Of a stretch of DNA of 42,326 nucleotides, positions 1-42,326 are shown in pieces. Both the position numbers and the translations under genes were made by a program. The notes beneath the pieces are model-generated. The model saw nothing but the letters and a program-made list of their open reading frames with translations. It made no database searches and was not told where the DNA came from. Positions within the stretch are counted from its first letter, which is position 1. Every line of letters begins with the position of its first letter. Origin of the DNA: an uncultured Nitrospira sp. (GTDB taxonomy: Bacteria > Nitrospirota > Nitrospiria > Nitrospirales > Nitrospiraceae); the NCBI GenBank assembly GCA_964478915.1, contig CAYZKG010000004.1:1-42326 (forward strand). Direction: 5' to 3'.

Positions 1-522
1 CTTGTCCGCAGCCGCTCCCGGGGGTAGATCGGTCAGGAGGTAATCGAGCTCTCCCCAGATGATGTCCGCGAGGAATTCCCGGATCACGTTCATTTCCATG
101 ACTCCCAGCCAGACCGGGCTGAGATCCATCGGCCCCTTCCAGCGAACCGGCGAGGCCTCCTGGAGGAAAAAGTCCATGGATCCGACCTTGATGCCCAGCG
201 GTCCTATCGGCGGCACCGCGCCGTTGGGAGTCAACGTCAAGGATTGTCCGCGCATCCCGAGCATGCGAGGCACGCACGGGCCATTGAGGTCCACATCGAG
301 CAGCCCCACACGATACCCAAGCCGGGCGAACGCCAGCGCGAGGTTTACCGTGGTCATGCTTTTCCCCACGCCGCCTTTGCCGCTCATCACCACCAGCTTG
401 TGCCGGATGCCGACCATGCGGTCCTTGACCTGGCGCATCTGCTCGGTGATCTGCTGGACCACCTTGGCGTCGTCGGTGTATTGCAGCCTGCCCAGGATCG
501 CTTTTAAGTCTTTTTCAACCAT
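1..522 (-). CDS. Mrp/ApbC/NBP35-family Fe-S cluster carrier ATPase; only the N-terminal 174 codons are present because the 3' end runs off the window
   Basis: My own minus-strand translation from ATG (comp 520-522) reads MVEKDLKAILGRLQ...IRHKLVVMSGKGGVGKSMTTVNLALAFARLGYRVGLLDVDLNGPCVPRMLG. The deviant Walker A SGKGGVGKS plus LLDxDxxGP is the Mrp/MinD-superfamily signature. It is missing from the ORF track because no stop codon lies inside the window. Confidence 0.8.
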   Translation of the reverse strand, partial: MVEKDLKAILGRLQYTDDAKVVQQITEQMRQVKDRMVGIRHKLVVMSGKGGVGKSMTTVNLALAFARLGYRVGLLDVDLNGPCVPRMLGMRGQSLTLTPNGAVPPIGPLGIKVGSMDFFLQEASPVRWKGPMDLSPVWLGVMEMNVIREFLADIIWGELDYLLTDLPPGAAADK

Positions 523-530
523 ATTGCACG

Positions 531-617
531 ATGGCGATGGGCTATAGGCTATGGGCAATGGAGCCGAATTGCTTCTTTCGTCTGCCTATCGCCTATGGCC
601 CATAGTCTATTGCCTAT
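531..617. repeat. Heptanucleotide-periodic inverted repeat (imperfect hairpin) between the cysN stop and the mrp start
   Basis: Left arm: ATGGCGA TGGGCTA TAGGCTA TGGGCAA TGGAGCC (531-565). Right arm: TGCCTAT CGCCTAT GGCCCAT AGTCTAT TGCCTAT (583-617). The arms are largely complementary. It shares the 16-mer GGCGATGGGCTATAGG (533-548) with 37766-37781. Confidence 0.75.
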
Positions 618-674
618 TTTGTAGGCAGAACGTAGCACAGCGTTTTGGGGCCGGTCAAACCGACCTCTGGCGCT

Positions 675-2528
675 TCAAATGGAGTATTGGAACGTCGGCT
701 TACTGCCGATCGCCCTCGCCAGCACACCTCGACGCTTCAACTCCTCAAGGATCCGGCGAGCCGCTTCGTCGAAATCCTTCGGACCGGCGAACGCGAGGTC
801 CGTGTTCGAGGGAAGCGGCTCCTCGGCCTTGCTCATGTGCACCGCAATGAGCGGGGCGGGGTGAACCAATGTCCGGATGGCCTGATGGTCGGCCAGGCCG
901 AGGGCGTTGGTGGTGGACACCACGATCATGCCCGTATCGATCAGCAGACGAGCGACTTCCCCGAACCGCCGCACTATCTCGGCCGCGTCCGGCTCCGCGA
1001 GGTCGGCATCCAGTCCCCGTCTGAGGTTTTCGCCATCCAGCAGATACGCGTGGCGACCTTCGGCGACGAGCAGCGCCTCCAGCTTTCTGGCCAAAAATGA
1101 TTTGCCGGTATGGGCTGCCCCGGTAAACAGCACCATCGCGGCGCGGTGGCCGTATTGCTGCGCCCGATCCTCTAACTGCACCTCTCCCTTGACCCAGGCG
1201 AAGTCCCGCCGCCGCGCCTCGTTCCTGAGAATTTCCAGCTCGTCGTGCACGAGTTCGGTGACCACCCCGCCGCCGGCGATGTCGTAGTCGTCCACCACGA
1301 CGAATCGCCCCGTCACGGGGGAGGCGTCGTACAAGTCGAAGGCAATCGGCGATTTCGTGCGAAACGTGACTTCCGCCACCTCATTGCGCCCCACCGTGTG
1401 GCGATTGGGTCGTTCCTCCAGCTCCGCGGCATCCACGGTCCGGTGGAGGATGGCCACTTCGCACTCCACCTCTCGCGTGGCGAGCCGGAGCAGATACTTG
1501 CGGCCTCGCTCCAGAGGGCGCCGTCCCAACCAGAAGAGATTGGCCTTGAACGCCGTGGACACCAGCGGGAGGGCATCCTCATGGGAGGCGATCTCTCCGC
1601 GCTCGATGAAGATCTGCTCGTCCAGGGTGATCCCGATGGACTGGCCGGCCTGGGCCTCCGTCGGCGTCGGCTCCATGTTGAACGCCTCGATCGTCTTGAT
1701 GTTGACGGTCTTGTTCGACGGCGAAAACACGAGCTTGTCGCCCACTCTCAGCCGGCCGGCCGAGAGCCGCCCGGCCACGATCCGGCGGGCGTCGAACTTG
1801 TACACGTCCTGGACCGGGAACCGAAGAGCTTCCTCTGCTCCTCCGACCGCCCGCTTGAAGCATCCCAGCGTGTCCAGCACCGTGGGGCCGCGGTACCACG
1901 GCATCGAGTCGCTGAGCCGGACGATGTTGTCGCCCTCTTTGGCGCTGACCGGGATCACTCGCTCCGGGTTCACTTTCAGCCGTCCCAGGAAGTCGCGGTA
2001 TTCCCGTTCGATGGCGTCGAAGACCTCCTGGCGGTAGCCCACGAGGTCCATCTTGTTCACCACCACCGCCACCTGCTTGACCCCGAGCAGGGACAAGAGG
2101 TAGCCGTGCTTCTTGGACTGTTCCCTGACGCCTTCCAGGGCGTCGATCACCAGCAGGGCCGCGTCGGCGCGGGCGGCCCCGGAGATCATGTTCTTGAGAA
2201 ATTCCTTGTGGCCCGGCGCATCGATGATGATGTACTGACGGTTGTTCCAGGAGAAAAAGGTCCGGGCGGTGTCGATCGTGATGCCTTGCTCCTGTTCTTC
2301 CAGGAAGGCATCGAACAAGAACGCGTATTCGAACTGTTTTCCCTGCTGGCGGCAGATGGCCTGAACTCGCTCGAGCTTCCCGCTGGCCAACGAGCCTGTA
2401 TCGGCGTACAGCCGCCCGAGCAGGGTCGACTTGCCGTGATCCACGTGCCCGACCAGCACAATATTGAGATGGTCCTTCGGCTGCGTGGGATGAATGGATC
2501 TGAGCAGGGGAGTCGGCACGGTCGGCAT
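675..2528 (-). CDS. cysN: Sulfate adenylyltransferase subunit 1 (CysN GTPase) fused to a degenerate APS-kinase-like C-terminal domain
   Basis: 617-aa ORF. GTPase motifs [14 protein letters not shown] and NKMD are present and the EF-Tu-like domains II/III follow. The C-terminal ~165 aa resemble CysC ([33 protein letters not shown]) but lack several canonical motifs. It starts 3 nt after the cysD stop. Confidence 0.9.
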
Positions 2529-2531
2529 GGA

Positions 2532-3329
2532 CTACATGTACCCGTCTTTGCGGAGCAGCTCCATTCCGCGTCCTTCGTCCTGCGCGCGCCCTGCCCGCTC
2601 GGCGACGGTGGTTTGCCGCAGCTCCTCGATGATATCGTCCACGGTCTTTGCGGTGGACCGGATCGGGAAGGTGCACGGGGCGCATCCGAGGCTCCGGTAC
2701 CGCGTGCCGTCTCCCCGGTCCAGGTACAGATCCATGAACGGGATGCCCTCGAGCTTGATGTACTCCCAGATGTTGATCTCGGTCCAGTCCAGCAACGGAT
2801 GGATGCGAATATGCGTGCCGGCCGGGAAAGCCGTCTTGAACTGGTCCCACAGTTCAGGCGGCTGGTCCCGGAAATCCCATTCGTTGTTCTTGTCGCGGGG
2901 CGAGAAGTACCGTTCCTTCGCGCGCGTTCCTTCCTCGTCGGCCCTGACCCCGAGGATGATCCCGGTATAGCCTTTTTCATCCAGCACCTGCTTCATGGCG
3001 TTGGTCTTCAGCGCGGTGCAGCAGACGGTGCGGCCGAGGGTATGGTTCATGCCGTTGGCGAGCGCCTCCTTGTTCTGGCCGATCACCAGATTCAGCCGCC
3101 ATTCCCGGGCGAGCCGATCGCGGTATTCGATCATGGCCGGAATCTTGTAACTCGTGTCGATGTGGATCAGTGGAAACGGCACGTGGCCGAGGAAGGCCTT
3201 GCGGGCGAGCCAGAGCAGGACGGTCGAGTCCTTCCCCATGGACCACAGCATGGCGAGGTGATCGAAATGCTTGTAGGCCTCGCGAAGGATATAGATGCTC
3301 TGGTCTTCGAGCTGCCGGAGATGCTTCAT
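2532..3329 (-). CDS. cysD: Sulfate adenylyltransferase subunit 2 (CysD)
   Basis: Translation reads [22 protein letters not shown]...[19 protein letters not shown]...[10 protein letters not shown]...[18 protein letters not shown], with the PP-loop SxGKDS. I chose the internal ATG at comp 3327-3329, which forms an ATGA overlap with the upstream stop. The track ORF extends to 3491 through Gly/Pro-rich non-homologous sequence. Confidence 0.92.
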
Positions 3330-4375
3330 GCCGCTGAGACCCCTGATGTGATCGATGTGGCCGTGAGCTCCGACAGTTTCCGGGCGGCCGCCCCCGACTC
3401 CAACAGGCGCTGGGCCCCCGGCACCGCCGCCGAGATCGAGAGGGCCTTGCCGGCTGCATACAGGAGCATCGCGGCGTTCAAGACGACCCAATCGCGCTGG
3501 CTGCCCTGGAACTCGTTGGTGATGATGCGCCGCAGCAGCGCCGCCTCCTGGTCTGCCTGGCTCGGGGGAAACCCGGCCATGCTCTGGAAGGAGCCGGAGG
3601 TGAGCCCGACATCTTTGGGGTGCAGCGAGAGCGGCAGGAGCCGATCGTCGCGAATCTCTAGAACCTTGGTCACGGAGGAGATGGACAGCTCCGGATCTCC
3701 TTCCACCCCGCGCAGCACCAGAGCCCGTTGGCAGCCAAGTATCCTGAGCGCCTCGGTCACCTTGTCGAAATACGGCGGATGGGAGATGCCGATCACCTGG
3801 GAGGCCGCCCGGGCTGGATTGAGCATGCGGGCGACGGGGTGAAACAAGGTGCGGACGCCAAGCTCCTGTCGGAGGTCGAGGAAACGGGCGATCGGGGGGT
3901 GATACAGCGCAATGTCCAAATAGGCGAAGCCCTTGGCCGCCAGATCCTCGGCCACGCGTCTTGGCTCTCGATCGACCGGAACGCCGAGGGTGGCCAACAC
4001 GGCGGAGATTCCTGCTCGTGCCGGTGCCGCCTCGTAGCCGTGCATCAGGATGAACGCGCCGCCCGCTGCTGCGACGATGGCCGCGGCGACAGCGGCATGG
4101 AATGTCTCCTGCTTTCCGGCATACGCGGGCAGATCCACCAGTGCGGGCGACGGCGCAGCCGGCACGGGCGCCACGTACTCCCGAGCCGTTGCGGTGAACG
4201 CCGCCAGCTCGCTGACCGATTCCATCTTGATTCGCATGGCCATCAGGAACCCACCCACCTGCACGGGCGTCGCTTGCCCTTCGATCAAGAGGCGCATGGC
4301 CTGCTTCGCCTCTTCCCAGGTCAGGTCCTTGGAGGCTTTCGGCCCTTTGCCGATCTTGGCAATGAACCTCTGCAT
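3326..4375 (-). CDS. TrpD2/YbiB-like protein (glycosyltransferase family 3 fold, anthranilate-PRTase paralogue without the PRPP motifs)
   Basis: It is collinear with TrpD throughout ([15 protein letters not shown].., [42 protein letters not shown]). However, GTGGDG is replaced by AYAGKQ and KHGNRxxSS by MHGYEAAPA. The N-terminus [14 protein letters not shown] resembles YbiB as I remember it. Start taken at ATG comp 4373-4375 (MQRFIAKIG), preceded by GAGGAGGAA. The track start at 4393 is a GTG inside the heptad repeat. Confidence 0.7.
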
Positions 4376-4380
4376 TTCCT

Positions 4381-4415
4381 CCTCACCCCTCACGCCTTAC
4401 GCCTCACGCCTTACG
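4381..4415. repeat. One-armed heptanucleotide array, (CGTRAGG)5 in mRNA sense, between the dsrE-like and trpD2-like genes
   Basis: Plus strand: CCTCACC CCTCACG CCTTACG CCTCACG CCTTACG. On the transcribed minus strand this reads CGTAAGG CGTGAGG CGTAAGG CGTGAGG GGTGAGG and runs directly into GAGGAAATG. Confidence 0.8.
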
Positions 4416-4420
4416 ATGAA

Positions 4421-4834
4421 TCAGAACGTCAGCACGTGGTCGGCTTGCGCGACTTCTTCCTTCCAGAACGCTTCGGCCGCTTGGACTTCGTCCAGTTCGG
4501 GAATCAGATGCTCCACCTGCAGCTCGAAATACTCCATCGAGCTCCGGCAGATGGAGAATTTGGCGTCGCCCTTCTCCTTGATCTCTCGCAGGATTGCCGC
4601 CAGGTCGTTCTGTTTACGTTCGCGCAGCATCTCGCGGACCTTCGACTCGCGGCCACGGTACGCCTCAGAAAACGTCAGCTCCTTGATCTTGTCGACGGTC
4701 AGCTTGGCGGCCGCTTCGTCACAGAACAGGATGCTAACCTGGACGCCGGATGCGACGGCAATCCTGGCCAGTTCGCAGGCTTGCAGCAGGTTGTTGTAGG
4801 CACCTCGGGTCACGATCATCGCCAGCTTCTTCAC
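4421..4834 (-). CDS. DsrE/DsrF-like (COG2210-type) small sulfur-relay family protein
   Basis: 137 aa. MKKLAMIVTRGAYNNLLQACELARIAVASGVQVSILF.. fits the typical DsrE-fold N-terminus. A Cys lies in the ..KFSICRSSMEYF.. context. GTG start at comp 4832-4834, with GGGAG 7 nt upstream. Confidence 0.6.
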   Translation of the reverse strand: MKKLAMIVTRGAYNNLLQACELARIAVASGVQVSILFCDEAAAKLTVDKIKELTFSEAYRGRESKVREMLRERKQNDLAAILREIKEKGDAKFSICRSSMEYFELQVEHLIPELDEVQAAEAFWKEEVAQADHVLTF

Positions 4835-4850
4835 GGTCAGTCTCCCAACT

Positions 4851-4914
4851 GTGATAGTGATGCGTCATGCCTAACAGGTATCTGTGATGAACTCATCACG
4901 CATCACGCTTCACG
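4851..4914. repeat. Heptanucleotide-periodic imperfect hairpin between cysH and the dsrE-like gene; it overlaps the cysH stop
   Basis: GTGATAG TGATGCG TCATG ... CTCATCA CGCATCA CGCTTCA CG. 4857-4869 (GTGATGCGTCATG) pairs with 4894-4906 (CATCACGCATCAC) at 12 of 13 positions. The sense-strand unit is CGTGATG. Confidence 0.7.
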
Positions 4915-5638
4915 TCTTATTGTGGAGGCCGCACTCGGTCTTGGCGAAGTTCTTCCACCGGCCCGACCGAGCGTCTTCGCCCGGGAACACCGGTGCAGTG
5001 CAGTGAGTGCAACCGATGCTGGGGTACTGCTGGTCATGCAGGGGGTTGTATGGGACATCGTTGGCCCTGATATAGGTCCAGACGTCCGCCGTCTTCCAGG
5101 CGGCCAGTGGATTCACCTTGACCAACCGGAACTTCGTATCCCATTCGATCACGCGCGCGTGGGCCCGTGTCGGGGCCTGCTCCCTCCGGATACCGGTGAT
5201 CCAGGCCGAATAGCCGCTCAGGACGCGCGTCAGCGGTTCCACTTTGCGCAACTGGCAGCAGCGATCGGGGTCACGCAGCCACAGCGCTTCCCCGTATTGC
5301 GCTGCCTGCTGTTCCGGGGTGAGTTGGGATTTCACCTGGATGACCTGCGAGGGCTGGAGGCCGTACTTGGCCACGATCCGGTCCCGGACGCCGTAGGTTT
5401 CAGGAAAGAGAAAGTCAGTGTCCAGATAAAACAACGGCGTCCGCGGATTGATCCGGTGGATCATATCCACGAGCACCACATCTTCCGCGCCGAAGCTGCA
5501 CGCCAGCACGATCCCCGGGAAATACCGCTTCAGGGCGTACCGCAACACCGCCTCCGGCGGTTGCGTGTCAAACGCGTCGCCGACCGCCTTCAGCTCTTCC
5601 TCCAACGGCTGGCTCTGTGCCTTAACGTCTTCGGTCAC
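4910..5638 (-). CDS. cysH: Adenylylsulfate (APS) reductase, thioredoxin-dependent Fe-S type of the CysH family
   Basis: 242 aa. The C-terminal ECGLH motif (KTECGLHNKT) is present. So are the CC...CxxC cluster cysteines (DRCCQLRK, SIGCTHCT), which distinguish APS reductases from PAPS reductases. Confidence 0.9.
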   Translation of the reverse strand: MTEDVKAQSQPLEEELKAVGDAFDTQPPEAVLRYALKRYFPGIVLACSFGAEDVVLVDMIHRINPRTPLFYLDTDFLFPETYGVRDRIVAKYGLQPSQVIQVKSQLTPEQQAAQYGEALWLRDPDRCCQLRKVEPLTRVLSGYSAWITGIRREQAPTRAHARVIEWDTKFRLVKVNPLAAWKTADVWTYIRANDVPYNPLHDQQYPSIGCTHCTAPVFPGEDARSGRWKNFAKTECGLHNKT

Positions 5639-5667
5639 CTGTATTCCTCAGCATGCGCCCGCGCTGC

Positions 5668-8202
5668 TTATCCCTCGACTTTTTCAACCAGTAGCTTATA
5701 GTGCGCCGCCTCCGGTTCCAGCGGCTCCTCCGCCAGGATCTTGTGGCCGTCATTCCGCAGGCTCATCGGGACGTTCTTGATCGGCTCGCCCGCATCGAGC
5801 CATACCTCGAGGTACTGCCCCGCGTCCATCATCTCCAGCTTGAGCTTCGTTTTGACGTAGTTCAGCGGACACATCACGCCGCGGAGGTCGAGCACCGGCG
5901 TGTCGGTAGGTTCAGCGGCGCGCGGGGTGGTTAAACCGGCGCGCGGCTGATCGCTTGGTGTCCCGCGCTCTGCGCCCTCGGCCGCGGCGAGCTTGAGGTC
6001 CTTGCCCATCTGCTCGGTCGCGGCCTTGCAGGCCTCCACGAACCCCCGTGCGAAGTCGATCTTGCCGCCTGCAAACTCCGGGGTGGTCTCTTTGGGACCC
6101 AGGTCCCCGATCTGGGCGCCGAGATTCCGGTACGAACCCGGCACAACGCCGGTCTCCGTCAGTCGCCGCTCGAATTCCAAAAAGGTCTCTGCATCGGTGG
6201 CGGGGTCAATCCCTTCGGTCACCAGCAACGCTTTCGCCCCGGCCAGCACCGCCCGGTAGGCTTTGTTCACCGCCACGGAGTATTGGTGCTTGTCGGCCAG
6301 CAGCCGGGCCTGGTACAGCTCCTGCTCGGCCTCAAGGATGCGGTTGTCGATCATCTCCAAGGCGCCGCCGGCGCATTCACCGGGACCCAGATCCTCGGTC
6401 ACGAATTCTTCATCGCCTTCCCAGTCGTAATAGTAGCTCGGGTCCTGCTCGAAGCCGGGCACGATCGTGAACGGGATCAGTTCCTCTTTGAGCTTGGCCT
6501 TTCCGGCTCGCGCAATGAAGGCCGGGAGGCTCTCCCCTTCGCATCGGTCCCGCCGGTACACGGCCAGGAGGTGGGAGACGGCCGCCGGCACATTTCTCGC
6601 CGGGAGCTTGACGGTCATCTGGCCGATTTTGGCCGTGCCGTTTACCTGTCCGCCGAGGTGCAGCTCGTAGAACGGTGCGACATGGTCGCCGATGCGCTTT
6701 CCCACCCCATGCAGGCCGATCGTGGCGATATGGTGCTGTGCGCAGGAATTGTGGCAGCCGCTGATTTTGACGCTCACCCCTTTGAGATCGGCAGGGGTTC
6801 GGCCCGGCGGAAATATTTCGGCCATGGCCCGCGCCAATCCCTTGGAGGAGGTGATCCCGAGTCCGCAGGTGTCGGTCCCGGGACAGGCCGTGATGTCTTC
6901 GACGAACTCTGCCCCCGGATCGGCCAGACCGTGTTCGGCCAGCGCGGCGTACAGCGCTTCCACCAGGGACTCCGGGACCCACCGGATAATCAGGTTTTGG
7001 TTGATCGTCGTCCGGACGTTGCCGTTGGCATAGGCCTCGGCCAGATCGGCGACCACGTACATCTGCTCGGTGGTGATATCCCCCATGGGGAGCTTGATCA
7101 CCACGGCCACGTATCCGGATTGCTTCTGCGGAACCACGTTCGTGCGGCGCCACATCCCGTAGGCGGAAGCCGACAGGTCTGGCTCACTCTCGAAGTCGTG
7201 ATGCCCGTTGCCCCCATCGCCGTGTTGCCCATTGCCGAGCGCCGAGCCGCCGTTGCCGTGGGCGGTGCGACCGGTCGGCATGACCAGGGGGACCGGCGAG
7301 TCGTCGTGCTGCAGGAGCCTGATCAGCCCCCGGCCCGCGCGGGCATGGCCCATGCTCGCGTAGGCGTCTTCCCAGAGCTGCTTGAATTTCTCAAAGCCGA
7401 CCTTCTCAATGATGAACTTCATCCGGGCCTTGTTGCGGTTCTTCCGGTTCCCGAAGGTGTCGAACACCTTGAGGATCGCTTCGATCGTCGGAATCAGATC
7501 ATCCATCGGCACGAATTCACGCAGGATGTGCCCGATGCGGGGGGCGGAGCCGAGCCCGCCGCCGACCGACATCCGGAAGCCGATGGTGCCGTCCTCCCGC
7601 CGTGCCGCCAAGAGCCCGATGTCGTGAATCGGGGTCAGCGCGCAGTCGTGCCGGCAGCCCGAGAAAGCGATTTTGAACTTTCTGGGCAGACTTTGATTCA
7701 GCGGGTTCCGTAACAGATGGAGCGCCACGGTCTTGGCATAAGGCGTGACATCAAAGACTTCGCCGGGGCAGATGCCGGCAAGGTGGCACGCCGTGACGTT
7801 CCGGACCGTGTTGGCGCAGGCTTCTCTCGTGGTGAGCCCCACTTCGGCCAGGCCGCGCATGACGGTTCCCACGTCCTTCAGTTGCACGAAATGAAGCTGG
7901 ATATCCTGTCGCGTGGTGACATGGCCGATCCCGGTCGCATAGGTATCGGCCGATTCGCCGATGCGCCGCAATTGATTGGCGGTGAGGCCGCCGAATGGAA
8001 TCTTGATGCGGACCATCTGGACGCCGGGCTGGCGCTGCCCGTAGATCCCGTGCTGTAGGCGAAAGGGCTTGAAGATGTCGCTCGGGATTTCTCCGGCTTC
8101 CAACCGCTGAACTTCCCCTTCGAAGGCTTCGATCTCCTCGAGAATCTCGGGCGGGATCGGAGACGTTTTGATCTCGAAGGTCTTGGTATAGGGATTCGCC
8201 AT
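5668..8202 (-). CDS. sir: Ferredoxin-type assimilatory sulfite reductase hemoprotein fused to a helical domain and a C-terminal TusA/SirA-like domain
   Basis: 844 aa. It has two nitrite/sulfite-reductase repeats. The siroheme/4Fe-4S cysteines are CPGTDTC (C440, C446) and SGCHNSC (C483, C487). A Gly/His/Asn-rich linker spans aa 314-335. A helical region spans aa ~612-735. The last ~77 aa, VLDLRGVMCPLNYVKTKLKLEMM..YLEVWLD..., match the TusA pattern (Cys778). Confidence 0.85.
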   Translation of the reverse strand: MANPYTKTFEIKTSPIPPEILEEIEAFEGEVQRLEAGEIPSDIFKPFRLQHGIYGQRQPGVQMVRIKIPFGGLTANQLRRIGESADTYATGIGHVTTRQDIQLHFVQLKDVGTVMRGLAEVGLTTREACANTVRNVTACHLAGICPGEVFDVTPYAKTVALHLLRNPLNQSLPRKFKIAFSGCRHDCALTPIHDIGLLAARREDGTIGFRMSVGGGLGSAPRIGHILREFVPMDDLIPTIEAILKVFDTFGNRKNRNKARMKFIIEKVGFEKFKQLWEDAYASMGHARAGRGLIRLLQHDDSPVPLVMPTGRTAHGNGGSALGNGQHGDGGNGHHDFESEPDLSASAYGMWRRTNVVPQKQSGYVAVVIKLPMGDITTEQMYVVADLAEAYANGNVRTTINQNLIIRWVPESLVEALYAALAEHGLADPGAEFVEDITACPGTDTCGLGITSSKGLARAMAEIFPPGRTPADLKGVSVKISGCHNSCAQHHIATIGLHGVGKRIGDHVAPFYELHLGGQVNGTAKIGQMTVKLPARNVPAAVSHLLAVYRRDRCEGESLPAFIARAGKAKLKEELIPFTIVPGFEQDPSYYYDWEGDEEFVTEDLGPGECAGGALEMIDNRILEAEQELYQARLLADKHQYSVAVNKAYRAVLAGAKALLVTEGIDPATDAETFLEFERRLTETGVVPGSYRNLGAQIGDLGPKETTPEFAGGKIDFARGFVEACKAATEQMGKDLKLAAAEGAERGTPSDQPRAGLTTPRAAEPTDTPVLDLRGVMCPLNYVKTKLKLEMMDAGQYLEVWLDAGEPIKNVPMSLRNDGHKILAEEPLEPEAAHYKLLVEKVEG

Positions 8203-8223
8203 ATGCGCTCCTCGGACCGTTCT

Positions 8224-8682
8224 TTAGATGTGATACATGGGGCTTCGCTGCTGCTGCAGGGTTTGATGCCGGTCGGACAGCTCCTTCAGCGTGATGCCGC
8301 TGAGCACCGCAAGCTCGGCCTGCCGCACGCGCTCCCAGACTTGAGTGAGCAGGGATTCCGGAACCGACAGCCGGCGGCCGTTTCCCTCACCGGCGTATGG
8401 CCCCCTGGCTGACGAATGGAGCAGCGGACCGTCCAGCGCTTCCACGATCTCGGCGAGCGAGATCGTTGAGGGGGACTTCCTCAACAGGTAGCCGCCCTTC
8501 GCTCCGCGGAGGCTCTCCACGAGTCCGGCCTTCTTCATTGAGGCAAGAACCTGCTCGAGAAATCTGAGCGGAATAGCCTGTCGCCGGGCAATCGCTCTGG
8601 CCTGGACAGGCGCCTCTCCGTTCTGGAGGGCCAGGTCCAAGGCTGCGAGAATCCCATAGGCTGACTTAACAGATAGGCGCAT
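8224..8682 (-). CDS. Rrf2-family transcriptional regulator lacking cysteines (CymR-like rather than IscR/NsrR-like)
   Basis: 152 aa. MRLSVKSAYGILAALDLAL...IPLRFLEQVLASMKKAGLVESLRGAKGGYLL is the Rrf2 winged helix. The protein contains no Cys at all. It is the first gene of the cys operon. Confidence 0.85.
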   Translation of the reverse strand: MRLSVKSAYGILAALDLALQNGEAPVQARAIARRQAIPLRFLEQVLASMKKAGLVESLRGAKGGYLLRKSPSTISLAEIVEALDGPLLHSSARGPYAGEGNGRRLSVPESLLTQVWERVRQAELAVLSGITLKELSDRHQTLQQQRSPMYHI

Positions 8683-8685
8683 TTC

Positions 8686-8716
8686 CTACTATTCCGATAG
8701 GATTAATGTACAGTAG
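8686..8716 (-). promoter_or_regulatory. Candidate operator: nested imperfect palindromes in the rrf2 leader
   Basis: CTACT (8686-8690) and AGTAG (8712-8716) flank the 16-bp imperfect palindrome TATTCCGATAGGATTA (8690-8705, 6 of 8 pairs). The site lies between the predicted -10 and the rrf2 ATG. Confidence 0.3.
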
Positions 8717-8719
8717 CTA

Positions 8720-8749
8720 TTTATAATGCTGAAGCTCTTAAGATGTCAA
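8720..8749 (-). promoter_or_regulatory. Candidate sigma70-type promoter of the rrf2-cys operon
   Basis: The minus strand reads TTGACA (comp 8744-8749), an 18-nt spacer, then TATAAA (comp 8720-8725), about 38 nt upstream of the rrf2 ATG. Confidence 0.45.
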
Positions 8750-9060
8750 GCGCTTTTTGTGACCCGTGAGATCTGGTCTCTGAGAGCATTTCTTCGAGAG
8801 CAGAGAGACTCTCCTGCGTCTCGAAGCTGATGAGATGAAATAGAAGATGAAGAGGAGAGGTGGATCGCAAGCAAAGGTCTCTGAGTCCGAGAGGTGAGAG
8901 CGCACACGAGGCAATGGCATCATCCCGGTGACCTCTCGAGCCCCGGGACGATTGTGTACCCTGTGCACGATGGTGCAAGACGTGACATTGTGATGCCATC
9001 GCACTTCAACCTTCTTTCTTGCGTGTATTCTTTCTTGATGGCAACAGGTCGTTTTCGCGG

Positions 9061-9090
9061 TTGACACGGGCATAGCCTTGGGAGGATAAT
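9061..9090 (+). promoter_or_regulatory. Candidate sigma70-type promoter of the fis-like gene
   Basis: TTGACA (9061-9066), an 18-nt spacer, then GATAAT (9085-9090), 25 nt before the ATG at 9116. Confidence 0.4.
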
Positions 9091-9115
9091 CCCGCCCGCT
9101 TTCCGTGGTCGCCTT

Positions 9116-9769
9116 ATGTCGCTCGTCTCTATATCGCCGTTACACCCATCCCAGGAAAGACCCTTCCGGCTCGGTCGCCGACCCTACAAGGCTAAACGCT
9201 CCCTGTTCAGCGTGCTCCTTCTCAGCAGCGATCCCGACCTTCAAGCCCATCTCAGGCAGTCTCTCCGGGAAGCCACCCTGACCGTCGCCAAGGATCCGGC
9301 GTCCCTGCCCCGGTCCGAAATGAAGCGAACGTATGATGGGGTGATCCTCGAGACCAAGGACAGCATGGTCGAAGCATTGGCGAAGCTTGAACGGTCCATC
9401 GATCCCTCCAGGACCTTTATCCTGGCCGGGGCCCGGCCGGTACTCAAACACGCCTCGCATGTCGTTCGCGCCGTCGCCGGCAGCAACGGCTTCTTTGCGA
9501 AGGCGGCGGGTCAGGAGTTTTCCCTGGAGGATTACGTCGAATCCAAGCTGACAGACTTCGTGAAGGGCATGAAGCACACGTCCGCGCGGAACCTGTACGC
9601 CATGCTGATGGAAGCGGTTGAGCGGCCGTTGATCACCCTCGTGCTGAAGGAAACCAACGGCAATCAGACTCAAGCGGCGCACGTGCTGGGAATGAACCGC
9701 AACACGCTCCGGAAAAAGATCGCAGAATTTCGTATTTCCGTGAAGCGGGGAAAGAGCGTCGCGCCGTAG
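9116..9769 (+). CDS. Fis-family DNA-binding protein with a ~120-aa N-terminal extension
   Basis: The C-terminal ~90 aa are collinear with Fis: LEDYVESKLTDFVKGM..ARNLYAMLMEAVERPLITLVLKETNGNQTQAAHVLGMNRNTLRKKIAEFRI. The N-terminal part (VLLLSSDPDLQAHLRQSL...YDGVILET) is vaguely receiver-like. The start is uncertain because there is no clear SD at 9116. Confidence 0.75.
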   Translation: MSLVSISPLHPSQERPFRLGRRPYKAKRSLFSVLLLSSDPDLQAHLRQSLREATLTVAKDPASLPRSEMKRTYDGVILETKDSMVEALAKLERSIDPSRTFILAGARPVLKHASHVVRAVAGSNGFFAKAAGQEFSLEDYVESKLTDFVKGMKHTSARNLYAMLMEAVERPLITLVLKETNGNQTQAAHVLGMNRNTLRKKIAEFRISVKRGKSVAP

Positions 9770-9857
9770 CGCCGAATGAATATTCTCCGGCTGCCGGTGA
9801 GGCAGGATGCCTGACCGCGAAGGCGGCCGGACCACCTACTAACGGAAGGGGGACGGT

Positions 9858-10130
9858 ATGACGAAAGAGGAGTTAATCGCCAAGATGGCCACATCGGCCG
9901 GGATCACGAAGGTTGCCGCCGGGAATGCCCTCGCGGCGTTCACCGGGGCGGTCACCGCATCCCTGAAGAAAGGGAAGAAGGTCAGCCTGGTGAACTTCGG
10001 CACGTTTGCAGTGGCCAAGCGGAAAGCGCGAACAGGTCGCAATCCGCGCACCGGTGAGACGCTCCGGATTCCCGCCGCTCGCGTCCCGAAATTTTCCGCC
10101 GGAAAGGCTTTGAAATCTGCCGTCAGGTAA
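9858..10130 (+). CDS. hup: HU/IHF-family nucleoid-associated DNA-binding protein
   Basis: 90 aa. [11 protein letters not shown]...[45 protein letters not shown] is the canonical HU arm motif. A GGAAGGGGGA SD lies upstream. Confidence 0.92.
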
Positions 10131-10156
10131 CGCGTCCCTCCACCGCGGACAGGAAA

Positions 10157-10185
10157 GGCAGCACAGAACTTCGTGCTGCCTTTTT
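10157..10185 (+). terminator. Rho-independent terminator after hup
   Basis: GGCAGCAC (10157-10164), loop AGAACTTC, GTGCTGCC (10173-10180), followed by TTTTT (10181-10185). Confidence 0.75.
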
Positions 10186-10241
10186 CATTCTGAGGTCCTT
10201 GACAGTCGGAACAGGGCTATACTAGCATGCCGGCGGACATT

Positions 10242-10316
10242 AGGCGCGTAGCTCAGGGGGAGAGCGCTACCTTGACACGGTAGAGGTCGACGGTTCAAGA
10301 CCGTCCGCGCCTACCA
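10242..10316 (+). tRNA. tRNA-Val: tRNA-Val (anticodon GAC), CCA encoded
   Basis: Hand-folded cloverleaf: acceptor AGGCGCG/CGCGCCT, D stem GCTC/GAGC, anticodon stem CTACC/GGTAG with loop TTGACAC, T stem GACGG/CCGTC with loop TTCAAGA, discriminator A, CCA. Total 75 nt. Confidence 0.93.
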
Positions 10317-10393
10317 CTTCCGCCAAGGTATCAGGCCGCTTCGGCGGTTGTGATGCCTTTGTTGTTTCTGGACTTGTTCGTGTCGTTGGTAAC

Positions 10394-12373
10394 GTGGTGG
10401 AACCCCGCGCCATACAAGTGAGCCTACCCGGAGGCGCCCGACGGACTCTACCGTCCGGGTCCACCGTCCGGGACGCGCTCGCCGCGCTGAACGGCGGGCT
10501 GAACAGCGAGGTGTTTGCTGCGACGGTCAACGGCACGCCGGTTGATCTGGCGACCGTACTCACCGAGGATGCCACCGTGGAGCCGGTGACCTTTGACTCT
10601 CCGATCGGCAAGGAAGTGTACCGGCACAGCAGCACCCACATCATGGCGCAGGCCGTCAAGGAGGTGTTTCCGACCGCGCAACTGGCGATCGGGCCGGCCA
10701 TCGAGGACGGCTTCTATTATGATTTCGCCTTCGAGCGACCGTTCACCCCTGAGGATCTCGACAAGATCGAAGCCCGGGCCCGGGAGCTCATCAAAGCCGA
10801 CCGGCCGTTCAAGCGCCTGGAAATGCCGCGCGAGGAAGCGATCCGGTTTTTCAAGGAGCGGGGCGAGGGATACAAAGTGGAGATCCTGGAGGAGATTCAG
10901 GATCCAACCGTGTCCGTGTACAGCCAGGGAGAGTTTATCGACCTGTGCAGGGGGCCGCACGTGCCGTCCACCGGACGGATCGCGGCGTTGAAGTTGCTGA
11001 CCACGGGCGGAGCTTACTGGCGCGGGGACGAGCGCAATCCCATGCTCCAACGGATCTACGGCACCTCCTTCCCGACCCGGGCCGCCCTGGACGCCCATCT
11101 GCAGCGGCTGGAGGAGATCAAACGCCGTGACCACCGGAAGCTCGGGAAAGAGCTCGATCTCATCACCATTCAGGATGAGGTCGGCCCCGGTCTGGTCCTC
11201 TGGCACCCCAAGGGTGCGCTCGTGCGGTTGCTGATCGAAAATTTCTGGCGGGAGCAGCACCTCAAGCAAGGGTACGAATTGGTGTACTCTCCGCACATCG
11301 CGCGGCTGGACCTCTGGCGTACCAGCGGGCATGTGGACTATTACCGCGAGAATATGTTCGCGCCGATGACGGTCGAGGCCGGCGAGTATCAGCTGAAGCC
11401 GATGAACTGCCCCTTCCACATCATGATCTACAAATCCCATCTGCGCAGCTATCGGGAGCTGCCGCTCCGGTACGCTGAACTGGGCACGGTGTACCGGTAC
11501 GAGCGCGCGGGAGTGCTCCACGGGCTGCTCCGGGTGCGCGGGTTCACGCAAGACGACGCGCATCTGTTCTGTCGGCCCGATCAGATCGAGGGAGAGGTCG
11601 GTCGGGTCCTCGGCTTCACCTTTTTCATGCTGCGGGCCTTCGGGTTTTCGGAATTCGAAGTGTGCCTCTCGACCCGTCCCGACAAGGCGGTGGGGTCGCC
11701 GGAGCACTGGGCGCAGGCCACCAGGGCCCTGGAGGCGGCGCTGACCGGACGCGGGGTGGCTTATGAAGTGGAGCCTGGCGAAGGGGTCTTCTATGGGCCC
11801 AAGATCGACATCAAGATCAAGGATGTGCTGGGCCGCGCGTGGCAGTGCTCGACGATCCAGATCGACTTCAACAATCCCGAGCGGTTCGGCCTGGCCTATA
11901 CCGGCGAGGACGGCCGGGAGCACCAGCCGATCGTGATCCATCGCGCATTGTTGGGGTCGATCGAGCGCTTTTTTGGCATCCTACTGGAGCACTACGCCGG
12001 CGTCTTTCCGGCCTGGCTGGCGCCGGTTCAGGCGAAGGTTCTGTCCATTACCGACAAGCAGCGGGACTACGCCGAAGCCGTGGTGCGCCAGCTCAAGGCG
12101 GCGGGCTTCCGTACAGAAGGCGACTTGCGGAATGAAAAGATCGGGTTCAAGATCCGAGAAGCGGAAAAGGCCAAGATTCCCTTCATGCTGGTGGTCGGCG
12201 AACGGGAAAAACAGGATGAGACGGTGTCCGTTCGCCGGCGTAGCGGAGCGAATCTCGGCAACATGCCGGTCCCGGCGGTCATCGACTTGATTCGGAGCGA
12301 GACGCTTCAAGCCGGCCGGTCGGATGCCACCCTGTCGGAAGAGGTGCCCTATCGTCCCGAAACTACGCGTTAA
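10394..12373 (+). CDS. thrS: Threonyl-tRNA synthetase
   Basis: 659 aa with a GTG start. It has the TGS domain, the second additional domain, class II core motifs (FRYERAGVLHGLLRVRGFTQDDAH, GPKIDIKI) and the anticodon-binding domain. Confidence 0.95.
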   Translation: MVEPRAIQVSLPGGARRTLPSGSTVRDALAALNGGLNSEVFAATVNGTPVDLATVLTEDATVEPVTFDSPIGKEVYRHSSTHIMAQAVKEVFPTAQLAIGPAIEDGFYYDFAFERPFTPEDLDKIEARARELIKADRPFKRLEMPREEAIRFFKERGEGYKVEILEEIQDPTVSVYSQGEFIDLCRGPHVPSTGRIAALKLLTTGGAYWRGDERNPMLQRIYGTSFPTRAALDAHLQRLEEIKRRDHRKLGKELDLITIQDEVGPGLVLWHPKGALVRLLIENFWREQHLKQGYELVYSPHIARLDLWRTSGHVDYYRENMFAPMTVEAGEYQLKPMNCPFHIMIYKSHLRSYRELPLRYAELGTVYRYERAGVLHGLLRVRGFTQDDAHLFCRPDQIEGEVGRVLGFTFFMLRAFGFSEFEVCLSTRPDKAVGSPEHWAQATRALEAALTGRGVAYEVEPGEGVFYGPKIDIKIKDVLGRAWQCSTIQIDFNNPERFGLAYTGEDGREHQPIVIHRALLGSIERFFGILLEHYAGVFPAWLAPVQAKVLSITDKQRDYAEAVVRQLKAAGFRTEGDLRNEKIGFKIREAEKAKIPFMLVVGEREKQDETVSVRRRSGANLGNMPVPAVIDLIRSETLQAGRSDATLSEEVPYRPETTR

Positions 12374-12860
12374 TCGAGAAATCCGGATCCGGGAAGTCCG
12401 GGTCATCGGGCCTGATGGCGAACAGTTGGGGATCCTCCCGACCCCAGACGCCTACCGCACGGCGCAGGAGATGGGCTACGATCTGGTCGAAGTGGCGCCG
12501 ACGTCTCAGCCGCCAGTCTGCCGGATCATGGATTATGGCAAGTACAAGTACGAACTCAGCAAGAAAGAGCACCAGATCCGGCAGCACCAGAAGTCGACCC
12601 AGGTCAAAGAGATCAAGCTTCGGCCGCGTACCGACAAGCACGATCTGGAGATCAAAATCCGCCAGGTGAAAGGCTTTTTGGCCGACGGCAATAAGACCAA
12701 GATCACCGTGACGTACCGTGGCCGGGAGATGGCCAACCAGGAATTGGGGCGCGTCGTGATGCAGAAAGTGCTTGATGAGCTGGCCAACTGCGGAACTGTG
12801 GAGCATCCGCCGCGAATGGAGGGGCGGAGCCTGACGGCAATTCTGGCGCCCAAGAGCTGA
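12324..12860 (+). CDS. infC: Translation initiation factor IF-3 (start ambiguous: ATG 12324 or non-canonical ATC 12351)
   Basis: RVNREIRIREVRVIGPDGEQLGIL...PPVCRIMDYGKYKYE...VKEIKLRPRTDKHDLEIK...ITVTYRGREMA. The coordinates give the maximal ATG ORF, which overlaps thrS by 50 nt and has no SD. ATC at 12351 is preceded by GAAGAGG at 6-nt spacing. Confidence 0.88.
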   Translation: MPPCRKRCPIVPKLRVNREIRIREVRVIGPDGEQLGILPTPDAYRTAQEMGYDLVEVAPTSQPPVCRIMDYGKYKYELSKKEHQIRQHQKSTQVKEIKLRPRTDKHDLEIKIRQVKGFLADGNKTKITVTYRGREMANQELGRVVMQKVLDELANCGTVEHPPRMEGRSLTAILAPKS

Positions 12861-12876
12861 CCAAGGGGATCAATCG

Positions 12877-13083
12877 ATGGCCCGGATGAAACTGAAAAAC
12901 CACAAAGGTGTGACCAAGCGCTTCGGCCGGACCGGTAGCGGCAAAGTGGTGAGACGCAAGGCAGGTCTCCGTCATATCCTGACCGGCAAGACCCGCACTC
13001 GGAAGCGGCGGTTGAAGGGCAGTGCCGTCGTGGACCCCACCGTAGCCCTGTCCATCAATCGCTTGATGCCGTATAACCCGTAA
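12877..13083 (+). CDS. rpmI: 50S ribosomal protein L35
   Basis: 68 aa. MARMKLKNHKGVTKRFGRTGSGKVVRRKAG.RHILTGKT matches the L35 pattern. Confidence 0.92.
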   Translation: MARMKLKNHKGVTKRFGRTGSGKVVRRKAGLRHILTGKTRTRKRRLKGSAVVDPTVALSINRLMPYNP

Positions 13084-13088
13084 CACGA

Positions 13089-13123
13089 CGTGAGGCGTGA
13101 GGCGTGAAGCGTTAGACGCAAGG
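13089..13123. repeat. One-armed heptanucleotide array (CGTGAGG-type) in the rpmI-rplT spacer, in mRNA sense
   Basis: CGTGAGG CGTGAGG CGTGAAG CGTTAGA CGCAAGG, followed by AGAGCCA and then ATG (13131). Confidence 0.8.
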
Positions 13124-13130
13124 AGAGCCA

Positions 13131-13496
13131 ATGTCTCGAGTCAAAGGCGGTCCGAAGACGCGGCAACGAAGGAAGAAGCGGCTCAAGCTCGCGAAGGGCC
13201 AGTACGGGGCCAAGAGCCGGCTGTTTCGCACCGCGACTGAGTCGGTGGACAAGGGCCAGACCTACGCCTACGCCCATCGGCGAAAGCGAAAGAGGGATTT
13301 CCGTCAATTGTGGATTACCCGTATCAGTGCAGCCGCCCGTCTGCACGACCTGACCTACAGCCGGTTTATGGCTGCGCTGCGGAAGGCCAACGTTCTGCTG
13401 GACCGGAAGGTACTCTCCGAGATGGCGATCAAGGATCCGTCAGGGTTCGAGAAGCTCGTGCAGGTCGCCAAGCAGGCGGCTCCCGCCACCCTGTAA
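13131..13496 (+). CDS. rplT: 50S ribosomal protein L20
   Basis: 121 aa. MSRVKGGPKTRQRRKKRLKLAKGQYGAKSRLFRTA...RDFRQLWITRISAAAR. Confidence 0.95.
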   Translation: MSRVKGGPKTRQRRKKRLKLAKGQYGAKSRLFRTATESVDKGQTYAYAHRRKRKRDFRQLWITRISAAARLHDLTYSRFMAALRKANVLLDRKVLSEMAIKDPSGFEKLVQVAKQAAPATL

Positions 13497-13582
13497 CTCG
13501 TCATTCGTCATTGGTCATTCGTCAATGGTCTTGCTTCGGAATTCCGTTACGATTGACCAGTGACAAATGACGATTGACATCT
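13497..13582. repeat. Heptanucleotide-periodic inverted repeat that exactly fills the gap between the convergent rplT and pheT stops
   Basis: Left arm: CTCGTCA TTCGTCA TTGGTCA TTCGTCA ATGGTCT (13497-13531). Right arm: ACGATTG ACCAGTG ACAAATG ACGATTG ACATCTT (13549-13583). The arms are about 80% complementary by eye. Confidence 0.75.
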
Positions 13583-15286
13583 TCAAGCCAGCAGCTCCGC
13601 GACTGCATTGACTTCCAGCTCGAAGACCACGGTGGGCATGCCGACCTGCCACTGCTCCAGCACCTCCGGGTGGAGTTCGCCGATCAGGCCGATAGATCGG
13701 CCCTGAGACGTGATCCAACCGCTCCGGCCTTCCAGAAAGGACGGGTGGCAGTTAGGCTCGAGCGAGTAGGGCAGATTGAGGTAGAACAGCAGCAGATCGA
13801 GGCACGAGTGGACTTCGGAGAAGTTGGCCGTCGCGTGTGCGATCAAGGCGCCGAGGATCATCATGGTGCGCGAGCCGAACTCTTCTCCCGGGTCGGGCAC
13901 CGCCACTTCGCCGACCTCGAACAGTCGATGGGGGTAGAACGCCCGCGTCGAAGCCGATTCGACTCGGAGCAGCGAGGGTGTCATCCATTGGCGGAGGCAC
14001 GAATGGTTCTGGGACATCACATTGTCGATCTCGACCACCTGATCCATGTCACTGCCGGCCAGCCGCATCCGCTCGACGAGCTCCTGGCGCGAGGTGATCA
14101 CGTTGGAGATTACCTCCTGAAACCCGATCCCGACCATCAGCTCGCGCACGCGGTCAGAGACCTGTTCCAGGCGGGACAAGCCGCCCACCGTGAACTGGGA
14201 CGGCATCATCAGCTCGAACCTGTCATAACCGAGGCTGATGGCCACGTCCTCGACGACGTCCACGTCATGCATCATGTCGTTTCGGTAAGGCGGAAGCTTC
14301 ACGGAGATCCCGTCGCGAGACAGTTTGGCTTGGTAGCCGTAAGCCAGTAGCGCGTCTCGCACCTGGCCGGCCGGCAGGGGCTGCCCCAGTGCGCTCTGGA
14401 CCGCCGTGAGCGGCAGCGATCGGGTCCTCCCAAGATCGTGCGGAGTTCGAACCCGTTTCCCGATTTCCGTGGCCTGGGGATAGAAGATCTCCACCGGCTC
14501 GATCGCGGCACCGCGATCCGCCAGGTTCACGGCCAGGATGTTCAGGGCCAACAGCACCATCCGCAGATCGGTGCCGGTCACCTCCACCAACAGCTCCTTG
14601 TCCCCCACCTGGACCTCGCCGATATCCCGGCTGTTGATGATCGGTGGAAACGAGAGCACACGGCCGTGGGCATCGCGCAGCAACGGCACGCCGGGCTTTC
14701 CGTCCAGAATGGAGCCGTACTCGATTCCTTTGGGGTGCACGGCTAAAATTTCCCGCAATGTGATCTCTTCTTCGAAGCCCAAGGGGGTGAAGCGAACCTC
14801 GTCAGGATTCACCAGGGCATAGGTGACCGGAAAGGCGATCCGCTGGAGGCGGTAGAGCCCGATGGATACGGAACGGCGCTTACGCCCGAAGATATCGGCC
14901 AACTTCTCTTGCGTCTGAATCAACTGGATCAGGCCTTCGTCCGTGACCGAGCAGCCGACAGCGGCGCAGGCGGCCACATATGGCCGAACCTGCTCCAGGC
15001 CCGGCTCCACCACGAGGCGGCGCTTCGGCCGCAGCGCGGGCTTGAAGCAGGCGTATGCGGGTGCGGATCCGGCGAGCTTGATGCGAATCTGGCGGGCGAT
15101 TCCCTCGCAACACCAGAGATCAGGACGGTTGCTGTCCCGCACTTCGATCCGCAGCTCGCCGGTGGCCGGATTGTGATCCTTCAGCTCCCCTTTCACTATA
15201 GGAAGCCAGGACTCCACCTCGTTCGCGTCCATGGGACGGCCCACGAGGTGCTCCAGGTCTGCGCAGCTCACGGAAATGGTGGGCAT
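13583..15286 (-). CDS. pheT: Phenylalanyl-tRNA synthetase beta subunit, archaeal/eukaryal type
   Basis: 567 aa, against roughly 800 aa for the bacterial type. The N-terminus MPTISVSCADLEHLVGRPMD...IEVRDSNRPDLWCCEGIARQIR matches the archaeal PheT pattern. The B3/4 and B5 regions follow. It lacks the bacterial N-terminal OB domain and C-terminal B8 domain. Confidence 0.88.
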   Translation of the reverse strand: MPTISVSCADLEHLVGRPMDANEVESWLPIVKGELKDHNPATGELRIEVRDSNRPDLWCCEGIARQIRIKLAGSAPAYACFKPALRPKRRLVVEPGLEQVRPYVAACAAVGCSVTDEGLIQLIQTQEKLADIFGRKRRSVSIGLYRLQRIAFPVTYALVNPDEVRFTPLGFEEEITLREILAVHPKGIEYGSILDGKPGVPLLRDAHGRVLSFPPIINSRDIGEVQVGDKELLVEVTGTDLRMVLLALNILAVNLADRGAAIEPVEIFYPQATEIGKRVRTPHDLGRTRSLPLTAVQSALGQPLPAGQVRDALLAYGYQAKLSRDGISVKLPPYRNDMMHDVDVVEDVAISLGYDRFELMMPSQFTVGGLSRLEQVSDRVRELMVGIGFQEVISNVITSRQELVERMRLAGSDMDQVVEIDNVMSQNHSCLRQWMTPSLLRVESASTRAFYPHRLFEVGEVAVPDPGEEFGSRTMMILGALIAHATANFSEVHSCLDLLLFYLNLPYSLEPNCHPSFLEGRSGWITSQGRSIGLIGELHPEVLEQWQVGMPTVVFELEVNAVAELLA

Positions 15287-15293
15287 AGTCTTA

Positions 15294-16868
15294 TCACAAC
15301 GGTGTACTTCGCATGGTGCGGATCAGCTCGAGGTCGGCGGTAAACAGGTTCCGGATGTCATGGATGCCGAGGGCGATCATCGCCATGCGATCGAGGCCCA
15401 GTCCCCAGGCGATGACCGGCACATCGACGCCGAGCGGCAGGGTCACTTCCGGCCGAAGCAGCCCCGCGCCACCGAGCTCCATCCAGCCCAAGCGTGGGTG
15501 CCGGACATGGACCTCGACGGACGGCTCGGTGAATGGAAAGTAGGCCGGAGTGAAGCGGCTTTCCTGGGCCTGTGCCACCTCGCGCGCGAACAGCTCCAGG
15601 AGGCCCAGCAGAGTCCGAAAGTTGATATCCGCCCCCAGGACGATTCCTTCCACCTGAAAGAAGTCCGTGGCGTGCGTGGCATCCACCTGGTCGTACCGGA
15701 AGCAGCGGGCGATCGAGAAATATTTGCCCGGGATGGACGGTTTCGCGGCCAGCGTGCGAGCGGACACCGCCGTGCCCTGACTGCGCAGTACCAGTCGGTG
15801 GGCGCGGTCGCGATCGTAGTCATACCCCCACCCCGTGGAGCCGGTCTTCCAGCCATCCCGATGCACGGCGGCGACTTGAGACAGCAACAGGCTGGCCGTG
15901 CCGCGGCCATGCGTCGGGTCCTTGACGAAATACACGTCATGGATCGCGCGAGCCGGGTGGAACTGGGGCATATACAGCGCGTCCATGTTCCAAAACTCGG
16001 TTTCGACGAGAGGCCCGCGCATCTCCTGGAACCCCGTGCTTACGAGCTTCCACTTGACGCCGTCGAGAAACTCCCGGTAGGCGTGGCGCTTGCCGACCGC
16101 CATCCGGGGAGGGCGCAAGCTGATGGTGTATTTTCGGAACCGTTTGCCGCGCCAGGCTCCGTCCTTCAGCAACTCGGGGGTCAGTTGAGAGACTTCCGCT
16201 TTGCCGCCTTCCTGTAAGAGCGCTTGAGCGGCCTGCCCTTGCGGGGTCAGCGTGTACCAGCGCTCGATCCGGTCGTCGATGCGAAACGGCTCATGGGTCC
16301 TACCCCGTTTCACCGCATGCTGCTTGATGATCAGCCGCATCGGCTCCTGAAAGGACGCCAGCTCGCGCGGCCCTGCGCGGAGGAATTGAAACAGGGTCCG
16401 CAGGGATTCCGCGACCCGGCTTGGCGTCCCGGTGGCTTCGACATAGCCGCCCGGGACGATCCGGATGGCGCCTTCCTGCTTCAACGCGCCGATGGCCCCG
16501 CTGATCTCCGCGGGGTCCAGCTTCTCGCGCGCCTGGATATCCTGGATCGTCAACCGCCGTTCGGTCTCGCGGGCCTCCCGCAGCGCGGACAGGATGCGCT
16601 CGACCGGCGCGTATTTCTCGAAATATTGCTTGCCCACGTCGGTCAGCGACACGATGGAGGTGACGGTCTCCTGCTGCACGCTGATGAGGGACTTGGTCAA
16701 CAGCCACCCGATGGCCATGCTGACCTGCGACGGCTCGAGGCCGGCATGCCGGGCGATCTCGTCTTCCCGGAGAGAGCCGGCCGGGGCGTGCGGCTGGTGC
16801 TGGGTCAGGGCCGTGAGGACCTTGATCTCCAGCGGATGCAGGCTTTCGATGAGGGTCGTGTCGCTCAC
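15294..16868 (-). CDS. pheS: Phenylalanyl-tRNA synthetase alpha subunit, archaeal/eukaryal type
   Basis: 524 aa, against roughly 340 aa for the bacterial type. It has a long N-terminal winged-helix-like region, then the class II core (FHPARAIHDVYF, GKYFSIARCFRYD, FFQVEGIV, FPFTEPS, GLGLDRMAM). The GTG start forms a GTGA overlap with the rpe stop. Confidence 0.88.
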   Translation of the reverse strand: MSDTTLIESLHPLEIKVLTALTQHQPHAPAGSLREDEIARHAGLEPSQVSMAIGWLLTKSLISVQQETVTSIVSLTDVGKQYFEKYAPVERILSALREARETERRLTIQDIQAREKLDPAEISGAIGALKQEGAIRIVPGGYVEATGTPSRVAESLRTLFQFLRAGPRELASFQEPMRLIIKQHAVKRGRTHEPFRIDDRIERWYTLTPQGQAAQALLQEGGKAEVSQLTPELLKDGAWRGKRFRKYTISLRPPRMAVGKRHAYREFLDGVKWKLVSTGFQEMRGPLVETEFWNMDALYMPQFHPARAIHDVYFVKDPTHGRGTASLLLSQVAAVHRDGWKTGSTGWGYDYDRDRAHRLVLRSQGTAVSARTLAAKPSIPGKYFSIARCFRYDQVDATHATDFFQVEGIVLGADINFRTLLGLLELFAREVAQAQESRFTPAYFPFTEPSVEVHVRHPRLGWMELGGAGLLRPEVTLPLGVDVPVIAWGLGLDRMAMIALGIHDIRNLFTADLELIRTMRSTPL

Positions 16869-17566
16869 CGGGCCCCTTTTCGCCGACTGTCGTGGCGCTT
16901 CGACTGCCCGCTGCGGCGCATCGCGCGGATCGTCGCCCCGTAATCAGAGCTCGAGAAAATCGCCGAGCCGGCCACCAGAATATCGGCGCCGGCCTTGACG
17001 ATCCGAAAAGCGTTGTCCACTTTGACGCCCCCGTCCACCTCCAACGCGGCATGACTGCGCGCCTGGTCGATGAGCCGGCGGGCGCGGGCGATCTTCTGCA
17101 GGCTGCCGGGGATGAACTGCTGTCCGCCGAATCCCGGATTCACGGACATCACCAGGAGAAGATCGACGTCCGGCAGAATCTCCTCGACGGTGCTCAGGGG
17201 CGTGGCCGGGTTGAGCGTGACCCCCGCCTTCACGCCGCGCTCCTTGATGAATTGAACGGTGCGATGGAGGTGCGGGCAGGTCTCGACATGCACGGTGAGA
17301 TAGTTCGCGCCGGCATCGGCAAACTCGGGAATGTAGGCGTCAGGATTGGTCATCATCAGGTGCACATCCAGCGGCAGCTTGGTGACCTTGCGGAGTGCCT
17401 CCACGATCGGCGGGCCGACGGTCAGGTTCGGGACGAAGTGTCCATCCATCACATCCACGTGCAGCATGTCGGCGCCGCCCATTTCGACGCGCAGGACTTC
17501 ATCAGCGAGCCGCGCGAAGTCGGCAGACAGGATGGAGGGAGCGATGCGCAGGCCCTGGCGAGTCAC
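16865..17566 (-). CDS. rpe: Ribulose-phosphate 3-epimerase
   Basis: 233 aa. IAPSILSADFARLADEV...GADMLHVDVMDGHFVPNLT...DVHLM...VMSVNPGFGGQ.F...EVDGG. Confidence 0.93.
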   Translation of the reverse strand: MTRQGLRIAPSILSADFARLADEVLRVEMGGADMLHVDVMDGHFVPNLTVGPPIVEALRKVTKLPLDVHLMMTNPDAYIPEFADAGANYLTVHVETCPHLHRTVQFIKERGVKAGVTLNPATPLSTVEEILPDVDLLLVMSVNPGFGGQQFIPGSLQKIARARRLIDQARSHAALEVDGGVKVDNAFRIVKAGADILVAGSAIFSSSDYGATIRAMRRSGQSKRHDSRRKGAR

Positions 17567-17604
17567 GGGTTCTCAGCCTTCATGTGGCACCTCTGTCGAG
17601 TTGG

Positions 17605-19056
17605 TCACTCATCACCGTCGCTCTTCCGGAGACGGGCCGCGAAGAATCCATCCATCGACTGGGTGTTGAAGAGGGTGGAGAAGTCTCCCTGGGCGTTGAG
17701 GAGACCGCGCCCGGCTTGCGGGAGCCGTGGGGCGAGGGTTTCGCGCCGAAACTCCGGATGCTCCGCGCAAAACCTTTGAATCACGAGTTCATTTTCGTCG
17801 GGCTCAGTCGAGCAGGTACTATAGACGATCACGCCGCCGGGTCGCAAGAGCCGCGAGGTCCTCCCCAGGAGACGGAGCTGCACGGCCTGGTGACGGGCAA
17901 GCGCGACGGGGCCCTTCCTCCATTTTGCGTCAGGATGCCGCCGGAGCACGCCCAGCCCGCTGCATGGCGCATCGACCAGGATGCGATCAAAGCGGCGGGA
18001 GGGCTCGAGGCCCAAGGCCCCGGGCTCGAGGTCGCCCGCATCCGCCGACACCGGCCTGATGATCCGTACCCCGAGGCGACGGCAGTTGTCTTCTAAAAGT
18101 TTCAGGCGCTGCGCGCTCCGGTCCACCGCCACGAGCTCACCGCGGTTCTCCATGAGTGCAGCCAAATGGGTGGCTTTACCGCCTGGAGCCGCACAGGCGT
18201 CCAGCACGAGCTCCCCGGGTTTCGGGTCGAGGAGAACGGCGATCAGCTGGGCCGCCTCATCCTCGACGTAGAACCACCCTTCTTGAAATTGCGGCAACTC
18301 GGTCACAGCCCCGCTCTTTTCCACGATCAACCCCGCCGGGCTGATCGTGGTCGGCGCCACGTCCAGCCCTGCGCGGATGAGGTCGGCGGCCAGCGCGTCC
18401 CGTGAGACCCGTAGCGTATTGCAGCGGATCGTCAGCGGAGGGATTTCCAGCGTTGCGCGGCACAGCGCCTCGGCCTTCTCGTACCCGTGGCGCTCCAGCC
18501 ACCGGCCGACCAGCCAAGGCGGACAGGCATATCGGATGGACAGCGCCTGCACCGGATCGTCGGCCGGATCAGGCCAGGGGGCAACGGGCAGGCGGAGCAA
18601 ACCGCGCAGGACGGCATTGACAAAGTCACCCCAGTCGCCAGCAGGGCCGCGGCGGATCCGTTTGCCCAGTTTGACCGATTCGTTGACCGCCGCGGAGGGC
18701 GGAATCTTCGCGAGATACAGCAGTTGATAGGCGCCCACTCTTAGGGCTTGTCGCACCGCCAGCGGGAGCCGGTCCAGCGGGCGAGCGGCCACCTGCGCAA
18801 GCCGCCAGTCCAGCGTCAATCGATGGCGGAGCACGCCGTACACCAGTTCCATGACCTGCGCCCGATCCCGGCGGTCCAGACCCGCTCGGGCGGTGCGGTG
18901 GTCCACCGCAAGCTCCGCTTCGGCCCCGTGCCGCTCAACGTCGAGCAAGGTGGCAAGCGCGGTGGCGCGCGGTCCTGCCGCCCGCTGGGCCGTGCCGGCG
19001 GAGCGTGCTGCCATGGTGCCGGCTTTAGCCATCTGCCGAAGCTCCCGGTACGGCAT
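17605..19056 (-). CDS. rsmB: 16S rRNA (cytosine967-C5)-methyltransferase RsmB/Sun
   Basis: 483-aa ORF with an N-terminal NusB-like domain and a C-terminal SAM-MTase (VLDACAAPGGKATHLA, DRILVDAPCSGLGVLRRHPD, GGVIVYSTCS). The start may instead be an internal Met at 19032 or 19014, because 19056 overlaps fmt by 32 nt. Confidence 0.88.
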   Translation of the reverse strand: MPYRELRQMAKAGTMAARSAGTAQRAAGPRATALATLLDVERHGAEAELAVDHRTARAGLDRRDRAQVMELVYGVLRHRLTLDWRLAQVAARPLDRLPLAVRQALRVGAYQLLYLAKIPPSAAVNESVKLGKRIRRGPAGDWGDFVNAVLRGLLRLPVAPWPDPADDPVQALSIRYACPPWLVGRWLERHGYEKAEALCRATLEIPPLTIRCNTLRVSRDALAADLIRAGLDVAPTTISPAGLIVEKSGAVTELPQFQEGWFYVEDEAAQLIAVLLDPKPGELVLDACAAPGGKATHLAALMENRGELVAVDRSAQRLKLLEDNCRRLGVRIIRPVSADAGDLEPGALGLEPSRRFDRILVDAPCSGLGVLRRHPDAKWRKGPVALARHQAVQLRLLGRTSRLLRPGGVIVYSTCSTEPDENELVIQRFCAEHPEFRRETLAPRLPQAGRGLLNAQGDFSTLFNTQSMDGFFAARLRKSDGDE

Positions 19057-19999
19057 CGGAGCGCGGAGAAGCCAGAACTGTCCCGACCTGCACCGGATGG
19101 CCGGCCAAGTACTGCGCGACCGTCATGCGGCGACTGTTCGCCGGCTGGACCTCGGTGACCGCCAGCAGGTCGGTTCCCGTGGCCACGAGCACGGCTTCTT
19201 TGCCCACCTCCACGATCGTCCCGGGTTGGTGTCCCTGAGCGGACCGGTGGGTCCGCAGGGCGCGCCAGATCAGCCACCGGTCCTGGCCCATGAAGGTGTA
19301 GGCTCCGGGCCAGGGCGTCAAGCCTCGTATTCGATTGGCAATGGCGGACGCCCCAAGGGCCCAGTCGATCACTCCATCTTCTTTCTTCAGGAGCGGCGCC
19401 AAGGTGGCCTGGGTGTGGTCCTGAGGCTTCGGCGTGACCGTCCCGGCGTTCAGCTCCTGGATGGTCGCCAGCAGGAGTCGTCCTCCGACTACGGCCAGAC
19501 GGGTTGACAGCACGCCGGCAGTCTCCTCCGGTTGGATGGCTACGCGTTCTTGGAGCAGGATCGGTCCGGTGTCCATGCCGGCATCCATCAGCATGGTGGT
19601 GACGCCGGTCTCCTGCTCTCCGTTGATGAGGGCCCATTGGATCGGAGCGGCGCCTCGATATTTGGGCAGGAGTGAAGCGTGAACATTGACGCACCCCTGC
19701 GGGGGGAGCTCGAGAATCATGGTCGGCAGGATGCGCCCGAAGGCCGCCACCGCAATGAGTTCAGGCTTCCAGTTCCGGAGCGCTTCAAGAAAGGCGGGAT
19801 CTTTCATCTTGAGCGGCTGGAGCACCGGAAGTCCCACGCGCTGGCAGAGCCGTTTGACGGGGGAAGCCACGACGGACCGTCCTCGACCCTTGGGACGGTC
19901 CGGCTGCGTGACGACGCCCACCACGGTCTCCTCGGACTGGAGGAGAGACTCCAGGGACGGGACCGCAAAATCCGGAGTTCCCATGAAAACGAGGCGCAT
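19025..19999 (-). CDS. fmt: Methionyl-tRNA formyltransferase
   Basis: MRLVFMGTPDFAVPSLESLL...VVTQPDRPKGRG...NVHASLLPKYRGAAPIQWALINGE. The start is taken at this conserved Met. The track ORF begins 12 codons upstream at a TTG. Confidence 0.92.
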   Translation of the reverse strand: MRLVFMGTPDFAVPSLESLLQSEETVVGVVTQPDRPKGRGRSVVASPVKRLCQRVGLPVLQPLKMKDPAFLEALRNWKPELIAVAAFGRILPTMILELPPQGCVNVHASLLPKYRGAAPIQWALINGEQETGVTTMLMDAGMDTGPILLQERVAIQPEETAGVLSTRLAVVGGRLLLATIQELNAGTVTPKPQDHTQATLAPLLKKEDGVIDWALGASAIANRIRGLTPWPGAYTFMGQDRWLIWRALRTHRSAQGHQPGTIVEVGKEAVLVATGTDLLAVTEVQPANSRRMTVAQYLAGHPVQVGTVLASPRSDAVPGASADG

Positions 20000-20103
20000 G
20001 CCGATTGCTCTACCACCCCTTCCGTGAGAAATCAACCGAGCGGGCCGACGGTATTTTTCAGGTTTCCTTGACTGGATAGAAACTCCTCATTAGAGTTCAC
20101 ACG

Positions 20104-23100
20104 TTGGCTCACCAGAGGGCTCCCGTGCGACGATCGAAATCGCATCCTCGTGCGCCCTACGCCTGGCTGCAACTCCTCATCATCGTGATGACGCTGGTGG
20201 CCCTCGGAACGGGCGCCGTGGCGCTTCACTACGTCGAAACTCACCTCGTGGCCAGGACAGGCGAGACACTCGCGCTCGCTGCCGCCCAGGTCGCCGACAA
20301 GCTGGATCAATACTTGAACGACCGGTACGGCGATGTTCTGGTCGCCGCCAGCTCGCCGGCCCTTCAAGGCCGGGACCCATCCGCCATGGCTCTGTACCTC
20401 AGGGTGATGAAGGAGGCTCATCCGGCCTACCTGTGGGTGGGGGTGACCGACGCGCGCGGAAGGATCGTGGCGGCAACCGACAGGGCCAGCGTGGGGCAGG
20501 ACCGGCGGCAGGGCCGGTGGTTTCAGGCGGTTCGCGAGAGCCGGCAGGGCAGGATTGACGACCCGGAGCCCTGGAAGGAGGCGGGCGGGATACCGGTTGT
20601 CGGCTTTACCGCGCCGATTCTGGACCGGCGAGGAAGCTTGGCGGGGCTGATCAGCGCACGCGCCGGTCTTCCGGCCATCGAAGAGATTCTGACCGGCAGT
20701 ATCCGAACGTTCCAGGCGCAACGGGGCTTCCCCGGGAAGGTGGAGTACCAGTTCCTCACGCGCAACGGCGAGGCCTTTATCGATTCGGTTCTCGACCAGA
20801 AGGGCGCTGTGAACCTCAAGCGCCTCGGATTGCCTTCCGCGATCCTCAGCGAGTCCGGGGGGCCCGGGTATGTCGAAGAGCAGCACCTCCGCCGGCATGT
20901 CCCCGTGATCACGGGGTACAGTCAAACCAGGGGATCCGGCCGGTATCCTGAGCTGGCTTGGACCGTCCTGCTGCGCGTCGATCGAAGCGACGTCCTGATT
21001 CCTATCCGGAGCGTGCTGGTGAAGCTCGGGCTGGCGGGAGGCCTGGCGTTCATCCCGATGCTGGGATTGCTGCTCTGGAGCACCGGTAAGCTGCGGATGG
21101 CATGGCTCAAGACCCAAGAGAGCGAGCGGAAATTCGCCCAGCTCGTCCATGACTCCCCCGACGCCCTCGTTTCCTTGGATCTGCGCGGCAACATCCAGCT
21201 GTTCAACCCGGCGGCCGAGCGCTATTCCGGCTATACCGCCGAGGAAGTACTCGGCAAGCACTTTGCCAGCGTGGGCCTCTTGAGTCCGGACTCCCGGAGC
21301 AAGGCGCTCCAGGAGTTCGAGCGTGTGGTCACCGGAGAAGCGCGGCCACCCTTCGAACTGCAGATCGTGTGCAAGGACGAAAGCCGGCTCATCGGAGAAG
21401 CCCACCCCAGTCGCCTCAAGCAAGACGGTGATGTCATCGGCTTGCAGGTGGTGATCCGCGACATCACCGAGCGGAAACTGGCGGAGGACAGGCTCAGACA
21501 GAGCGAAGAGCGATTCCGGTTCATGGCCGACCACGCGCCGGTGCTGATCTGGATGACCGGCCCGAATGGCCAATGCATGTTCGTGAACAAGCCCTGGCTC
21601 GATTTCACGGGGCGCACGCTGCAGGAGGAGCGCGGGAGGGGCTGGACCGAGAGGATGCATCCTCAAGACTCCGTGGTGTGCTTCGGGATGTACCAGTCCG
21701 CGCTCCAGGCCAGGCGGCCCTTTACGATGGAGTATCGGTTGCGGCGAGCCGACGGGGAGTATCGATGGATGTTACACACGGGTGTTCCCTTGTTCACGTC
21801 GGGCGGGTGGTTCACCGGCTATATCGGCTCCTGCGTTGATGTCACGGACCGCAGACGCGCGGAGCAGGAGATCAGGGAGGCCCAAACCTTCCTGCAGTCC
21901 ATCGTCGAGAACATCCCGGACATGATCTTCGTGAAGGATGCCGCAGAGCTCAAATTCGTGCGCTTCAACAAAGCCGGGGAGGAGTTGCTGGGCTACTCCC
22001 GACAAGAGCTGATCGGCAAGTCCGACTATGACTTTTTCCCCAGGGAGCAGGCCGACTTCTTCGTGTCCAAGGACCGGGAAGTGCTACAGGGTGAAGGAGT
22101 CCTGGACATCCCGGAGGAGCCCATTCAGACCCGGTACAAGGGCGAACGGTTGTTGCACACGAAGAAGATCCCGATCCTGGACGACAAGGGGGACCCTGCG
22201 TTCTTACTGGGTATCGCCGAAGACATTACCGACCGGAAGCAAACAGAAGAGAAATTTCGAGGGATCTTCGACGCCTCTGGGGACGGGATCGGGTACGCCA
22301 CGTTGGACGGCGTGCTGCTCGATGTGAACGAGGCCTTCTGCCGGCTCACCGGCTATTCCAGACAGGAGCTGCTGGACGGGCGAAGCTACCAGGCCATCAC
22401 AGCCCCCGAGTATCACGAGCTCGAAGCGCGCCGCGTCCAGGAACTCCTCAGAACCAGATCGCCTGTTGTCTATGAGAAGGAGTACATCCGAAAGGACGGC
22501 AGTCGCGTGCCGGTCGCGCTGACGGTCTTCGTCGTGAAGGGAACGCGAGGGAAGCCGGACGCCTTGGCGGCTGTCGTGAAGGATGTGACCGAGCGCAAGC
22601 GCGCGGAAGAGACACTCCGGCAAAGCGAGGAGCGGTTCCGGCAGCTTGCCGAGAATGTTGAAGACGTCTTCTGGATTACGTCGCCGGATTTTCAAGAGGT
22701 TCTCTACGTCAGCCCGGCTTATGAAAAGGTCTGGGGCCGCCCCTGCCAGAGCCTCTATCAATCGGCGTTGGCCTGGGCGGAGGCCATCCATCCTGAAGAT
22801 CGGCCCAGAGTGCTCGCGGCCCTCGACAAGAGCGTCGCGCAAGCAGCGGTTTTCGAGGAAGAGTACCGTATCGTGCTCCCTGACGGCTCGATGCGCTGGA
22901 TCAGCGATCGTGGCTCGCCCGTACGCGACGAGCGTGAAGTCGTCAGGCGTTTCGTCGGTGTCGCTCGCGACATCACCGAACGAAAGCGGTTTCAGGAGCG
23001 CATGCAGCACATGGCCACCCATGATGAATTGACCGGCTTGCCGAACCGCCGGCTGTTCGTGGATCGCCTGGAGCGCGCGCTGGCGCAGGCCCGGCGCCGG

Positions 23101-24312
23101 CAGCAAAAACTGGTTGTGCTGCTTCTGGACCTGGACCGGTTCAAATACGTGAACGATACGTTCGGCCACGCGATGGGGGATCTCCTGCTGCACGGCCTGG
23201 CCGACCGGCTGAAAGAGTGCATTCGGGAAAGCGATACCGTGGCCCGGATGGGCGGCGATGAGTTTGCCGTGCTGTTGCCGGAGATCGCCCACGAGGAGGA
23301 CGCCGCCAAGATCGCGCAAAAAATCCTGGAGATCTTCACCGAACCCTGCGATCTCGGGGGCAACAAGGTGGTTATCACCACCAGCATCGGACTGAGCCTG
23401 TACCCGGAAGACGGCAGCGACGGAGAGATCCTGATGAAAAACGCCGACGCCGCGCTGTATCGGGCCAAAGAGCAGGGACGAAACAATTATCAATTCTGGA
23501 CTGCTGATCTGAAGCTCCGGTCAACGGAGCGGCTGGTCATGGAAAACCGCCTGCGGGTCGCCTTGGATCACGAGGAGTTCGCGCTCCATTACCAGCCTCA
23601 GGTGGACCCCCGCACCGGGCGGATCGTCGGCTTGGAAACACTGCTCCGCTGGCGCCATCCGGACAAAGGGCTGTTGCCGCCCGCGGCCTTTATCGGCTTG
23701 GCCGAAGAGACAGGCCTGATCGTGCCGATCGGCGCCTGGGTGCTCCAGACAGCTTGCGCTCAGGCGAAGGCCTGGCAAGAGCGGGGGCATCCGCCGGTGC
23801 GAATCGGGGTCAACTTGTCGCCCAAACAGTTTCGCTACCACGATCTTGTGAAGCAGATCAGCACGATTCTGACCGATACCGGCCTGGAGCCACGGTGGTT
23901 GAATCTGGAGATCACGGAAACCCTGGCCATGCACGATGTCGAGGCCACCGCCGAGACCCTCCGGGCCCTGGCCGCGCTGGGAGTCCAGATCTCGATTGAC
24001 GACTTCGGGACCGGCTATGCCTCGATGGGATACATGAAGCGCTTCCCTATCGATGTGTTGAAGATCGACCAGTCCTTCGTGAAGGAGATGACCACCGGTT
24101 CGGAGAATGCCGCGTTCGTCCCGGCAATCATCGCCATGGCCCACTCCCTGAAACTCAACGTGATCGCAGAAGGGGTCGAGTCAAACGAGCAGCTCTCCCT
24201 GCTGCAGTCGCACGATTGCGAAGGGATACAGGGGTATCTGTTCAGCCGTCCCGTGCCGGCCGAGGAATGCGAGCGGCTGCTGGCCGCGGGTAAACTCACG
24301 TCGCCTTCCTGA
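20104..24312 (+). CDS. Membrane-bound multi-PAS GGDEF/EAL signalling protein (putative c-di-GMP cyclase/phosphodiesterase)
   Basis: 1402 aa. Layout: TM helix (aa ~20-42), a ~260-aa extracytoplasmic sensor region, a second TM (aa ~300-325), about five PAS/PAC units, a GGDEF domain (RESD I-site plus GGDEF) and an EAL domain (ETLLRW, NLSPKQF, EITE, DDFGTGYAS, KIDQSFV, EGVE, QGYLFSRP). The start is TTG at 20104, or possibly GTG at 20125. Confidence 0.9.
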   Translation: MAHQRAPVRRSKSHPRAPYAWLQLLIIVMTLVALGTGAVALHYVETHLVARTGETLALAAAQVADKLDQYLNDRYGDVLVAASSPALQGRDPSAMALYLRVMKEAHPAYLWVGVTDARGRIVAATDRASVGQDRRQGRWFQAVRESRQGRIDDPEPWKEAGGIPVVGFTAPILDRRGSLAGLISARAGLPAIEEILTGSIRTFQAQRGFPGKVEYQFLTRNGEAFIDSVLDQKGAVNLKRLGLPSAILSESGGPGYVEEQHLRRHVPVITGYSQTRGSGRYPELAWTVLLRVDRSDVLIPIRSVLVKLGLAGGLAFIPMLGLLLWSTGKLRMAWLKTQESERKFAQLVHDSPDALVSLDLRGNIQLFNPAAERYSGYTAEEVLGKHFASVGLLSPDSRSKALQEFERVVTGEARPPFELQIVCKDESRLIGEAHPSRLKQDGDVIGLQVVIRDITERKLAEDRLRQSEERFRFMADHAPVLIWMTGPNGQCMFVNKPWLDFTGRTLQEERGRGWTERMHPQDSVVCFGMYQSALQARRPFTMEYRLRRADGEYRWMLHTGVPLFTSGGWFTGYIGSCVDVTDRRRAEQEIREAQTFLQSIVENIPDMIFVKDAAELKFVRFNKAGEELLGYSRQELIGKSDYDFFPREQADFFVSKDREVLQGEGVLDIPEEPIQTRYKGERLLHTKKIPILDDKGDPAFLLGIAEDITDRKQTEEKFRGIFDASGDGIGYATLDGVLLDVNEAFCRLTGYSRQELLDGRSYQAITAPEYHELEARRVQELLRTRSPVVYEKEYIRKDGSRVPVALTVFVVKGTRGKPDALAAVVKDVTERKRAEETLRQSEERFRQLAENVEDVFWITSPDFQEVLYVSPAYEKVWGRPCQSLYQSALAWAEAIHPEDRPRVLAALDKSVAQAAVFEEEYRIVLPDGSMRWISDRGSPVRDEREVVRRFVGVARDITERKRFQERMQHMATHDELTGLPNRRLFVDRLERALAQARRRQQKLVVLLLDLDRFKYVNDTFGHAMGDLLLHGLADRLKECIRESDTVARMGGDEFAVLLPEIAHEEDAAKIAQKILEIFTEPCDLGGNKVVITTSIGLSLYPEDGSDGEILMKNADAALYRAKEQGRNNYQFWTADLKLRSTERLVMENRLRVALDHEEFALHYQPQVDPRTGRIVGLETLLRWRHPDKGLLPPAAFIGLAEETGLIVPIGAWVLQTACAQAKAWQERGHPPVRIGVNLSPKQFRYHDLVKQISTILTDTGLEPRWLNLEITETLAMHDVEATAETLRALAALGVQISIDDFGTGYASMGYMKRFPIDVLKIDQSFVKEMTTGSENAAFVPAIIAMAHSLKLNVIAEGVESNEQLSLLQSHDCEGIQGYLFSRPVPAEECERLLAAGKLTSPS

Positions 24313-24477
24313 TCGGCCGAGAAGGCAGCCTGAGGCGGCATCGGCTTGCGCCGCGCGCTCCCCCTCCTTATCCAGAACGATCAAGACCCGGGACCGGACG
24401 CGCCTTCGCGATGCGGAAGCCCGTCTCCGCCAAGGAAGATGGGCTGCCGGCGCTGCCAGCCAGCGACGATTTCGCCG

Positions 24478-24506
24478 TGCAAATGGATGCCCTAATCTCG
24501 TACAAT
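24478..24506 (+). promoter_or_regulatory. Candidate promoter of the HEAT-repeat gene
   Basis: TGCAAA (24478-24483), a 17-nt spacer, then TACAAT (24501-24506), about 60 nt upstream of the ATG at 24567. Confidence 0.3.
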
Positions 24507-24566
24507 TTAACGTCATCTCTTGCTCAGGAGCTTCGTTCATCGCTCATATTTGGTTAGGAGGCTTCC

Positions 24567-25631
24567 ATGAGGCACACATTATTCTTCCTCATCATGATCC
24601 TTACGGCAGGAATCGAGCAGGCTGAAGCACGCCGCGACATGTTTACCCCCGAGCAGAAAAGTCGGCTCCAGAAGGCCGATCGGATCCTGATGGAGGTGGT
24701 GGCCATCATCGACAAGGGGTCCGTGGAACCCGGTCCATTGGCGGATGTCGTGGCCGGCCGGTTGAAAGAGATGGGCTATACGGTCCTCAAGGATCCTGCC
24801 CAGCCGTATGACGTGGAAGTGAAGGTCAAATGCGAGCAGCGCAAGGTGTGGGAAGGCACCACGCCGTCCGGCGGCGATGCTGACCTGCCGGATTCGCCGT
24901 CTCGGGTATGGAAGGGACCGGCCTGTCAGGTCCTCTATCTCCTTGGCGGCAGGAAAATGGGCTGGCAGAAGGAGGTCCGGACGGAGTTCATCGACGCAGC
25001 GAAGGCTGCGGAAGCGGCCAAAGCCGACGATCCCGGCGCCTATGCCATGAGCAAGCTGAAGGAGCGGCTGGAGCAGTATGATTTTCCGGTTCTTCTCACG
25101 GCTGAATGGGGGCAGGAAGAACGGCTCCTGAAAACGTTGGACACTGCGGACCAGGCCCGCAAGTTGAAGATCATCGGGCTCTTTGGTGAGATGCTGGCCG
25201 CCAAGGCGGTCCCGCGGCTGATGAGCCTGATCAAGGATCCCGACCTCGCGATCGCCAAGGCGGCCGTGGTTGCCTTGGGCAACATCGGGCAGCGAGACAC
25301 GATCCCGGTGCTGGTGGACTTGTTGAAGACGGGAAAGCCAGAGCTTCAGGCCGCCGCCGCCAAGGGGTTGGGGCAGATCGGCGCCTTGAACGGCGAGTTT
25401 TCCATCATTCCGCCGTTGATCGATGCGTTGCAAGCTCCGGACGTCACCGTGAAGACCGAGGCAGCCTGGGCTCTGGGCAAGCTGCCGGACAGGCGGTCTT
25501 ATCAACCGCTCTATGCGCTCTATCAGTCGATCCAGGGAATCCGGGCGACCGATGATCCGAAAATGAAGGAGCTGAAAAGCGCCGTCAACTGGAGTCTCAA
25601 GAACGTGGACCTCTATGATCAAATTAACTGA
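24567..25631 (+). CDS. Exported protein with C-terminal HEAT/PBS-lyase-like repeats
   Basis: 354 aa. AGGAGG lies 6 nt upstream. The signal peptide is MRHTLFFLIMILTAGIEQAEA. The C-terminal half shows repeated ..AVPRLMSLIKDPDLAIAKAAVVALGNIG.. / ..IPVLVDLLKTGKPELQAAAAKGLGQIG.. / ..PPLIDALQAPDVTVKTEAAWALGKL.. units. Confidence 0.7.
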   Translation: MRHTLFFLIMILTAGIEQAEARRDMFTPEQKSRLQKADRILMEVVAIIDKGSVEPGPLADVVAGRLKEMGYTVLKDPAQPYDVEVKVKCEQRKVWEGTTPSGGDADLPDSPSRVWKGPACQVLYLLGGRKMGWQKEVRTEFIDAAKAAEAAKADDPGAYAMSKLKERLEQYDFPVLLTAEWGQEERLLKTLDTADQARKLKIIGLFGEMLAAKAVPRLMSLIKDPDLAIAKAAVVALGNIGQRDTIPVLVDLLKTGKPELQAAAAKGLGQIGALNGEFSIIPPLIDALQAPDVTVKTEAAWALGKLPDRRSYQPLYALYQSIQGIRATDDPKMKELKSAVNWSLKNVDLYDQIN

Positions 25632-25688
25632 GTCTCTGCCGATCGAGACGAGCCAAGACCGAGTGAGATTTTCGGCTTCGACCAGGGC

Positions 25689-25795
25689 ACCCGTTGCTCC
25701 GGGAGATGCAACGGGTACCCGGCCAGGGATTACATAGGCCTGTCTGATGGGTTAGCGAGTATGGGGGGCACCCATTGCAGCACGGAGCAATGGGT
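25689..25795. repeat. Two REP-like palindromic elements (ACCCRTTGC-loop-GCAAYGGGT) between the convergent HEAT-repeat gene and gpmA
   Basis: 25689-25716: ACCCGTTGC tccgggagat GCAACGGGT. 25770-25795: ACCCATTGC agcacgga GCAATGGGT. Both are flanked by GGGC on the left and by (A)CCCGG on the right. Confidence 0.7.
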
Positions 25796-25823
25796 CCCGG
25801 ACCGTCGGCGCGATCTCAACGAG

Positions 25824-26429
25824 CTAAAGATACCGGTGGGATACCGGCATGCCGGTTGCGTCGAATTCGTAGTAGAGCGGGGCGCCCGTGGGGATATTCA
25901 GCTCCAGGACCTCCTGCGGAGAGAGCCGATCAAGATGCATGACCAGGGCACGCAGGCTGTTCCCGTGAGCGGAAACCAGCACGGTCCGCCCGGCCAGGAG
26001 ATGAGGTCTGATGCGGGCTTCATAATAGGGAAGCACCCGCTCGGCGGTATCCTTGAGGCTCTCGCCGCCGGGGGGCCGGATGTCGTAGCTCCGTCGCCAG
26101 AGTTTCACCTGATGCTCCCCGTATTTCTTGATGGTCTCGGCCTTGTTCAGGCCTTGCAGGTCGCCATACCGGCGCTCATTGAGGGCCTGATCCTTTTCGA
26201 TGGGGATGTCGGTCTGGTGGATCACCTCAAGGACGATGCGGAGGGTGTCGATCGCCCGCTTCAGCACCGAGGTGAACGCGCGGTCGAACCGGAACCCGGT
26301 CAGCTTCTCACCAGCCCGTCTGGCCTCCTCTTCTCCGACCGGCGACAGCGGCACATCCACCCATCCGGTAAAGCGATTCTCGAGATTCCACTGCGACTCC
26401 CCATGCCGGAGCAAGACCAGGCGTGACAT
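25824..26429 (-). CDS. gpmA: 2,3-bisphosphoglycerate-dependent phosphoglycerate mutase
   Basis: MSRLVLLRHGESQWNLENRFTGWVDVPLS..., with the RHGE catalytic motif and ..SAHGNSLRAL... The start is taken at the Met preceded by GAGGAGG. The track ORF extends a further 24 codons. Confidence 0.9.
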   Translation of the reverse strand: MSRLVLLRHGESQWNLENRFTGWVDVPLSPVGEEEARRAGEKLTGFRFDRAFTSVLKRAIDTLRIVLEVIHQTDIPIEKDQALNERRYGDLQGLNKAETIKKYGEHQVKLWRRSYDIRPPGGESLKDTAERVLPYYEARIRPHLLAGRTVLVSAHGNSLRALVMHLDRLSPQEVLELNIPTGAPLYYEFDATGMPVSHRYL

Positions 26430-26587
26430 GTTCTGAATTCCTCCTCGTTTCTCTATCGCCGAACGGTCTCCTACCATGCGGCAGCGGGCGATCCACAGCA
26501 AGCCCCGCCGCCCCAGGCTTCTTGCAATCCCTGGAGGCAGACGGTACCATCAGGCCGCAGCGTACTGATGCAGGCTGTGGCCCTGAG

Positions 26588-27433
26588 ATGGCGGAGCACC
26601 CTCAGCAGAAGCCCCTTGAAGAGCAACCCTGGCTCGATCTCGAGCAGTGGTGGGTCGAGATGGCTCAGCGCCTGGGCGTCGGGGACCAGTGCCGGCTGTT
26701 CTTCAAAAACGCCGGGGGCCAGGGCGGCATCCTGGAGCGGCTGTTTCACGCCCACGGCGACGTCCACTACATCCTCTTTGTGCTCCTTCGTTATTGGATC
26801 CCTCCGGTGCTTCCCCCGCCCGGCCGCGTCCGGATGTCAAAAAACGATCCGGACTACTGGCTGGAATCGGAGCAGATTCTCAAAGCGGCTGTCGACCGAT
26901 TGCGAGAGTTGAAGCCGCTCATCGACCTCCTCAGCACCAGAAATCCCTTTGCACCGGAGGCGCCGTCTGAAAGCCCCGTGGTCGAAGTGGAATTGGCCAA
27001 TATGCTGGAGGGCATCGCCAAGATCGCCGGCAGCTACGGCGGGCCCGACTACAGCTCCATCATTAAAAACTTCGATCCGGTGCCGCTTCGCCAGACACAG
27101 CCGTTCAAGCACAACAAAAAGAACAGCGCCGAGCTGTGGGTCGTCTTCCTGCTCCGCGAGCATTTTCGCGCGCTGGGAATCGGAAAGGACCGGTATTGGC
27201 CGCTGATCGCCGATGTGATCTCGGCATCGGGCATCCACCAGCACAGCGGGCAGCCGTACGCCTCCGATGAGCTGAAATCCTGGTGGCTCAAGAATTGGCC
27301 GCGCACCTATACGCTTCTCGAGCAACGGGGCACGCCCGCCGACTCGGCTGATGCCTACCAGAGCGACTTCGAATGGTTTCGCACCTGGTTCGCGTGGCAG
27401 ATGTCTCGCTCGACCAATCCCGGGCCTCAATGA
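26588..27433 (+). CDS. Hypothetical protein, Trp-rich, no family recognised
   Basis: The frame has high GC3 like neighbouring genes, and the opposite-strand ORF looks like a shadow. The start is uncertain. ATG 26588 (MAEHPQQKPLEEQPW) was chosen because the track start at 26423 would overlap the divergent gpmA start codon. Confidence 0.55.
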   Translation: MAEHPQQKPLEEQPWLDLEQWWVEMAQRLGVGDQCRLFFKNAGGQGGILERLFHAHGDVHYILFVLLRYWIPPVLPPPGRVRMSKNDPDYWLESEQILKAAVDRLRELKPLIDLLSTRNPFAPEAPSESPVVEVELANMLEGIAKIAGSYGGPDYSSIIKNFDPVPLRQTQPFKHNKKNSAELWVVFLLREHFRALGIGKDRYWPLIADVISASGIHQHSGQPYASDELKSWWLKNWPRTYTLLEQRGTPADSADAYQSDFEWFRTWFAWQMSRSTNPGPQ

Positions 27434-27450
27434 GCCGGTCAACGGCGTGA

Positions 27451-28101
27451 TCAAAAAAATCGGCCTGGTACCGGCGACCCCTTCTTAAATTTCTCTCCCT
27501 GGGGCTCTTCCCGCAAGCCGGCCAGCACGGCCATGAGCAGCAGGATGTGCAGCGCCACGCCGAGCCAGATGACGTAGGGCTGCACGCCGCCGAGGTCCCG
27601 CAACAGCCGCTCCCGGGCGGAGCCGTCGAGTCCTCCTTGGGCTCGGATCCCGGCCAGATGTTCCTTCACGTGCCAGAAGTAAATGTAGTTCGCGCTGGCC
27701 CCGGCCATGATCCGCCAGACCACACCGACCGTGAAATCACCGGTGAGGTACACCGAGAGCACGGGCCCCACGGCGTAGATGAACGCATAGAGGTACATCT
27801 TGCGGTACAAGAACCAGAGGAACGGATCGAAGAGAAAGGCCGGCCAGTGCCACGTCAACGCAAACCGGGGCTGGGCGGTGCTTGAGAACTTGCGAAAATG
27901 CTCCAGGTACCGATTCTCGGCGGACTCAAATGAGATCCCGCGTTTCAATGACAGGAAGAGGGACTTGCTGGGGCCGATGAACGTTCGCCAGAGCTGCGCT
28001 TCATCGAGCGCGGGAGAGGCAGCGGAGAAGGCTGTGCCACAGTGAGAGCAAAAGAGCGCCCCATCGGGATTCTGTTGATCGCATTTCGGGCAGGCTTTCA
28101 T
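27451..28101 (-). CDS. Zinc-ribbon membrane protein (DUF2628-like by pattern)
   Basis: MKACPKCDQQNPDGALFCSHCG is a CxxC..CxxC zinc ribbon. Hydrophobic segments follow (WPAFLFDPFLWFLY, LYAFIYAVGPVLSVYL, VIWLGVALHILLLMAVLAGL). The start is taken at the internal Met with AAGGGCGG upstream. Confidence 0.6.
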   Translation of the reverse strand: MKACPKCDQQNPDGALFCSHCGTAFSAASPALDEAQLWRTFIGPSKSLFLSLKRGISFESAENRYLEHFRKFSSTAQPRFALTWHWPAFLFDPFLWFLYRKMYLYAFIYAVGPVLSVYLTGDFTVGVVWRIMAGASANYIYFWHVKEHLAGIRAQGGLDGSARERLLRDLGGVQPYVIWLGVALHILLLMAVLAGLREEPQGEKFKKGSPVPGRFF

Positions 28102-28261
28102 CGATACCGCCCTTATAGCATTGTCGCCGGAGGGCCACAAGTACGCCGGTGGGGAGATTTCGCAAGCGATGAGGGAAGATAGGGAGCCCGCATCGGCCGG
28201 TTGCTGTTGCGAAAAAGACCGCCACTGTGCTACGTTCCGTAAATTCTATTGAGGCGGATCC

Positions 28262-29455
28262 ATGCTGACGGAAATCCTGCGCCAAGAGGCCGAACGCTAC
28301 CTGATGAACACGTATGCCCGTGCCCCGATCTCGATCGCGCGGGGACGGGGCAGCCGCGTCTACGATCTTGAGGGCCGGGAGTATCTCGACTTCGTCTCCG
28401 GCATTGCCGTGACGGTGCTGGGCCATGCACACCCGGACATCGTCGCGGCCATCCAGAAGCAGGCGCAGCAGTTGCTGCACGCATCGAATCTGTACCACAC
28501 CGAGCCCCAAGTCCGGCTGGCTCGGACGCTCGTGGAGCATTCATTCGCCGACAAGGTGTTTTTCTGCAACAGCGGTGCGGAAGCGAACGAGGCGGCGATC
28601 AAGCTGGTCCGTCGGTATGCGCATCAGCGCTACGGGGCCGGGCGCCATCAGATCATCACGATGCTGAACTCGTTCCACGGCCGGACGATGGCCACGCTCA
28701 CCGCCACCGGGCAGGAGAAGGTTCAGAAAGGGTATGAGCCGCTCCTCGCCGGCTTTACGTACGTGCCGTTCAACGATCTGGATGCAGTGACGAAGGCGAT
28801 TACGTCGGAGACCGCTGCGGTGATGCTGGAACCCATCCAGGGCGAAGGCGGGGTTCGCGTGGCCGATTGGACCTATCTCGCCCGGCTCCGGGAGCTGTGC
28901 ACGGAACGAGGGCTGTTGCTGGTGTTCGATGAGGTCCAGACCGGGGTCGGGCGAACCGGGACGCTCTTTGCCTACGAGCAGATGGGGGTCGAGCCGGATA
29001 TCCTGACCTTGGCCAAGGGCCTGGGCGGGGGACTCCCGATCGGTGCCTGTCTGGCGACCGACGAAGTGTCCAGCGCCTTCACCCCGGGCTCGCACGCCTC
29101 GACCTTTGGCGGAAATCCCGTTGCCTGTGCCGCCGCATCGACGGTTCTCCACGTGCTGGTGGAGGGGCGCCTGCTGGAGCGGAGCCGCCGCATGGGAGAG
29201 TATCTGGCCAAGGGGTTGCAGGAGTGCAAAGATCAGATCCCGATCGTGCGCGAGGTAAGGGGGCTGGGGCTCCTGCAGGGCATGGAGTTGACCGTCGACG
29301 GCCATTCGGTCGTCAGTGACTGCCTGGCTCGCGGCGTCCTGCTGAACTGCACCGCGGATCGGGTGTTGCGGTTCCTTCCGCCTCTCATCATTACCCAGTC
29401 CGAGATTGACCGGCTTCTCGAGATTCTCACACAGGTCCTGAACAAGCGGATCTAG
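28262..29455 (+). CDS. argD: Acetylornithine aminotransferase (class III PLP aminotransferase)
   Basis: 397 aa. YLMNTYARAPISIARGRGSRVYDLEGREYLDF.SGIAV..LGH.HP...FFCNSGAEANEAAIKL...DEVQTG.GRTG...LAKGLGGG.P. Confidence 0.92.
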   Translation: MLTEILRQEAERYLMNTYARAPISIARGRGSRVYDLEGREYLDFVSGIAVTVLGHAHPDIVAAIQKQAQQLLHASNLYHTEPQVRLARTLVEHSFADKVFFCNSGAEANEAAIKLVRRYAHQRYGAGRHQIITMLNSFHGRTMATLTATGQEKVQKGYEPLLAGFTYVPFNDLDAVTKAITSETAAVMLEPIQGEGGVRVADWTYLARLRELCTERGLLLVFDEVQTGVGRTGTLFAYEQMGVEPDILTLAKGLGGGLPIGACLATDEVSSAFTPGSHASTFGGNPVACAAASTVLHVLVEGRLLERSRRMGEYLAKGLQECKDQIPIVREVRGLGLLQGMELTVDGHSVVSDCLARGVLLNCTADRVLRFLPPLIITQSEIDRLLEILTQVLNKRI

Positions 29456-29488
29456 AAGGCCTATTCGAACCGAAGGAGCCGCTGCACC

Positions 29489-30439
29489 ATGTCTGCCAAA
29501 CCCATCCGGAAGGACTTGCTCACGGTCGGAGCGATTCCCCGCGCCGAGGTCGCCCACCTCTTGCGCCTGGCAGCCGACTTGAAGCGCGCCCGGCGGCGGG
29601 CAGTCTTCACGCGGCGGCTGGCCGGCATGACACTGGGCCTCGTGTTCGAGAAGCCGTCCACCCGGACCCGGGTGTCGTTCGAAGCGGCGATGAACCAACT
29701 GGGCGGGCAATCCCTCTTTCTCTCAGCCACCGACATCCAGATGTGCCGCGGGGAGAGCATCGCCGACACCGCTCAGGTGCTGTCCCGGTATCTGGATGGG
29801 CTGGTGATCCGGACCTACGATCAGGCCACCGTCGAGGAATGGGCGCGCCGGGCGACGATCCCGGTGATCAACGGCTTGACCGACCTGTGCCATCCCTGCC
29901 AGGCTCTGTCGGACCTGCTGACCATCCGGGAAAAGAAAGGCAGCTTGAAGGGTGTTCGTCTGGCCTACGTCGGAGACGGCAACAATGTGGCCAACTCCTT
30001 GATCGAGGGTGCCGCCAAGATGGGCATGATCATGAGCCTGGCCTGCCCGAGCGGCTACGAGCCCGATCAGCGGATCGTGGACCTCGCCCGCGTGGAAGCC
30101 GAGCGCACCGGCGCGGACGTCACGATCACCGATGACCCCCAGATCGCCGTGAAGGACGCCGACGTGGTGTACACCGATGTCTGGATCAGCATGGGGCGAG
30201 AGAGGGAGCAGGCCCGCCGCCTGAAGGCGCTCGCGCCGTACCAGGTGAACGAGCGCTTGCTGAAGATGGCCCGGCCCGCGGCGATCGTCATGCACTGCCT
30301 GCCGGCGCACCGGGGCCAGGAAATCACGGCGGGGGTCTTGGACGGGCCGCAGTCGGTGGTGCTGGACCAGGCTGAGAATCGGTTGCACATGCAGAAGGCC
30401 ATTCTCCTGGAATTGCTCCAAGGCAAAAGGAAAAAGTAA
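29489..30439 (+). CDS. argF: Ornithine carbamoyltransferase
   Basis: 316 aa with the STRTR, HPCQ, DVW.SMG and HCLPA motifs. Confidence 0.93.
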   Translation: MSAKPIRKDLLTVGAIPRAEVAHLLRLAADLKRARRRAVFTRRLAGMTLGLVFEKPSTRTRVSFEAAMNQLGGQSLFLSATDIQMCRGESIADTAQVLSRYLDGLVIRTYDQATVEEWARRATIPVINGLTDLCHPCQALSDLLTIREKKGSLKGVRLAYVGDGNNVANSLIEGAAKMGMIMSLACPSGYEPDQRIVDLARVEAERTGADVTITDDPQIAVKDADVVYTDVWISMGREREQARRLKALAPYQVNERLLKMARPAAIVMHCLPAHRGQEITAGVLDGPQSVVLDQAENRLHMQKAILLELLQGKRKK

Positions 30440-30452
30440 AAGGTAAAACCGG

Positions 30453-31673
30453 ATGAGCCGAACGGCGATTAAAAAGGTGGTTCTGGCCTACTCCGGGGGG
30501 CTGGATACCTCGGTCATCCTGAAATGGCTGCAGGAGACCTATGACTGCAAGGTCGTCGCGTTTTGCGCCGATCTTGGACAGGGGGAGGATCTGAGGGCGG
30601 TCAAGGCCAAGGCGCTCGGCATCGGCGCCGCGAAGGTCTATGTCGAGGATCTCCGGGAGGTCTTCGTGAGGGACCACATCTTTCCGATGCTGCGCGGCAA
30701 CGCCGTGTATGAGGGCAGCTATCTGTTGGGAACCGCGATTGCCCGGCCGCTCATCGCTCACCGACAGATCGAACTGGCGCATCAGGAGGGGGCCGACGCG
30801 GTGGCGCACGGTGCCACCGGCAAGGGAAACGACCAGGTCCGCTTCGAGGTGACCTATCTCGCGCTCGACCCCGAGGTGAAGATCATCGCGCCGTGGCGGG
30901 AGTGGGCCTTGCGCTCGCGGCGAGAGCTGATCGAGTATGCCTCGGCCCGCGGCATCCCGGTCACGGCGACCAAGGCGAAGCCGTACAGCACGGATCCGAA
31001 TCTGTTTCACGTGAGCTATGAAGGCGGCATTCTGGAAGATCCGTGGGAAGCCCCGCCGGATGAGATCTTTCAGATGACCGTGTCCCCGGAGAAAGCGCCC
31101 AACAGGGGGCGCGAGATCGAGATCGACTACGAACGGGGGGACCCGGTGGCGGTGGACGGAAAGCGGATGAGCCCGGCCACCCTGCTCGCCCACCTGAACC
31201 GCCTCGGCGGGCAGCACGGGGTGGGTCGGGTGGATCTCGTGGAGAACCGCTATGTGGGCATGAAGTCGCGCGGGGTGTATGAGACCCCAGGCGGCACCAT
31301 TCTCCTCGTCGCCCATCGCGGGTTGGAGTCCATCACGCTGGATCGGGAAGTGCTGCACCTCCGGGACAGCCTGATTCCGCGCTATGCGGAGTTGATTTAT
31401 TATGGGTACTGGTACGCGCCCGAGCGAGAGATGCTCCAGAAGGCCTTCGACGCGGCGCAGCAGGACGTGAGCGGGACCGTCCGCGTCAAGCTGTACAAGG
31501 GCAGCTGCACGGTGACCGGACGCCGCTCCGATCGGTCGCTGTATCGACTGGATCTCGCGACCTTTGAAGAGGACGAGGCGTACCGCCAGCGTGATGCGGA
31601 AGGGTTCATCCGCCTCAATGCCCTTCGGCTGGCGATCCGCGCTCAGCGTCGTACACGCAAGCGTGAAACGTAA
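30453..31673 (+). CDS. argG: Argininosuccinate synthase
   Basis: 406 aa. [13 protein letters not shown]...[15 protein letters not shown]...[17 protein letters not shown]. Confidence 0.95.
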
Positions 31674-31677
31674 ATCG

Positions 31678-33126
31678 ATGAACGCGAGAAAGGGCATCGT
31701 GATGGGGGCCAAAGCAAAGCCCAAGGAGGCGCCTCACGTTTCACGGCCCGGCGGGAAGGTCTGGTCCGGGCGGTTTCGAGAGCGCACCAGCCGCACGGTC
31801 GAGCGGTTCACCACATCGGTGCCGTTCGATCGCCGGCTGTACCAACAGGATATCGAGGGCAGCATCGCCCATTGTCGGACGCTCAAGCGGGCCGGCGTGC
31901 TGACCGCGCGGGAAGCCGCGATGCTGATTCGCACGTTGGAAGAGGTGCACGTCGAGCTGGACAGCAGCCGCTTTGCGTTCGCGCCCGAGGATGAAGACAT
32001 TCACACGGCGGTCGAGCGACGCGTGACCGAACTGGTGGGGCCGCTCGGCGGGAAGCTCCACACGGGTCGGAGCCGGAACGACCAAGTGGCGTTGGACCTC
32101 CGGCTGTACGTGCGAGCGGAGCTCACCGTCCTGTTGGATGGGGTGCGGCGCCTGCAGCAGGTCCTGGTCGAGCAGGCCCGGGCCCATCTCGACGTGGTGA
32201 TGCCGGGCTATACGCACCTGCAGCGGGCGCAGCCGATTCTGTTCGCCCATCACCTGCTCGCGTACGTGGAGATGCTGGAGCGCGACAAGGGGCGGTTGCG
32301 GGATGCCCGCAGCCGCGCGGATGAGATGCCGCTCGGCGCCGGCGCGGTGGCCGGAACGAACTATCCGCTGGACCGGGCCTACACCGCCAAGCTCCTGGGG
32401 TTTGCAAGCGTGAGCAAGAACAGCGTGGACGCGGTGGCCGACCGGGATTTTGCGGTCGAGGCCCTGGCGGCGCTGGCCATCATCATGATGCATCTGTCGC
32501 GGTTGAGCGAGGAGCTGGTCCTGTGGTCTTCGCAAGAATTTCAGTTCGTGGAGCTGCCGGACGCGTTTTGTACCGGCAGCAGCATGATGCCGCAGAAGAA
32601 GAATCCGGATGTGCCGGAGCTGGTCCGGGGGAAAACCGGGCGGGTGTACGGAGCTCTCTTCGCGCTGCTGACCACGCTCAAGGGGCTGCCCCTGAGCTAT
32701 AACCGAGACCTGCAAGAGGACAAGGAAGCGCTGTTCGACGCGCTCGACACGGTTGCTGCCTGTCTGGAGGTCTCGGCTGCGCTGTTCAAGGGGCTCACGG
32801 TGAATCGCGCCGCTTTGTCCCGAGCCGCGGAGTCTGGCTATCTCCTGGCCACCGAGCTGGCCGATTATCTCGTGACCAAAGGCGTGCCGTTCCGGGAGGC
32901 CCACGAGATCATCGGGCGGCTCGTGCGGACGTGCCTGGAGGCGCACCGCGGGCTTCGGGATCTGACGCTGGCCGATCTGCGACGGTTCTCAGACCGCTTC
33001 GACAAGGACGCGCTGGACGTCCTGACGGTGGAAGGGGCCATCGAGCGGAAGTCCCAGATCGGCGGGACGGCCCGAAAGCGCGTGGAGGCCCGGATCAAGG
33101 CCTTGGCGAAGGCACTGGTCTCATGA
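31678..33126 (+). CDS. argH: Argininosuccinate lyase
   Basis: KVWSGRF...LHTGRSRNDQVALDLRLY...GYTHLQRAQP...GSSMMPQKKNPD. The start is ATG 31678 or 31702. The track ORF start at 31564 lies inside argG. Confidence 0.9.
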   Translation: MNARKGIVMGAKAKPKEAPHVSRPGGKVWSGRFRERTSRTVERFTTSVPFDRRLYQQDIEGSIAHCRTLKRAGVLTAREAAMLIRTLEEVHVELDSSRFAFAPEDEDIHTAVERRVTELVGPLGGKLHTGRSRNDQVALDLRLYVRAELTVLLDGVRRLQQVLVEQARAHLDVVMPGYTHLQRAQPILFAHHLLAYVEMLERDKGRLRDARSRADEMPLGAGAVAGTNYPLDRAYTAKLLGFASVSKNSVDAVADRDFAVEALAALAIIMMHLSRLSEELVLWSSQEFQFVELPDAFCTGSSMMPQKKNPDVPELVRGKTGRVYGALFALLTTLKGLPLSYNRDLQEDKEALFDALDTVAACLEVSAALFKGLTVNRAALSRAAESGYLLATELADYLVTKGVPFREAHEIIGRLVRTCLEAHRGLRDLTLADLRRFSDRFDKDALDVLTVEGAIERKSQIGGTARKRVEARIKALAKALVS

Positions 33127-33368
33127 CCGCCGTCGGGCTCGCAGCGCTCCTGGCCTTGTCGTTGTGGCTCGAGGGGTGCGGGAATGTCGGCCCCCCGATC
33201 CCTCCGGAAAGCATCGGCGTGGCCGCGAAATTGAAGAAGGAGCAGCTCAAGAAGGAACAAGAAAAGGCAGCGCCGGGCGAGCTAGGCCGAGAGGGCCAAC
33301 CGCCGGAGGCCCAGGCGCCGCCTGAAGAAGAAGCACTGCCGGAGTTTCGACCGATCGGCACCCGGTGA
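33123..33368 (+). CDS. Small putative lipoprotein
   Basis: It forms an ATGA overlap with the argH stop. MTAVGLAALLALSLWLEGCGN has a signal peptide and a lipobox-like LEGC (the Glu at -2 is atypical). A Lys/Glu/Pro-rich tail follows. Confidence 0.5.
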   Translation: MTAVGLAALLALSLWLEGCGNVGPPIPPESIGVAAKLKKEQLKKEQEKAAPGELGREGQPPEAQAPPEEEALPEFRPIGTR

Positions 33369-33414
33369 ACGCGAACCGAACGCAAATCGAGGATCGTCAT
33401 CGAGGAGGACTGTG

Positions 33415-35289
33415 ATGCATCCGATAGCGACTCTTCACAAACCCCGCACGTTGTTGCTGGTGGATCCCTATCCCCGGAACAATCCCTACCATCTGACCGC
33501 CAGCGAGCGCCGCGCGGTCTGGTTTCCGAAATTGAGCTTGCCGGTCATCGCCGCGTATACGCCCGACTCCTGGCACGTGGATCTGGTGGACGAGGCGGTC
33601 CAGGATATCGACTTCGATCACCCCTGCGATCTGGTCGGGCTGTCGGTCATGACCTGCTATGCGCCCCGGGCCTATGAAATCGCGACGGAGTTCAGAAAGC
33701 GGGGCAAGAAAGTGGTGCTGGGCGGGGTGCACCCCACCTACTGCCCCGACGAAGCGCTGCGGTACTGCGATGCGATCGTCTGCGGCGAGGCGGAAGACGT
33801 GTGGCCCCGGGTGGTGGCCGACTTCGAAGCTGGCGCCATGAAGCGGATCTACAAGATGGACCAGTTCCCCTCCATGGAACATTACAGGAGCCCGATCGTG
33901 CAGCTCCTCAGCCCCGATGCCTACATGACCCGCCAGTGCAGCTTTACGACACGGGGCTGCCATTTCGAGTGTGAGTTCTGCAGCGTCTCGCCGTTCAACG
34001 GGAAGACCACGCGGCGCCGCCCCGTCGCCGAGGTGGTGAAAGAGCTGTCGCAGATCAAGCAGTGGATCCGCGCCGAACTGGTGGAACGGATGCGGCACGG
34101 GTCGCTCCGGCAAGCGTTCATGACGGGGCTGCGGATCCGGATCGGCCTGGAAGACGGAACGATCTTCGCGTTCGTGGACGACCTGCATAACAGCCACCGC
34201 GGCTACTGCCGCGAGCTGTGGGAAGCGCTCAAGCCGCTCAAGATCAAATGGGGCTGCCAGGCCACCTTGTTCCTGGGCGATGACGCCGAGATGGTGAAGC
34301 TCGCCGCCGACAGCGGGTGCGTCTCGGTGTTCGTGGGGATGGAATCGCTGTCCGAAGACTCGCTGGAGGAGACGAACAAGGGCTTCAACCGTGTGCAGAT
34401 GTTCGAGCAAGAGATCAAGATGTTCCACGACCACGGCATCATGGTCAATCCGGGCATCGTCTTCGGCTTCGACAACGACGACGAATCCGTGTTCGAGCGG
34501 GCCGTGGAATTTCTGATCAAGAACCAGGTGGAGCTGGCCTACTTCAACGTGCTCACGCCGCTCCCCGGCACGCCGCTCTATGACCGGTACGACCGCGACG
34601 GGCGAATCTTCGACCGGGACTGGGCGAAGTATGACGGGAAGCACGTCGTCTTTCGTCCCAGCCGGATGACCCCCGAGCAGCTCCAGGAGGGCTTCTATTG
34701 GGCGAACCACCAGTTCTATTCGCTGCCGTCCATCTGGAAGCGGCTCTCCGGCACCAAGCAGCGGTTCCTCCCTCGCCTGGAGATGAACCGGGAGTTCCGG
34801 AAGCTGATCAAGCGGGCCTGTCCGCAGGGCACGCTCTCGCCGGTGGCCGCGGTCCTCAAGGGTCTGCAGGCGCGGCTGCCGTCCTTCGAGACGGAGCAGT
34901 TCATCCCCAACGCGCTCCATGCGCTCAAGATGGGGGAGAAGACCGCGCAGGAACTGTGGTTGAACATCAAGGCGCGCCGCCATGATCGTTTTGCGGCGCT
35001 CTTCGTGGATCTGGAAGGGACGCTGGATCGCCTCAACGCGCGCGAGCTGCTGAACCGGCTCAAGCATGCCGCCGAGAAGGCCAAGATGGATATCGTGCTG
35101 AACTTCGAGCACCTCAGAGAAGCCACGCCCGGCGCCCTCCAGACGCTGCTGGACCGGGAGGCATTGAAGGCCATCGCGCCCCATGCCAAGGTCCACTATC
35201 GGAAGTTCAAGGCGGCGTTCGCCAGCGCTGCGCAGGGCCTCTCGCTGGCCGGGCTGGAAATGCCGGACGAGGATCTTCAAGATGCATGA
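33415..35289 (+). CDS. B12-binding-domain radical SAM protein with a C-terminal STAS-like extension
   Basis: 624 aa. The N-terminal B12-like domain reads LLLVDPYP...LSLPVIAAYTP..DLVGLSVMT...VVLGGVHPT. The radical SAM motif is CHFECEFC (CX3CX2C). A DUF4070-like region (FYWANHQFYSLPSIWKRL) follows. The tail, FAALFVDLEGTLDRLNARELLNRLKHAAEKAKMDIVLNFEHLREATPGALQTLLD, is STAS-like. GAGGAGG lies 6 nt before ATG 33415. The stop overlaps the lysA start by 8 nt. Confidence 0.85.
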   Translation: MHPIATLHKPRTLLLVDPYPRNNPYHLTASERRAVWFPKLSLPVIAAYTPDSWHVDLVDEAVQDIDFDHPCDLVGLSVMTCYAPRAYEIATEFRKRGKKVVLGGVHPTYCPDEALRYCDAIVCGEAEDVWPRVVADFEAGAMKRIYKMDQFPSMEHYRSPIVQLLSPDAYMTRQCSFTTRGCHFECEFCSVSPFNGKTTRRRPVAEVVKELSQIKQWIRAELVERMRHGSLRQAFMTGLRIRIGLEDGTIFAFVDDLHNSHRGYCRELWEALKPLKIKWGCQATLFLGDDAEMVKLAADSGCVSVFVGMESLSEDSLEETNKGFNRVQMFEQEIKMFHDHGIMVNPGIVFGFDNDDESVFERAVEFLIKNQVELAYFNVLTPLPGTPLYDRYDRDGRIFDRDWAKYDGKHVVFRPSRMTPEQLQEGFYWANHQFYSLPSIWKRLSGTKQRFLPRLEMNREFRKLIKRACPQGTLSPVAAVLKGLQARLPSFETEQFIPNALHALKMGEKTAQELWLNIKARRHDRFAALFVDLEGTLDRLNARELLNRLKHAAEKAKMDIVLNFEHLREATPGALQTLLDREALKAIAPHAKVHYRKFKAAFASAAQGLSLAGLEMPDEDLQDA

Positions 35290-36541
35290 CTTTCAGTACC
35301 GGCACGGTGAACTGTACTGCGAGGGCGTGGCGATCGACCGGATCGCCAAGGAAGTGGGCACGCCCTGCTATATTTACAGCCATGCCACGCTGGTCCGGCA
35401 TTTTCGCGCCTTCGACCGCGCGTTTCAGGACATCCCGCATATCGTGGCATTTGCCATGAAAGCCAACTCCAATCTGGCCATTCTCCGCCTGATGGCTCTG
35501 GAGGGAAGCGGGGCCGACATCGTATCCGGCGGGGAGCTGTACCGGGCACTGCAGGCCGGTATTCCACCGCAAAAGATTGTGTTCGCCGGGGTGGGGAAGA
35601 ACCGTGCCGAGATCCGCTACGCCCTCGAGCAGGACATCCTCATGTTCAACGTCGAGTCCTCCGAGGAGCTCCATGCCATCGACGAAGTGGCGGCCGAGCT
35701 GCGCCGCCGGGCCCGCGTGGCGCTGCGGATCAACCCGGACATCGACCCCAAGACCCATCCCTATATCTCCACGGGCCTCAAGAAGAGCAAGTTCGGGATC
35801 AGCGCGGACCGCGCGGTCAGCGAGTTCAAGACGGCGCTCTCGCTGAAGCACGTCGAGGTCGTGGGAGTGCACAAGCACATCGGCTCGCAGCTGACCGACG
35901 TCACGCCGTTCGTGGACGCGCTAAAGAAAATCCTCAGCCTGATTGAGACCCTCAAGGGGCACGGCGCCGACATCCGCTATGTGAACATCGGAGGCGGGCT
36001 GGGCATCACCTACTCGGATGAAGCGCCGCCACACCCGCAGCAGTTCGCCGAGGCCATTTCCCCGCTGGTCCGTGACCTCAAATGTATCCTGATCATGGAG
36101 CCGGGCCGGGTGATCGTGGGGAACGCCGGCATCCTGCTGACCCGGGTGTTGTACAACAAGGAGGGGGAGGGCAAGCGCTTTGTGATCGTGGATGCGGCCA
36201 TGAACGACCTCATCCGGCCGAGCTTGTACGGGGCCTATCATGAGATCCGACCGGTCAGGGAGACTCCCGCCGCGAAGACCGTGACGGTGGACGTGGTCGG
36301 GCCGGTGTGCGAGTCCAGCGATTTTCTGGCCAAGGACCGGCCCCTGCCCGAAGTGAAGCGCGGGGACCTGTTGGCGGTCATGAGCGCAGGCGCCTACGGC
36401 TTCACGATGGCGTCCAACTACAACTCCCGGCCGCGGATTCCCGAAGTCATGGTGAAGGACGGGGAAGTTCATGTGATCCGGGAGCGCGAAGAATATGCGG
36501 ATCTGGTGCGCGGGGAGACGATTCCGGAATTTCTGAGGTAA
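35282..36541 (+). CDS. lysA: Diaminopimelate decarboxylase
   Basis: MHDFQYRHGELYCEGVAIDRIAKEVGTPCYIYS...AMKANSNLAIL...HIGSQ...EPGR...CESSD...SAGAYG. The start is taken at the conserved Met; the track ORF begins 33 codons upstream, inside the radical SAM gene. Confidence 0.93.
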   Translation: MHDFQYRHGELYCEGVAIDRIAKEVGTPCYIYSHATLVRHFRAFDRAFQDIPHIVAFAMKANSNLAILRLMALEGSGADIVSGGELYRALQAGIPPQKIVFAGVGKNRAEIRYALEQDILMFNVESSEELHAIDEVAAELRRRARVALRINPDIDPKTHPYISTGLKKSKFGISADRAVSEFKTALSLKHVEVVGVHKHIGSQLTDVTPFVDALKKILSLIETLKGHGADIRYVNIGGGLGITYSDEAPPHPQQFAEAISPLVRDLKCILIMEPGRVIVGNAGILLTRVLYNKEGEGKRFVIVDAAMNDLIRPSLYGAYHEIRPVRETPAAKTVTVDVVGPVCESSDFLAKDRPLPEVKRGDLLAVMSAGAYGFTMASNYNSRPRIPEVMVKDGEVHVIREREEYADLVRGETIPEFLR

Positions 36542-36602
36542 GATGGACCGCCATGCTGCCCTCCGCTTCAGCGCCTCCCGAATCGACCCTTCCGGCCTCA
36601 TC

Positions 36603-36716
36603 ACCCATTGCATTCGGAAGAGCAATGGGTTCCCGGGCGGCAGCCTTCGGGAAATTCCTTCTGCTGCGGTCCGGGTACCCGTTGCCGCAACGCGGGTACC
36701 CGTTACTGCAACGGGT
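36603..36716. repeat. Cluster of three REP-like palindromic elements, including a 21-nt tandem duplication, in the lysA-dapF spacer
   Basis: 36603-36630: ACCCATTGC attcggaaga GCAATGGGT. 36673-36692 and 36694-36713: GGGTACCCGTTGCCGCAACG / GGGTACCCGTTACTGCAACG, with a period of 21 nt. The second copy folds as ACCCGTT-actgc-AACGGGT (36698-36716). Confidence 0.7.
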
Positions 36717-36851
36717 GATGACCGCAGTGCGATCAGTCAGTTTCCGTTTTCCACCCGGCTGAGGCTCGTTGGGTCCCCGATCCTCCGGCGACTTCGCTCC
36801 GGACAGCATGGCAGTCTCTATGGACCGATTCGTGCACCAAGAGGAGTGTGA

Positions 36852-37748
36852 GTGAGTAAGAGAGAGAAGGCGATTCCGTTCATGAAGCTGTCCGGAAGCG
36901 GGAACGATTTCATCCTGATCGACAACCGCCGCTGGGTGGTCGACCCCAGACGGGCCGGCGCGCTCGCGGCCAAGGTCTGCCCGCACCGGATGTCCGTGGG
37001 AGGCGACGGTCTGATCCTGATCGAGCGATCGCGCCGGGCCGATTTCCGGTGGCGGCTGTTCAACGCCGACGGGAGCGAAGCGGAATTCAGCGGCAACGGC
37101 GCCCGGTGCGCGGCGCGGTTCGCCTATCTGAAGCGGATCGCCCCGAGACGGATGCGCTTCGAGACGCTGGCCGGGATCGTCGAGGCCGAACTGGTCGCCA
37201 ATCGCTCTGGTCAGCGAGGCCGACGGATCGCCGGACGAGCTCTTACCGGGGTCAAAGTCCGGTTTCCTGATCCCTCTGGACTGCGGCTGCATCTCAAGGT
37301 GTCGATTGAGCAACCCTCGGATGAGCGCAAGGTCTGCGAAGCCCATTTCCTCGACACCGGCGTTCCCCACTGCGTCTATTTCGTGGACGACCCTGAGCGC
37401 GTGGACGTGGTGGGCATCGGGCGGCCGACCAGGTATCACCCCTTGTTTGAGCCCGCCGGGGCGAACGTCAATTTCATCAAGGTGCTGGATCCGCATCGGA
37501 TCCGCATCAGGACGTACGAGCGCGGAGTCGAGGATGAGACGCTGGCCTGCGGCACCGGTGCGATCGCGGCTGCCTTGATCGCCAGCCTCATCGCCAAGGT
37601 CGAGTCCCCGGTTACGTTGCTTCCGCAAAGCGGGCTCGAGCTTGCGGTCCATTTCACATCGCGTGGAGAGTCCTTTACCGATGTGTATCTGGAAGGCGAT
37701 GCCCGCGCGGTGTATGAAGGGCGCATCCTGCCGGATGCGTGGATGTGA
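36852..37748 (+). CDS. dapF: Diaminopimelate epimerase
   Basis: IPFMKLSGSGNDFILIDN...FNADGSEAEFSGNGARC...ERGVEDETLACGTGA, with both catalytic Cys contexts. The GTG start at 36852 follows AGAGGAG at ~6 nt. An alternative ATG lies at 36882. Confidence 0.9.
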   Translation: MSKREKAIPFMKLSGSGNDFILIDNRRWVVDPRRAGALAAKVCPHRMSVGGDGLILIERSRRADFRWRLFNADGSEAEFSGNGARCAARFAYLKRIAPRRMRFETLAGIVEAELVANRSGQRGRRIAGRALTGVKVRFPDPSGLRLHLKVSIEQPSDERKVCEAHFLDTGVPHCVYFVDDPERVDVVGIGRPTRYHPLFEPAGANVNFIKVLDPHRIRIRTYERGVEDETLACGTGAIAAALIASLIAKVESPVTLLPQSGLELAVHFTSRGESFTDVYLEGDARAVYEGRILPDAWM

Positions 37749-37750
37749 AC

Positions 37751-37838
37751 AGGCAAGAGGCTAGAGGCGATGGGCTATAGGGAACGCGCTGGCCGGCTTC
37801 CGACCCATAAGCCTCTAGCCCCGCGCCTCTCGCCCAAG
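37751..37838. repeat. Heptanucleotide-periodic inverted repeat in the dapF-dapA spacer
   Basis: Left arm: AGGCAAG AGGCTAG AGGCGAT GGGCTAT AGGGAAC (37751-37785). Right arm: CCCATAA GCCTCTA GCCCCGC GCCTCTC GCCCAAG (37804-37838). It shares a 16-mer with 533-548. Confidence 0.75.
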
Positions 37839-37846
37839 GAGTGGAT

Positions 37847-38719
37847 ATGTTTAGCGGCTCGCTCGTTGCCATCGTCACGCCGTTCCGGAACGGACGGGTG
37901 GATGAACGCGCGCTCGGTGACCTGATCGAGTTTCAGATCGCGAACGGCACGCACGGCATCGTGCCCTGCGGCACGACCGGTGAATCCGCGACGCTGTCTC
38001 ACGAAGAGCATGAGCGCGTCGTGGCCTTTACGGTGGAGGCGGTCAAGCGAAGAGCGTCGGTGATCGCGGGGACGGGCTCGAACTCCACGGATGAGGCGAT
38101 TGCCCTCACCCGCCATGCCAAGAAGGCCGGAGCCGACGGCGCGTTGTTGATCACGCCGTATTACAACAAGCCCATGCAGGAAGGGCTGTTCCGCCATTAC
38201 AAGGCAGTGGCCGAGGCGGTGGATCTCCCACTGGTCCTGTACAACATCCCGGGACGCACCAGCGTCAACATGGCGCCCTCCACCGTGGCGAGGCTTGCGG
38301 CGCTCCGGAATATCGTGGCGATCAAGGAGGGGAGCGGCTCGCTCACGCAGGTCTCGGAGATCATCCAGAGCTGCGGCGATCGGATCACGGTCCTGTCCGG
38401 AGACGACGCGCTCACGCTGCCGATGATGGCCCTGGGCGCGAAGGGCGTGATTACGGTCATGGCCAACATCGCGCCGGCCGACATGGCCGCCATGGTGAAT
38501 GCATTCGCGGCGGGCCGGCTTGCCGAGGCTCGCCGGCTCCACTACAAAATGGCCCCGCTCTTCGCCGCCCTCTTCCTGGAGACCAATCCCATTCCGGTGA
38601 AAGAGGCTCTGGCGATGATGGGCAAGATCGACGGCGAGCTGCGGCTTCCGCTCAGCCCGATGGCTGCGGACAGTCGTGAGAAGTTGGCTCAGGCCTTAAA
38701 GGAATACGGCCTCATCTAG
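37847..38719 (+). CDS. dapA: 4-hydroxy-tetrahydrodipicolinate synthase
   Basis: MFSGSLVAIVTPF...GIVPCGTTGES.TLS..EH...ITPYYNKP...LYNIPGRT. ATG 37847 lies 5 nt after AAGGAG. The track start is the GTG at 37841. Confidence 0.93.
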   Translation: MFSGSLVAIVTPFRNGRVDERALGDLIEFQIANGTHGIVPCGTTGESATLSHEEHERVVAFTVEAVKRRASVIAGTGSNSTDEAIALTRHAKKAGADGALLITPYYNKPMQEGLFRHYKAVAEAVDLPLVLYNIPGRTSVNMAPSTVARLAALRNIVAIKEGSGSLTQVSEIIQSCGDRITVLSGDDALTLPMMALGAKGVITVMANIAPADMAAMVNAFAAGRLAEARRLHYKMAPLFAALFLETNPIPVKEALAMMGKIDGELRLPLSPMAADSREKLAQALKEYGLI

Positions 38720-38789
38720 CAGTGAGGAGTGAACAGTGAGGAGTTAGGTGATCGTCTCCTCACTCTTCACTCCTTACTCCTCACTGGAG
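38720..38789. repeat. Ten consecutive heptads forming a perfectly phased inverted repeat in the dapA-dapB spacer
   Basis: CAGTGAG GAGTGAA CAGTGAG GAGTTAG GTGATCG | TCTCCTC ACTCTTC ACTCCTT ACTCCTC ACTGGAG. The dyad falls between 38754 and 38755. The 3'-most heptad supplies the GGAG 5 nt before the dapB ATG. Confidence 0.85.
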
Positions 38790-38794
38790 TCACC

Positions 38795-39598
38795 ATGATT
38801 AAGGTGATCGTGACAGGTGCAGCCGGCCGCATGGGCGGACGGGTGGTCGCCCTTCTGAAAGAGTCAGCGGCTCTGACGCTGGTTGGAGCGGTGGAGAGCA
38901 AAGGGCACGTGTCTGTCGGCGAGGATGCGGGCGACATGGCGGGTTGCGGGCGCACCGGCGTTCTGATCGTGGATGACCTGTCGGCGGTCATGGAGCGCGG
39001 CGAAGTGGTCATTGATTTTTCCGTTCCCGACGCCACGGTGACCTATGCCCGGCTCTCCGCTCAGCACCGGCGCGCCATGGTGATCGGCACCACCGGTCTC
39101 TCGCCGCAGGAAGTGGCCGAGCTGCGGACACTGGCGCGGTCCTTCCCCTGTGTCTTTTCCCCGAACATGAGCGTCGGGGTCAACGTCATCTTCAAGGTCA
39201 TCACCCAGATGGCGAAGGCGTTTGGAGAGGAGTACGACCTGGAAGTGATCGAGGCGCATCACCGTTTGAAGAAGGACGCACCGAGCGGCACGGCGTTGAA
39301 GATGGCCGAGCTCCTGGCCCGCGCGCTGAACCGGAGCCTGGATCAAGTCGGGATCTATGCCCGAAAGGGTCTCATCGGCGAGCGGCCTCGAGGACAGATC
39401 GGCATCCAGACGATCCGGGCCGGCGACATCGTCGGAGACCACACCGTCCTGTTCGGCGGAATGGGCGAGCGCGTGGAGGTGACCCACCGCGTGCAAAGCC
39501 GCGACACCTTTGCGCGTGGGGCGTTGCGCGCCGCACGGTGGGTGGTCCGGCAGCCGCCCGGCCTGTACGATATGCAGGATGTCCTGGAATTAAAATAG
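38795..39598 (+). CDS. dapB: 4-hydroxy-tetrahydrodipicolinate reductase
   Basis: MIKVIVTGAAGRMGGRVV...VIDFS.P......GTTG...SPNMSVGVN...EAHHR.K.DAPSGTA. The track ORF starts 22 codons upstream, inside the repeat. Confidence 0.93.
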   Translation: MIKVIVTGAAGRMGGRVVALLKESAALTLVGAVESKGHVSVGEDAGDMAGCGRTGVLIVDDLSAVMERGEVVIDFSVPDATVTYARLSAQHRRAMVIGTTGLSPQEVAELRTLARSFPCVFSPNMSVGVNVIFKVITQMAKAFGEEYDLEVIEAHHRLKKDAPSGTALKMAELLARALNRSLDQVGIYARKGLIGERPRGQIGIQTIRAGDIVGDHTVLFGGMGERVEVTHRVQSRDTFARGALRAARWVVRQPPGLYDMQDVLELK

Positions 39599-39604
39599 GG
39601 CCGG

Positions 39605-39652
39605 CCTCTTCAGCCTCTCAGCCTCAGCTCACTCAGCACTCACAACTCAACC
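39605..39652. repeat. One-armed, less regular CTCAGC/ACTCANC short-period array between the convergent dapB and ADH stops
   Basis: CCTCTTCAGCCTCTCAGCCTCAGCTC is followed by clean heptads ACTCAGC ACTCACA ACTCAAC (39631-39651). Confidence 0.55.
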
Positions 39653-39655
39653 CTG

Positions 39656-40657
39656 CTAGTTGACCAGCAGGACGCCCGCGCCCTGAATCGCGCCTGCTTT
39701 CAGGGCCTTCAGGGCGGTGTTGGCTTCTTCGAGCGGAAAGCGTCGGGTGTGTGACCGGACGGGAACGGCTGCGGCTTCGCTCAGGAAATCCACGCCGTCC
39801 TGCTTGGTGTTGGCTGTCACGCTGCGTATGATGCGCTCTCCGAACAGCTCGCGGTCGTAATCGAGCTGGGGAATCGGTGTCAGGTGGATGCCGGCGATAG
39901 CCAGTGTGCCCCCCCGCTCTAGCGCGCGAAGGGCAGGCGGGACCAGCTCGCCGGCCGGCGCGAACATGATCGCGGCATGGAGCTTGTCGGGCGGGGCTTC
40001 GGCCGCTTCGCCGACCCAGACCGCGCCCAGGTCCTTGGCCAAGCGCCGATGCTCCTCCCGCAGGGAGCAGACGTACACCGTGCACCCCCAGCGGCGGGCG
40101 ATCTGGATGGTGATGTGAGCCGAGGCCCCAAAGCCGTACAGGCCAAGGCGCTGTCCATACCGGATGCCGCTGAGGCGCAGCGCTCGAAAGCCAATGATGC
40201 CGGCGCAGAGCAGGGGCGCGGCCTCTTCATCGCTGAAGGTGTCGGGGAGGGGGTAGGCGAACGACTCGGGCACGACTGCATACTCCGCGTAGCCGCCGTC
40301 CACATGGTAGCCGGTGAAGATGGGCTGGACGCAGAGGTTCTCCCGTCCGCTGAGGCAAAAGTCGCAGCGGCCGCAGGTCTGCTGAAGCCAGGCAATCCCC
40401 ACCCGATCGCCTTCTTTCATCGTTCGGACCCCAGGCCCGACTTTGTCCACCGTGCCGACCACCTCGTGGCCCGGCACCACCGGCAGCTTTCCCCGTGGGA
40501 GGTCCCCCTCCACGATATGAAGATCGGTCCGGCAGACCCCACACACCCGCACCCGCACCCGCACCTGCCCCGATCCGGGCTCGGGGACAGGCACCTCTTC
40601 CAGCGCCAATGGATGGCGAGTCGCGTCGCCGGGCTGCCGAAGCACCATCGCTCTCAT
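39656..40657 (-). CDS. Zinc-dependent alcohol dehydrogenase family oxidoreductase
   Basis: MRAMVLRQ...CGVCRTDLHIVEGD...PGHEVVG...structural-zinc CGRCDFCLSGRENLC...GLYGFGASAH. The start is taken at the Met preceded by GGAGAG (7 nt). The track start is 5 codons upstream at 40672. Confidence 0.85.
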   Translation of the reverse strand: MRAMVLRQPGDATRHPLALEEVPVPEPGSGQVRVRVRVCGVCRTDLHIVEGDLPRGKLPVVPGHEVVGTVDKVGPGVRTMKEGDRVGIAWLQQTCGRCDFCLSGRENLCVQPIFTGYHVDGGYAEYAVVPESFAYPLPDTFSDEEAAPLLCAGIIGFRALRLSGIRYGQRLGLYGFGASAHITIQIARRWGCTVYVCSLREEHRRLAKDLGAVWVGEAAEAPPDKLHAAIMFAPAGELVPPALRALERGGTLAIAGIHLTPIPQLDYDRELFGERIIRSVTANTKQDGVDFLSEAAAVPVRSHTRRFPLEEANTALKALKAGAIQGAGVLLVN

Positions 40658-40746
40658 GAGTTGTCTCTCCAAAGCACACTACCCCTCCGCCCGGGATCGA
40701 GCGCAGGGGTAGTAAGAGAGAAGCCGGTGACCGGCTGCCAGCGCCC

Positions 40747-40977
40747 TTATTGAGCCGGCAGGTTCATGTAGAGGAGCACGGGGATGACGATGGCGCTCGC
40801 CCACGTGAGCCACTTCTTGCGGAAGACATCGTGGATGCCGTAGATCAGCACCACGGCAATGGCAGAGAAGTAGAGAGTTGCGTTGCCTCTGGAGTATCCG
40901 CTGACCCCTTCGGCGAATGCCACTGCCGGCGACAAGGTGAGCGCGAATCCGAAGAGGATACTGAGAATTCGGTTCAT
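40747..40977 (-). CDS. Small membrane/exported protein (76 aa), no family recognised
   Basis: GAGGAGG lies 5 nt upstream. The signal-like N-terminus is MNRILSILFGFALTLSPAVAFA. Two hydrophobic segments follow. Confidence 0.55.
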   Translation of the reverse strand: MNRILSILFGFALTLSPAVAFAEGVSGYSRGNATLYFSAIAVVLIYGIHDVFRKKWLTWASAIVIPVLLYMNLPAQ

Positions 40978-41136
40978 AGGTCGCCTCCTCGACTTTCTAG
41001 GGTTCCCGGCGCCATGAGCAGCTCCCAGGGCCCGGTCAATGTTTTCTAAAAGGATGCTCCTGAGGGTCGAGAAAAGTCAATCGGCTACGCTGCCCGCCCG
41101 GAGAGCCATCTTGAGGCCGGGAATCAGGGTATTTCC

Positions 41137-41165
41137 TTGACAGGGCACCGAGGCCATCCTAAGCT
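41137..41165 (+). promoter_or_regulatory. Candidate sigma70-type promoter
   Basis: TTGACA (41137-41142), a 17-nt spacer, then TAAGCT (41160-41165), about 58 nt before the ATG at 41224. Confidence 0.35.
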
Positions 41166-41223
41166 AAGCTGCTGCCAGCGGTAGCCTTCTGCGTTGCACA
41201 CTTAACCATAAGGATGGCCCCCT

Positions 41224-41577
41224 ATGAAATGCCTCATTGTGGTCAGCGTGTTTGGCCTTCTGTTATGGCCAGGAGTGGCCTGGAAGACGCCAGCCGTCGC
41301 AGCAGACTCGGACCAGGTCAAGCAGCTCGAAGCGCTGCAGAAGAAGATGCAGGAGGTTCAGGGGCACGGGCCATCCCAAAGCCAGGGGTCGTTGAAGCGC
41401 CGTGACCTGAAAGGGCAGCCTATGTCTCAGGGCGGTGGCGGCGGGGAGGCGGAGGGGCTGACTCCCGAGCAGCAGCAGATGTACGAGGAGTTGCTTCGCT
41501 CGGTGGAGCAGCTCAAACAAAACATCAAGAAGCGGGATGAGGCATTGGAGCAGCTCATGCCCGGATCCACCAAATGA
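41224..41577 (+). CDS. Small exported coiled-coil/low-complexity protein (117 aa)
   Basis: The signal peptide is MKCLIVVSVFGLLLWPGVAW. Gln/Lys/Glu-rich helical segments flank a GGGGG linker. It forms an ATGA overlap with the next gene. Confidence 0.55.
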   Translation: MKCLIVVSVFGLLLWPGVAWKTPAVAADSDQVKQLEALQKKMQEVQGHGPSQSQGSLKRRDLKGQPMSQGGGGGEAEGLTPEQQQMYEELLRSVEQLKQNIKKRDEALEQLMPGSTK

Positions 41578-42275
41578 AAGCGCCAGCAGTCCTCACCGGG
41601 CTCTTGTTGACGACGGTCCTGGCGACGGGAGCCGTCCCTGCGGCGGGAGGCTCACTGGCCAGTATGGCCAAGGATCAGGGCGGGGGCTCGCGCTTCAAGA
41701 TGCATTTCCAAGGCAGCACCAGTGATATGCATGTCGGGCTGATCAAGGTGGACCCCGCGGCGGGCAAGGTCGTCCTGGAGGTCTTTGCCAAGGCCGACTT
41801 CACCGAGCCCATGTGGCAACAGTTTATCATCTCCATGAAGGCGGAGCGGCCGGCCATTGAGGCCGGCTACGTGCAGGTCGGCTCGCGCTCCCCGATGACC
41901 CTCACGGCCCAGCACCTGGCCGGCACCGAGAGTTTGGACGTCAATATGTTCTTGCTCACCGAAGCCGAACTGCGGGACGGGAAACAAAAGAACATTCAAC
42001 GGGTGGGTCAGGAGAAGATCACCATACCCGCCGGCACCGTCCTGTCCACCCGGTATAAGGTCGAACGGCCGGACCAGAAGCTGGAGTTCTGGATCAGCGA
42101 CGAAGCTCGTCCCATCGGTCTGATCAGGTTGGTGTCGACCGGGAAGAAGACGGAGCAAAACTACCGGTTGGAACTGGAGGAGCTGCTGTCCGGTCTGGCG
42201 GCGAAGATCAATCCTACAAAAGCCGTCCCCCTGACCGACGAGGTCAGGAAGATGATCTCTGCCCCGACGAAGTGA
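41574..42275 (+). CDS. Exported protein (233 aa), no family recognised
   Basis: The signal peptide is MKAPAVLTGLLLTTVLATGAVPAAG. The frame has high GC3. It is translationally coupled to the upstream small gene. Confidence 0.6.
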   Translation: MKAPAVLTGLLLTTVLATGAVPAAGGSLASMAKDQGGGSRFKMHFQGSTSDMHVGLIKVDPAAGKVVLEVFAKADFTEPMWQQFIISMKAERPAIEAGYVQVGSRSPMTLTAQHLAGTESLDVNMFLLTEAELRDGKQKNIQRVGQEKITIPAGTVLSTRYKVERPDQKLEFWISDEARPIGLIRLVSTGKKTEQNYRLELEELLSGLAAKINPTKAVPLTDEVRKMISAPTK

Positions 42276-42317
42276 ACCTCAGGGTCGTTCTCCCGTCCGG
42301 CCACATTCCACTTCCCA

Positions 42318-42326
42318 ACCCATTGC
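42318..42326. repeat. Left half of another REP-like element, cut by the window edge
   Basis: ACCCATTGC is identical to the left arms at 25770 and 36603. It lies 43 nt after the last stop codon. Confidence 0.4.

Follow-up and report, generated by a model that had tools for sequence, protein, structure and literature searches.

A Nitrospira-type sulfate-assimilation operon with a candidate built-in protein-bound sulfur relay

How is reduced sulfur handed on in a sulfate-assimilation operon that also encodes sulfur carriers? In sulfate assimilation, CysDN forms APS, from which CysH produces sulfite by reduction; sulfite is in turn reduced by a siroheme sulfite reductase (SiR). TusA and DsrE-family proteins are established carriers of persulfides and thiosulfonates that act together. 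Here, we analyze a stretch of 42,326 nucleotides (the window) from an uncultured Nitrospira sp., in which an SiR fused to a TusA domain and a DsrE-like protein are encoded among cys genes (Table 1). In soils, waters and treatment plants, nitrite oxidation and complete ammonia oxidation are mainly carried out by Nitrospira and its relatives; to our knowledge, cysteine synthesis in this group has not previously been examined, and we found no published description of such an operon. The unit is most likely a sulfate-assimilation operon with a built-in protein-bound sulfur relay, the relay part being proposed from context: the fusion and the DsrE-type neighbor suggest that reduced sulfur is handed on protein-bound rather than as free sulfide.

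Table 1. Features of the operon and of the region upstream of rrf2, in window positions
Feature	Position	Strand	Evidence or detail
Promoter-like site upstream of rrf2	8720..8749	-	TTGACA 8749-8744, 18-nt spacer, TATAAA 8725-8720; read directly
Candidate palindromic operator AATCCTATCGGAATA	8690..8705	.	Between -10 box and rrf2 ATG
Cys-less Rrf2-family regulator, CymR-like, 152 aa	8224..8682	-	PF02082, E 1e-31
Siroheme SiR core, residues 1-600	6403..8202	-	NIR_SIR x2 and NIR_SIR_ferr x2 (Pfam)
HEPN-fold helical domain, residues ~607-744	5971..6384	-	PF05168, 22.8 bits vs 22
Tether, Pro/Ala/Ser/Thr-rich, variable, residues ~745-768	5899..5970	-	pLDDT <50 in AF2 model
TusA domain, residues 769-844	5668..5898	-	PF01206, E 6.5e-15; Cys778 codon 5869-5871
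CysH, thioredoxin-dependent Fe-S APS reductase, 242 aa	4910..5638	-	TIGR02055, 239.4 bits vs 235.3
DsrE-fold small protein, 137 aa	4421..4834	-	PF02635 and PF13686; candidate active Cys96 codon 4547-4549
TrpD-like protein, phosphoribosyltransferase-III fold, 349 aa	3326..4375	-	PF00591 and PF02885
CysD, 265 aa	2532..3329	-	NF003587, 356 bits vs 195; ATGA overlap with TrpD-like stop
CysN GTPase, truncated APS-kinase-like C-terminal domain, 617 aa	675..2528	-	TIGR02034, 353 bits vs 336

The seven ORFs lie on the minus strand between 8682 and 675 in the order rrf2, SiR-HEPN-TusA, cysH, DsrE-like, TrpD-like, cysD and cysN, and the recomputed junctions of 21, 29, 75, 45, −4 (the ATGA overlap) and 3 nt bear out the tight, co-directional packing that a first-pass annotation of this DNA had described. 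The 45-nt junction holds for a TrpD-like start at ATG 4375; GTG 4393 is also open, and in an alignment all orthologs start at the ATG column. The same colinear arrangement was found in each of 63 Nitrospirales species loci examined, with GC contents of 47 to 67% (38 of the 63 loci are complete), and, therefore, does not reflect chance packing. The flanks vary between these loci while the seven-gene core is constant, and the same operon occurs in one more divergent lineage. Thus, the accessory genes travel with cys genes in every related genome examined, as had been anticipated. Gene spacing, together with a conserved upstream promoter and operator, is consistent with a single transcript.

The reductase combines four parts in one polypeptide. 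In the SiR core, the C-x5-C...C-x3-C motif is present in both pseudo-halves, and C129, C139, C145, C183, C187, C440, C446, C483 and C487 are invariant in 49 sequences, the last four being the cluster ligands of the C-terminal half. The best PDB matches of the core are a ferredoxin nitrite reductase (3b0h) and a M. tuberculosis protein deposited as NirA (1zj8). All SiR equivalog models score under their cutoffs, the best being "NirA family protein" at 293 bits and ferredoxin nitrite reductase; we infer sulfite as the substrate from the operon context. The domain that follows is a helical bundle in the AF2 model and matches 2hsb in Foldseek (TM 0.81, rmsd 2.0). Its Cys725 is invariant among 58 orthologs, near-invariant Cys610 lies in a low-confidence stretch just ahead of the first HEPN helix, and a direct reading of the sequence finds no Rx4-6H motif in the domain. 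This HEPN-fold domain was absent from the gene description in the first-pass annotation.

Behind the tether, which is unconserved among the 58 orthologs, the C-terminal part belongs to the TusA family, as had been proposed (PF01206, 55.2 bits vs. a cutoff of 28.6, residues 771 to 841). In the AF2 model it adopts a beta-alpha-beta-alpha-beta-beta fold in a two-layer alpha/beta sandwich, which superimposes on E. coli TusA (Foldseek 3lvj_C, TM 0.80, rmsd 2.0); the PDB sequence match is 1jdq. The domain is in a single frame with the SiR core in 57 of 57 loci. Its motif is DLRGVxC778PxNYVKTK. All 58 sequences compared have Cys778, whereas an invariant Asn takes the place of the second proline of the canonical D-x-R-G-x-x-C-P-x-P motif.

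The assignment of the 137-aa protein to the DsrE family likewise stands (PF02635, 32.1 bits vs. 22.7; PF13686, 30.4 vs. 25). Its AF2 model (pLDDT 95.5) is closest in Foldseek to 2qs7 (TM 0.89), followed by 3pnx, YchN, DsrEFH and TusBCD. Cys96, in an FSxC motif, aligns with the Cys of 2qs7 and 3pnx and is positioned at the start of the helix after the third strand, as in the DsrE family. It is invariant in 20 of 20 Nitrospira-clade homologs and present in most distant relatives, so that the candidate cysteines of both carriers proved conserved, while the second cysteine, Cys20, is specific to the Nitrospira clade. An identity as DsrE2 sulfur carrier was rejected (NF047629, 21.8 bits vs. a cutoff of 210) and, therefore, an activity cannot be transferred from a characterized ortholog. 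The closest relatives in structure and sequence are the DsrE3/TusA pairs of hdr-like sulfur-oxidation clusters and 2qs7 (SSO1126); the cysteine aligns, but identity is only 21 to 24% and the context here is assimilatory, not dissimilatory.

The DsrE-like subfamily is narrow, a set of 1.84 billion proteins containing only 52 representatives at the 50% identity level, and its neighborhoods outside the Nitrospirales are informative. First, a Gemmatimonadales genome carries a free tusA 90 nt upstream of the subfamily gene. Second, in two loci (L074 and L075) a dsrE/F/H-like trio, tusA and the DsrE-like gene follow one another in that order, the last joined by a 4-nt overlap. Third, in three of three Omnitrophota loci the gene order is SiR-like, DsrE-like and MoeZ-type ThiF-rhodanese. 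Thus, independent context outside the Nitrospirales ties the DsrE-like subfamily to TusA and SiR-like genes, and adjacency to tusA is a feature shared with the DsrE3/TusA pairs.

The first-pass annotation had put forward capture of siroheme-derived sulfur by the TusA cysteine and its transfer to the DsrE-like protein, a view that our results support in part. We suggest that the TusA domain, on its ~25-residue disordered tether behind the helical spacer, would swing to the SiR active site, where Cys778 would take up reduced sulfur as a persulfide (sulfane sulfur at the S0 level) and pass it on to Cys96 of the DsrE-like protein. The DsrE-like protein would then supply a sulfur-consuming enzyme encoded outside the window, candidates being a thiocarboxylate-forming rhodanese of the MoeZ type and a cysteine synthase; as a result, little free sulfide would be released. 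As a whole, we give this explanation roughly an even chance of being correct. Gene fusion, conservation and neighborhood argue for it; the direction of flow and the species carried are what we infer. The AF2 model, in which a disordered linker joins the folded HEPN-like bundle to a likewise folded TusA domain, fits a tethered carrier. Several observations count against the explanation: the acceptor after the DsrE-like protein is absent from the window, the TusA motif is CPxN and not the canonical CPxP, the DsrE-like protein falls short of the curated DsrE2 model, the SiR-like neighbor in Omnitrophota scores best as a nitrite reductase, and, in the classical view, an assimilatory SiR performs the full six-electron reduction to sulfide without a carrier. 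In line with the first of these, and as had been stated initially, no cysK, cysE or cysM was found among the scanned ORFs of the window and the thrS/infC region, which together comprise all but a few small or late ORFs; nor is MoeZ, CysO or CysK linked to the operon in Nitrospirales among the window ORFs and sampled flanks. With regard to the classical view, a 2026 study (PMC13188885) reports that four assimilatory SiRs directly yield S0 instead of H2S, and describes a preference of cysteine synthases for persulfide.

A more far-reaching version, which we regard as doubtful, is that SiR-TusA would be the assimilatory counterpart of DsrAB-DsrC of sulfate reducers: the reductase would stop after four electrons at S0 and load its own tethered cysteine, and the route through SiR-TusA, the DsrE-like protein and the acceptor would be fully protein-bound with no free sulfide. 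In DsrAB-DsrC, a swinging-arm cysteine captures the S0-level intermediate; in both systems a mobile cysteine could reach the siroheme, and DsrA and DsrB keep cluster motifs, as do both pseudo-halves of the SiR. They differ in that the carrier here has a TusA fold rather than being DsrC and is tethered in cis, there is no DsrMKJOP-type partner, and the chemistry is predicted. If this version is correct, the operon would represent, in nature, the "carrier-bound" assimilation pathway that was given up long ago as a model, and the dual cluster motifs would mark an intermediate form between assimilatory and dissimilatory reductases.

The same carriers could serve the substrate side of the reductase, bringing oxidized sulfur (thiosulfate, or an S-sulfonate on Cys778) to the siroheme in a route of thiosulfate or carrier-bound sulfite assimilation. 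Homologs of TusA and DsrE3 have been described as thiosulfonate carriers (Liu et al. 2014), cysH is located between the SiR-TusA and DsrE-like genes, and in Foldseek the tail matches YeeD of the YeeE-YeeD thiosulfate-uptake complex best. However, this match reflects nothing beyond the TusA fold that the two have in common, and no thiosulfate transporter (YeeE/TsuA) was seen among the scanned ORFs of the window and the small number of operon flanks sampled. Moreover, the Omnitrophota DsrE-like gene stands between the SiR-like gene and that of a MoeZ-type sulfurtransferase, which needs sulfane sulfur, so that hand-off of the product fits better. We, therefore, consider delivery of oxidized sulfur unlikely.

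The tail also gives a weak match to the YedF model (38 bits vs. a cutoff of 79), and proteins of the YedF type, which combine TusA and DsrE, have been linked to SelD (PMC5322559). By analogy with the proposals for this fusion, the TusA-DsrE pair could act in selenite reduction or selenium trafficking. This seems highly improbable: no selD or other selenium gene was found among the scanned ORFs of the window, all other genes of the unit belong to sulfate assimilation, and the DsrE-like protein lacks the CGxC motif of YedF.

Set against textbook operons (sirA-cysH and cysDNC in M. tuberculosis; cysDNC, cysH and cysIJ in E. coli), CysD, CysN, the Fe-S APS reductase and the SiR core of the ferredoxin type are unremarkable members of their families. 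What is additional here is the HEPN-TusA tail, the DsrE-like and TrpD-like genes, the second SiR cluster motif, a CC...CxxC motif in CysD and, on CysN, a kinase-like tail without lid. CysH has C127-C128...C210-x2-C213 and ECGLH at 235 to 239. In CysD, all 53 sequences compared keep the cysteines of the motif (C103, C104, C216 and C219), which E. coli CysD lacks. The Pfam APS_kinase match of the CysN tail covers only positions 2 to 108 of the 152-position profile; compared to E. coli CysC, the tail keeps the P-loop and LDGxNLR and lacks the 23-residue lid and the ISP serine motif. The initial description of this domain as degenerate is, thus, appropriate for the lid region but not for the P-loop. 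A bifunctional CysNC was rejected (NF004035, 472 bits vs. 715; kinase domain incomplete).

The operon is unusually rich in cluster motifs, with two full sets in the SiR and CC...CxxC in both CysH and CysD, which raises the alternative that the TusA and DsrE-like proteins care for cofactors without bulk flux: in an aerobic organism, they would provide or recycle the sulfur needed to build or repair the Fe-S clusters of SiR and CysH, and possibly those of CysD, or they would protect the cell by mopping up leaked sulfide or persulfide. A gene for an Mrp/ApbC-type Fe-S carrier follows cysN in 22 of 44 loci, a peroxiredoxin gene adjoins one distant relative of the DsrE-like gene, and E. coli TusA accepts sulfur from IscS (structure 3lvj). 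We nevertheless judge this alternative decidedly unlikely because half of the lineages with the seven-gene core lack the Mrp gene, no cysteine desulfurase is linked to the operon, and covalent attachment to the reductase at a 1:1 ratio points to stoichiometric rather than occasional use.

The TrpD-like gene is present in 62 of 63 operon loci, and the remaining contig (L058) stops inside the DsrE-like gene. The protein shares its two-domain fold family (PF02885 and PF00591) with TrpD and TrpD2/YbiB, but those are encoded in a trp or dinG operon and this one in a cys operon. It scores 156 bits to true TrpD (PDB 4hkm) against 79 bits to YbiB, and 213.6 bits with the curated TrpD model TIGR01245 (cutoff 199.05). 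Despite this score, an identity as TrpD was rejected because the PRPP-loop and substrate motifs are absent: aligned with 4hkm, the protein reads PAYAG for GTGGD, MHGYE for KHGNR and AGISA for SGSAD. The JGI name of the gene, anthranilate phosphoribosyltransferase, is probably a misannotation. YbiB is a nucleic-acid binder with Arg92 and Arg123 in a positively charged groove (PMC10123104). The TrpD2/YbiB-like label given to the protein at first is imprecise: the protein shares the N-terminal IxKIGxGxK...DL motif with YbiB and, as in TrpD2/YbiB, the TrpD catalytic residues are lost, but the higher score is to TrpD and the two arginines are not kept, the Arg92 column in orthologs being Q/H/K/R and the Arg123 column R/P/G/S. 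Accordingly, TrpD2/YbiB identity was also rejected (NF006005, 149 bits vs. 185, with a match only over residues 2 to 228). The protein is without a conserved cysteine and is, therefore, not a carrier; a ligand-binding or adaptor subunit is our weak guess.

A last alternative would turn the accessory proteins into sensors: persulfidated TusA or DsrE-like protein would report sulfur status and tune the enzymes or the Rrf2 protein, with the TrpD-like protein as a partner that binds a ligand or nucleic acid. The regulator has no cysteine at all (the PF02082 match agrees with its earlier designation as a Cys-less Rrf2 protein) and, thus, would need a partner or ligand to sense sulfur; B. subtilis CymR acts through CysK. 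In addition, the CysN tail resembles a non-catalytic nucleotide-binding domain, and the TrpD-like protein has relatives of the YbiB type that bind nucleic acids, as described. By contrast, the unconserved Arg92 and Arg123 columns and a pI ranging from 5.3 to 9.6 among the orthologs are contrary to a conserved nucleic-acid groove, and in other genomes the genes next to members of the DsrE-like subfamily are for sulfur transfer and not for regulation. A sensory role is, in our view, very improbable.

The preferred reading, in which persulfide sulfur is relayed from SiR via TusA to the DsrE-like protein, is reminiscent of the TusA-DsrEFH-DsrC-rDsrAB relay of sulfur oxidizers such as Allochromatium vinosum, with which it would share TusA, a DsrE-fold carrier, a siroheme reductase and one active cysteine per carrier. 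Unlike in that system, TusA is fused to the reductase, a single small DsrE-like protein takes the place of the DsrEFH heterohexamer, DsrC is missing, the reductase is monomeric, of the assimilatory type and encoded in a cysDN-cysH operon, and sulfur would flow outward from the reductase. A TusA/DsrE relay familiar from sulfur oxidation and tRNA thiolation would, thus, have been recruited into primary sulfur assimilation. An SiR with its own carrier would also provide an experimental handle on how release of toxic sulfide is avoided beside oxygen-respiring enzymes and on whether assimilatory SiRs yield sulfide or sulfane sulfur, a question that was recently reopened (PMC13188885).

Expression of the unit is predicted to be controlled by its first gene. 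The Rrf2 protein, a predicted repressor, scores 109 bits with the Rrf2 superfamily model TIGR00738 (cutoff 73.3); with the CymR model NF047409 it reaches 97.8 bits, under the cutoff of 195, and it is not filed as CymR, which is also Cys-less. Upstream of rrf2, a CTTGACA box and a TATAAA-like box are present in most of 45 loci. A consensus scan overlooked this promoter in the window because the final base of the −10 box is A. The palindrome between the −10 box and rrf2 is the sole site of its kind within the window and is probably the binding site of the Rrf2 protein. Its core, (A/T)TTCCTATCG..., is found at the same position ahead of rrf2 throughout the 45 loci. The clade closest to the window retains the complete ATTCC...GGAAT palindrome, whereas the more distant clade has a degenerate form.

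Here, we identify a seven-gene operon whose component parts are of known kinds. What is new is that a TusA domain is covalently fused to an assimilatory sulfite reductase (SiR) and that the cysDN-cysH-sir operon also houses a dedicated gene for a DsrE-like protein and one for a TrpD-like protein; all three traits are fixed across an order. We observed these parts directly, together with their conservation and linkage. Full-text literature searches turned up no account of a SiR-TusA fusion or of a cys operon with a dsrE-like gene, and a prior mention is possible. The seven ORFs encode, in order, an Rrf2 regulator, the fused SiR, CysH, the DsrE-like protein, the TrpD-like protein, CysD and CysN, and recomputation of the junctions gave values identical to those of the first-pass annotation (21, 29, 75, 45, −4 and 3 nt). 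Profile searches assigned CysD and the Rrf2 regulator, which is devoid of cysteine, and identified CysH as the APS type (TIGR02055 above cutoff, with the CC...CxxC and ECGLH motifs present).

The operon is conserved in Nitrospirales. With the DsrE-like alignment as query, we searched a set that holds one genome for each GTDB species and obtained 70 loci, 63 of them from Nitrospirales, in which we scored the Rrf2, SiR core, linker, TusA, CysH, DsrE-like, TrpD-like, CysD, CysN and kinase-like tail segments. That the accessory genes co-occur with cys genes was confirmed throughout, the segments being colinear and co-directional up to the contig ends in 63/63 Nitrospirales loci; the operon was complete in 38 of these. 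GC content ranged from 46.5 to 66.9% among the Nitrospirales loci and is ∼63% in the window, median protein identity to the window was lowest for Rrf2 (47%) and highest for CysD (86%), and the genes flanking the operon vary between clades. One further, more divergent lineage has the same operon. Complete Nitrospirales genomes with the operon include CP058931.1 and OZ245007.1. By its source-named homologues, the window belongs to Nitrospira or Nitrospirales.

In the 45 loci compared, the region ahead of rrf2 contains a conserved core, TTCCTATCG, along with TTGACA and TATAAA-like boxes; the full palindrome persists in the clade closest to the window and has degenerated in the more distant one. 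These promoter boxes and the palindrome fit a single autoregulated transcription unit. A promoter and terminator scan gave no internal minus-strand signal except one weak terminator-like hairpin within the SiR coding region, and an Rfam search of the operon returned no riboswitch or leader RNA, the sole match being a tRNA. A sensing role for the module is, in our estimation, very unlikely.

Features of the operon, its surroundings and loci in other genomes (positions in the window unless a locus is named)
Feature	Position	Strand	Remark
Operon (seven ORFs)	8682-675	minus	
Promoter boxes	8749-8720		
Palindrome ATTCCTATCGGAAT	8690-8705		sole occurrence in the window
Second cluster motif of SiR	7642-7818 (SiR residues 129-187)	minus	motif spacing as in the C-terminal cluster site
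TrpD-like gene	3326-4375	minus	
cysD	2532-3329	minus	
CysN kinase-like tail	675-1220 (residues 436-617)	minus	
Antisense ORF, rejected	1245-3842	plus	865 aa
Antisense ORF, rejected	3728-5701	plus	657 aa
Mrp/ApbC-type Fe-S cluster carrier ATPase gene	1-522	minus	152 nt after cysN; runs off the window
Fis-type HTH gene	9116-9769	plus	divergent from rrf2
tRNA-Val(GAC) gene	10242-10316	plus	immediately before thrS
PheS/PheT	13583-16868	minus	524 aa and 567 aa
Signalling protein	20104-24312	plus	1402 aa
B12-binding radical SAM protein	33412-35289	plus	625 aa
DsrE/DsrF/DsrH-like, tusA and DsrE-like genes	L074 3672-5544		
DsrE/DsrF/DsrH-like, tusA and DsrE-like genes	L075 88-1960		
Omnitrophota three-gene set	L065 8267-11568		
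Omnitrophota three-gene set	L068 8001-10958		
Omnitrophota three-gene set	L070 ∼4445-6769		

The fused reductase is an 844-aa protein with the complete two-fold NIR_SIR plus NIR_SIR_ferr architecture by profile search; among solved structures, it is closest to ferredoxin-dependent nitrite reductases and an M. tuberculosis protein deposited as NirA. The TusA-like tail noticed earlier is borne out by a TusA profile match at residues 771-841 (55.2 bits; cutoff 28.6), and the final 70 residues match the TusA-like TM0983. In the structure that AF2 predicts for residues 595-844 from 29 homologues, a helical bundle (residues 607-744) is followed by a segment of ∼25 residues with pLDDT below 50 and by a final domain with the order beta-alpha-beta-alpha-beta-beta; in Foldseek, the bundle matches HEPN-domain proteins (2hsb, TM 0.81), and the final domain matches E. 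coli TusA of the IscS-TusA complex (TM 0.80) and also YeeD. The HEPN-like part lacks the Rx4-6H nuclease motif, and we reject its identity as a HEPN RNase. Comparison of 58 Nitrospirales orthologues showed almost no change in the motif DLRGVxC778PxNYVKTK; Cys725 never varies, Cys610 is retained in 97%, and the tether varies in sequence, with many Pro, Ala, Ser and Thr residues. Wherever both the core and the TusA domain are visible (57 loci), a single frame runs through them without interruption. The N-terminal pseudo-half of SiR contains a complete second C-x5-C...C-x3-C motif (C139, C145, C183 and C187, plus C129), unchanged across 49 Nitrospirales sequences; in plant nitrite reductase, these cysteines are missing. 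The motif may belong to a second site for a cluster or siroheme, comparable to that of DsrA/DsrB. The homologue lists for SiR-TusA and the TrpD-like protein were filled by Nitrospira orthologues.

The DsrE-like protein (137 aa) scores above threshold for both DsrE Pfam families, in agreement with its initial assignment, and does not qualify under the curated DsrE2 model. Its AF2 model (pLDDT 95.5) ranks highest in Foldseek against 2qs7 (TM 0.89), 3pnx ("putative sulfurtransferase DsrE"), YchN, DsrEFH and TusBCD, and in the alignment, Cys96 occupies the same position as the cysteine in 2qs7 and in 3pnx. This candidate cysteine proved to be conserved, being invariant in 20 Nitrospira-clade sequences and retained by most distant relatives, and Cys20 is present only in the operon-embedded clade. 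The subfamily is narrow, with 52 representatives at 50% identity at E 1e-3 among 1.84 billion proteins.

Members outside Nitrospirales (40-47% identity) occur in three informative settings. In a Gemmatimonadales genome, the DsrE-like gene lies 90 nt after a free tusA. In two assemblies (L074 and L075), three small DsrE/DsrF/DsrH-like genes are followed by tusA and then by the subfamily member, which overlaps tusA by 4 nt. The L074 cluster lies near queE-like and queC genes, and this gene setting suggests tRNA modification. In 3/3 Omnitrophota loci, a SiR-like gene, a DsrE-like gene and a MoeB/MoeZ-type ThiF-rhodanese gene are directly adjacent in this order, with a 4-nt overlap at the DsrE-like/ThiF-rhodanese junction in L065; the sets are preceded by genes for siroheme-decarboxylase-like and radical-SAM proteins. 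MoeZ-type enzymes use sulfane sulfur for protein thiocarboxylates, as in M. tuberculosis CysO/MoeZ. The parsimonious reading of this gene order is that the trio encodes a reductase, then a carrier, then a consumer. The neighbourhoods of relatives at ≤36% identity and of the scan loci L064, L066 and L069 were uninformative.

We suggest that the operon encodes a product-side sulfur relay from SiR through TusA to the DsrE-like protein. CysDN and CysH would provide sulfite, which SiR would then reduce; the tethered TusA Cys778 would accept the sulfur as a persulfide and hand it over to the DsrE-like protein at Cys96, and this protein would in turn supply an acceptor whose gene lies elsewhere. Both the transfers and the direction of flow are inferred, and we give the relay about an even chance. 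Its chemistry is made plausible by a 2026 study, which reported that four assimilatory SiRs yield S0 directly and that cysteine synthases prefer persulfide as substrate (PMC13188885). Among known systems, the TusA-DsrEFH-DsrC-rDsrAB relay of sulfur oxidisers comes closest, and DsrAB-DsrC is conceptually close. That the carrier proteins would instead deliver a thiosulfonate on the substrate side of the reductase seems unlikely.

The TrpD-like protein matches the Glycos_transf_3 and Glycos_trans_3N profiles, passes the cutoff of the NCBI trpD model and is named anthranilate phosphoribosyltransferase by JGI. However, alignment to solved TrpD revealed that the PRPP loop GTGGD is replaced by PAYAG, KHGNR by MHGYE and SGSAD by AGISA, and with these motifs lost we reject a true TrpD identity. 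The TrpD2/YbiB label proposed in the first-pass annotation also misfits: an N-terminal IxKIGxGxK...DL motif is common to the protein and E. coli YbiB, but orthologues of the protein do not keep the two arginines reported to be conserved in TrpD2 proteins (PMC10123104). Orthologue pI varies from 5.3 to 9.6, and there is no conserved cysteine. Because of the motif losses and the missing arginines, neither label fits, and by alignment the protein belongs to the TrpD/TrpD2 fold family and has been catalytically remodelled; with the catalytic motifs missing, its public name is therefore probably wrong across Nitrospirales.

CysD contains C103-C104...C216-x2-C219, a pattern identical to the Fe-S cluster motif of APS reductase and invariant in 53/53 orthologues; in E. 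coli CysD, the corresponding positions read KH and CWPL, and there is a 22-residue insertion without counterpart here. That the module would maintain Fe-S cofactors or act protectively is a rather unlikely explanation, a shade below delivery of a thiosulfonate. The APS_kinase match of CysN is partial: its kinase-like tail retains the P-loop GxxxxGKS and LDGxNLR. Two elements of E. coli CysC are missing from the tail, namely the 23-residue lid (KGLYKKAR...FTGI) and the ISP serine motif, and it is probably a non-catalytic nucleotide-binding domain.

Two long antisense ORFs over the operon were rejected as artefacts of high GC; the 657-aa ORF has codon-position GC atypical of coding sequence, and the 865-aa ORF lost to overlapping minus-strand genes in GC3-based gene selection. 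The other scanned ORFs comprise housekeeping genes (thrS, pheST, rpe, rsmB and fmt), a large PAS-GGDEF-EAL protein and arginine and lysine biosynthesis genes; cysK, cysE and cysM were not found among them, as noted previously. Selenium handling by the module is highly improbable, no sel genes being present in the window. The Mrp/ApbC-type gene is co-directional with the operon and follows it in 22/44 loci, all from one clade, and the Fis-type gene keeps its place in 18/37 loci. PheS, with N-terminal winged-helix matches, and PheT, with a B5 domain and a weak, sub-threshold B1 match, have subunit sizes unusual for a bacterium and resemble the archaeal or eukaryal type. The signalling protein has Cache, about five PAS, GGDEF and EAL domains, and the B12-binding radical SAM gene lies between argD, argF, argG, argH and lysA, dapF, dapA, dapB.

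What the first reader, a model, noticed from the sequence alone, without database searches (positions are those of the whole stretch)
5668..6369. Sulfite reductase carries a ~230-aa C-terminal extension: a helical domain plus a TusA-like domain with CPLN instead of CPxP
After the second SiR repeat (cluster cysteines C440, C446, C483, C487) the ORF continues without a stop. A helical segment follows (aa ~612-735: ILEAEQELYQARLLADKHQYSVAVNKAYRAVLAGAKALLVTEGI...). Its helix spacing reminds me of HEPN-like four-helix domains, though I see no Rx4-6H motif. A Pro/Ala-rich linker comes next, then VLDLRGVMCPLNYVKTKLKLEMMDAGQYLEVWLD..., which is the TusA/SirA fold signature.

Two other details stand out. 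The first SiR half also retains a CX3C (SGCRHDC). A Gly/His/Asn-rich insertion (HGNGGSALGNGQHGDGGNGHH, aa 314-335) links the two halves.
Basis: partly seen in the sequence, partly recalled or inferred. Interest (0 to 1): 0.65.

Follow-up and report, generated by a model that had tools for sequence, protein, structure and literature searches.

The report
Sulfite reductase with built-in sulfur-carrier tail
The sulfite reductase of this Nitrospira-type sulfate-assimilation operon really does carry a conserved extra tail (one invariant cysteine, a non-catalytic HEPN-fold helical domain and a TusA sulfur-carrier domain), which probably hands newly reduced sulfur to carrier proteins instead of releasing it all as free sulfide.

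Summary
Window 5668-8202 (-) is one uninterrupted 844-aa ORF. It holds a two-repeat siroheme/[4Fe-4S] sulfite/nitrite-reductase core (aa ~1-592), then an invariant G-x-G-E-C610 loop, a HEPN-fold helical domain (aa 609-731, no conserved Rx4-6H), a disordered Pro/Ala linker (742-766) and a TusA-fold domain (768-841) with Cys778 in CPLN.

It is not an assembly fusion. More than 120 protein clusters, including a complete Nitrospira genome, share the architecture. So do diverse relatives (28-70% identity) named as Nitrospinota, Poribacteria, Omnitrophota and Gemmatimonas. CPxN and C610 are invariant family-wide. The helical domain was found only attached to this reductase.

In Nitrospirales the gene sits in Rrf2-SiR-CysH-(DsrE-like)-TrpD-like-CysD-CysNC. 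In several other lineages it is adjacent or fused to ThiS, rhodanese-less ThiF, JAB and PLP sulfhydrylases. This is the neighbourhood in which Iyer et al. (2006) predicted a free-standing SirA/TusA to act like rhodanese.

Most likely function: an assimilatory sulfite reductase with a tethered two-cysteine sulfur relay. This is inferred, not shown. I found no paper describing the fusion. Verdict: new variant of a known kind, moderately interesting.

The parts
5668..8202 (-). Whole 844-aa ORF: sulfite reductase core + Cys loop + HEPN-fold domain + linker + TusA domain
6427..8202 (-). Siroheme/[4Fe-4S] sulfite/nitrite-reductase core (aa 1-592; two NIR_SIR_ferr + NIR_SIR repeats). Closest solved structures are M. 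tuberculosis NirA/SirA 1zj8 and the plant nitrite and sulfite reductases.
7642..7788 (-). First-half Cx5C...Cx3C set (C139, C145, C183, C187). These align with the cluster-ligand cysteines of the second half of tobacco nitrite reductase, so this is a possible second [4Fe-4S] site.
7198..7260 (-). Gly/His/Asn-rich low-complexity insert (aa 315-335) in the disordered linker between the two halves. Variable among homologues.
6742..6885 (-). Second-half cluster/siroheme ligand cysteines C440, C446, C483, C487 (invariant 37/37 and 120/120)
6367..6387 (-). G-P-G-E-C610-A-G loop at the N-terminal cap of HEPN helix 1. Cys610 (codon 6373-6375) is invariant in all 37 diverse family members, including those without TusA.
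6010..6378 (-). HEPN-fold helical domain (aa 609-731) without a conserved Rx4-6H motif. Every full-length hit in the 1.84-billion-protein library carries it fused to this reductase family.
5905..5979 (-). Disordered Pro/Ala-rich tether (aa 742-766, pLDDT below 50)
5680..5901 (-). TusA-fold domain (aa 768-841). Cys778 lies in CPLN (nt 5860-5871), just before helix 780-790.
8224..8682 (-). Rrf2-family regulator with no cysteine, upstream of the reductase. Conserved at this position across Nitrospirales.
4910..5638 (-). CysH, Fe-S-type APS reductase (CC...CxxC...ECGLH; TIGR02055 above its cut-off)
4421..4834 (-). DsrE-family protein (137 aa) with a conserved active-site-type Cys96. Candidate partner of the TusA domain. 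Present in only about 10 of about 60 Nitrospirales operons.
3326..4393 (-). TrpD-like (glycosyl transferase family 3) paralogue conserved inside the operon. Role unknown.
2532..3491 (-). CysD (sulfate adenylyltransferase small subunit)
675..2528 (-). CysN fused to an APS-kinase-like domain

Best explanation
This is the cell's assimilatory, ferredoxin-type siroheme sulfite reductase, equipped with a covalently tethered sulfur relay.

The core reduces sulfite made by CysDN and CysH. Two invariant helix-N-cap cysteines then handle the reduced sulfur. Cys610 sits on a flexible loop directly after the core. Cys778 sits on a TusA domain that hangs on a disordered tether of at least 25 residues (aa 742-766).

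The proposal is that these cysteines capture the reduced sulfur as a protein persulfide. This could happen by sulfide attacking a C610-C778 disulfide, or by capture of a partly reduced siroheme-bound intermediate as DsrC does. The TusA domain then carries the sulfur to acceptor proteins.

In lineages where the gene sits with ThiS, rhodanese-less ThiF, JAB and PLP sulfhydrylases, the acceptor would be the adenylated C-terminus of a ThiS/CysO/HcyS-type carrier. That gives the thiocarboxylate used for cysteine or homocysteine synthesis. In this Nitrospira-type operon the acceptor is unknown. The co-encoded DsrE-like protein is one candidate, and carriers encoded elsewhere in the genome are another.

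The HEPN-fold domain is a non-catalytic scaffold that presents Cys610. The architecture, the conservation and the gene contexts are shown. The sulfur chemistry and the direction of transfer are inferred.
For: - Single ORF and domain content.
- Core is closest to ferredoxin-type SiR/NiR, with all four cluster cysteines and the PRKFK basic motif invariant.
- The cys operon Rrf2-SiR-CysH-...-CysD-CysNC is conserved in about 60 Nitrospirales loci.
- C610 is invariant in 37/37 diverse and 120/120 close homologues. C778, P779 and N781 are invariant in all TusA-bearing members.
- Both cysteines lie at helix N-termini in the models.
- The linker is disordered, and the tail-only model has pTM 0.54. This suggests (inference, not measured) that HEPN and TusA are not fixed relative to each other.
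- The TusA fold matches the persulfide carrier E. coli TusA in its IscS complex, and YeeD.
- Every full-length hit carries the helical domain on this reductase family (232 clusters at 50% identity).
- Contexts in other lineages:
  - PALP-MetY-ThiS(...GGGR)-ThiF-[JAB-SiR-HEPN-TusA].
  - A JAB gene overlapping the start of the fusion gene.
  - ThiS-x-PALP-[fusion]-PALP-ThiS.
  - Rrf2-PALP-ThiS-MetY-ThiF-JAB-[fusion]-CysH-CysD-CysNC.
  - Poribacteria, [fusion]-PALP-ThiF(268 aa).
- Iyer, Burroughs and Aravind 2006 (PMC1779556) reported that such ThiS/JAB/E1 sulfate-assimilation neighbourhoods always have an E1 without rhodanese plus a SirA (TusA-family) protein. They predicted SirA to act like rhodanese. 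They also reported that some actinobacteria fuse ThiS to the C-terminus of sulfite reductase.
- A DsrE-family gene with the active-site cysteine sits in this operon.
Against: - No ThiS, ThiF or JAB gene lies in this 42-kb window or within 10 kb of the gene in any of about 60 Nitrospirales loci.
- In Nitrospinota, Omnitrophota and several other lineages the gene stands alone among housekeeping genes.
- Assimilatory SiRs normally release sulfide after six electrons. Persulfide formation then needs a disulfide or an early interception, and neither is shown.
- A few family members lack TusA but keep HEPN and C610. In one of them a different TusA-like domain (CPFT) is fused to CysN, at the start of the pathway. 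That does not point specifically to the product side.
- The CPxP-to-CPxN change has unknown consequences for persulfide chemistry.
- The position of the tail relative to the active site could not be measured.
Confidence: 0.5

Rival explanations
1. Substrate-side carrier or reductant. The TusA and C610 cysteines act before the reductase chemistry. Either they carry an S-sulfonate or thiosulfonate group and deliver sulfite (or thiosulfate-derived sulfite) into the active site, or they act as a thioredoxin-like dithiol that releases sulfite from the S-sulfocysteine intermediate of the adjacent APS reductase. The result would be sulfite channelled through a CysDN-CysH-SiR assembly and kept away from nitrite-rich cytoplasm.
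For: - The gene is adjacent to CysH in all Nitrospirales, and a DsrE-like gene lies between CysH and CysD in some.
- In L090 a TusA-like domain is fused to CysN, next to a TusA-less SiR-HEPN.
- The TusA domain resembles YeeD/TsuB of the thiosulfate-uptake complex.
- From my own knowledge: TusA and DsrE3 proteins can carry thiosulfonate (Liu et al. 2014), and YeeD handles thiosulfate.
- The family is prominent in the nitrite oxidizers Nitrospira and Nitrospina.
Against: - I know of no precedent for a cysteine-bound sulfonate as the substrate of an assimilatory siroheme reductase.
- The strongest recurrent contexts outside Nitrospirales are product-side genes (ThiS, ThiF, JAB, PLP sulfhydrylases).
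- The CysN-fused TusA-like domain has a different motif (CPFT), so it may not be equivalent.
Confidence: 0.2
2. Structural or regulatory appendage. The HEPN and TusA domains mediate oligomerisation, ferredoxin or partner docking, or redox or sulfur sensing that tunes activity. They carry no sulfur in the pathway.
For: - From my own knowledge, HEPN domains commonly dimerise.
- The HEPN domain has lost the catalytic motif.
- The canonical CPxP of TusA is altered.
- Many members stand alone with no partner genes nearby.
Against: - Two cysteines at helix N-caps are absolutely conserved over 28-70% identity, while the surrounding helices vary freely. This is the signature of chemistry rather than packing.
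- The repeated fusion or adjacency to JAB, ThiS and ThiF points to a pathway role.
Confidence: 0.12
3. Artefact or misjoined genes. The tail is a separate HEPN-TusA gene fused to the reductase by an assembly or sequencing error, or the HEPN part is an RNase toxin or defence module unrelated to sulfur metabolism.
For: From my own knowledge, HEPN domains are typical of toxins and defence systems. NCBI's PGAP pipeline names some homologues 'HEPN domain-containing protein'.
Against: - The same uninterrupted 825-850-aa ORF occurs in more than 120 clusters from independent assemblies, including a complete 4.46-Mb genome.
- It also occurs in distant phyla.
- GC3 is equal in tail and core, and the other frames are closed.
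- There is no conserved Rx4-6H.
- No full-length free-standing copy of the helical domain was seen. The short hits look like fragments of the fusion.
Confidence: 0.02

Closest known systems
Ferredoxin-dependent assimilatory sulfite/nitrite reductases (M. tuberculosis NirA/SirA 1zj8; plant NiR 3b0g and 2akj; maize SiR 5h8v; E. coli CysI 1aop)
   Same: The core has the same two-repeat fold, the Cx5C...Cx3C siroheme/[4Fe-4S] ligands in the second half, and basic anion-binding residues in the first half. It also sits in a sulfate-assimilation operon.
   Different: - It carries a tail of about 250 aa (Cys loop, HEPN fold, TusA) that none of the solved enzymes has.
- The first half retains a full four-cysteine set.
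- It scores below every curated NCBIfam equivalog cut-off: NirA family 293 against 523, sir 130 against 731.
Free-standing SirA/TusA (CCD1) proteins in ThiS-JAB-E1 sulfate-assimilation operons (Iyer, Burroughs, Aravind 2006, PMC1779556), and the protein-thiocarboxylate routes to Cys and Hcy (M. tuberculosis CysO/CysM/Mec; Wolinella HcyS/HcyF/HcyD/MetY/Sir, from my own knowledge)
   Same: The partner genes are the same: ThiS, rhodanese-less ThiF, JAB, PLP sulfhydrylase, CysH, CysDN and SiR. They lie next to relatives of this protein. The predicted role of the TusA-type cysteine as a rhodanese substitute also fits.
   Different: Here the TusA domain is fused to the reductase through a HEPN-fold domain with an extra invariant cysteine, and it has CPxN rather than CPxP. 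In the window's own operon the ThiS, ThiF and JAB genes are absent.
Sulfite reductase-ThiS fusions of some actinobacteria (Iyer et al. 2006)
   Same: A sulfur-carrier module is fused to the C-terminus of an assimilatory sulfite reductase, which implies direct hand-over of reduced sulfur.
   Different: The fused module there is the final carrier (ThiS, a beta-grasp protein with a C-terminal GG), not a TusA persulfide carrier. No HEPN domain is reported.
DsrAB-DsrC of dissimilatory sulfite reduction
   Same: A siroheme sulfite reductase works with a flexible two-cysteine protein arm that takes up the sulfur. This is a resemblance in proposed working principle only.
   Different: The core here is of the assimilatory monomeric type, with only a distant fold match to DsrA/DsrB (E 1e-6 to 1e-8). 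The cysteines sit on HEPN and TusA modules, not on a DsrC fold. No Dsr genes are nearby.
TusA / YedF / YeeD (TsuB) sulfur-carrier family
   Same: The fold matches (TMt about 0.8). The conserved cysteine lies just before helix 1. The domain scores above the Pfam PF01206 threshold.
   Different: The second proline of CPxP is replaced by an invariant Asn. The domain is fused rather than free-standing. It scores below the YedF equivalog cut-off (38 against 79).
HEPN superfamily (AF_0298 2hsb, ST0689, TT1696, HepT toxins)
   Same: A four- to five-helix bundle with the same topology (TMt 0.73-0.82) and a KALL-type helix 2.
   Different: No Rx4-6H RNase motif. No MNT partner was seen beside it. The domain is embedded in a metabolic enzyme and has an invariant cysteine at the start of helix 1.

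Membership tests
Siroheme/[4Fe-4S] sulfite/nitrite reductase superfamily (assimilatory, ferredoxin type) | Two NIR_SIR_ferr + NIR_SIR repeats in one chain | tested here: met
   Pfam NIR_SIR 2.9e-59 (2 stretches) and NIR_SIR_ferr 4.9e-40 (2 stretches). Fold matches 1zj8, 3b0g and 5h8v at E 1e-28 to 1e-33.
Siroheme/[4Fe-4S] sulfite/nitrite reductase superfamily (assimilatory, ferredoxin type) | Four cysteine ligands Cx5C...Cx3C in the C-terminal repeat | tested here: met
   C440, C446, C483 and C487 are invariant in 37/37 and 120/120 sequences and align to the NiR ligands.
Siroheme/[4Fe-4S] sulfite/nitrite reductase superfamily (assimilatory, ferredoxin type) | Score above a curated equivalog threshold (sir TIGR02042, CysI, NirA family) | tested here: not met
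   The best hit is NF007126 NirA family at 293 bits against a cut-off of 523. TIGR02042 scores 130 against 731. This is a distinct family with no curated model.
Siroheme/[4Fe-4S] sulfite/nitrite reductase superfamily (assimilatory, ferredoxin type) | Sulfite rather than nitrite as the physiological substrate, and ferredoxin as the electron donor | not testable with these tools
   Supported only by operon context (CysH, CysD, CysNC) and by siroheme-synthesis neighbours in one relative.
TusA (PF01206) sulfur-carrier family | Profile match above the gathering threshold, and the two-layer alpha/beta TusA fold | tested here: met
   55.2 bits against a cut-off of 28.6. Foldseek gives TMt about 0.8 and rmsd 2.1-2.9 A to 3lvj_C and 1dcj, and rmsd 1.3 A to 8k1r_B.
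TusA (PF01206) sulfur-carrier family | Conserved reactive cysteine at the N-terminus of helix 1 | tested here: met
   C778 is invariant, and helix 780-790 follows it.
TusA (PF01206) sulfur-carrier family | Cys-Pro-x-Pro motif | tested here: not met
   The motif is CPLN. Asn781 is present in 32/32 and 120/120 sequences, while solved relatives have CPVP, CPYP and CPIP.
TusA (PF01206) sulfur-carrier family | Carries persulfide or thiosulfonate sulfur on the cysteine | not testable with these tools
   Needs biochemistry.
HEPN superfamily | HEPN helical-bundle fold | tested here: met
   2hsb at TMt 0.81-0.82 and rmsd 1.8-1.9 A. Also 1wol, 1ufb, 2q00 and the HepT structures. Pfam HEPN scores 22.8 bits against a cut-off of 22, and PF05168 is precomputed for many homologues.
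HEPN superfamily | Rx4-6H RNase motif at the start of the last long helix | tested here: not met
   No conserved Arg or His at the aligned positions in 37 diverse members. The window's only regex match (R633...H639) is in the alpha1-alpha2 loop and is not conserved.
ThiS/JAB/E1/SirA sulfate-assimilation neighbourhood (Iyer et al. 2006, type 4e) | ThiS-like carrier, JAB peptidase and rhodanese-less E1 encoded beside the sulfate-assimilation genes and a SirA/TusA protein | tested here: not met
   In this window and in about 60 Nitrospirales loci there is no ThiS, ThiF or JAB gene within reach. The feature is met in relatives from other lineages.
DsrC-type sulfur acceptor of sulfite reductase | DsrC fold with two cysteines on a C-terminal arm | tested here: not met
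   The tail folds as HEPN plus TusA. No DsrC/TusE match was found in the Pfam, PDB sequence or Foldseek searches.

The most novel reading that the evidence does not exclude
An assimilatory-type siroheme sulfite reductase that does not release free sulfide. Its own two invariant cysteines (C610 on the HEPN cap and C778 on the tethered TusA domain) would intercept the sulfur as a protein persulfide or trisulfide. This would be an assimilatory counterpart of DsrAB-DsrC. The sulfur would then pass to ThiS-type carriers or DsrE proteins. The all-or-none four-cysteine set in the first half would bind a second [4Fe-4S] cluster serving this relay. If so, the major nitrite oxidizers (Nitrospira, Nitrospina) and several other phyla would assimilate sulfur through a closed protein-bound route.
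Probability: 0.25. Interest if true: 0.75.

Novelty: new variant of a known kind. Interest (0 to 1): 0.55.

Why it matters
The enzyme is the only sulfite reductase seen in the sulfate-assimilation operon of Nitrospirales. Genome papers call it simply 'Sir', while NCBI's PGAP pipeline names it 'TusA family protein' or 'HEPN domain-containing protein'.

The fusion physically ties a TusA-type carrier to the reductase. This turns an old comparative-genomics prediction (a SirA/TusA protein standing in for rhodanese in ThiS-dependent sulfur assimilation) into something directly testable with one protein. The open question it addresses is whether reduced sulfur leaves a siroheme reductase as free sulfide or as protein-bound sulfane sulfur.

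It also gives a clear example of a HEPN fold recruited as a non-nuclease scaffold in a metabolic enzyme. Finally, it shows that current annotation of this gene is misleading.

Tried and rejected
- **Assembly fusion or frameshift.** Rejected. The single ORF is conserved in more than 120 clusters and a complete genome. Codon statistics are the same in the tail and the core.
- **HEPN RNase or toxin.** Rejected. There is no conserved Rx4-6H, no MNT partner was seen, and no full-length free-standing copy of the domain was seen.
- **Distance from Cys778 or Cys610 to the siroheme pocket.** Not possible. Structure prediction returns no coordinates or predicted aligned error (PAE), and /data holds no model file.
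- **Literature on the fusion.** Searches with 'sulfite reductase' plus TusA, fusion, Nitrospira or HEPN, and with 'ferredoxin-dependent sulfite reductase' plus TusA, gave nothing specific. The Nitrospina and Nitrospinota genome papers mention only 'Sir'. The Wolinella HcyS paper could not be read.
- **ThiS, ThiF, JAB, PALP or MetY near the gene.** I looked in the window and in 80 genome loci. ThiF turned up only in the two Poribacteria loci, L074 and L080, and none of the five in Nitrospirales or the window. PALP next to L074's ThiF came from Pfam. The other positive loci came from single-protein look-ups.
- **Contexts of members from Nitrospinota, Omnitrophota and others.** These are housekeeping genes and uninformative.
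- **Alignment to M. tuberculosis NirA to test the Tyr-Cys link.** The tool printed only the tobacco NiR alignments, so the equivalence of Y54 and C129 to Tyr69 and Cys161 remains a lead.
- **Search for free-standing CPxN TusA proteins.** Not run. The listing limit of 120 best hits would be filled by the fusions themselves.


Full report
**1. What is in the sequence**

Window 5668-8202 on the minus strand is one open reading frame of 844 codons with an ATG start and no internal stop. There are also C129, C139, C145, C610 and C725.

Pfam finds two NIR_SIR and two NIR_SIR_ferr stretches. It finds a TusA domain at aa 771-841 (55.2 bits, cut-off 28.6). It also finds a borderline HEPN match at aa 622-668 (22.8 bits, cut-off 22).

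The tail is coding in this frame. GC3 is 0.806 in the tail and 0.812 in the core, and the two other forward frames of the tail hold 10 and 8 stops. The Gly/His/Asn-rich insert is aa 315-335.

**2. It is not an assembly fusion**

A homologue search returned more than 120 clusters at 73-97% identity. All but one (a truncated 772-aa entry covering 93% of the query) are 817-850 aa, and all have the same domain content. They come from many independent assemblies and from a complete 4.46-Mb genome (Candidatus Nitrospira bockiana). The sources name them 'sulfite reductase (ferredoxin)', 'sulfurtransferase TusA family protein' or 'HEPN domain-containing protein'.

In an alignment of these 120, every cysteine listed above except C554 is present in 120/120. 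The G/H/N-rich insert is variable and mostly gapped.

**3. How far the family reaches**

I searched the helical segment alone (aa 590-745) against 1.84 billion cluster representatives. It found only 232 proteins at E up to 0.001.

I then typed the hits with the query's own segments. Every full-length hit is a two-repeat reductase followed by the helical domain, and nearly all have TusA after it. Five have the helical domain but no TusA. The short hits look like fragments of the same architecture.

An alignment of 37 diverse full-length members (28-70% identity, A1) has few invariant positions. These include the four cluster cysteines, D593 and C610. C610 lies in a G-x-G-E-C-(A/G/S)-(G/A) motif and is kept even in the TusA-less members.

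In all 32 TusA-bearing members the motif is D-L-x-G-V-x-C-P-x-N-(Y/F)-V, with Cys778 and Asn781 invariant.

Of these, 593 were confirmed as relatives of the tail or of part of it. The best 80 are 62 Nitrospirales-type loci at 61-82% tail identity, followed by 18 loci at 34-42%, labelled Nitrospina/Nitrospinota (7), Nitrospirota-type (6), Poribacteria (2), Gemmatimonas (1), Nitrospirales (1) and 'uncultured bacterium' (1). Source names of other clusters add Omnitrophota and 'Deltaproteobacteria'.

**4. Structure**

The AlphaFold2 model of the whole protein, built on alignment A1, has mean pLDDT 85.1 and pTM 0.76. It has three disordered stretches: aa 1-13, 298-341 (the inter-repeat linker with the G/H/N insert) and 742-766 (the Pro/Ala linker). 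The loop around aa 600-620 has a lower pLDDT of about 62-67.

Foldseek against the PDB places the core closest to M. tuberculosis NirA/SirA (1zj8, E 2e-33), then to plant nitrite and sulfite reductases and E. coli CysI. Fsr and DsrAB are far behind.

The helical domain matches the HEPN protein AF_0298 (2hsb) with target-normalised TM-score (TMt) 0.81-0.82 and rmsd 1.8-1.9 A over 121 columns. It also matches ST0689, TT1696, SSO P95883, TM0613 and the HepT toxins.

The last domain matches E. coli TusA (3lvj_C and 1dcj, TMt about 0.8), YeeD/TsuB (8k1r_B, rmsd 1.3 A) and a SirA-like protein of Desulfitobacterium.

In both models C610 sits in the first turn of HEPN helix 1, and C778 sits two residues before the first TusA helix. 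A cysteine at a helix N-terminus is the position typical of reactive cysteines. That last point is my own knowledge.

The tail-only model has pTM 0.54 with well-folded domains. This suggests that HEPN and TusA are not fixed relative to each other. That reading is an inference.

Coordinates are not exposed, so no distances could be measured.

**5. The two motif questions**

No Rx4-6H motif is conserved at the canonical HEPN position in any part of the family. The window protein has one regex match, R633-LLADK-H639. It lies in the alpha1-alpha2 loop and is not conserved beyond close relatives. The HEPN domain is therefore most likely not a nuclease.

The solved TusA relatives that align by sequence have CPVP (TM0983), CPYP (YedF) and CPIP (YeeD) where this family has CPxN. 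The change is real and is a signature of this family. Its chemical consequence is unknown.

**6. Gene context in the window and in Nitrospirales**

The window's operon on the minus strand reads as follows:
- Rrf2 regulator, 8224-8682, with no cysteine
- the reductase
- CysH, 4910-5638, an Fe-S-type APS reductase (TIGR02055 above its cut-off)
- a DsrE-family protein, 4421-4834
- a TrpD-like protein, 3326-4393
- CysD
- CysN fused to an APS-kinase-like domain

The order Rrf2-SiR-CysH-TrpD-like-CysD-CysNC is conserved in about 60 Nitrospirales loci, although in three or four of them the TrpD-like gene follows CysNC. The DsrE-like gene is present in about ten of them. Its Cys96 is conserved and aligns with the cysteine of DsrE-type structures 2qs7 and 3pnx.

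The rest of the window is housekeeping: ThrRS, PheST, Rpe, RsmB, Fmt, a PAS-GGDEF-EAL protein, ArgDFGH, LysA and DapFAB. This context makes the enzyme the assimilatory sulfite reductase of the cell.

**7. Gene context in other lineages**

This is the most informative result. Each item below is a distinct family member.
- A member with an N-terminal JAB domain fused on (P0288) lies behind PALP, a MetY-type sulfhydrylase, a 69-aa ThiS ending in GGGR, and a 263-aa ThiF.
- P0217 has a JAB gene overlapping its start.
- P0179 is flanked by ThiS-x-PALP on one side and PALP-ThiS on the other.
- On the P0256 contig the order is Rrf2, PALP, ThiS, MetY-type, ThiF (268 aa), JAB, the fused reductase, CysH, CysD, CysNC. 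This unites the Nitrospira-type operon with the ThiS set.
- In Poribacteria the fused reductase is followed by a ThrC-like PALP enzyme and a 268-aa ThiF.
- P0251 is followed by siroheme-synthesis genes.
- A TusA-less member (P0165) is preceded by a CysN that carries a different TusA-like domain with CPFT at its C-terminus.
- In Nitrospinota, Omnitrophota and several others the gene stands alone among housekeeping genes.
- L069 has CysH and Sat beside the fused reductase. L079 has an AprA-like flavoprotein, a small two-cluster ferredoxin and Sat.

**8. Relation to what is known**

[quoted passage not shown] They noted three things. The E1 in these neighbourhoods always lacks the rhodanese domain. 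The neighbourhoods always contain a SirA (CCD1, now TusA-family) protein, which they predicted to act like rhodanese. In some actinobacteria ThiS is fused to the C-terminus of sulfite reductase.

From my own knowledge, the protein-thiocarboxylate routes to cysteine (M. tuberculosis CysO/CysM/Mec) and to homocysteine (Wolinella HcyS/HcyF/HcyD/MetY with Sir) are the characterised versions. The Wolinella paper is cited in PMC5764234 but could not be read.

The protein studied here is a fused form of that association, with two additions. One is a HEPN-fold domain found only in this context. The other is an extra invariant cysteine. It also has a changed TusA motif.

I found no paper that describes the fusion. 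The Nitrospina and Nitrospinota genome papers list only 'Sir'.

**9. Most likely mechanism (inferred)**

The core reduces sulfite with ferredoxin electrons. The reduced sulfur is caught by the pair C610 and C778 as a persulfide.

One redox-neutral cycle consistent with known rhodanese/ThiI-type chemistry runs as follows. Sulfide opens a C610-C778 disulfide, giving C778-SSH. The persulfide attacks the ThiS acyl-adenylate. C610 then resolves the acyl-disulfide, which releases ThiS-COSH and re-forms the disulfide. An alternative is interception of a partly reduced siroheme-bound intermediate, as DsrC does.

The TusA domain moves on its disordered tether between the reductase and the acceptor. In this Nitrospira-type operon the acceptor is not identified. 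The DsrE-like protein is one candidate.

I put this explanation at about 0.5. The rivals are:
- a substrate-side role, either sulfonate or sulfite delivery or a thioredoxin-like role for APS reductase (0.2);
- a purely structural or regulatory appendage (0.12);
- an artefact or toxin (0.02).

**10. Side observations**

The first repeat keeps the whole Cx5C...Cx3C set (C139, C145, C183, C187). These residues align with the cluster ligands of the second repeat of tobacco NiR. Across the family they are kept all-or-none: 18 of 37 members have all four and 13 of 37 have none. This suggests a second [4Fe-4S] site in about half of the family.

C129 aligns next to tobacco NiR Met175, a residue mutated in several of the solved Nii3 structures and, from my own knowledge, an active-site residue. 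Y54 is invariant. This may parallel the Tyr-Cys link of M. tuberculosis SirA. That is from my own knowledge and is untested.

**11. Verdict**

This is a widespread, conserved and uncharacterised variant of an assimilatory sulfite reductase with a tethered sulfur-carrier module.

It is a new variant of a known kind. Interest is moderate (0.55). It would be higher if the enzyme proves to release protein-bound sulfur rather than free sulfide.

Noticed in passing
window 7642-7788 (-), aa 139-187: The first reductase repeat keeps a complete Cx5C...Cx3C set (C139, C145, C183, C187). These align with the cluster ligands of the second repeat of tobacco NiR. Across 37 diverse members the set is all-or-none (18 have all four, 13 have none). 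This suggests a second [4Fe-4S] site in about half of the family.
   Followed up: partly
window 7816-7818 (C129) and 8041-8043 (Y54), (-): C129 (120/120 in Nitrospira, 12/37 family-wide) aligns next to tobacco NiR Met175, a residue mutated in several solved Nii3 structures. Y54 is invariant (37/37). This may be an analogue of the Tyr69-Cys161 cross-link of M. tuberculosis SirA. That equivalence is recalled from memory, and the alignment to 1zj8 could not be displayed.
   Followed up: partly
window 4421-4834 (-): A 137-aa DsrE-family protein lies between CysH and the TrpD-like gene. Its Cys96 is conserved and aligns to the cysteine of 2qs7 and 3pnx. The gene is present in only about 10 of about 60 Nitrospirales operons. 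It is a plausible TusA partner.
   Followed up: partly
window 3326-4393 (-): A TrpD-like (glycosyl transferase family 3) paralogue is conserved inside the sulfate-assimilation operon of Nitrospirales. It passes the TIGR01245 domain cut-off. By eye it lacks the canonical GTGGD and KHGN motifs, which I recall from memory. Its role in sulfur assimilation is unexplained.
   Followed up: no
window 675-2528 (-) and 4910-5638 (-): CysN is fused to an APS-kinase-like domain that matches only part of the profile. CysH is of the Fe-S APS-reductase type (CC...CxxC...ECGLH), so APS kinase should not be needed for assimilation.
   Followed up: no
window 8224-8682 (-): The Rrf2-family regulator directly upstream has no cysteine at all (I would call it CymR-like, from memory). 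It is conserved at this position across Nitrospirales and also heads the P0256 operon.
   Followed up: no
L090 4537-5994 and 6001-8085 (also L091): In a TusA-less SiR-HEPN member, the preceding CysN carries a C-terminal TusA-like domain with CPFT. TusA-type domains are therefore fused to different enzymes of the same pathway.
   Followed up: partly
L079 6078-8219 and 10762-11922; L069 9076-10281: In one Nitrospiraceae MAG the fused reductase is flanked by an AprA-like flavoprotein, a small two-[4Fe-4S] ferredoxin and Sat (ATP sulfurylase). In L069 it is flanked by CysH and Sat. The identity of the AprAB-like pair was not verified.
   Followed up: no
homologues listed: NCBI's PGAP pipeline names this sulfite reductase 'sulfurtransferase TusA family protein' or 'HEPN domain-containing protein'. 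No NCBIfam equivalog reaches its cut-off. The family is effectively misannotated.
   Followed up: yes
L080 10783-13042: In a Poribacteria chromosome, small genes (DUF2283, DUF4258, a PIN-domain protein; they look toxin-antitoxin-like to me) sit between the fused reductase and the ThiF gene.
   Followed up: no
window 20104-24312 (+): A 1402-aa signalling protein with dCache (below its Pfam cut-off), several PAS domains, GGDEF and EAL. It is unrelated to the finding.
   Followed up: no

Follow-up and report, generated by a model that had tools for sequence, protein, structure and literature searches.

Heptanucleotide repeat arrays fill transcribed spacers of a Nitrospira genome and may be related to cassettes carrying PF05635 genes

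In a 42,326-nucleotide stretch of DNA from an uncultured Nitrospira sp. (Nitrospiraceae; contig CAYZKG010000004.1, positions 1 to 42,326; hereafter "the window"), heptad repeats with inverted arms take up the majority of the longer spacers that separate co-transcribed genes. The arrays are heptanucleotide tandem repeats of the STRR / long-SSR class: 7-nt units stand head to tail in at least three copies, are non-coding and change in copy number by whole units. This class of repeat is already known, from cyanobacterial STRR, the inverted GGGAATC pairs of Xanthomonas and the TAACTGA repeats of Beggiatoaceae. As to their origin, sequence comparison leads us to favour, by a modest degree, the view that they are slippage-prone hairpin insertions resembling intervening sequences (IVS) and tolerated in transcribed spacers, being the ORF-less form of a widespread cassette built around a PF05635 gene.

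The period-7 signal is clear in the intergenic DNA of the window. Self-identity at lag 7 was 0.314 in intergenic DNA versus 0.261±0.009 in dinucleotide shuffles (z 6.1), with further excess at lags 14 (z 4.1) and 21 (z 4.0), and period 3 was the sole periodicity in coding DNA. This comparison of intergenic, coding and shuffled sequence had been proposed together with the original prediction, and it bears out the description of the arrays as non-coding and 7-periodic. Tandem Repeats Finder (TRF) reported period 7 at eight sites (533-561, 584-617, 4381-4415, 4894-4914, 13089-13112, 13498-13524, 30420-30448 and 38756-38785; 3.0-5.0 copies, 74-94% matches). A scan of lags 3-15 returned strong segments at lag 7 (six), lag 14 (two) and lag 6 (one) and at none of the remaining lags. 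A looser scan of the window plus 10 kb gave 14 arms at lag 7 and 0-1 at lags 4, 5, 8, 10, 11 and 13; in 52 kb, 14 of 15 arms are intergenic. Spacer by spacer, lag-7 identity reached 0.41-0.70 at 523-674, 4394-4420, 4835-4909, 13084-13130, 13497-13582, 37749-37846 and 38720-38795, and all spacers longer than 190 nt were at background (0.22-0.29). Seven junctions thus carry clear arrays and two carry weak ones, so that the "eight clear" junctions counted earlier were an overstatement, as was the word "strictly" for a periodicity that is otherwise real.

Moreover, the ten heptads quoted at 38720-38789 are present exactly as given, TTGGTCA does occur verbatim at 13511-13517, and units are indeed alike within a locus and different between loci. 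The arrays had been set apart from CRISPR, rightly, as contiguous 7-nt units with zero spacers versus 24-48-nt repeats separated by unique spacers of similar length. At the Rfam gathering score tRNA-Val alone passes over the window, and at an E-value threshold 38709-38790 drew sub-threshold generic hairpin (miRNA-precursor) models only. Assembly artefacts can be set aside, as the arrays are unchanged in up to five independent assemblies; those of the same strain were found by exact-protein look-up. The individual elements are listed in Table 1.

Table 1. Heptad elements of the window, with unit sequences and supporting evidence
Position	Strand	Element and location	Units	Evidence and remarks
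531..618	-	Two-armed, cysN-to-mrp/apbC spacer	Family ATRGGCN; + strand: 533-561 GGCGATG GGCTATA GGCTATG GGCAATG; 584-618 GCCTATC GCCTATG GCCCATA GTCTATT GCCTATT	TRF; lag-7 identity 0.45; predicted fold -37.4 kcal/mol, z -2.65; sequence identical in 5 assemblies
4376..4420 (array 4381-4415)	-	One-armed, filling DsrE-like / trpD-like spacer	Sense strand: CGTAAGG CGTGAGG CGTAAGG CGTGAGG GGTGAGG, then GGAGG and ATG	TRF; lag-7 identity 0.70
4851..4914	-	Two-armed, cysH-to-DsrE-like spacer	Sense strand: CGTGAAG CGTGATG CGTGATG ... CATGACG CATCACT ATCACAG	TRF, lag-7 identity; predicted fold -27.7 kcal/mol, z -2.7
13089..13123	+	One-armed, rpmI-to-rplT spacer	CGTGAGG CGTGAGG CGTGAAG CGTTAGA CGCAAGG, continuing into the rplT ribosome-binding site	TRF 94% match; lag-7 identity 0.57; no fold
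13493..13578	.	Two-armed, between convergent stops of rplT and archaeal-type pheT	TCGTCAT TCGTCAT TGGTCAT TCGTCAA; GATTGAC CAGTGAC AAATGAC GATTGAC; STRR-like TTGGTCA inside	TRF, lag-7 identity; predicted folds -39.7 kcal/mol, z -7.3 (+ strand) and -35.0 kcal/mol, z -5.6 (- strand)
30420..30448	+	Weak A-rich array, last argF codons and 13-nt argF-argG spacer	AAGGCAA AAGGAAA AAGTAAA AGGTAAA	TRF 82% match, 8% indels
37748..37835	+	Two-armed, filling dapF-to-dapA spacer	37748-37781 ACAGGCA AGAGGCT AGAGGCG ATGGGCT ATAGGGA; second arm 37804-37835; then AAGGAG, then dapA ATG at 37847	Lag-7 identity; predicted fold -42.9 kcal/mol, z -1.5
38718..38789	+	Two-armed, filling dapA-to-dapB spacer (the case flagged earlier)	5' AGTGAGG AGTGAAC AGTGAGG AGTTAGG; 3' CCTCACT CTTCACT CCTTACT CCTCACT; dapB ATG at 38796	Sequence, folding; predicted fold -42.4 kcal/mol, z -5.3; identical in 4 assemblies
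39604..39652	.	Irregular C-rich tract between convergent stops of dapB and adh; doubtful member	GCCTCTTCA GCCTCTCA GCCTCA GCTCACTCA GCACTCA CAACTCA	TRF period 8; lag-7 identity 0.38

Two entries differ from what was first described. The A-rich run is weak, as had been said, but it lies mostly within the last argF codons; its AAAGKAA unit family builds a two-armed element in the relative L001 (8931-9018). The tract at 39604..39652 had been read as a one-armed array, whereas its units are irregular (6-9 nt) and it has no fold (z +0.7); on the sense strand of adh it is rich in G, and its place in the heptad set is doubtful.

The arrays span the whole spacer, from the upstream stop codon to the downstream ribosome-binding site, and are found at co-directional or convergent junctions exclusively, as was claimed. 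The idea that the upstream stop codon seeds the array was tried and holds for cysH only, whose TGA stop (4910-4912) doubles as the first TGA in the array. Five window arrays are inverted pairs with predicted long imperfect hairpins of -25 to -43 kcal/mol, in agreement with the frequent inverted arms and the folding expected of them, yet the stem of about 35 bp envisaged at dapA-dapB comes down to 28 predicted pairs in four blocks. Complementarity between arms is 0.6-0.8 at offsets 7 nt apart versus 0.2-0.3 out of phase; since both arms are arrays of one unit family, they can pair in several registers 7 nt apart. For this reason three double changes seen in orthologous dapF-dapA hairpins were not counted as compensatory evolution, because in the register test any unit pairs with any unit. 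To call the arms "phased" adds nothing of its own, since they form a palindrome.

Among 20 distinct two-armed elements the G-rich arm comes first in 16, four are balanced and none is reversed. In most inverted pairs, therefore, a G-rich arm is 5′ and a C-rich arm 3′ whichever strand is read. We dropped a framing in which the purine-rich arm comes first relative to transcription, because the order in a palindrome is the same on both strands; the valid statement is an intrinsic G-then-C chirality. To see whether G·U pairs betray selection on the RNA, we compared sense and antisense folding, and no consistent sense advantage emerged: predicted RNA folding was better for sense in 9 elements and for antisense in 11, and in the ATRGGCN elements antisense was always better than sense. 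Thus, there is no strand-specific RNA signature.

Outside the window, arms of this kind enclose genes of the family PF05635, whose products are 23S-rRNA intervening-sequence proteins, four-helix bundles homologous to the DGR accessory protein Avd. At the dapF-dapA junction of the relative L091, a PF05635 gene (66 bits) lies between (CAAAAGG)n and (CTTTTGC)n, and these arms are predicted to pair into a stem that closes over the ORF (-182 kcal/mol, z -7.2). An automated test detected period-7 arrays no more than 200 nt away to both sides of 21 of 23 distinct PF05635 genes and to at least one side of all 23, in Nitrospirota, Acidobacteriota-like, Cyanobacteriota, Chloroflexota, Bacteroidota, Spirochaetota and Bacillota records; around the same genes, control lags of 5, 8, 10 and 11 gave one match in 184 tests. 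Arms are also present at a 24th gene, found blind by a broader profile, which brings the total with adjoining arrays to 24/24 in a gene set that is small and not randomly drawn. Profiles were needed for detection, as phmmer with a single IVS protein against the collected loci returned its self-match only. We found no report in the literature of heptad arms enclosing PF05635 genes.

Because the arms enclose a PF05635 gene in every example checked (seven phyla), the window arrays may be gene-less copies of such a cassette. Arms of the L187/P0129/P0169 subfamily (GAGGCKTGAGG with CCTCACG/CCTCAAG) belong to the window's own unit family, and the CGTGAGG/CCTCACG units at 4381-4415 and 13089-13123 match the arms of L187, L238 and L242. 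Five window elements share the cassette layout, in that their two arms are inverted, come from a single heptad family and have the G-rich arm on the 5′ side; one Planktothrix cassette has its C-rich arm first. ORF-less hairpins made of a cassette's own units adjoin the cassettes in L202 and L220. The ATRGGCN and TCGTCAT units match none of the cassettes examined, and ATRGGCN units lie beside none of the PF05635 genes examined. An hmmsearch with a profile of 252 family members detected no PF05635 ORF in the window and its 10-kb extension, and the window loops (7-50 nt) hold no recognisable PF05635 remnant. Given that no such ORF lies between the window arms, the claim is that of an ORF-less derivative or relative and not of a member. 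We found no target-site duplication, transposase or mobility mechanism.

If this is true, an element located in a transcribed spacer would be carried into the transcript, where its arms could pair into a long closing stem, by analogy with an rRNA intervening sequence excised by RNase III. Such a stem would bring the stop of the first gene close to the start of the next, and it would probably provide a site for processing or stability, so that the insertion would do little harm to the operon. Replication slippage could then lengthen, shorten and homogenise the arms, and the G-rich 5′ arm, often Shine-Dalgarno-like, may be a remnant of the leader that the lost ORF once had.

Another explanation, which we regard as rather doubtful, is that the arrays are ordinary slippage-born microsatellites arising in situ in signal-free non-coding DNA, with inverted arms made by occasional fold-back or template switching, and that PF05635 genes insert into or locally generate arrays with no relation to those of the window. 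Change by whole heptads is visible: assembly ERZ27245685 lacks 4388-4401, i.e. 14 nt or two heptads of the array 4381-4415, among assemblies that are 99.6% identical and in which the other arrays are invariant, and perfect 14-nt super-units occur inside arrays (TRF assigns 4381-4415 a period of 14 with 100% match, besides period 7). Unit diversity is very high, as the proposed catalogue made plain, with no single motif and 97 canonical units among 133 distinct arrays. Mrazek 2007, as cited in PMC4679880 and PMC4692102, is reported to have found that in many bacteria no other long SSR is as frequent as the heptamers. The missing sense-strand RNA signature and the lack of a PF05635 gene in 52 kb of the genome also suit this account. 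However, promoter-type spacers are free of arrays, as had been noticed and as we find, although they make up 2.2 kb or about 65% of the intergenic DNA, the 16-mer GGCGATGGGCTATAGG is present at three loci of one genome, and the account leaves the 16:0 chirality unexplained. Moreover, arms track the protein subfamily through 7 different genomic contexts, which argues against insertion into pre-existing arrays.

Comparison with relatives adds at least five unrelated unit families at one junction, in a clade whose DapA proteins are 80-88% identical, which is also hard to reconcile with microsatellites arising in place. At dapF-dapA the units are ATRGGCN in the window, L001, L005 and L087 (the element at 37748..37835 is near-identical in L001 and diverged in L005 and L087), CGTGAGG or CGTGAAG in L002 and L082, AGTGAGG in L003 and L081, and AGTAAAA in L090; the array is absent from L006 and L007. 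The dapA-dapB junction shows a similar spread. No same-species copies were found in two large collections, where the best DapA identity was 87-88%, and the relatives do not keep synteny at junctions beyond the right end of the window. The comparison of orthologous junctions suggested with the original prediction thus shows that arrays turn over fast between related genomes. Their lengths shift by whole heptads.

It is unlikely, in our opinion, that the arrays are cis-acting binding sites at which an RNA- or DNA-binding protein, ring-shaped or built of several domains, recognises some 4-5 tandem heptads and so controls translation, processing or polarity, the putative readers being a pentameric PF05635 protein or a cold-shock-domain protein. 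Arms are typically 4-5 units long, the closest solved homologue, 2RLD, has five chains in its entry, unit family tracks protein subfamily and arrays abut start codons. In addition, Nostoc reporters for recO and recF changed in expression when heptamer repeats were deleted (bioRxiv 10.1101/2022.06.06.494920), and CspB is reported to bind with one protein to each heptamer (as cited in PMC4679880). Against such a role, at least four unrelated unit families without a common core lie inside one 52-kb stretch, no PF05635 gene is nearby, and relatives have orthologous junctions without arrays, which means that the arrays serve no essential regulation.

It is very improbable that the elements tune distal operon genes as intrinsic terminators or attenuators, or as "I-shaped" terminators without a U tract. 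The predicted hairpins are strong, two elements lie between convergent genes, and the tract 39604-39652, C-rich and unstructured relative to dapB, would resemble a Rho-loading site. Yet none of the heptad hairpins has a 3′ T run or was listed by the terminator scan, which near 39604-39652 gave only a small separate stem (39615-39599, - strand). Most elements sit between same-pathway genes that need co-expression, one-armed arrays are unfolded, and the G-rich 5′ and C-rich 3′ arms are opposite in composition to those of many E. coli terminators. The further idea that a C-rich first arm at operon ends marks a Rho site had two convergent cases only, and a third (L001) contradicts it. Finally, it is scarcely credible that the elements are of the REP/REPIN or MITE type and owe their movement to a RAYT or another transposase encoded elsewhere: 70-110-nt extragenic hairpins in operon spacers and convergent gaps, presence that differs between relatives and one 16-mer at three loci would fit, but tandem-heptad arms are foreign to REP elements and MITEs, a genome-wide consensus is lacking, we saw neither terminal inverted repeats nor target-site duplications, the 52 kb contain no transposase, and the three ATRGGCN copies share heptads only, with unrelated loops, for which reason a single mobile element with a conserved interior was also rejected.

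Heptamer repeats have been known since 1990 and used to fingerprint cyanobacteria, and the PF05635 "four helix bundle" or 23S-IVS proteins are among the commonest uncharacterised small proteins of bacteria. If heptads and PF05635 genes belong together, the origin of the long-puzzling bacterial heptamer repeats would be explained, and both puzzles would be open to simple experiments. IVS-like insertions would then not be confined to rRNA and would colonise biosynthetic operons (dap, cys, ribosomal-protein, ftsW-murG). For annotation, this would account for inflated spacers in these MAGs, frequent contig breaks near the elements and length-polymorphic arrays. Perhaps, and this we offer as a tentative idea only, bacterial heptamer repeats in general (cyanobacterial STRR, Xanthomonas, Beggiatoaceae and the Nitrospiraceae hairpins) are arms and remnants of a single ancient cassette that spreads horizontally and has an Avd-like four-helix-bundle cargo. 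As a pentamer, the protein would recognise in its own arms a run of about five heptads, and the arms would form an excisable stem, which would permit life in transcribed spacers, rRNA helices and even genes; an RNA or reverse-transcriptase route of movement is possible.

Several known systems share features with the window arrays. REP/BIME/REPIN elements of Proteobacteria, putative stabilisers of mRNA, are likewise extragenic imperfect palindromes in operon spacers and convergent gaps and are not in promoters, but they have one conserved 20-40-nt consensus per genome, no tandem 7-mers and depend on a RAYT transposase. The window units differ by locus, their loops are unrelated, and no transposase-like gene is among the genes annotated. 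Geobacter metallireducens has elements of four or five tandem heptanucleotides, GGACCGG and MTYCTGA (PMC2700814), similar to ours in unit number; they occur in dozens per genome and have been annotated as putative sites of global regulation. Unlike ours, each family has one consensus, GGACCGG is also inside genes and no inverted-arm rule is reported. Marine Beggiatoaceae, together with some cyanobacteria and some Bacteroidetes, have TAACTGA direct repeats (MacGregor 2015, PMC4679880), which resemble the window arrays as heptamers directly 5′ of start codons, with a stop codon per unit and a patchy, HGT-like distribution. They differ in having a single unit, no hairpins and nearly always direct orientation (1 inverted among 170 sets).

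Closer to the window are the heptamers GGGAATC of Xanthomonas and GGGGA(C/T)T of Nostoc, which are intergenic, lie within transcripts, and keep their repeat type between relatives while their length varies (Rehm et al. 2015, PMC4692102). Xanthomonas has 70-75 cases per genome of two convergent sites (PMC4692102), and these pairs show the same G-rich-then-C-rich chirality. Nevertheless, each genome has one dominant G4-prone unit, whereas the window has at least four unit families in 52 kb and its units are mostly not G4-capable; no PF05635 link is mentioned in PMC4692102. The 23S IVS of Coxiella and Leptospira are also insertions into transcribed DNA that close into a stem by pairing of their two ends, with a PF05635 ORF in the loop, a heptamer copy number that varies between strains and ORF decay (PMC4990558). 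In Coxiella 2-3 tandem GACAGAT heptamers stand ahead of the S23p ORF, and the first of them is where RNase III cleaves (PMC4990558). Unlike these, the window elements lie in mRNA operon spacers and not in rRNA helices, the ORF is absent and the stem is predicted only.

The nearest relatives remain the STRR of heterocystous cyanobacteria (Calothrix/Nostoc), as the original prediction had it while noting that the host is not cyanobacterial. Both are non-coding tandem 7-nt units with several families per genome. The canonical STRR units are CCCCAGT, TTGGTCA and CAACAGT, the second being the unit found at 13511-13517. The window arrays are not STRR in the strict sense, the host being of the Nitrospiraceae (Nitrospirota, 63% G+C) and one canonical unit occurring once. 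STRR arrays, used in fingerprinting, are usually described as direct, whereas the window arrays are mostly short inverted pairs of 4-5 units in intra-operon spacers. Even so, heptamer arrays of cyanobacterial plasmids flank PF05635 genes just as Nitrospiraceae arrays do, which makes the link to STRR stronger than could have been known when it was first proposed.

Heptanucleotide arrays (tandem 7-nt units in gene spacers) form a family in the window, and most of them are inverted pairs with a G-rich arm followed by a C-rich arm. The ten heptads predicted at 38720-38789, in the dapA-dapB spacer, are exactly present, and further arrays were recovered by Tandem Repeats Finder (see table). A lag scan of the window gave strong segments at lag 7 (six), lag 14 (two) and lag 6 (one), with none at the remaining lags within 3 to 15. 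When intergenic DNA (3378 nt, defined after gene mapping) was compared with dinucleotide shuffles, lag-7 self-identity was 0.314 against 0.261±0.009 (z 6.1), and lags 14 and 21 reached z values of about 4 each; coding DNA of the window showed period 3 only. Taken singly, seven short spacers had lag-7 identities of 0.41-0.70. The value was 0.38 in 39599-39655, where a one-armed array had been proposed at 39605-39652: the repeat tract is there, but it is irregular. Similarly, an array was found at the A-rich run proposed near 30425-30452, but it lies mostly within the last argF codons.

Coordinates of arrays and other features in the window and compared loci
Sequence	Position	Feature	Remark
Window	533-561	period-7 array	Tandem Repeats Finder
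Window	584-617	period-7 array	Tandem Repeats Finder
Window	4381-4415	period-7 array	Tandem Repeats Finder
Window	4894-4914	period-7 array	Tandem Repeats Finder
Window	13089-13112	period-7 array	Tandem Repeats Finder
Window	13498-13524	period-7 array	Tandem Repeats Finder
Window	30420-30448	period-7 array	Tandem Repeats Finder
Window	38756-38785	period-7 array	Tandem Repeats Finder
Window	4388-4415	perfect/near-perfect period-14 super-units	Tandem Repeats Finder
Window	13500-13530	perfect/near-perfect period-14 super-units	Tandem Repeats Finder
Window	25708-25723	palindromic motif GCAACGGGTACCCGTTGC	
Window	36670-36713	palindromic motif GCAACGGGTACCCGTTGC	21-nt tandem pair at 36672-36713; not heptadic
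L170 (extension right of window)	~10788	palindromic motif GCAACGGGTACCCGTTGC	~35 nt past the right end of the window
Window	13583-15286 (-)	phenylalanyl-tRNA synthetase beta subunit, archaeal-type	TIGR00471 472 bits vs bacterial model 120 bits
Window	40544-40565	perfect (CACCCG)x3.7 hexamer repeat	in frame within adh coding region; unrelated to heptad family
L058 (Syntrophobacteraceae MAG)	520-755	pure array (GGTTTCT)n	over 235 nt
L218 (Bernardetia)	~340-450	pure array (TTAGTGA)15	
L221 (Euhalothece)	840-935	pure array (TCACTGG)13	
L034 (Nitrospirales MAG)	9600-10100	PF05635 cassette	in methyltransferase-like coding region
L019 (Nitrospirales MAG)	16360-16960	PF05635 cassette	same region, equal position; pseudogene-like
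L202	2470-2800	ORF-less hairpin with the cassette's units, then at least 3 tandem ~45-nt copies	downstream of cassette; ~45-nt unit = C-rich arm + linker

The window arrays are limited to transcribed junctions, starting 0-6 nt past the upstream stop codon and ending just 5′ of the next ribosome-binding site. In the window genome and its close relatives, the spacers that carry elements are co-directional in 31 cases, convergent in 3 and divergent in at most 1 (background spacer counts 107, 29 and 44, respectively), and the single divergent case is probably a gene-calling error. Every window spacer longer than 190 nt has background lag-7 identity, and good sigma-70-like matches are confined to such spacers, in agreement with the proposal that no array lies in a promoter region. 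The dispersed palindromic motif occurs in long promoter-type spacers only; with at most 2 mismatches allowed, 0.03 matches were expected and 3 were present. It may be a binding site for a transcription factor or a small repeat of another kind.

Five window elements are inverted pairs with predicted RNA folds of -27.7 to -42.9 kcal/mol, the z-scores being -7.3 at 13494-13585, -5.3 at 38717-38798 and -1.5 to -2.7 in the other two-armed elements. The dapA-dapB stem came out shorter than the original prediction of about 35 bp, at 28 predicted pairs, and no folding was predicted for the one-armed arrays or 39596-39658. Between the arms, complementarity reaches 0.6-0.8 at several offsets spaced by 7 nt and is 0.2-0.3 out of phase; the two arms draw on a single unit family and are not exact mirror copies, so that alternative pairing registers are possible and unit gain or loss would be tolerated. 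Of 20 two-armed elements, all distinct and drawn from several phyla, 16 carry a G-rich 5′ arm and a C-rich 3′ arm, 4 are balanced and none is reversed. Sense RNA had no predicted stability advantage over antisense RNA, and RNA-specific selection is therefore not claimed. In the window, no Rfam family matched the heptad elements and a terminator scan found no T tract 3′ of the hairpins.

An assembly artefact is contradicted by independent same-strain assemblies found by exact-protein look-up (JGI 3300022563, 3300025157 and 3300009444; ENA ERZ27245685; Logan SRR5747861), in which the covered arrays are identical and gapless with one exception. In the ENA contig k141_1324219 (99.6% identity across 8.1 kb), array 4381-4415 is missing precisely the bases of window 4388-4401 (CCTCACGCCTTACG). 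Their length equals two heptads (or a single 14-nt super-unit), direct evidence that arrays change by whole units. Of the 15 substitutions that separate the window from this contig, 14 fall within 85 nt of cysD (2679-2763). This cluster resembles a recombination patch, and contigs from four other assemblies begin beside it, at window 2684-2690.

The window arrays are slippage-polymorphic, and their turnover is quick. The relatives of DapA are uncultured Nitrospirae/Nitrospiraceae (highest identity 88%), and at their dapF-dapA and dapA-dapB junctions the architecture is kept while heptads are the same, different or absent, pointing to arrays that are quickly gained, lost and replaced. ATRGGCN units occur at dap junctions of the window and of relatives L001, L005 and L087, other loci have CGTGAGG, CGTGAAG, AGTGAGG, AGTAAAA, AGTTTTG or TGACGAG, and the spacers are only 0-22 nt in L003, L006, L007 and L010; spacers are thus minimal apart from the arrays, which are additional DNA. 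A calibrated detector placed about 27 arms per 100 kb in this genome and about 15 in the close clade. Other Nitrospirales had about 3 and the outgroups, Syntrophales among them, about 5, concentrated there in a few loci; control lags 5, 10, 11 and 13 gave at most about 1. Period-8 arrays were also raised in some loci (close clade 12, outgroups 39, control lags near zero), which may mean a preference for 7-8 nt instead of 7 alone. Across all compared loci, 133 distinct arrays gave 97 canonical units, so that no common motif is being recognised, and pure arrays of 13-15 units and 235 nt show that arm length is not capped at about 5 units.

A possible origin comes from the dapF-dapA junction of L091, a related locus, where 400 nt separate a (CAAAAGG)n arm from a (CTTTTGC)n arm. 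The 139-aa ORF between them matches Pfam PF05635, “23S rRNA-intervening sequence protein” (66 bits), a family reported to share homology with Avd, which serves diversity-generating retroelements as accessory protein (PMC10053308); 2RLD, whose entry contains five chains, is the nearest solved homologue. In the predicted fold of the whole cassette the heptad arms form the closing stem (-182 against -142±5.6 kcal/mol in shuffles). Close homologues of this protein occur in six further contexts, all with (GCAAAAG)n...(CTTTTGC)n arms: GH38/RtcB, ApbE/cytochrome (two variants), BKACE/CinA, unnamed gene/AP endonuclease and ftsW/murG. A second subfamily (L187, P0129, P0169) has arms GAGGCKTGAGG...CCTCACG/CCTCAAG, and its unit matches the CGTGAGG/CCTCACG family of window arrays 4381-4415 and 13089-13123. 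Among IMG/VR loci (L175-L193), at least 3 exact copies of CGTGAGG were seen in 19 viral/proviral contigs, with (GTGAGG)n...(CCTCAC)n hairpins in L176 and L179 and an array adjoining the PF05635 gene in L187. Twelve copies of the PF05635 gene are plasmid-borne, in Nostoc, Dolichospermum, Planktothrix, Pseudanabaena, Gloeocapsa, Euhalothece, Chlorohelix, Bernardetia, Chondrinema, Treponema and Monoglobus. On plasmid loci L213, L214, L216, L219, L223 and L212, cassettes often lie between defence-type operon genes (helicase/N6-methylase; hsdS/hsdR; upstream of cas1; before a Swt1-family HEPN protein). Two distant copies lie within a methylase-like gene (L034, L019; flanks ...ESFWLIGQPDV / cassette / GFDYYNTKTG...) with differing arm units; the arrangement is that of a split host gene or of an intervening sequence in a protein-coding gene.

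An automated test of the 23 PF05635 genes examined placed a period-7 array no more than 200 nt away on both flanks in 21 and on one flank or both in every case, against 1 match in 184 tests at four control lags; weaker arms are visible in the two genes missed, and a 24th gene (L019), found afterwards, has arms as well. In these related sequences, heptad arms of this kind regularly bound PF05635 genes across seven phyla, the dapF-dapA junction included. The main alternative, that the arrays are microsatellites arising in situ and merely exploited by PF05635 genes, seems to us unlikely, though far from negligible. Units are constant within a protein subfamily across contexts and different between subfamilies, so the arms accompany the gene, and in L202 and L220 ORF-less hairpins with matching units adjoin cassettes. 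The tandem copies in L202 suggest that arms can amplify locally. We infer that the window elements are probably ORF-less relatives of the PF05635 cassette. The stem would allow an insertion to reside harmlessly in an operon, and the G-rich 5′ arm, often Shine-Dalgarno-like, would be the former leader of the cassette ORF.

Heptamers beside a PF05635 ORF are reported, in the openly searchable literature, only in the Coxiella IVS study, and both main heptamer-repeat papers leave the family unmentioned; a general link was not found in that literature, “unreported” being provisional. As a sequence class, the arrays are of a known kind in a new phylum. Heptamers as the commonest long SSR, with polymerase slippage as suggested cause, are credited to Mrazek 2007 (in PMC4679880 and PMC4692102), and STRRs, TAACTGA repeats, GGGAATC pairs and Geobacter heptanucleotide elements have already been described. 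The comparison with cyanobacterial STRRs made in the original prediction was apt, and the arrays it rested on are real. In Nostoc, deletion of heptamer repeats altered recO and recF reporter output. The 70-75 GGGAATC pairs per Xanthomonas genome, in “convergent orientation”, share the G-then-C chirality seen here. In the Coxiella IVS, 2-3 strain-variable GACAGAT repeats precede S23p (the PF05635 ORF) and RNase III makes its 5′ cut at the first repeat; by analogy, the stems described here may be processed as in rRNA IVSs. The link to PF05635/IVS-like cassettes would give bacterial heptamer repeats a concrete, testable origin.
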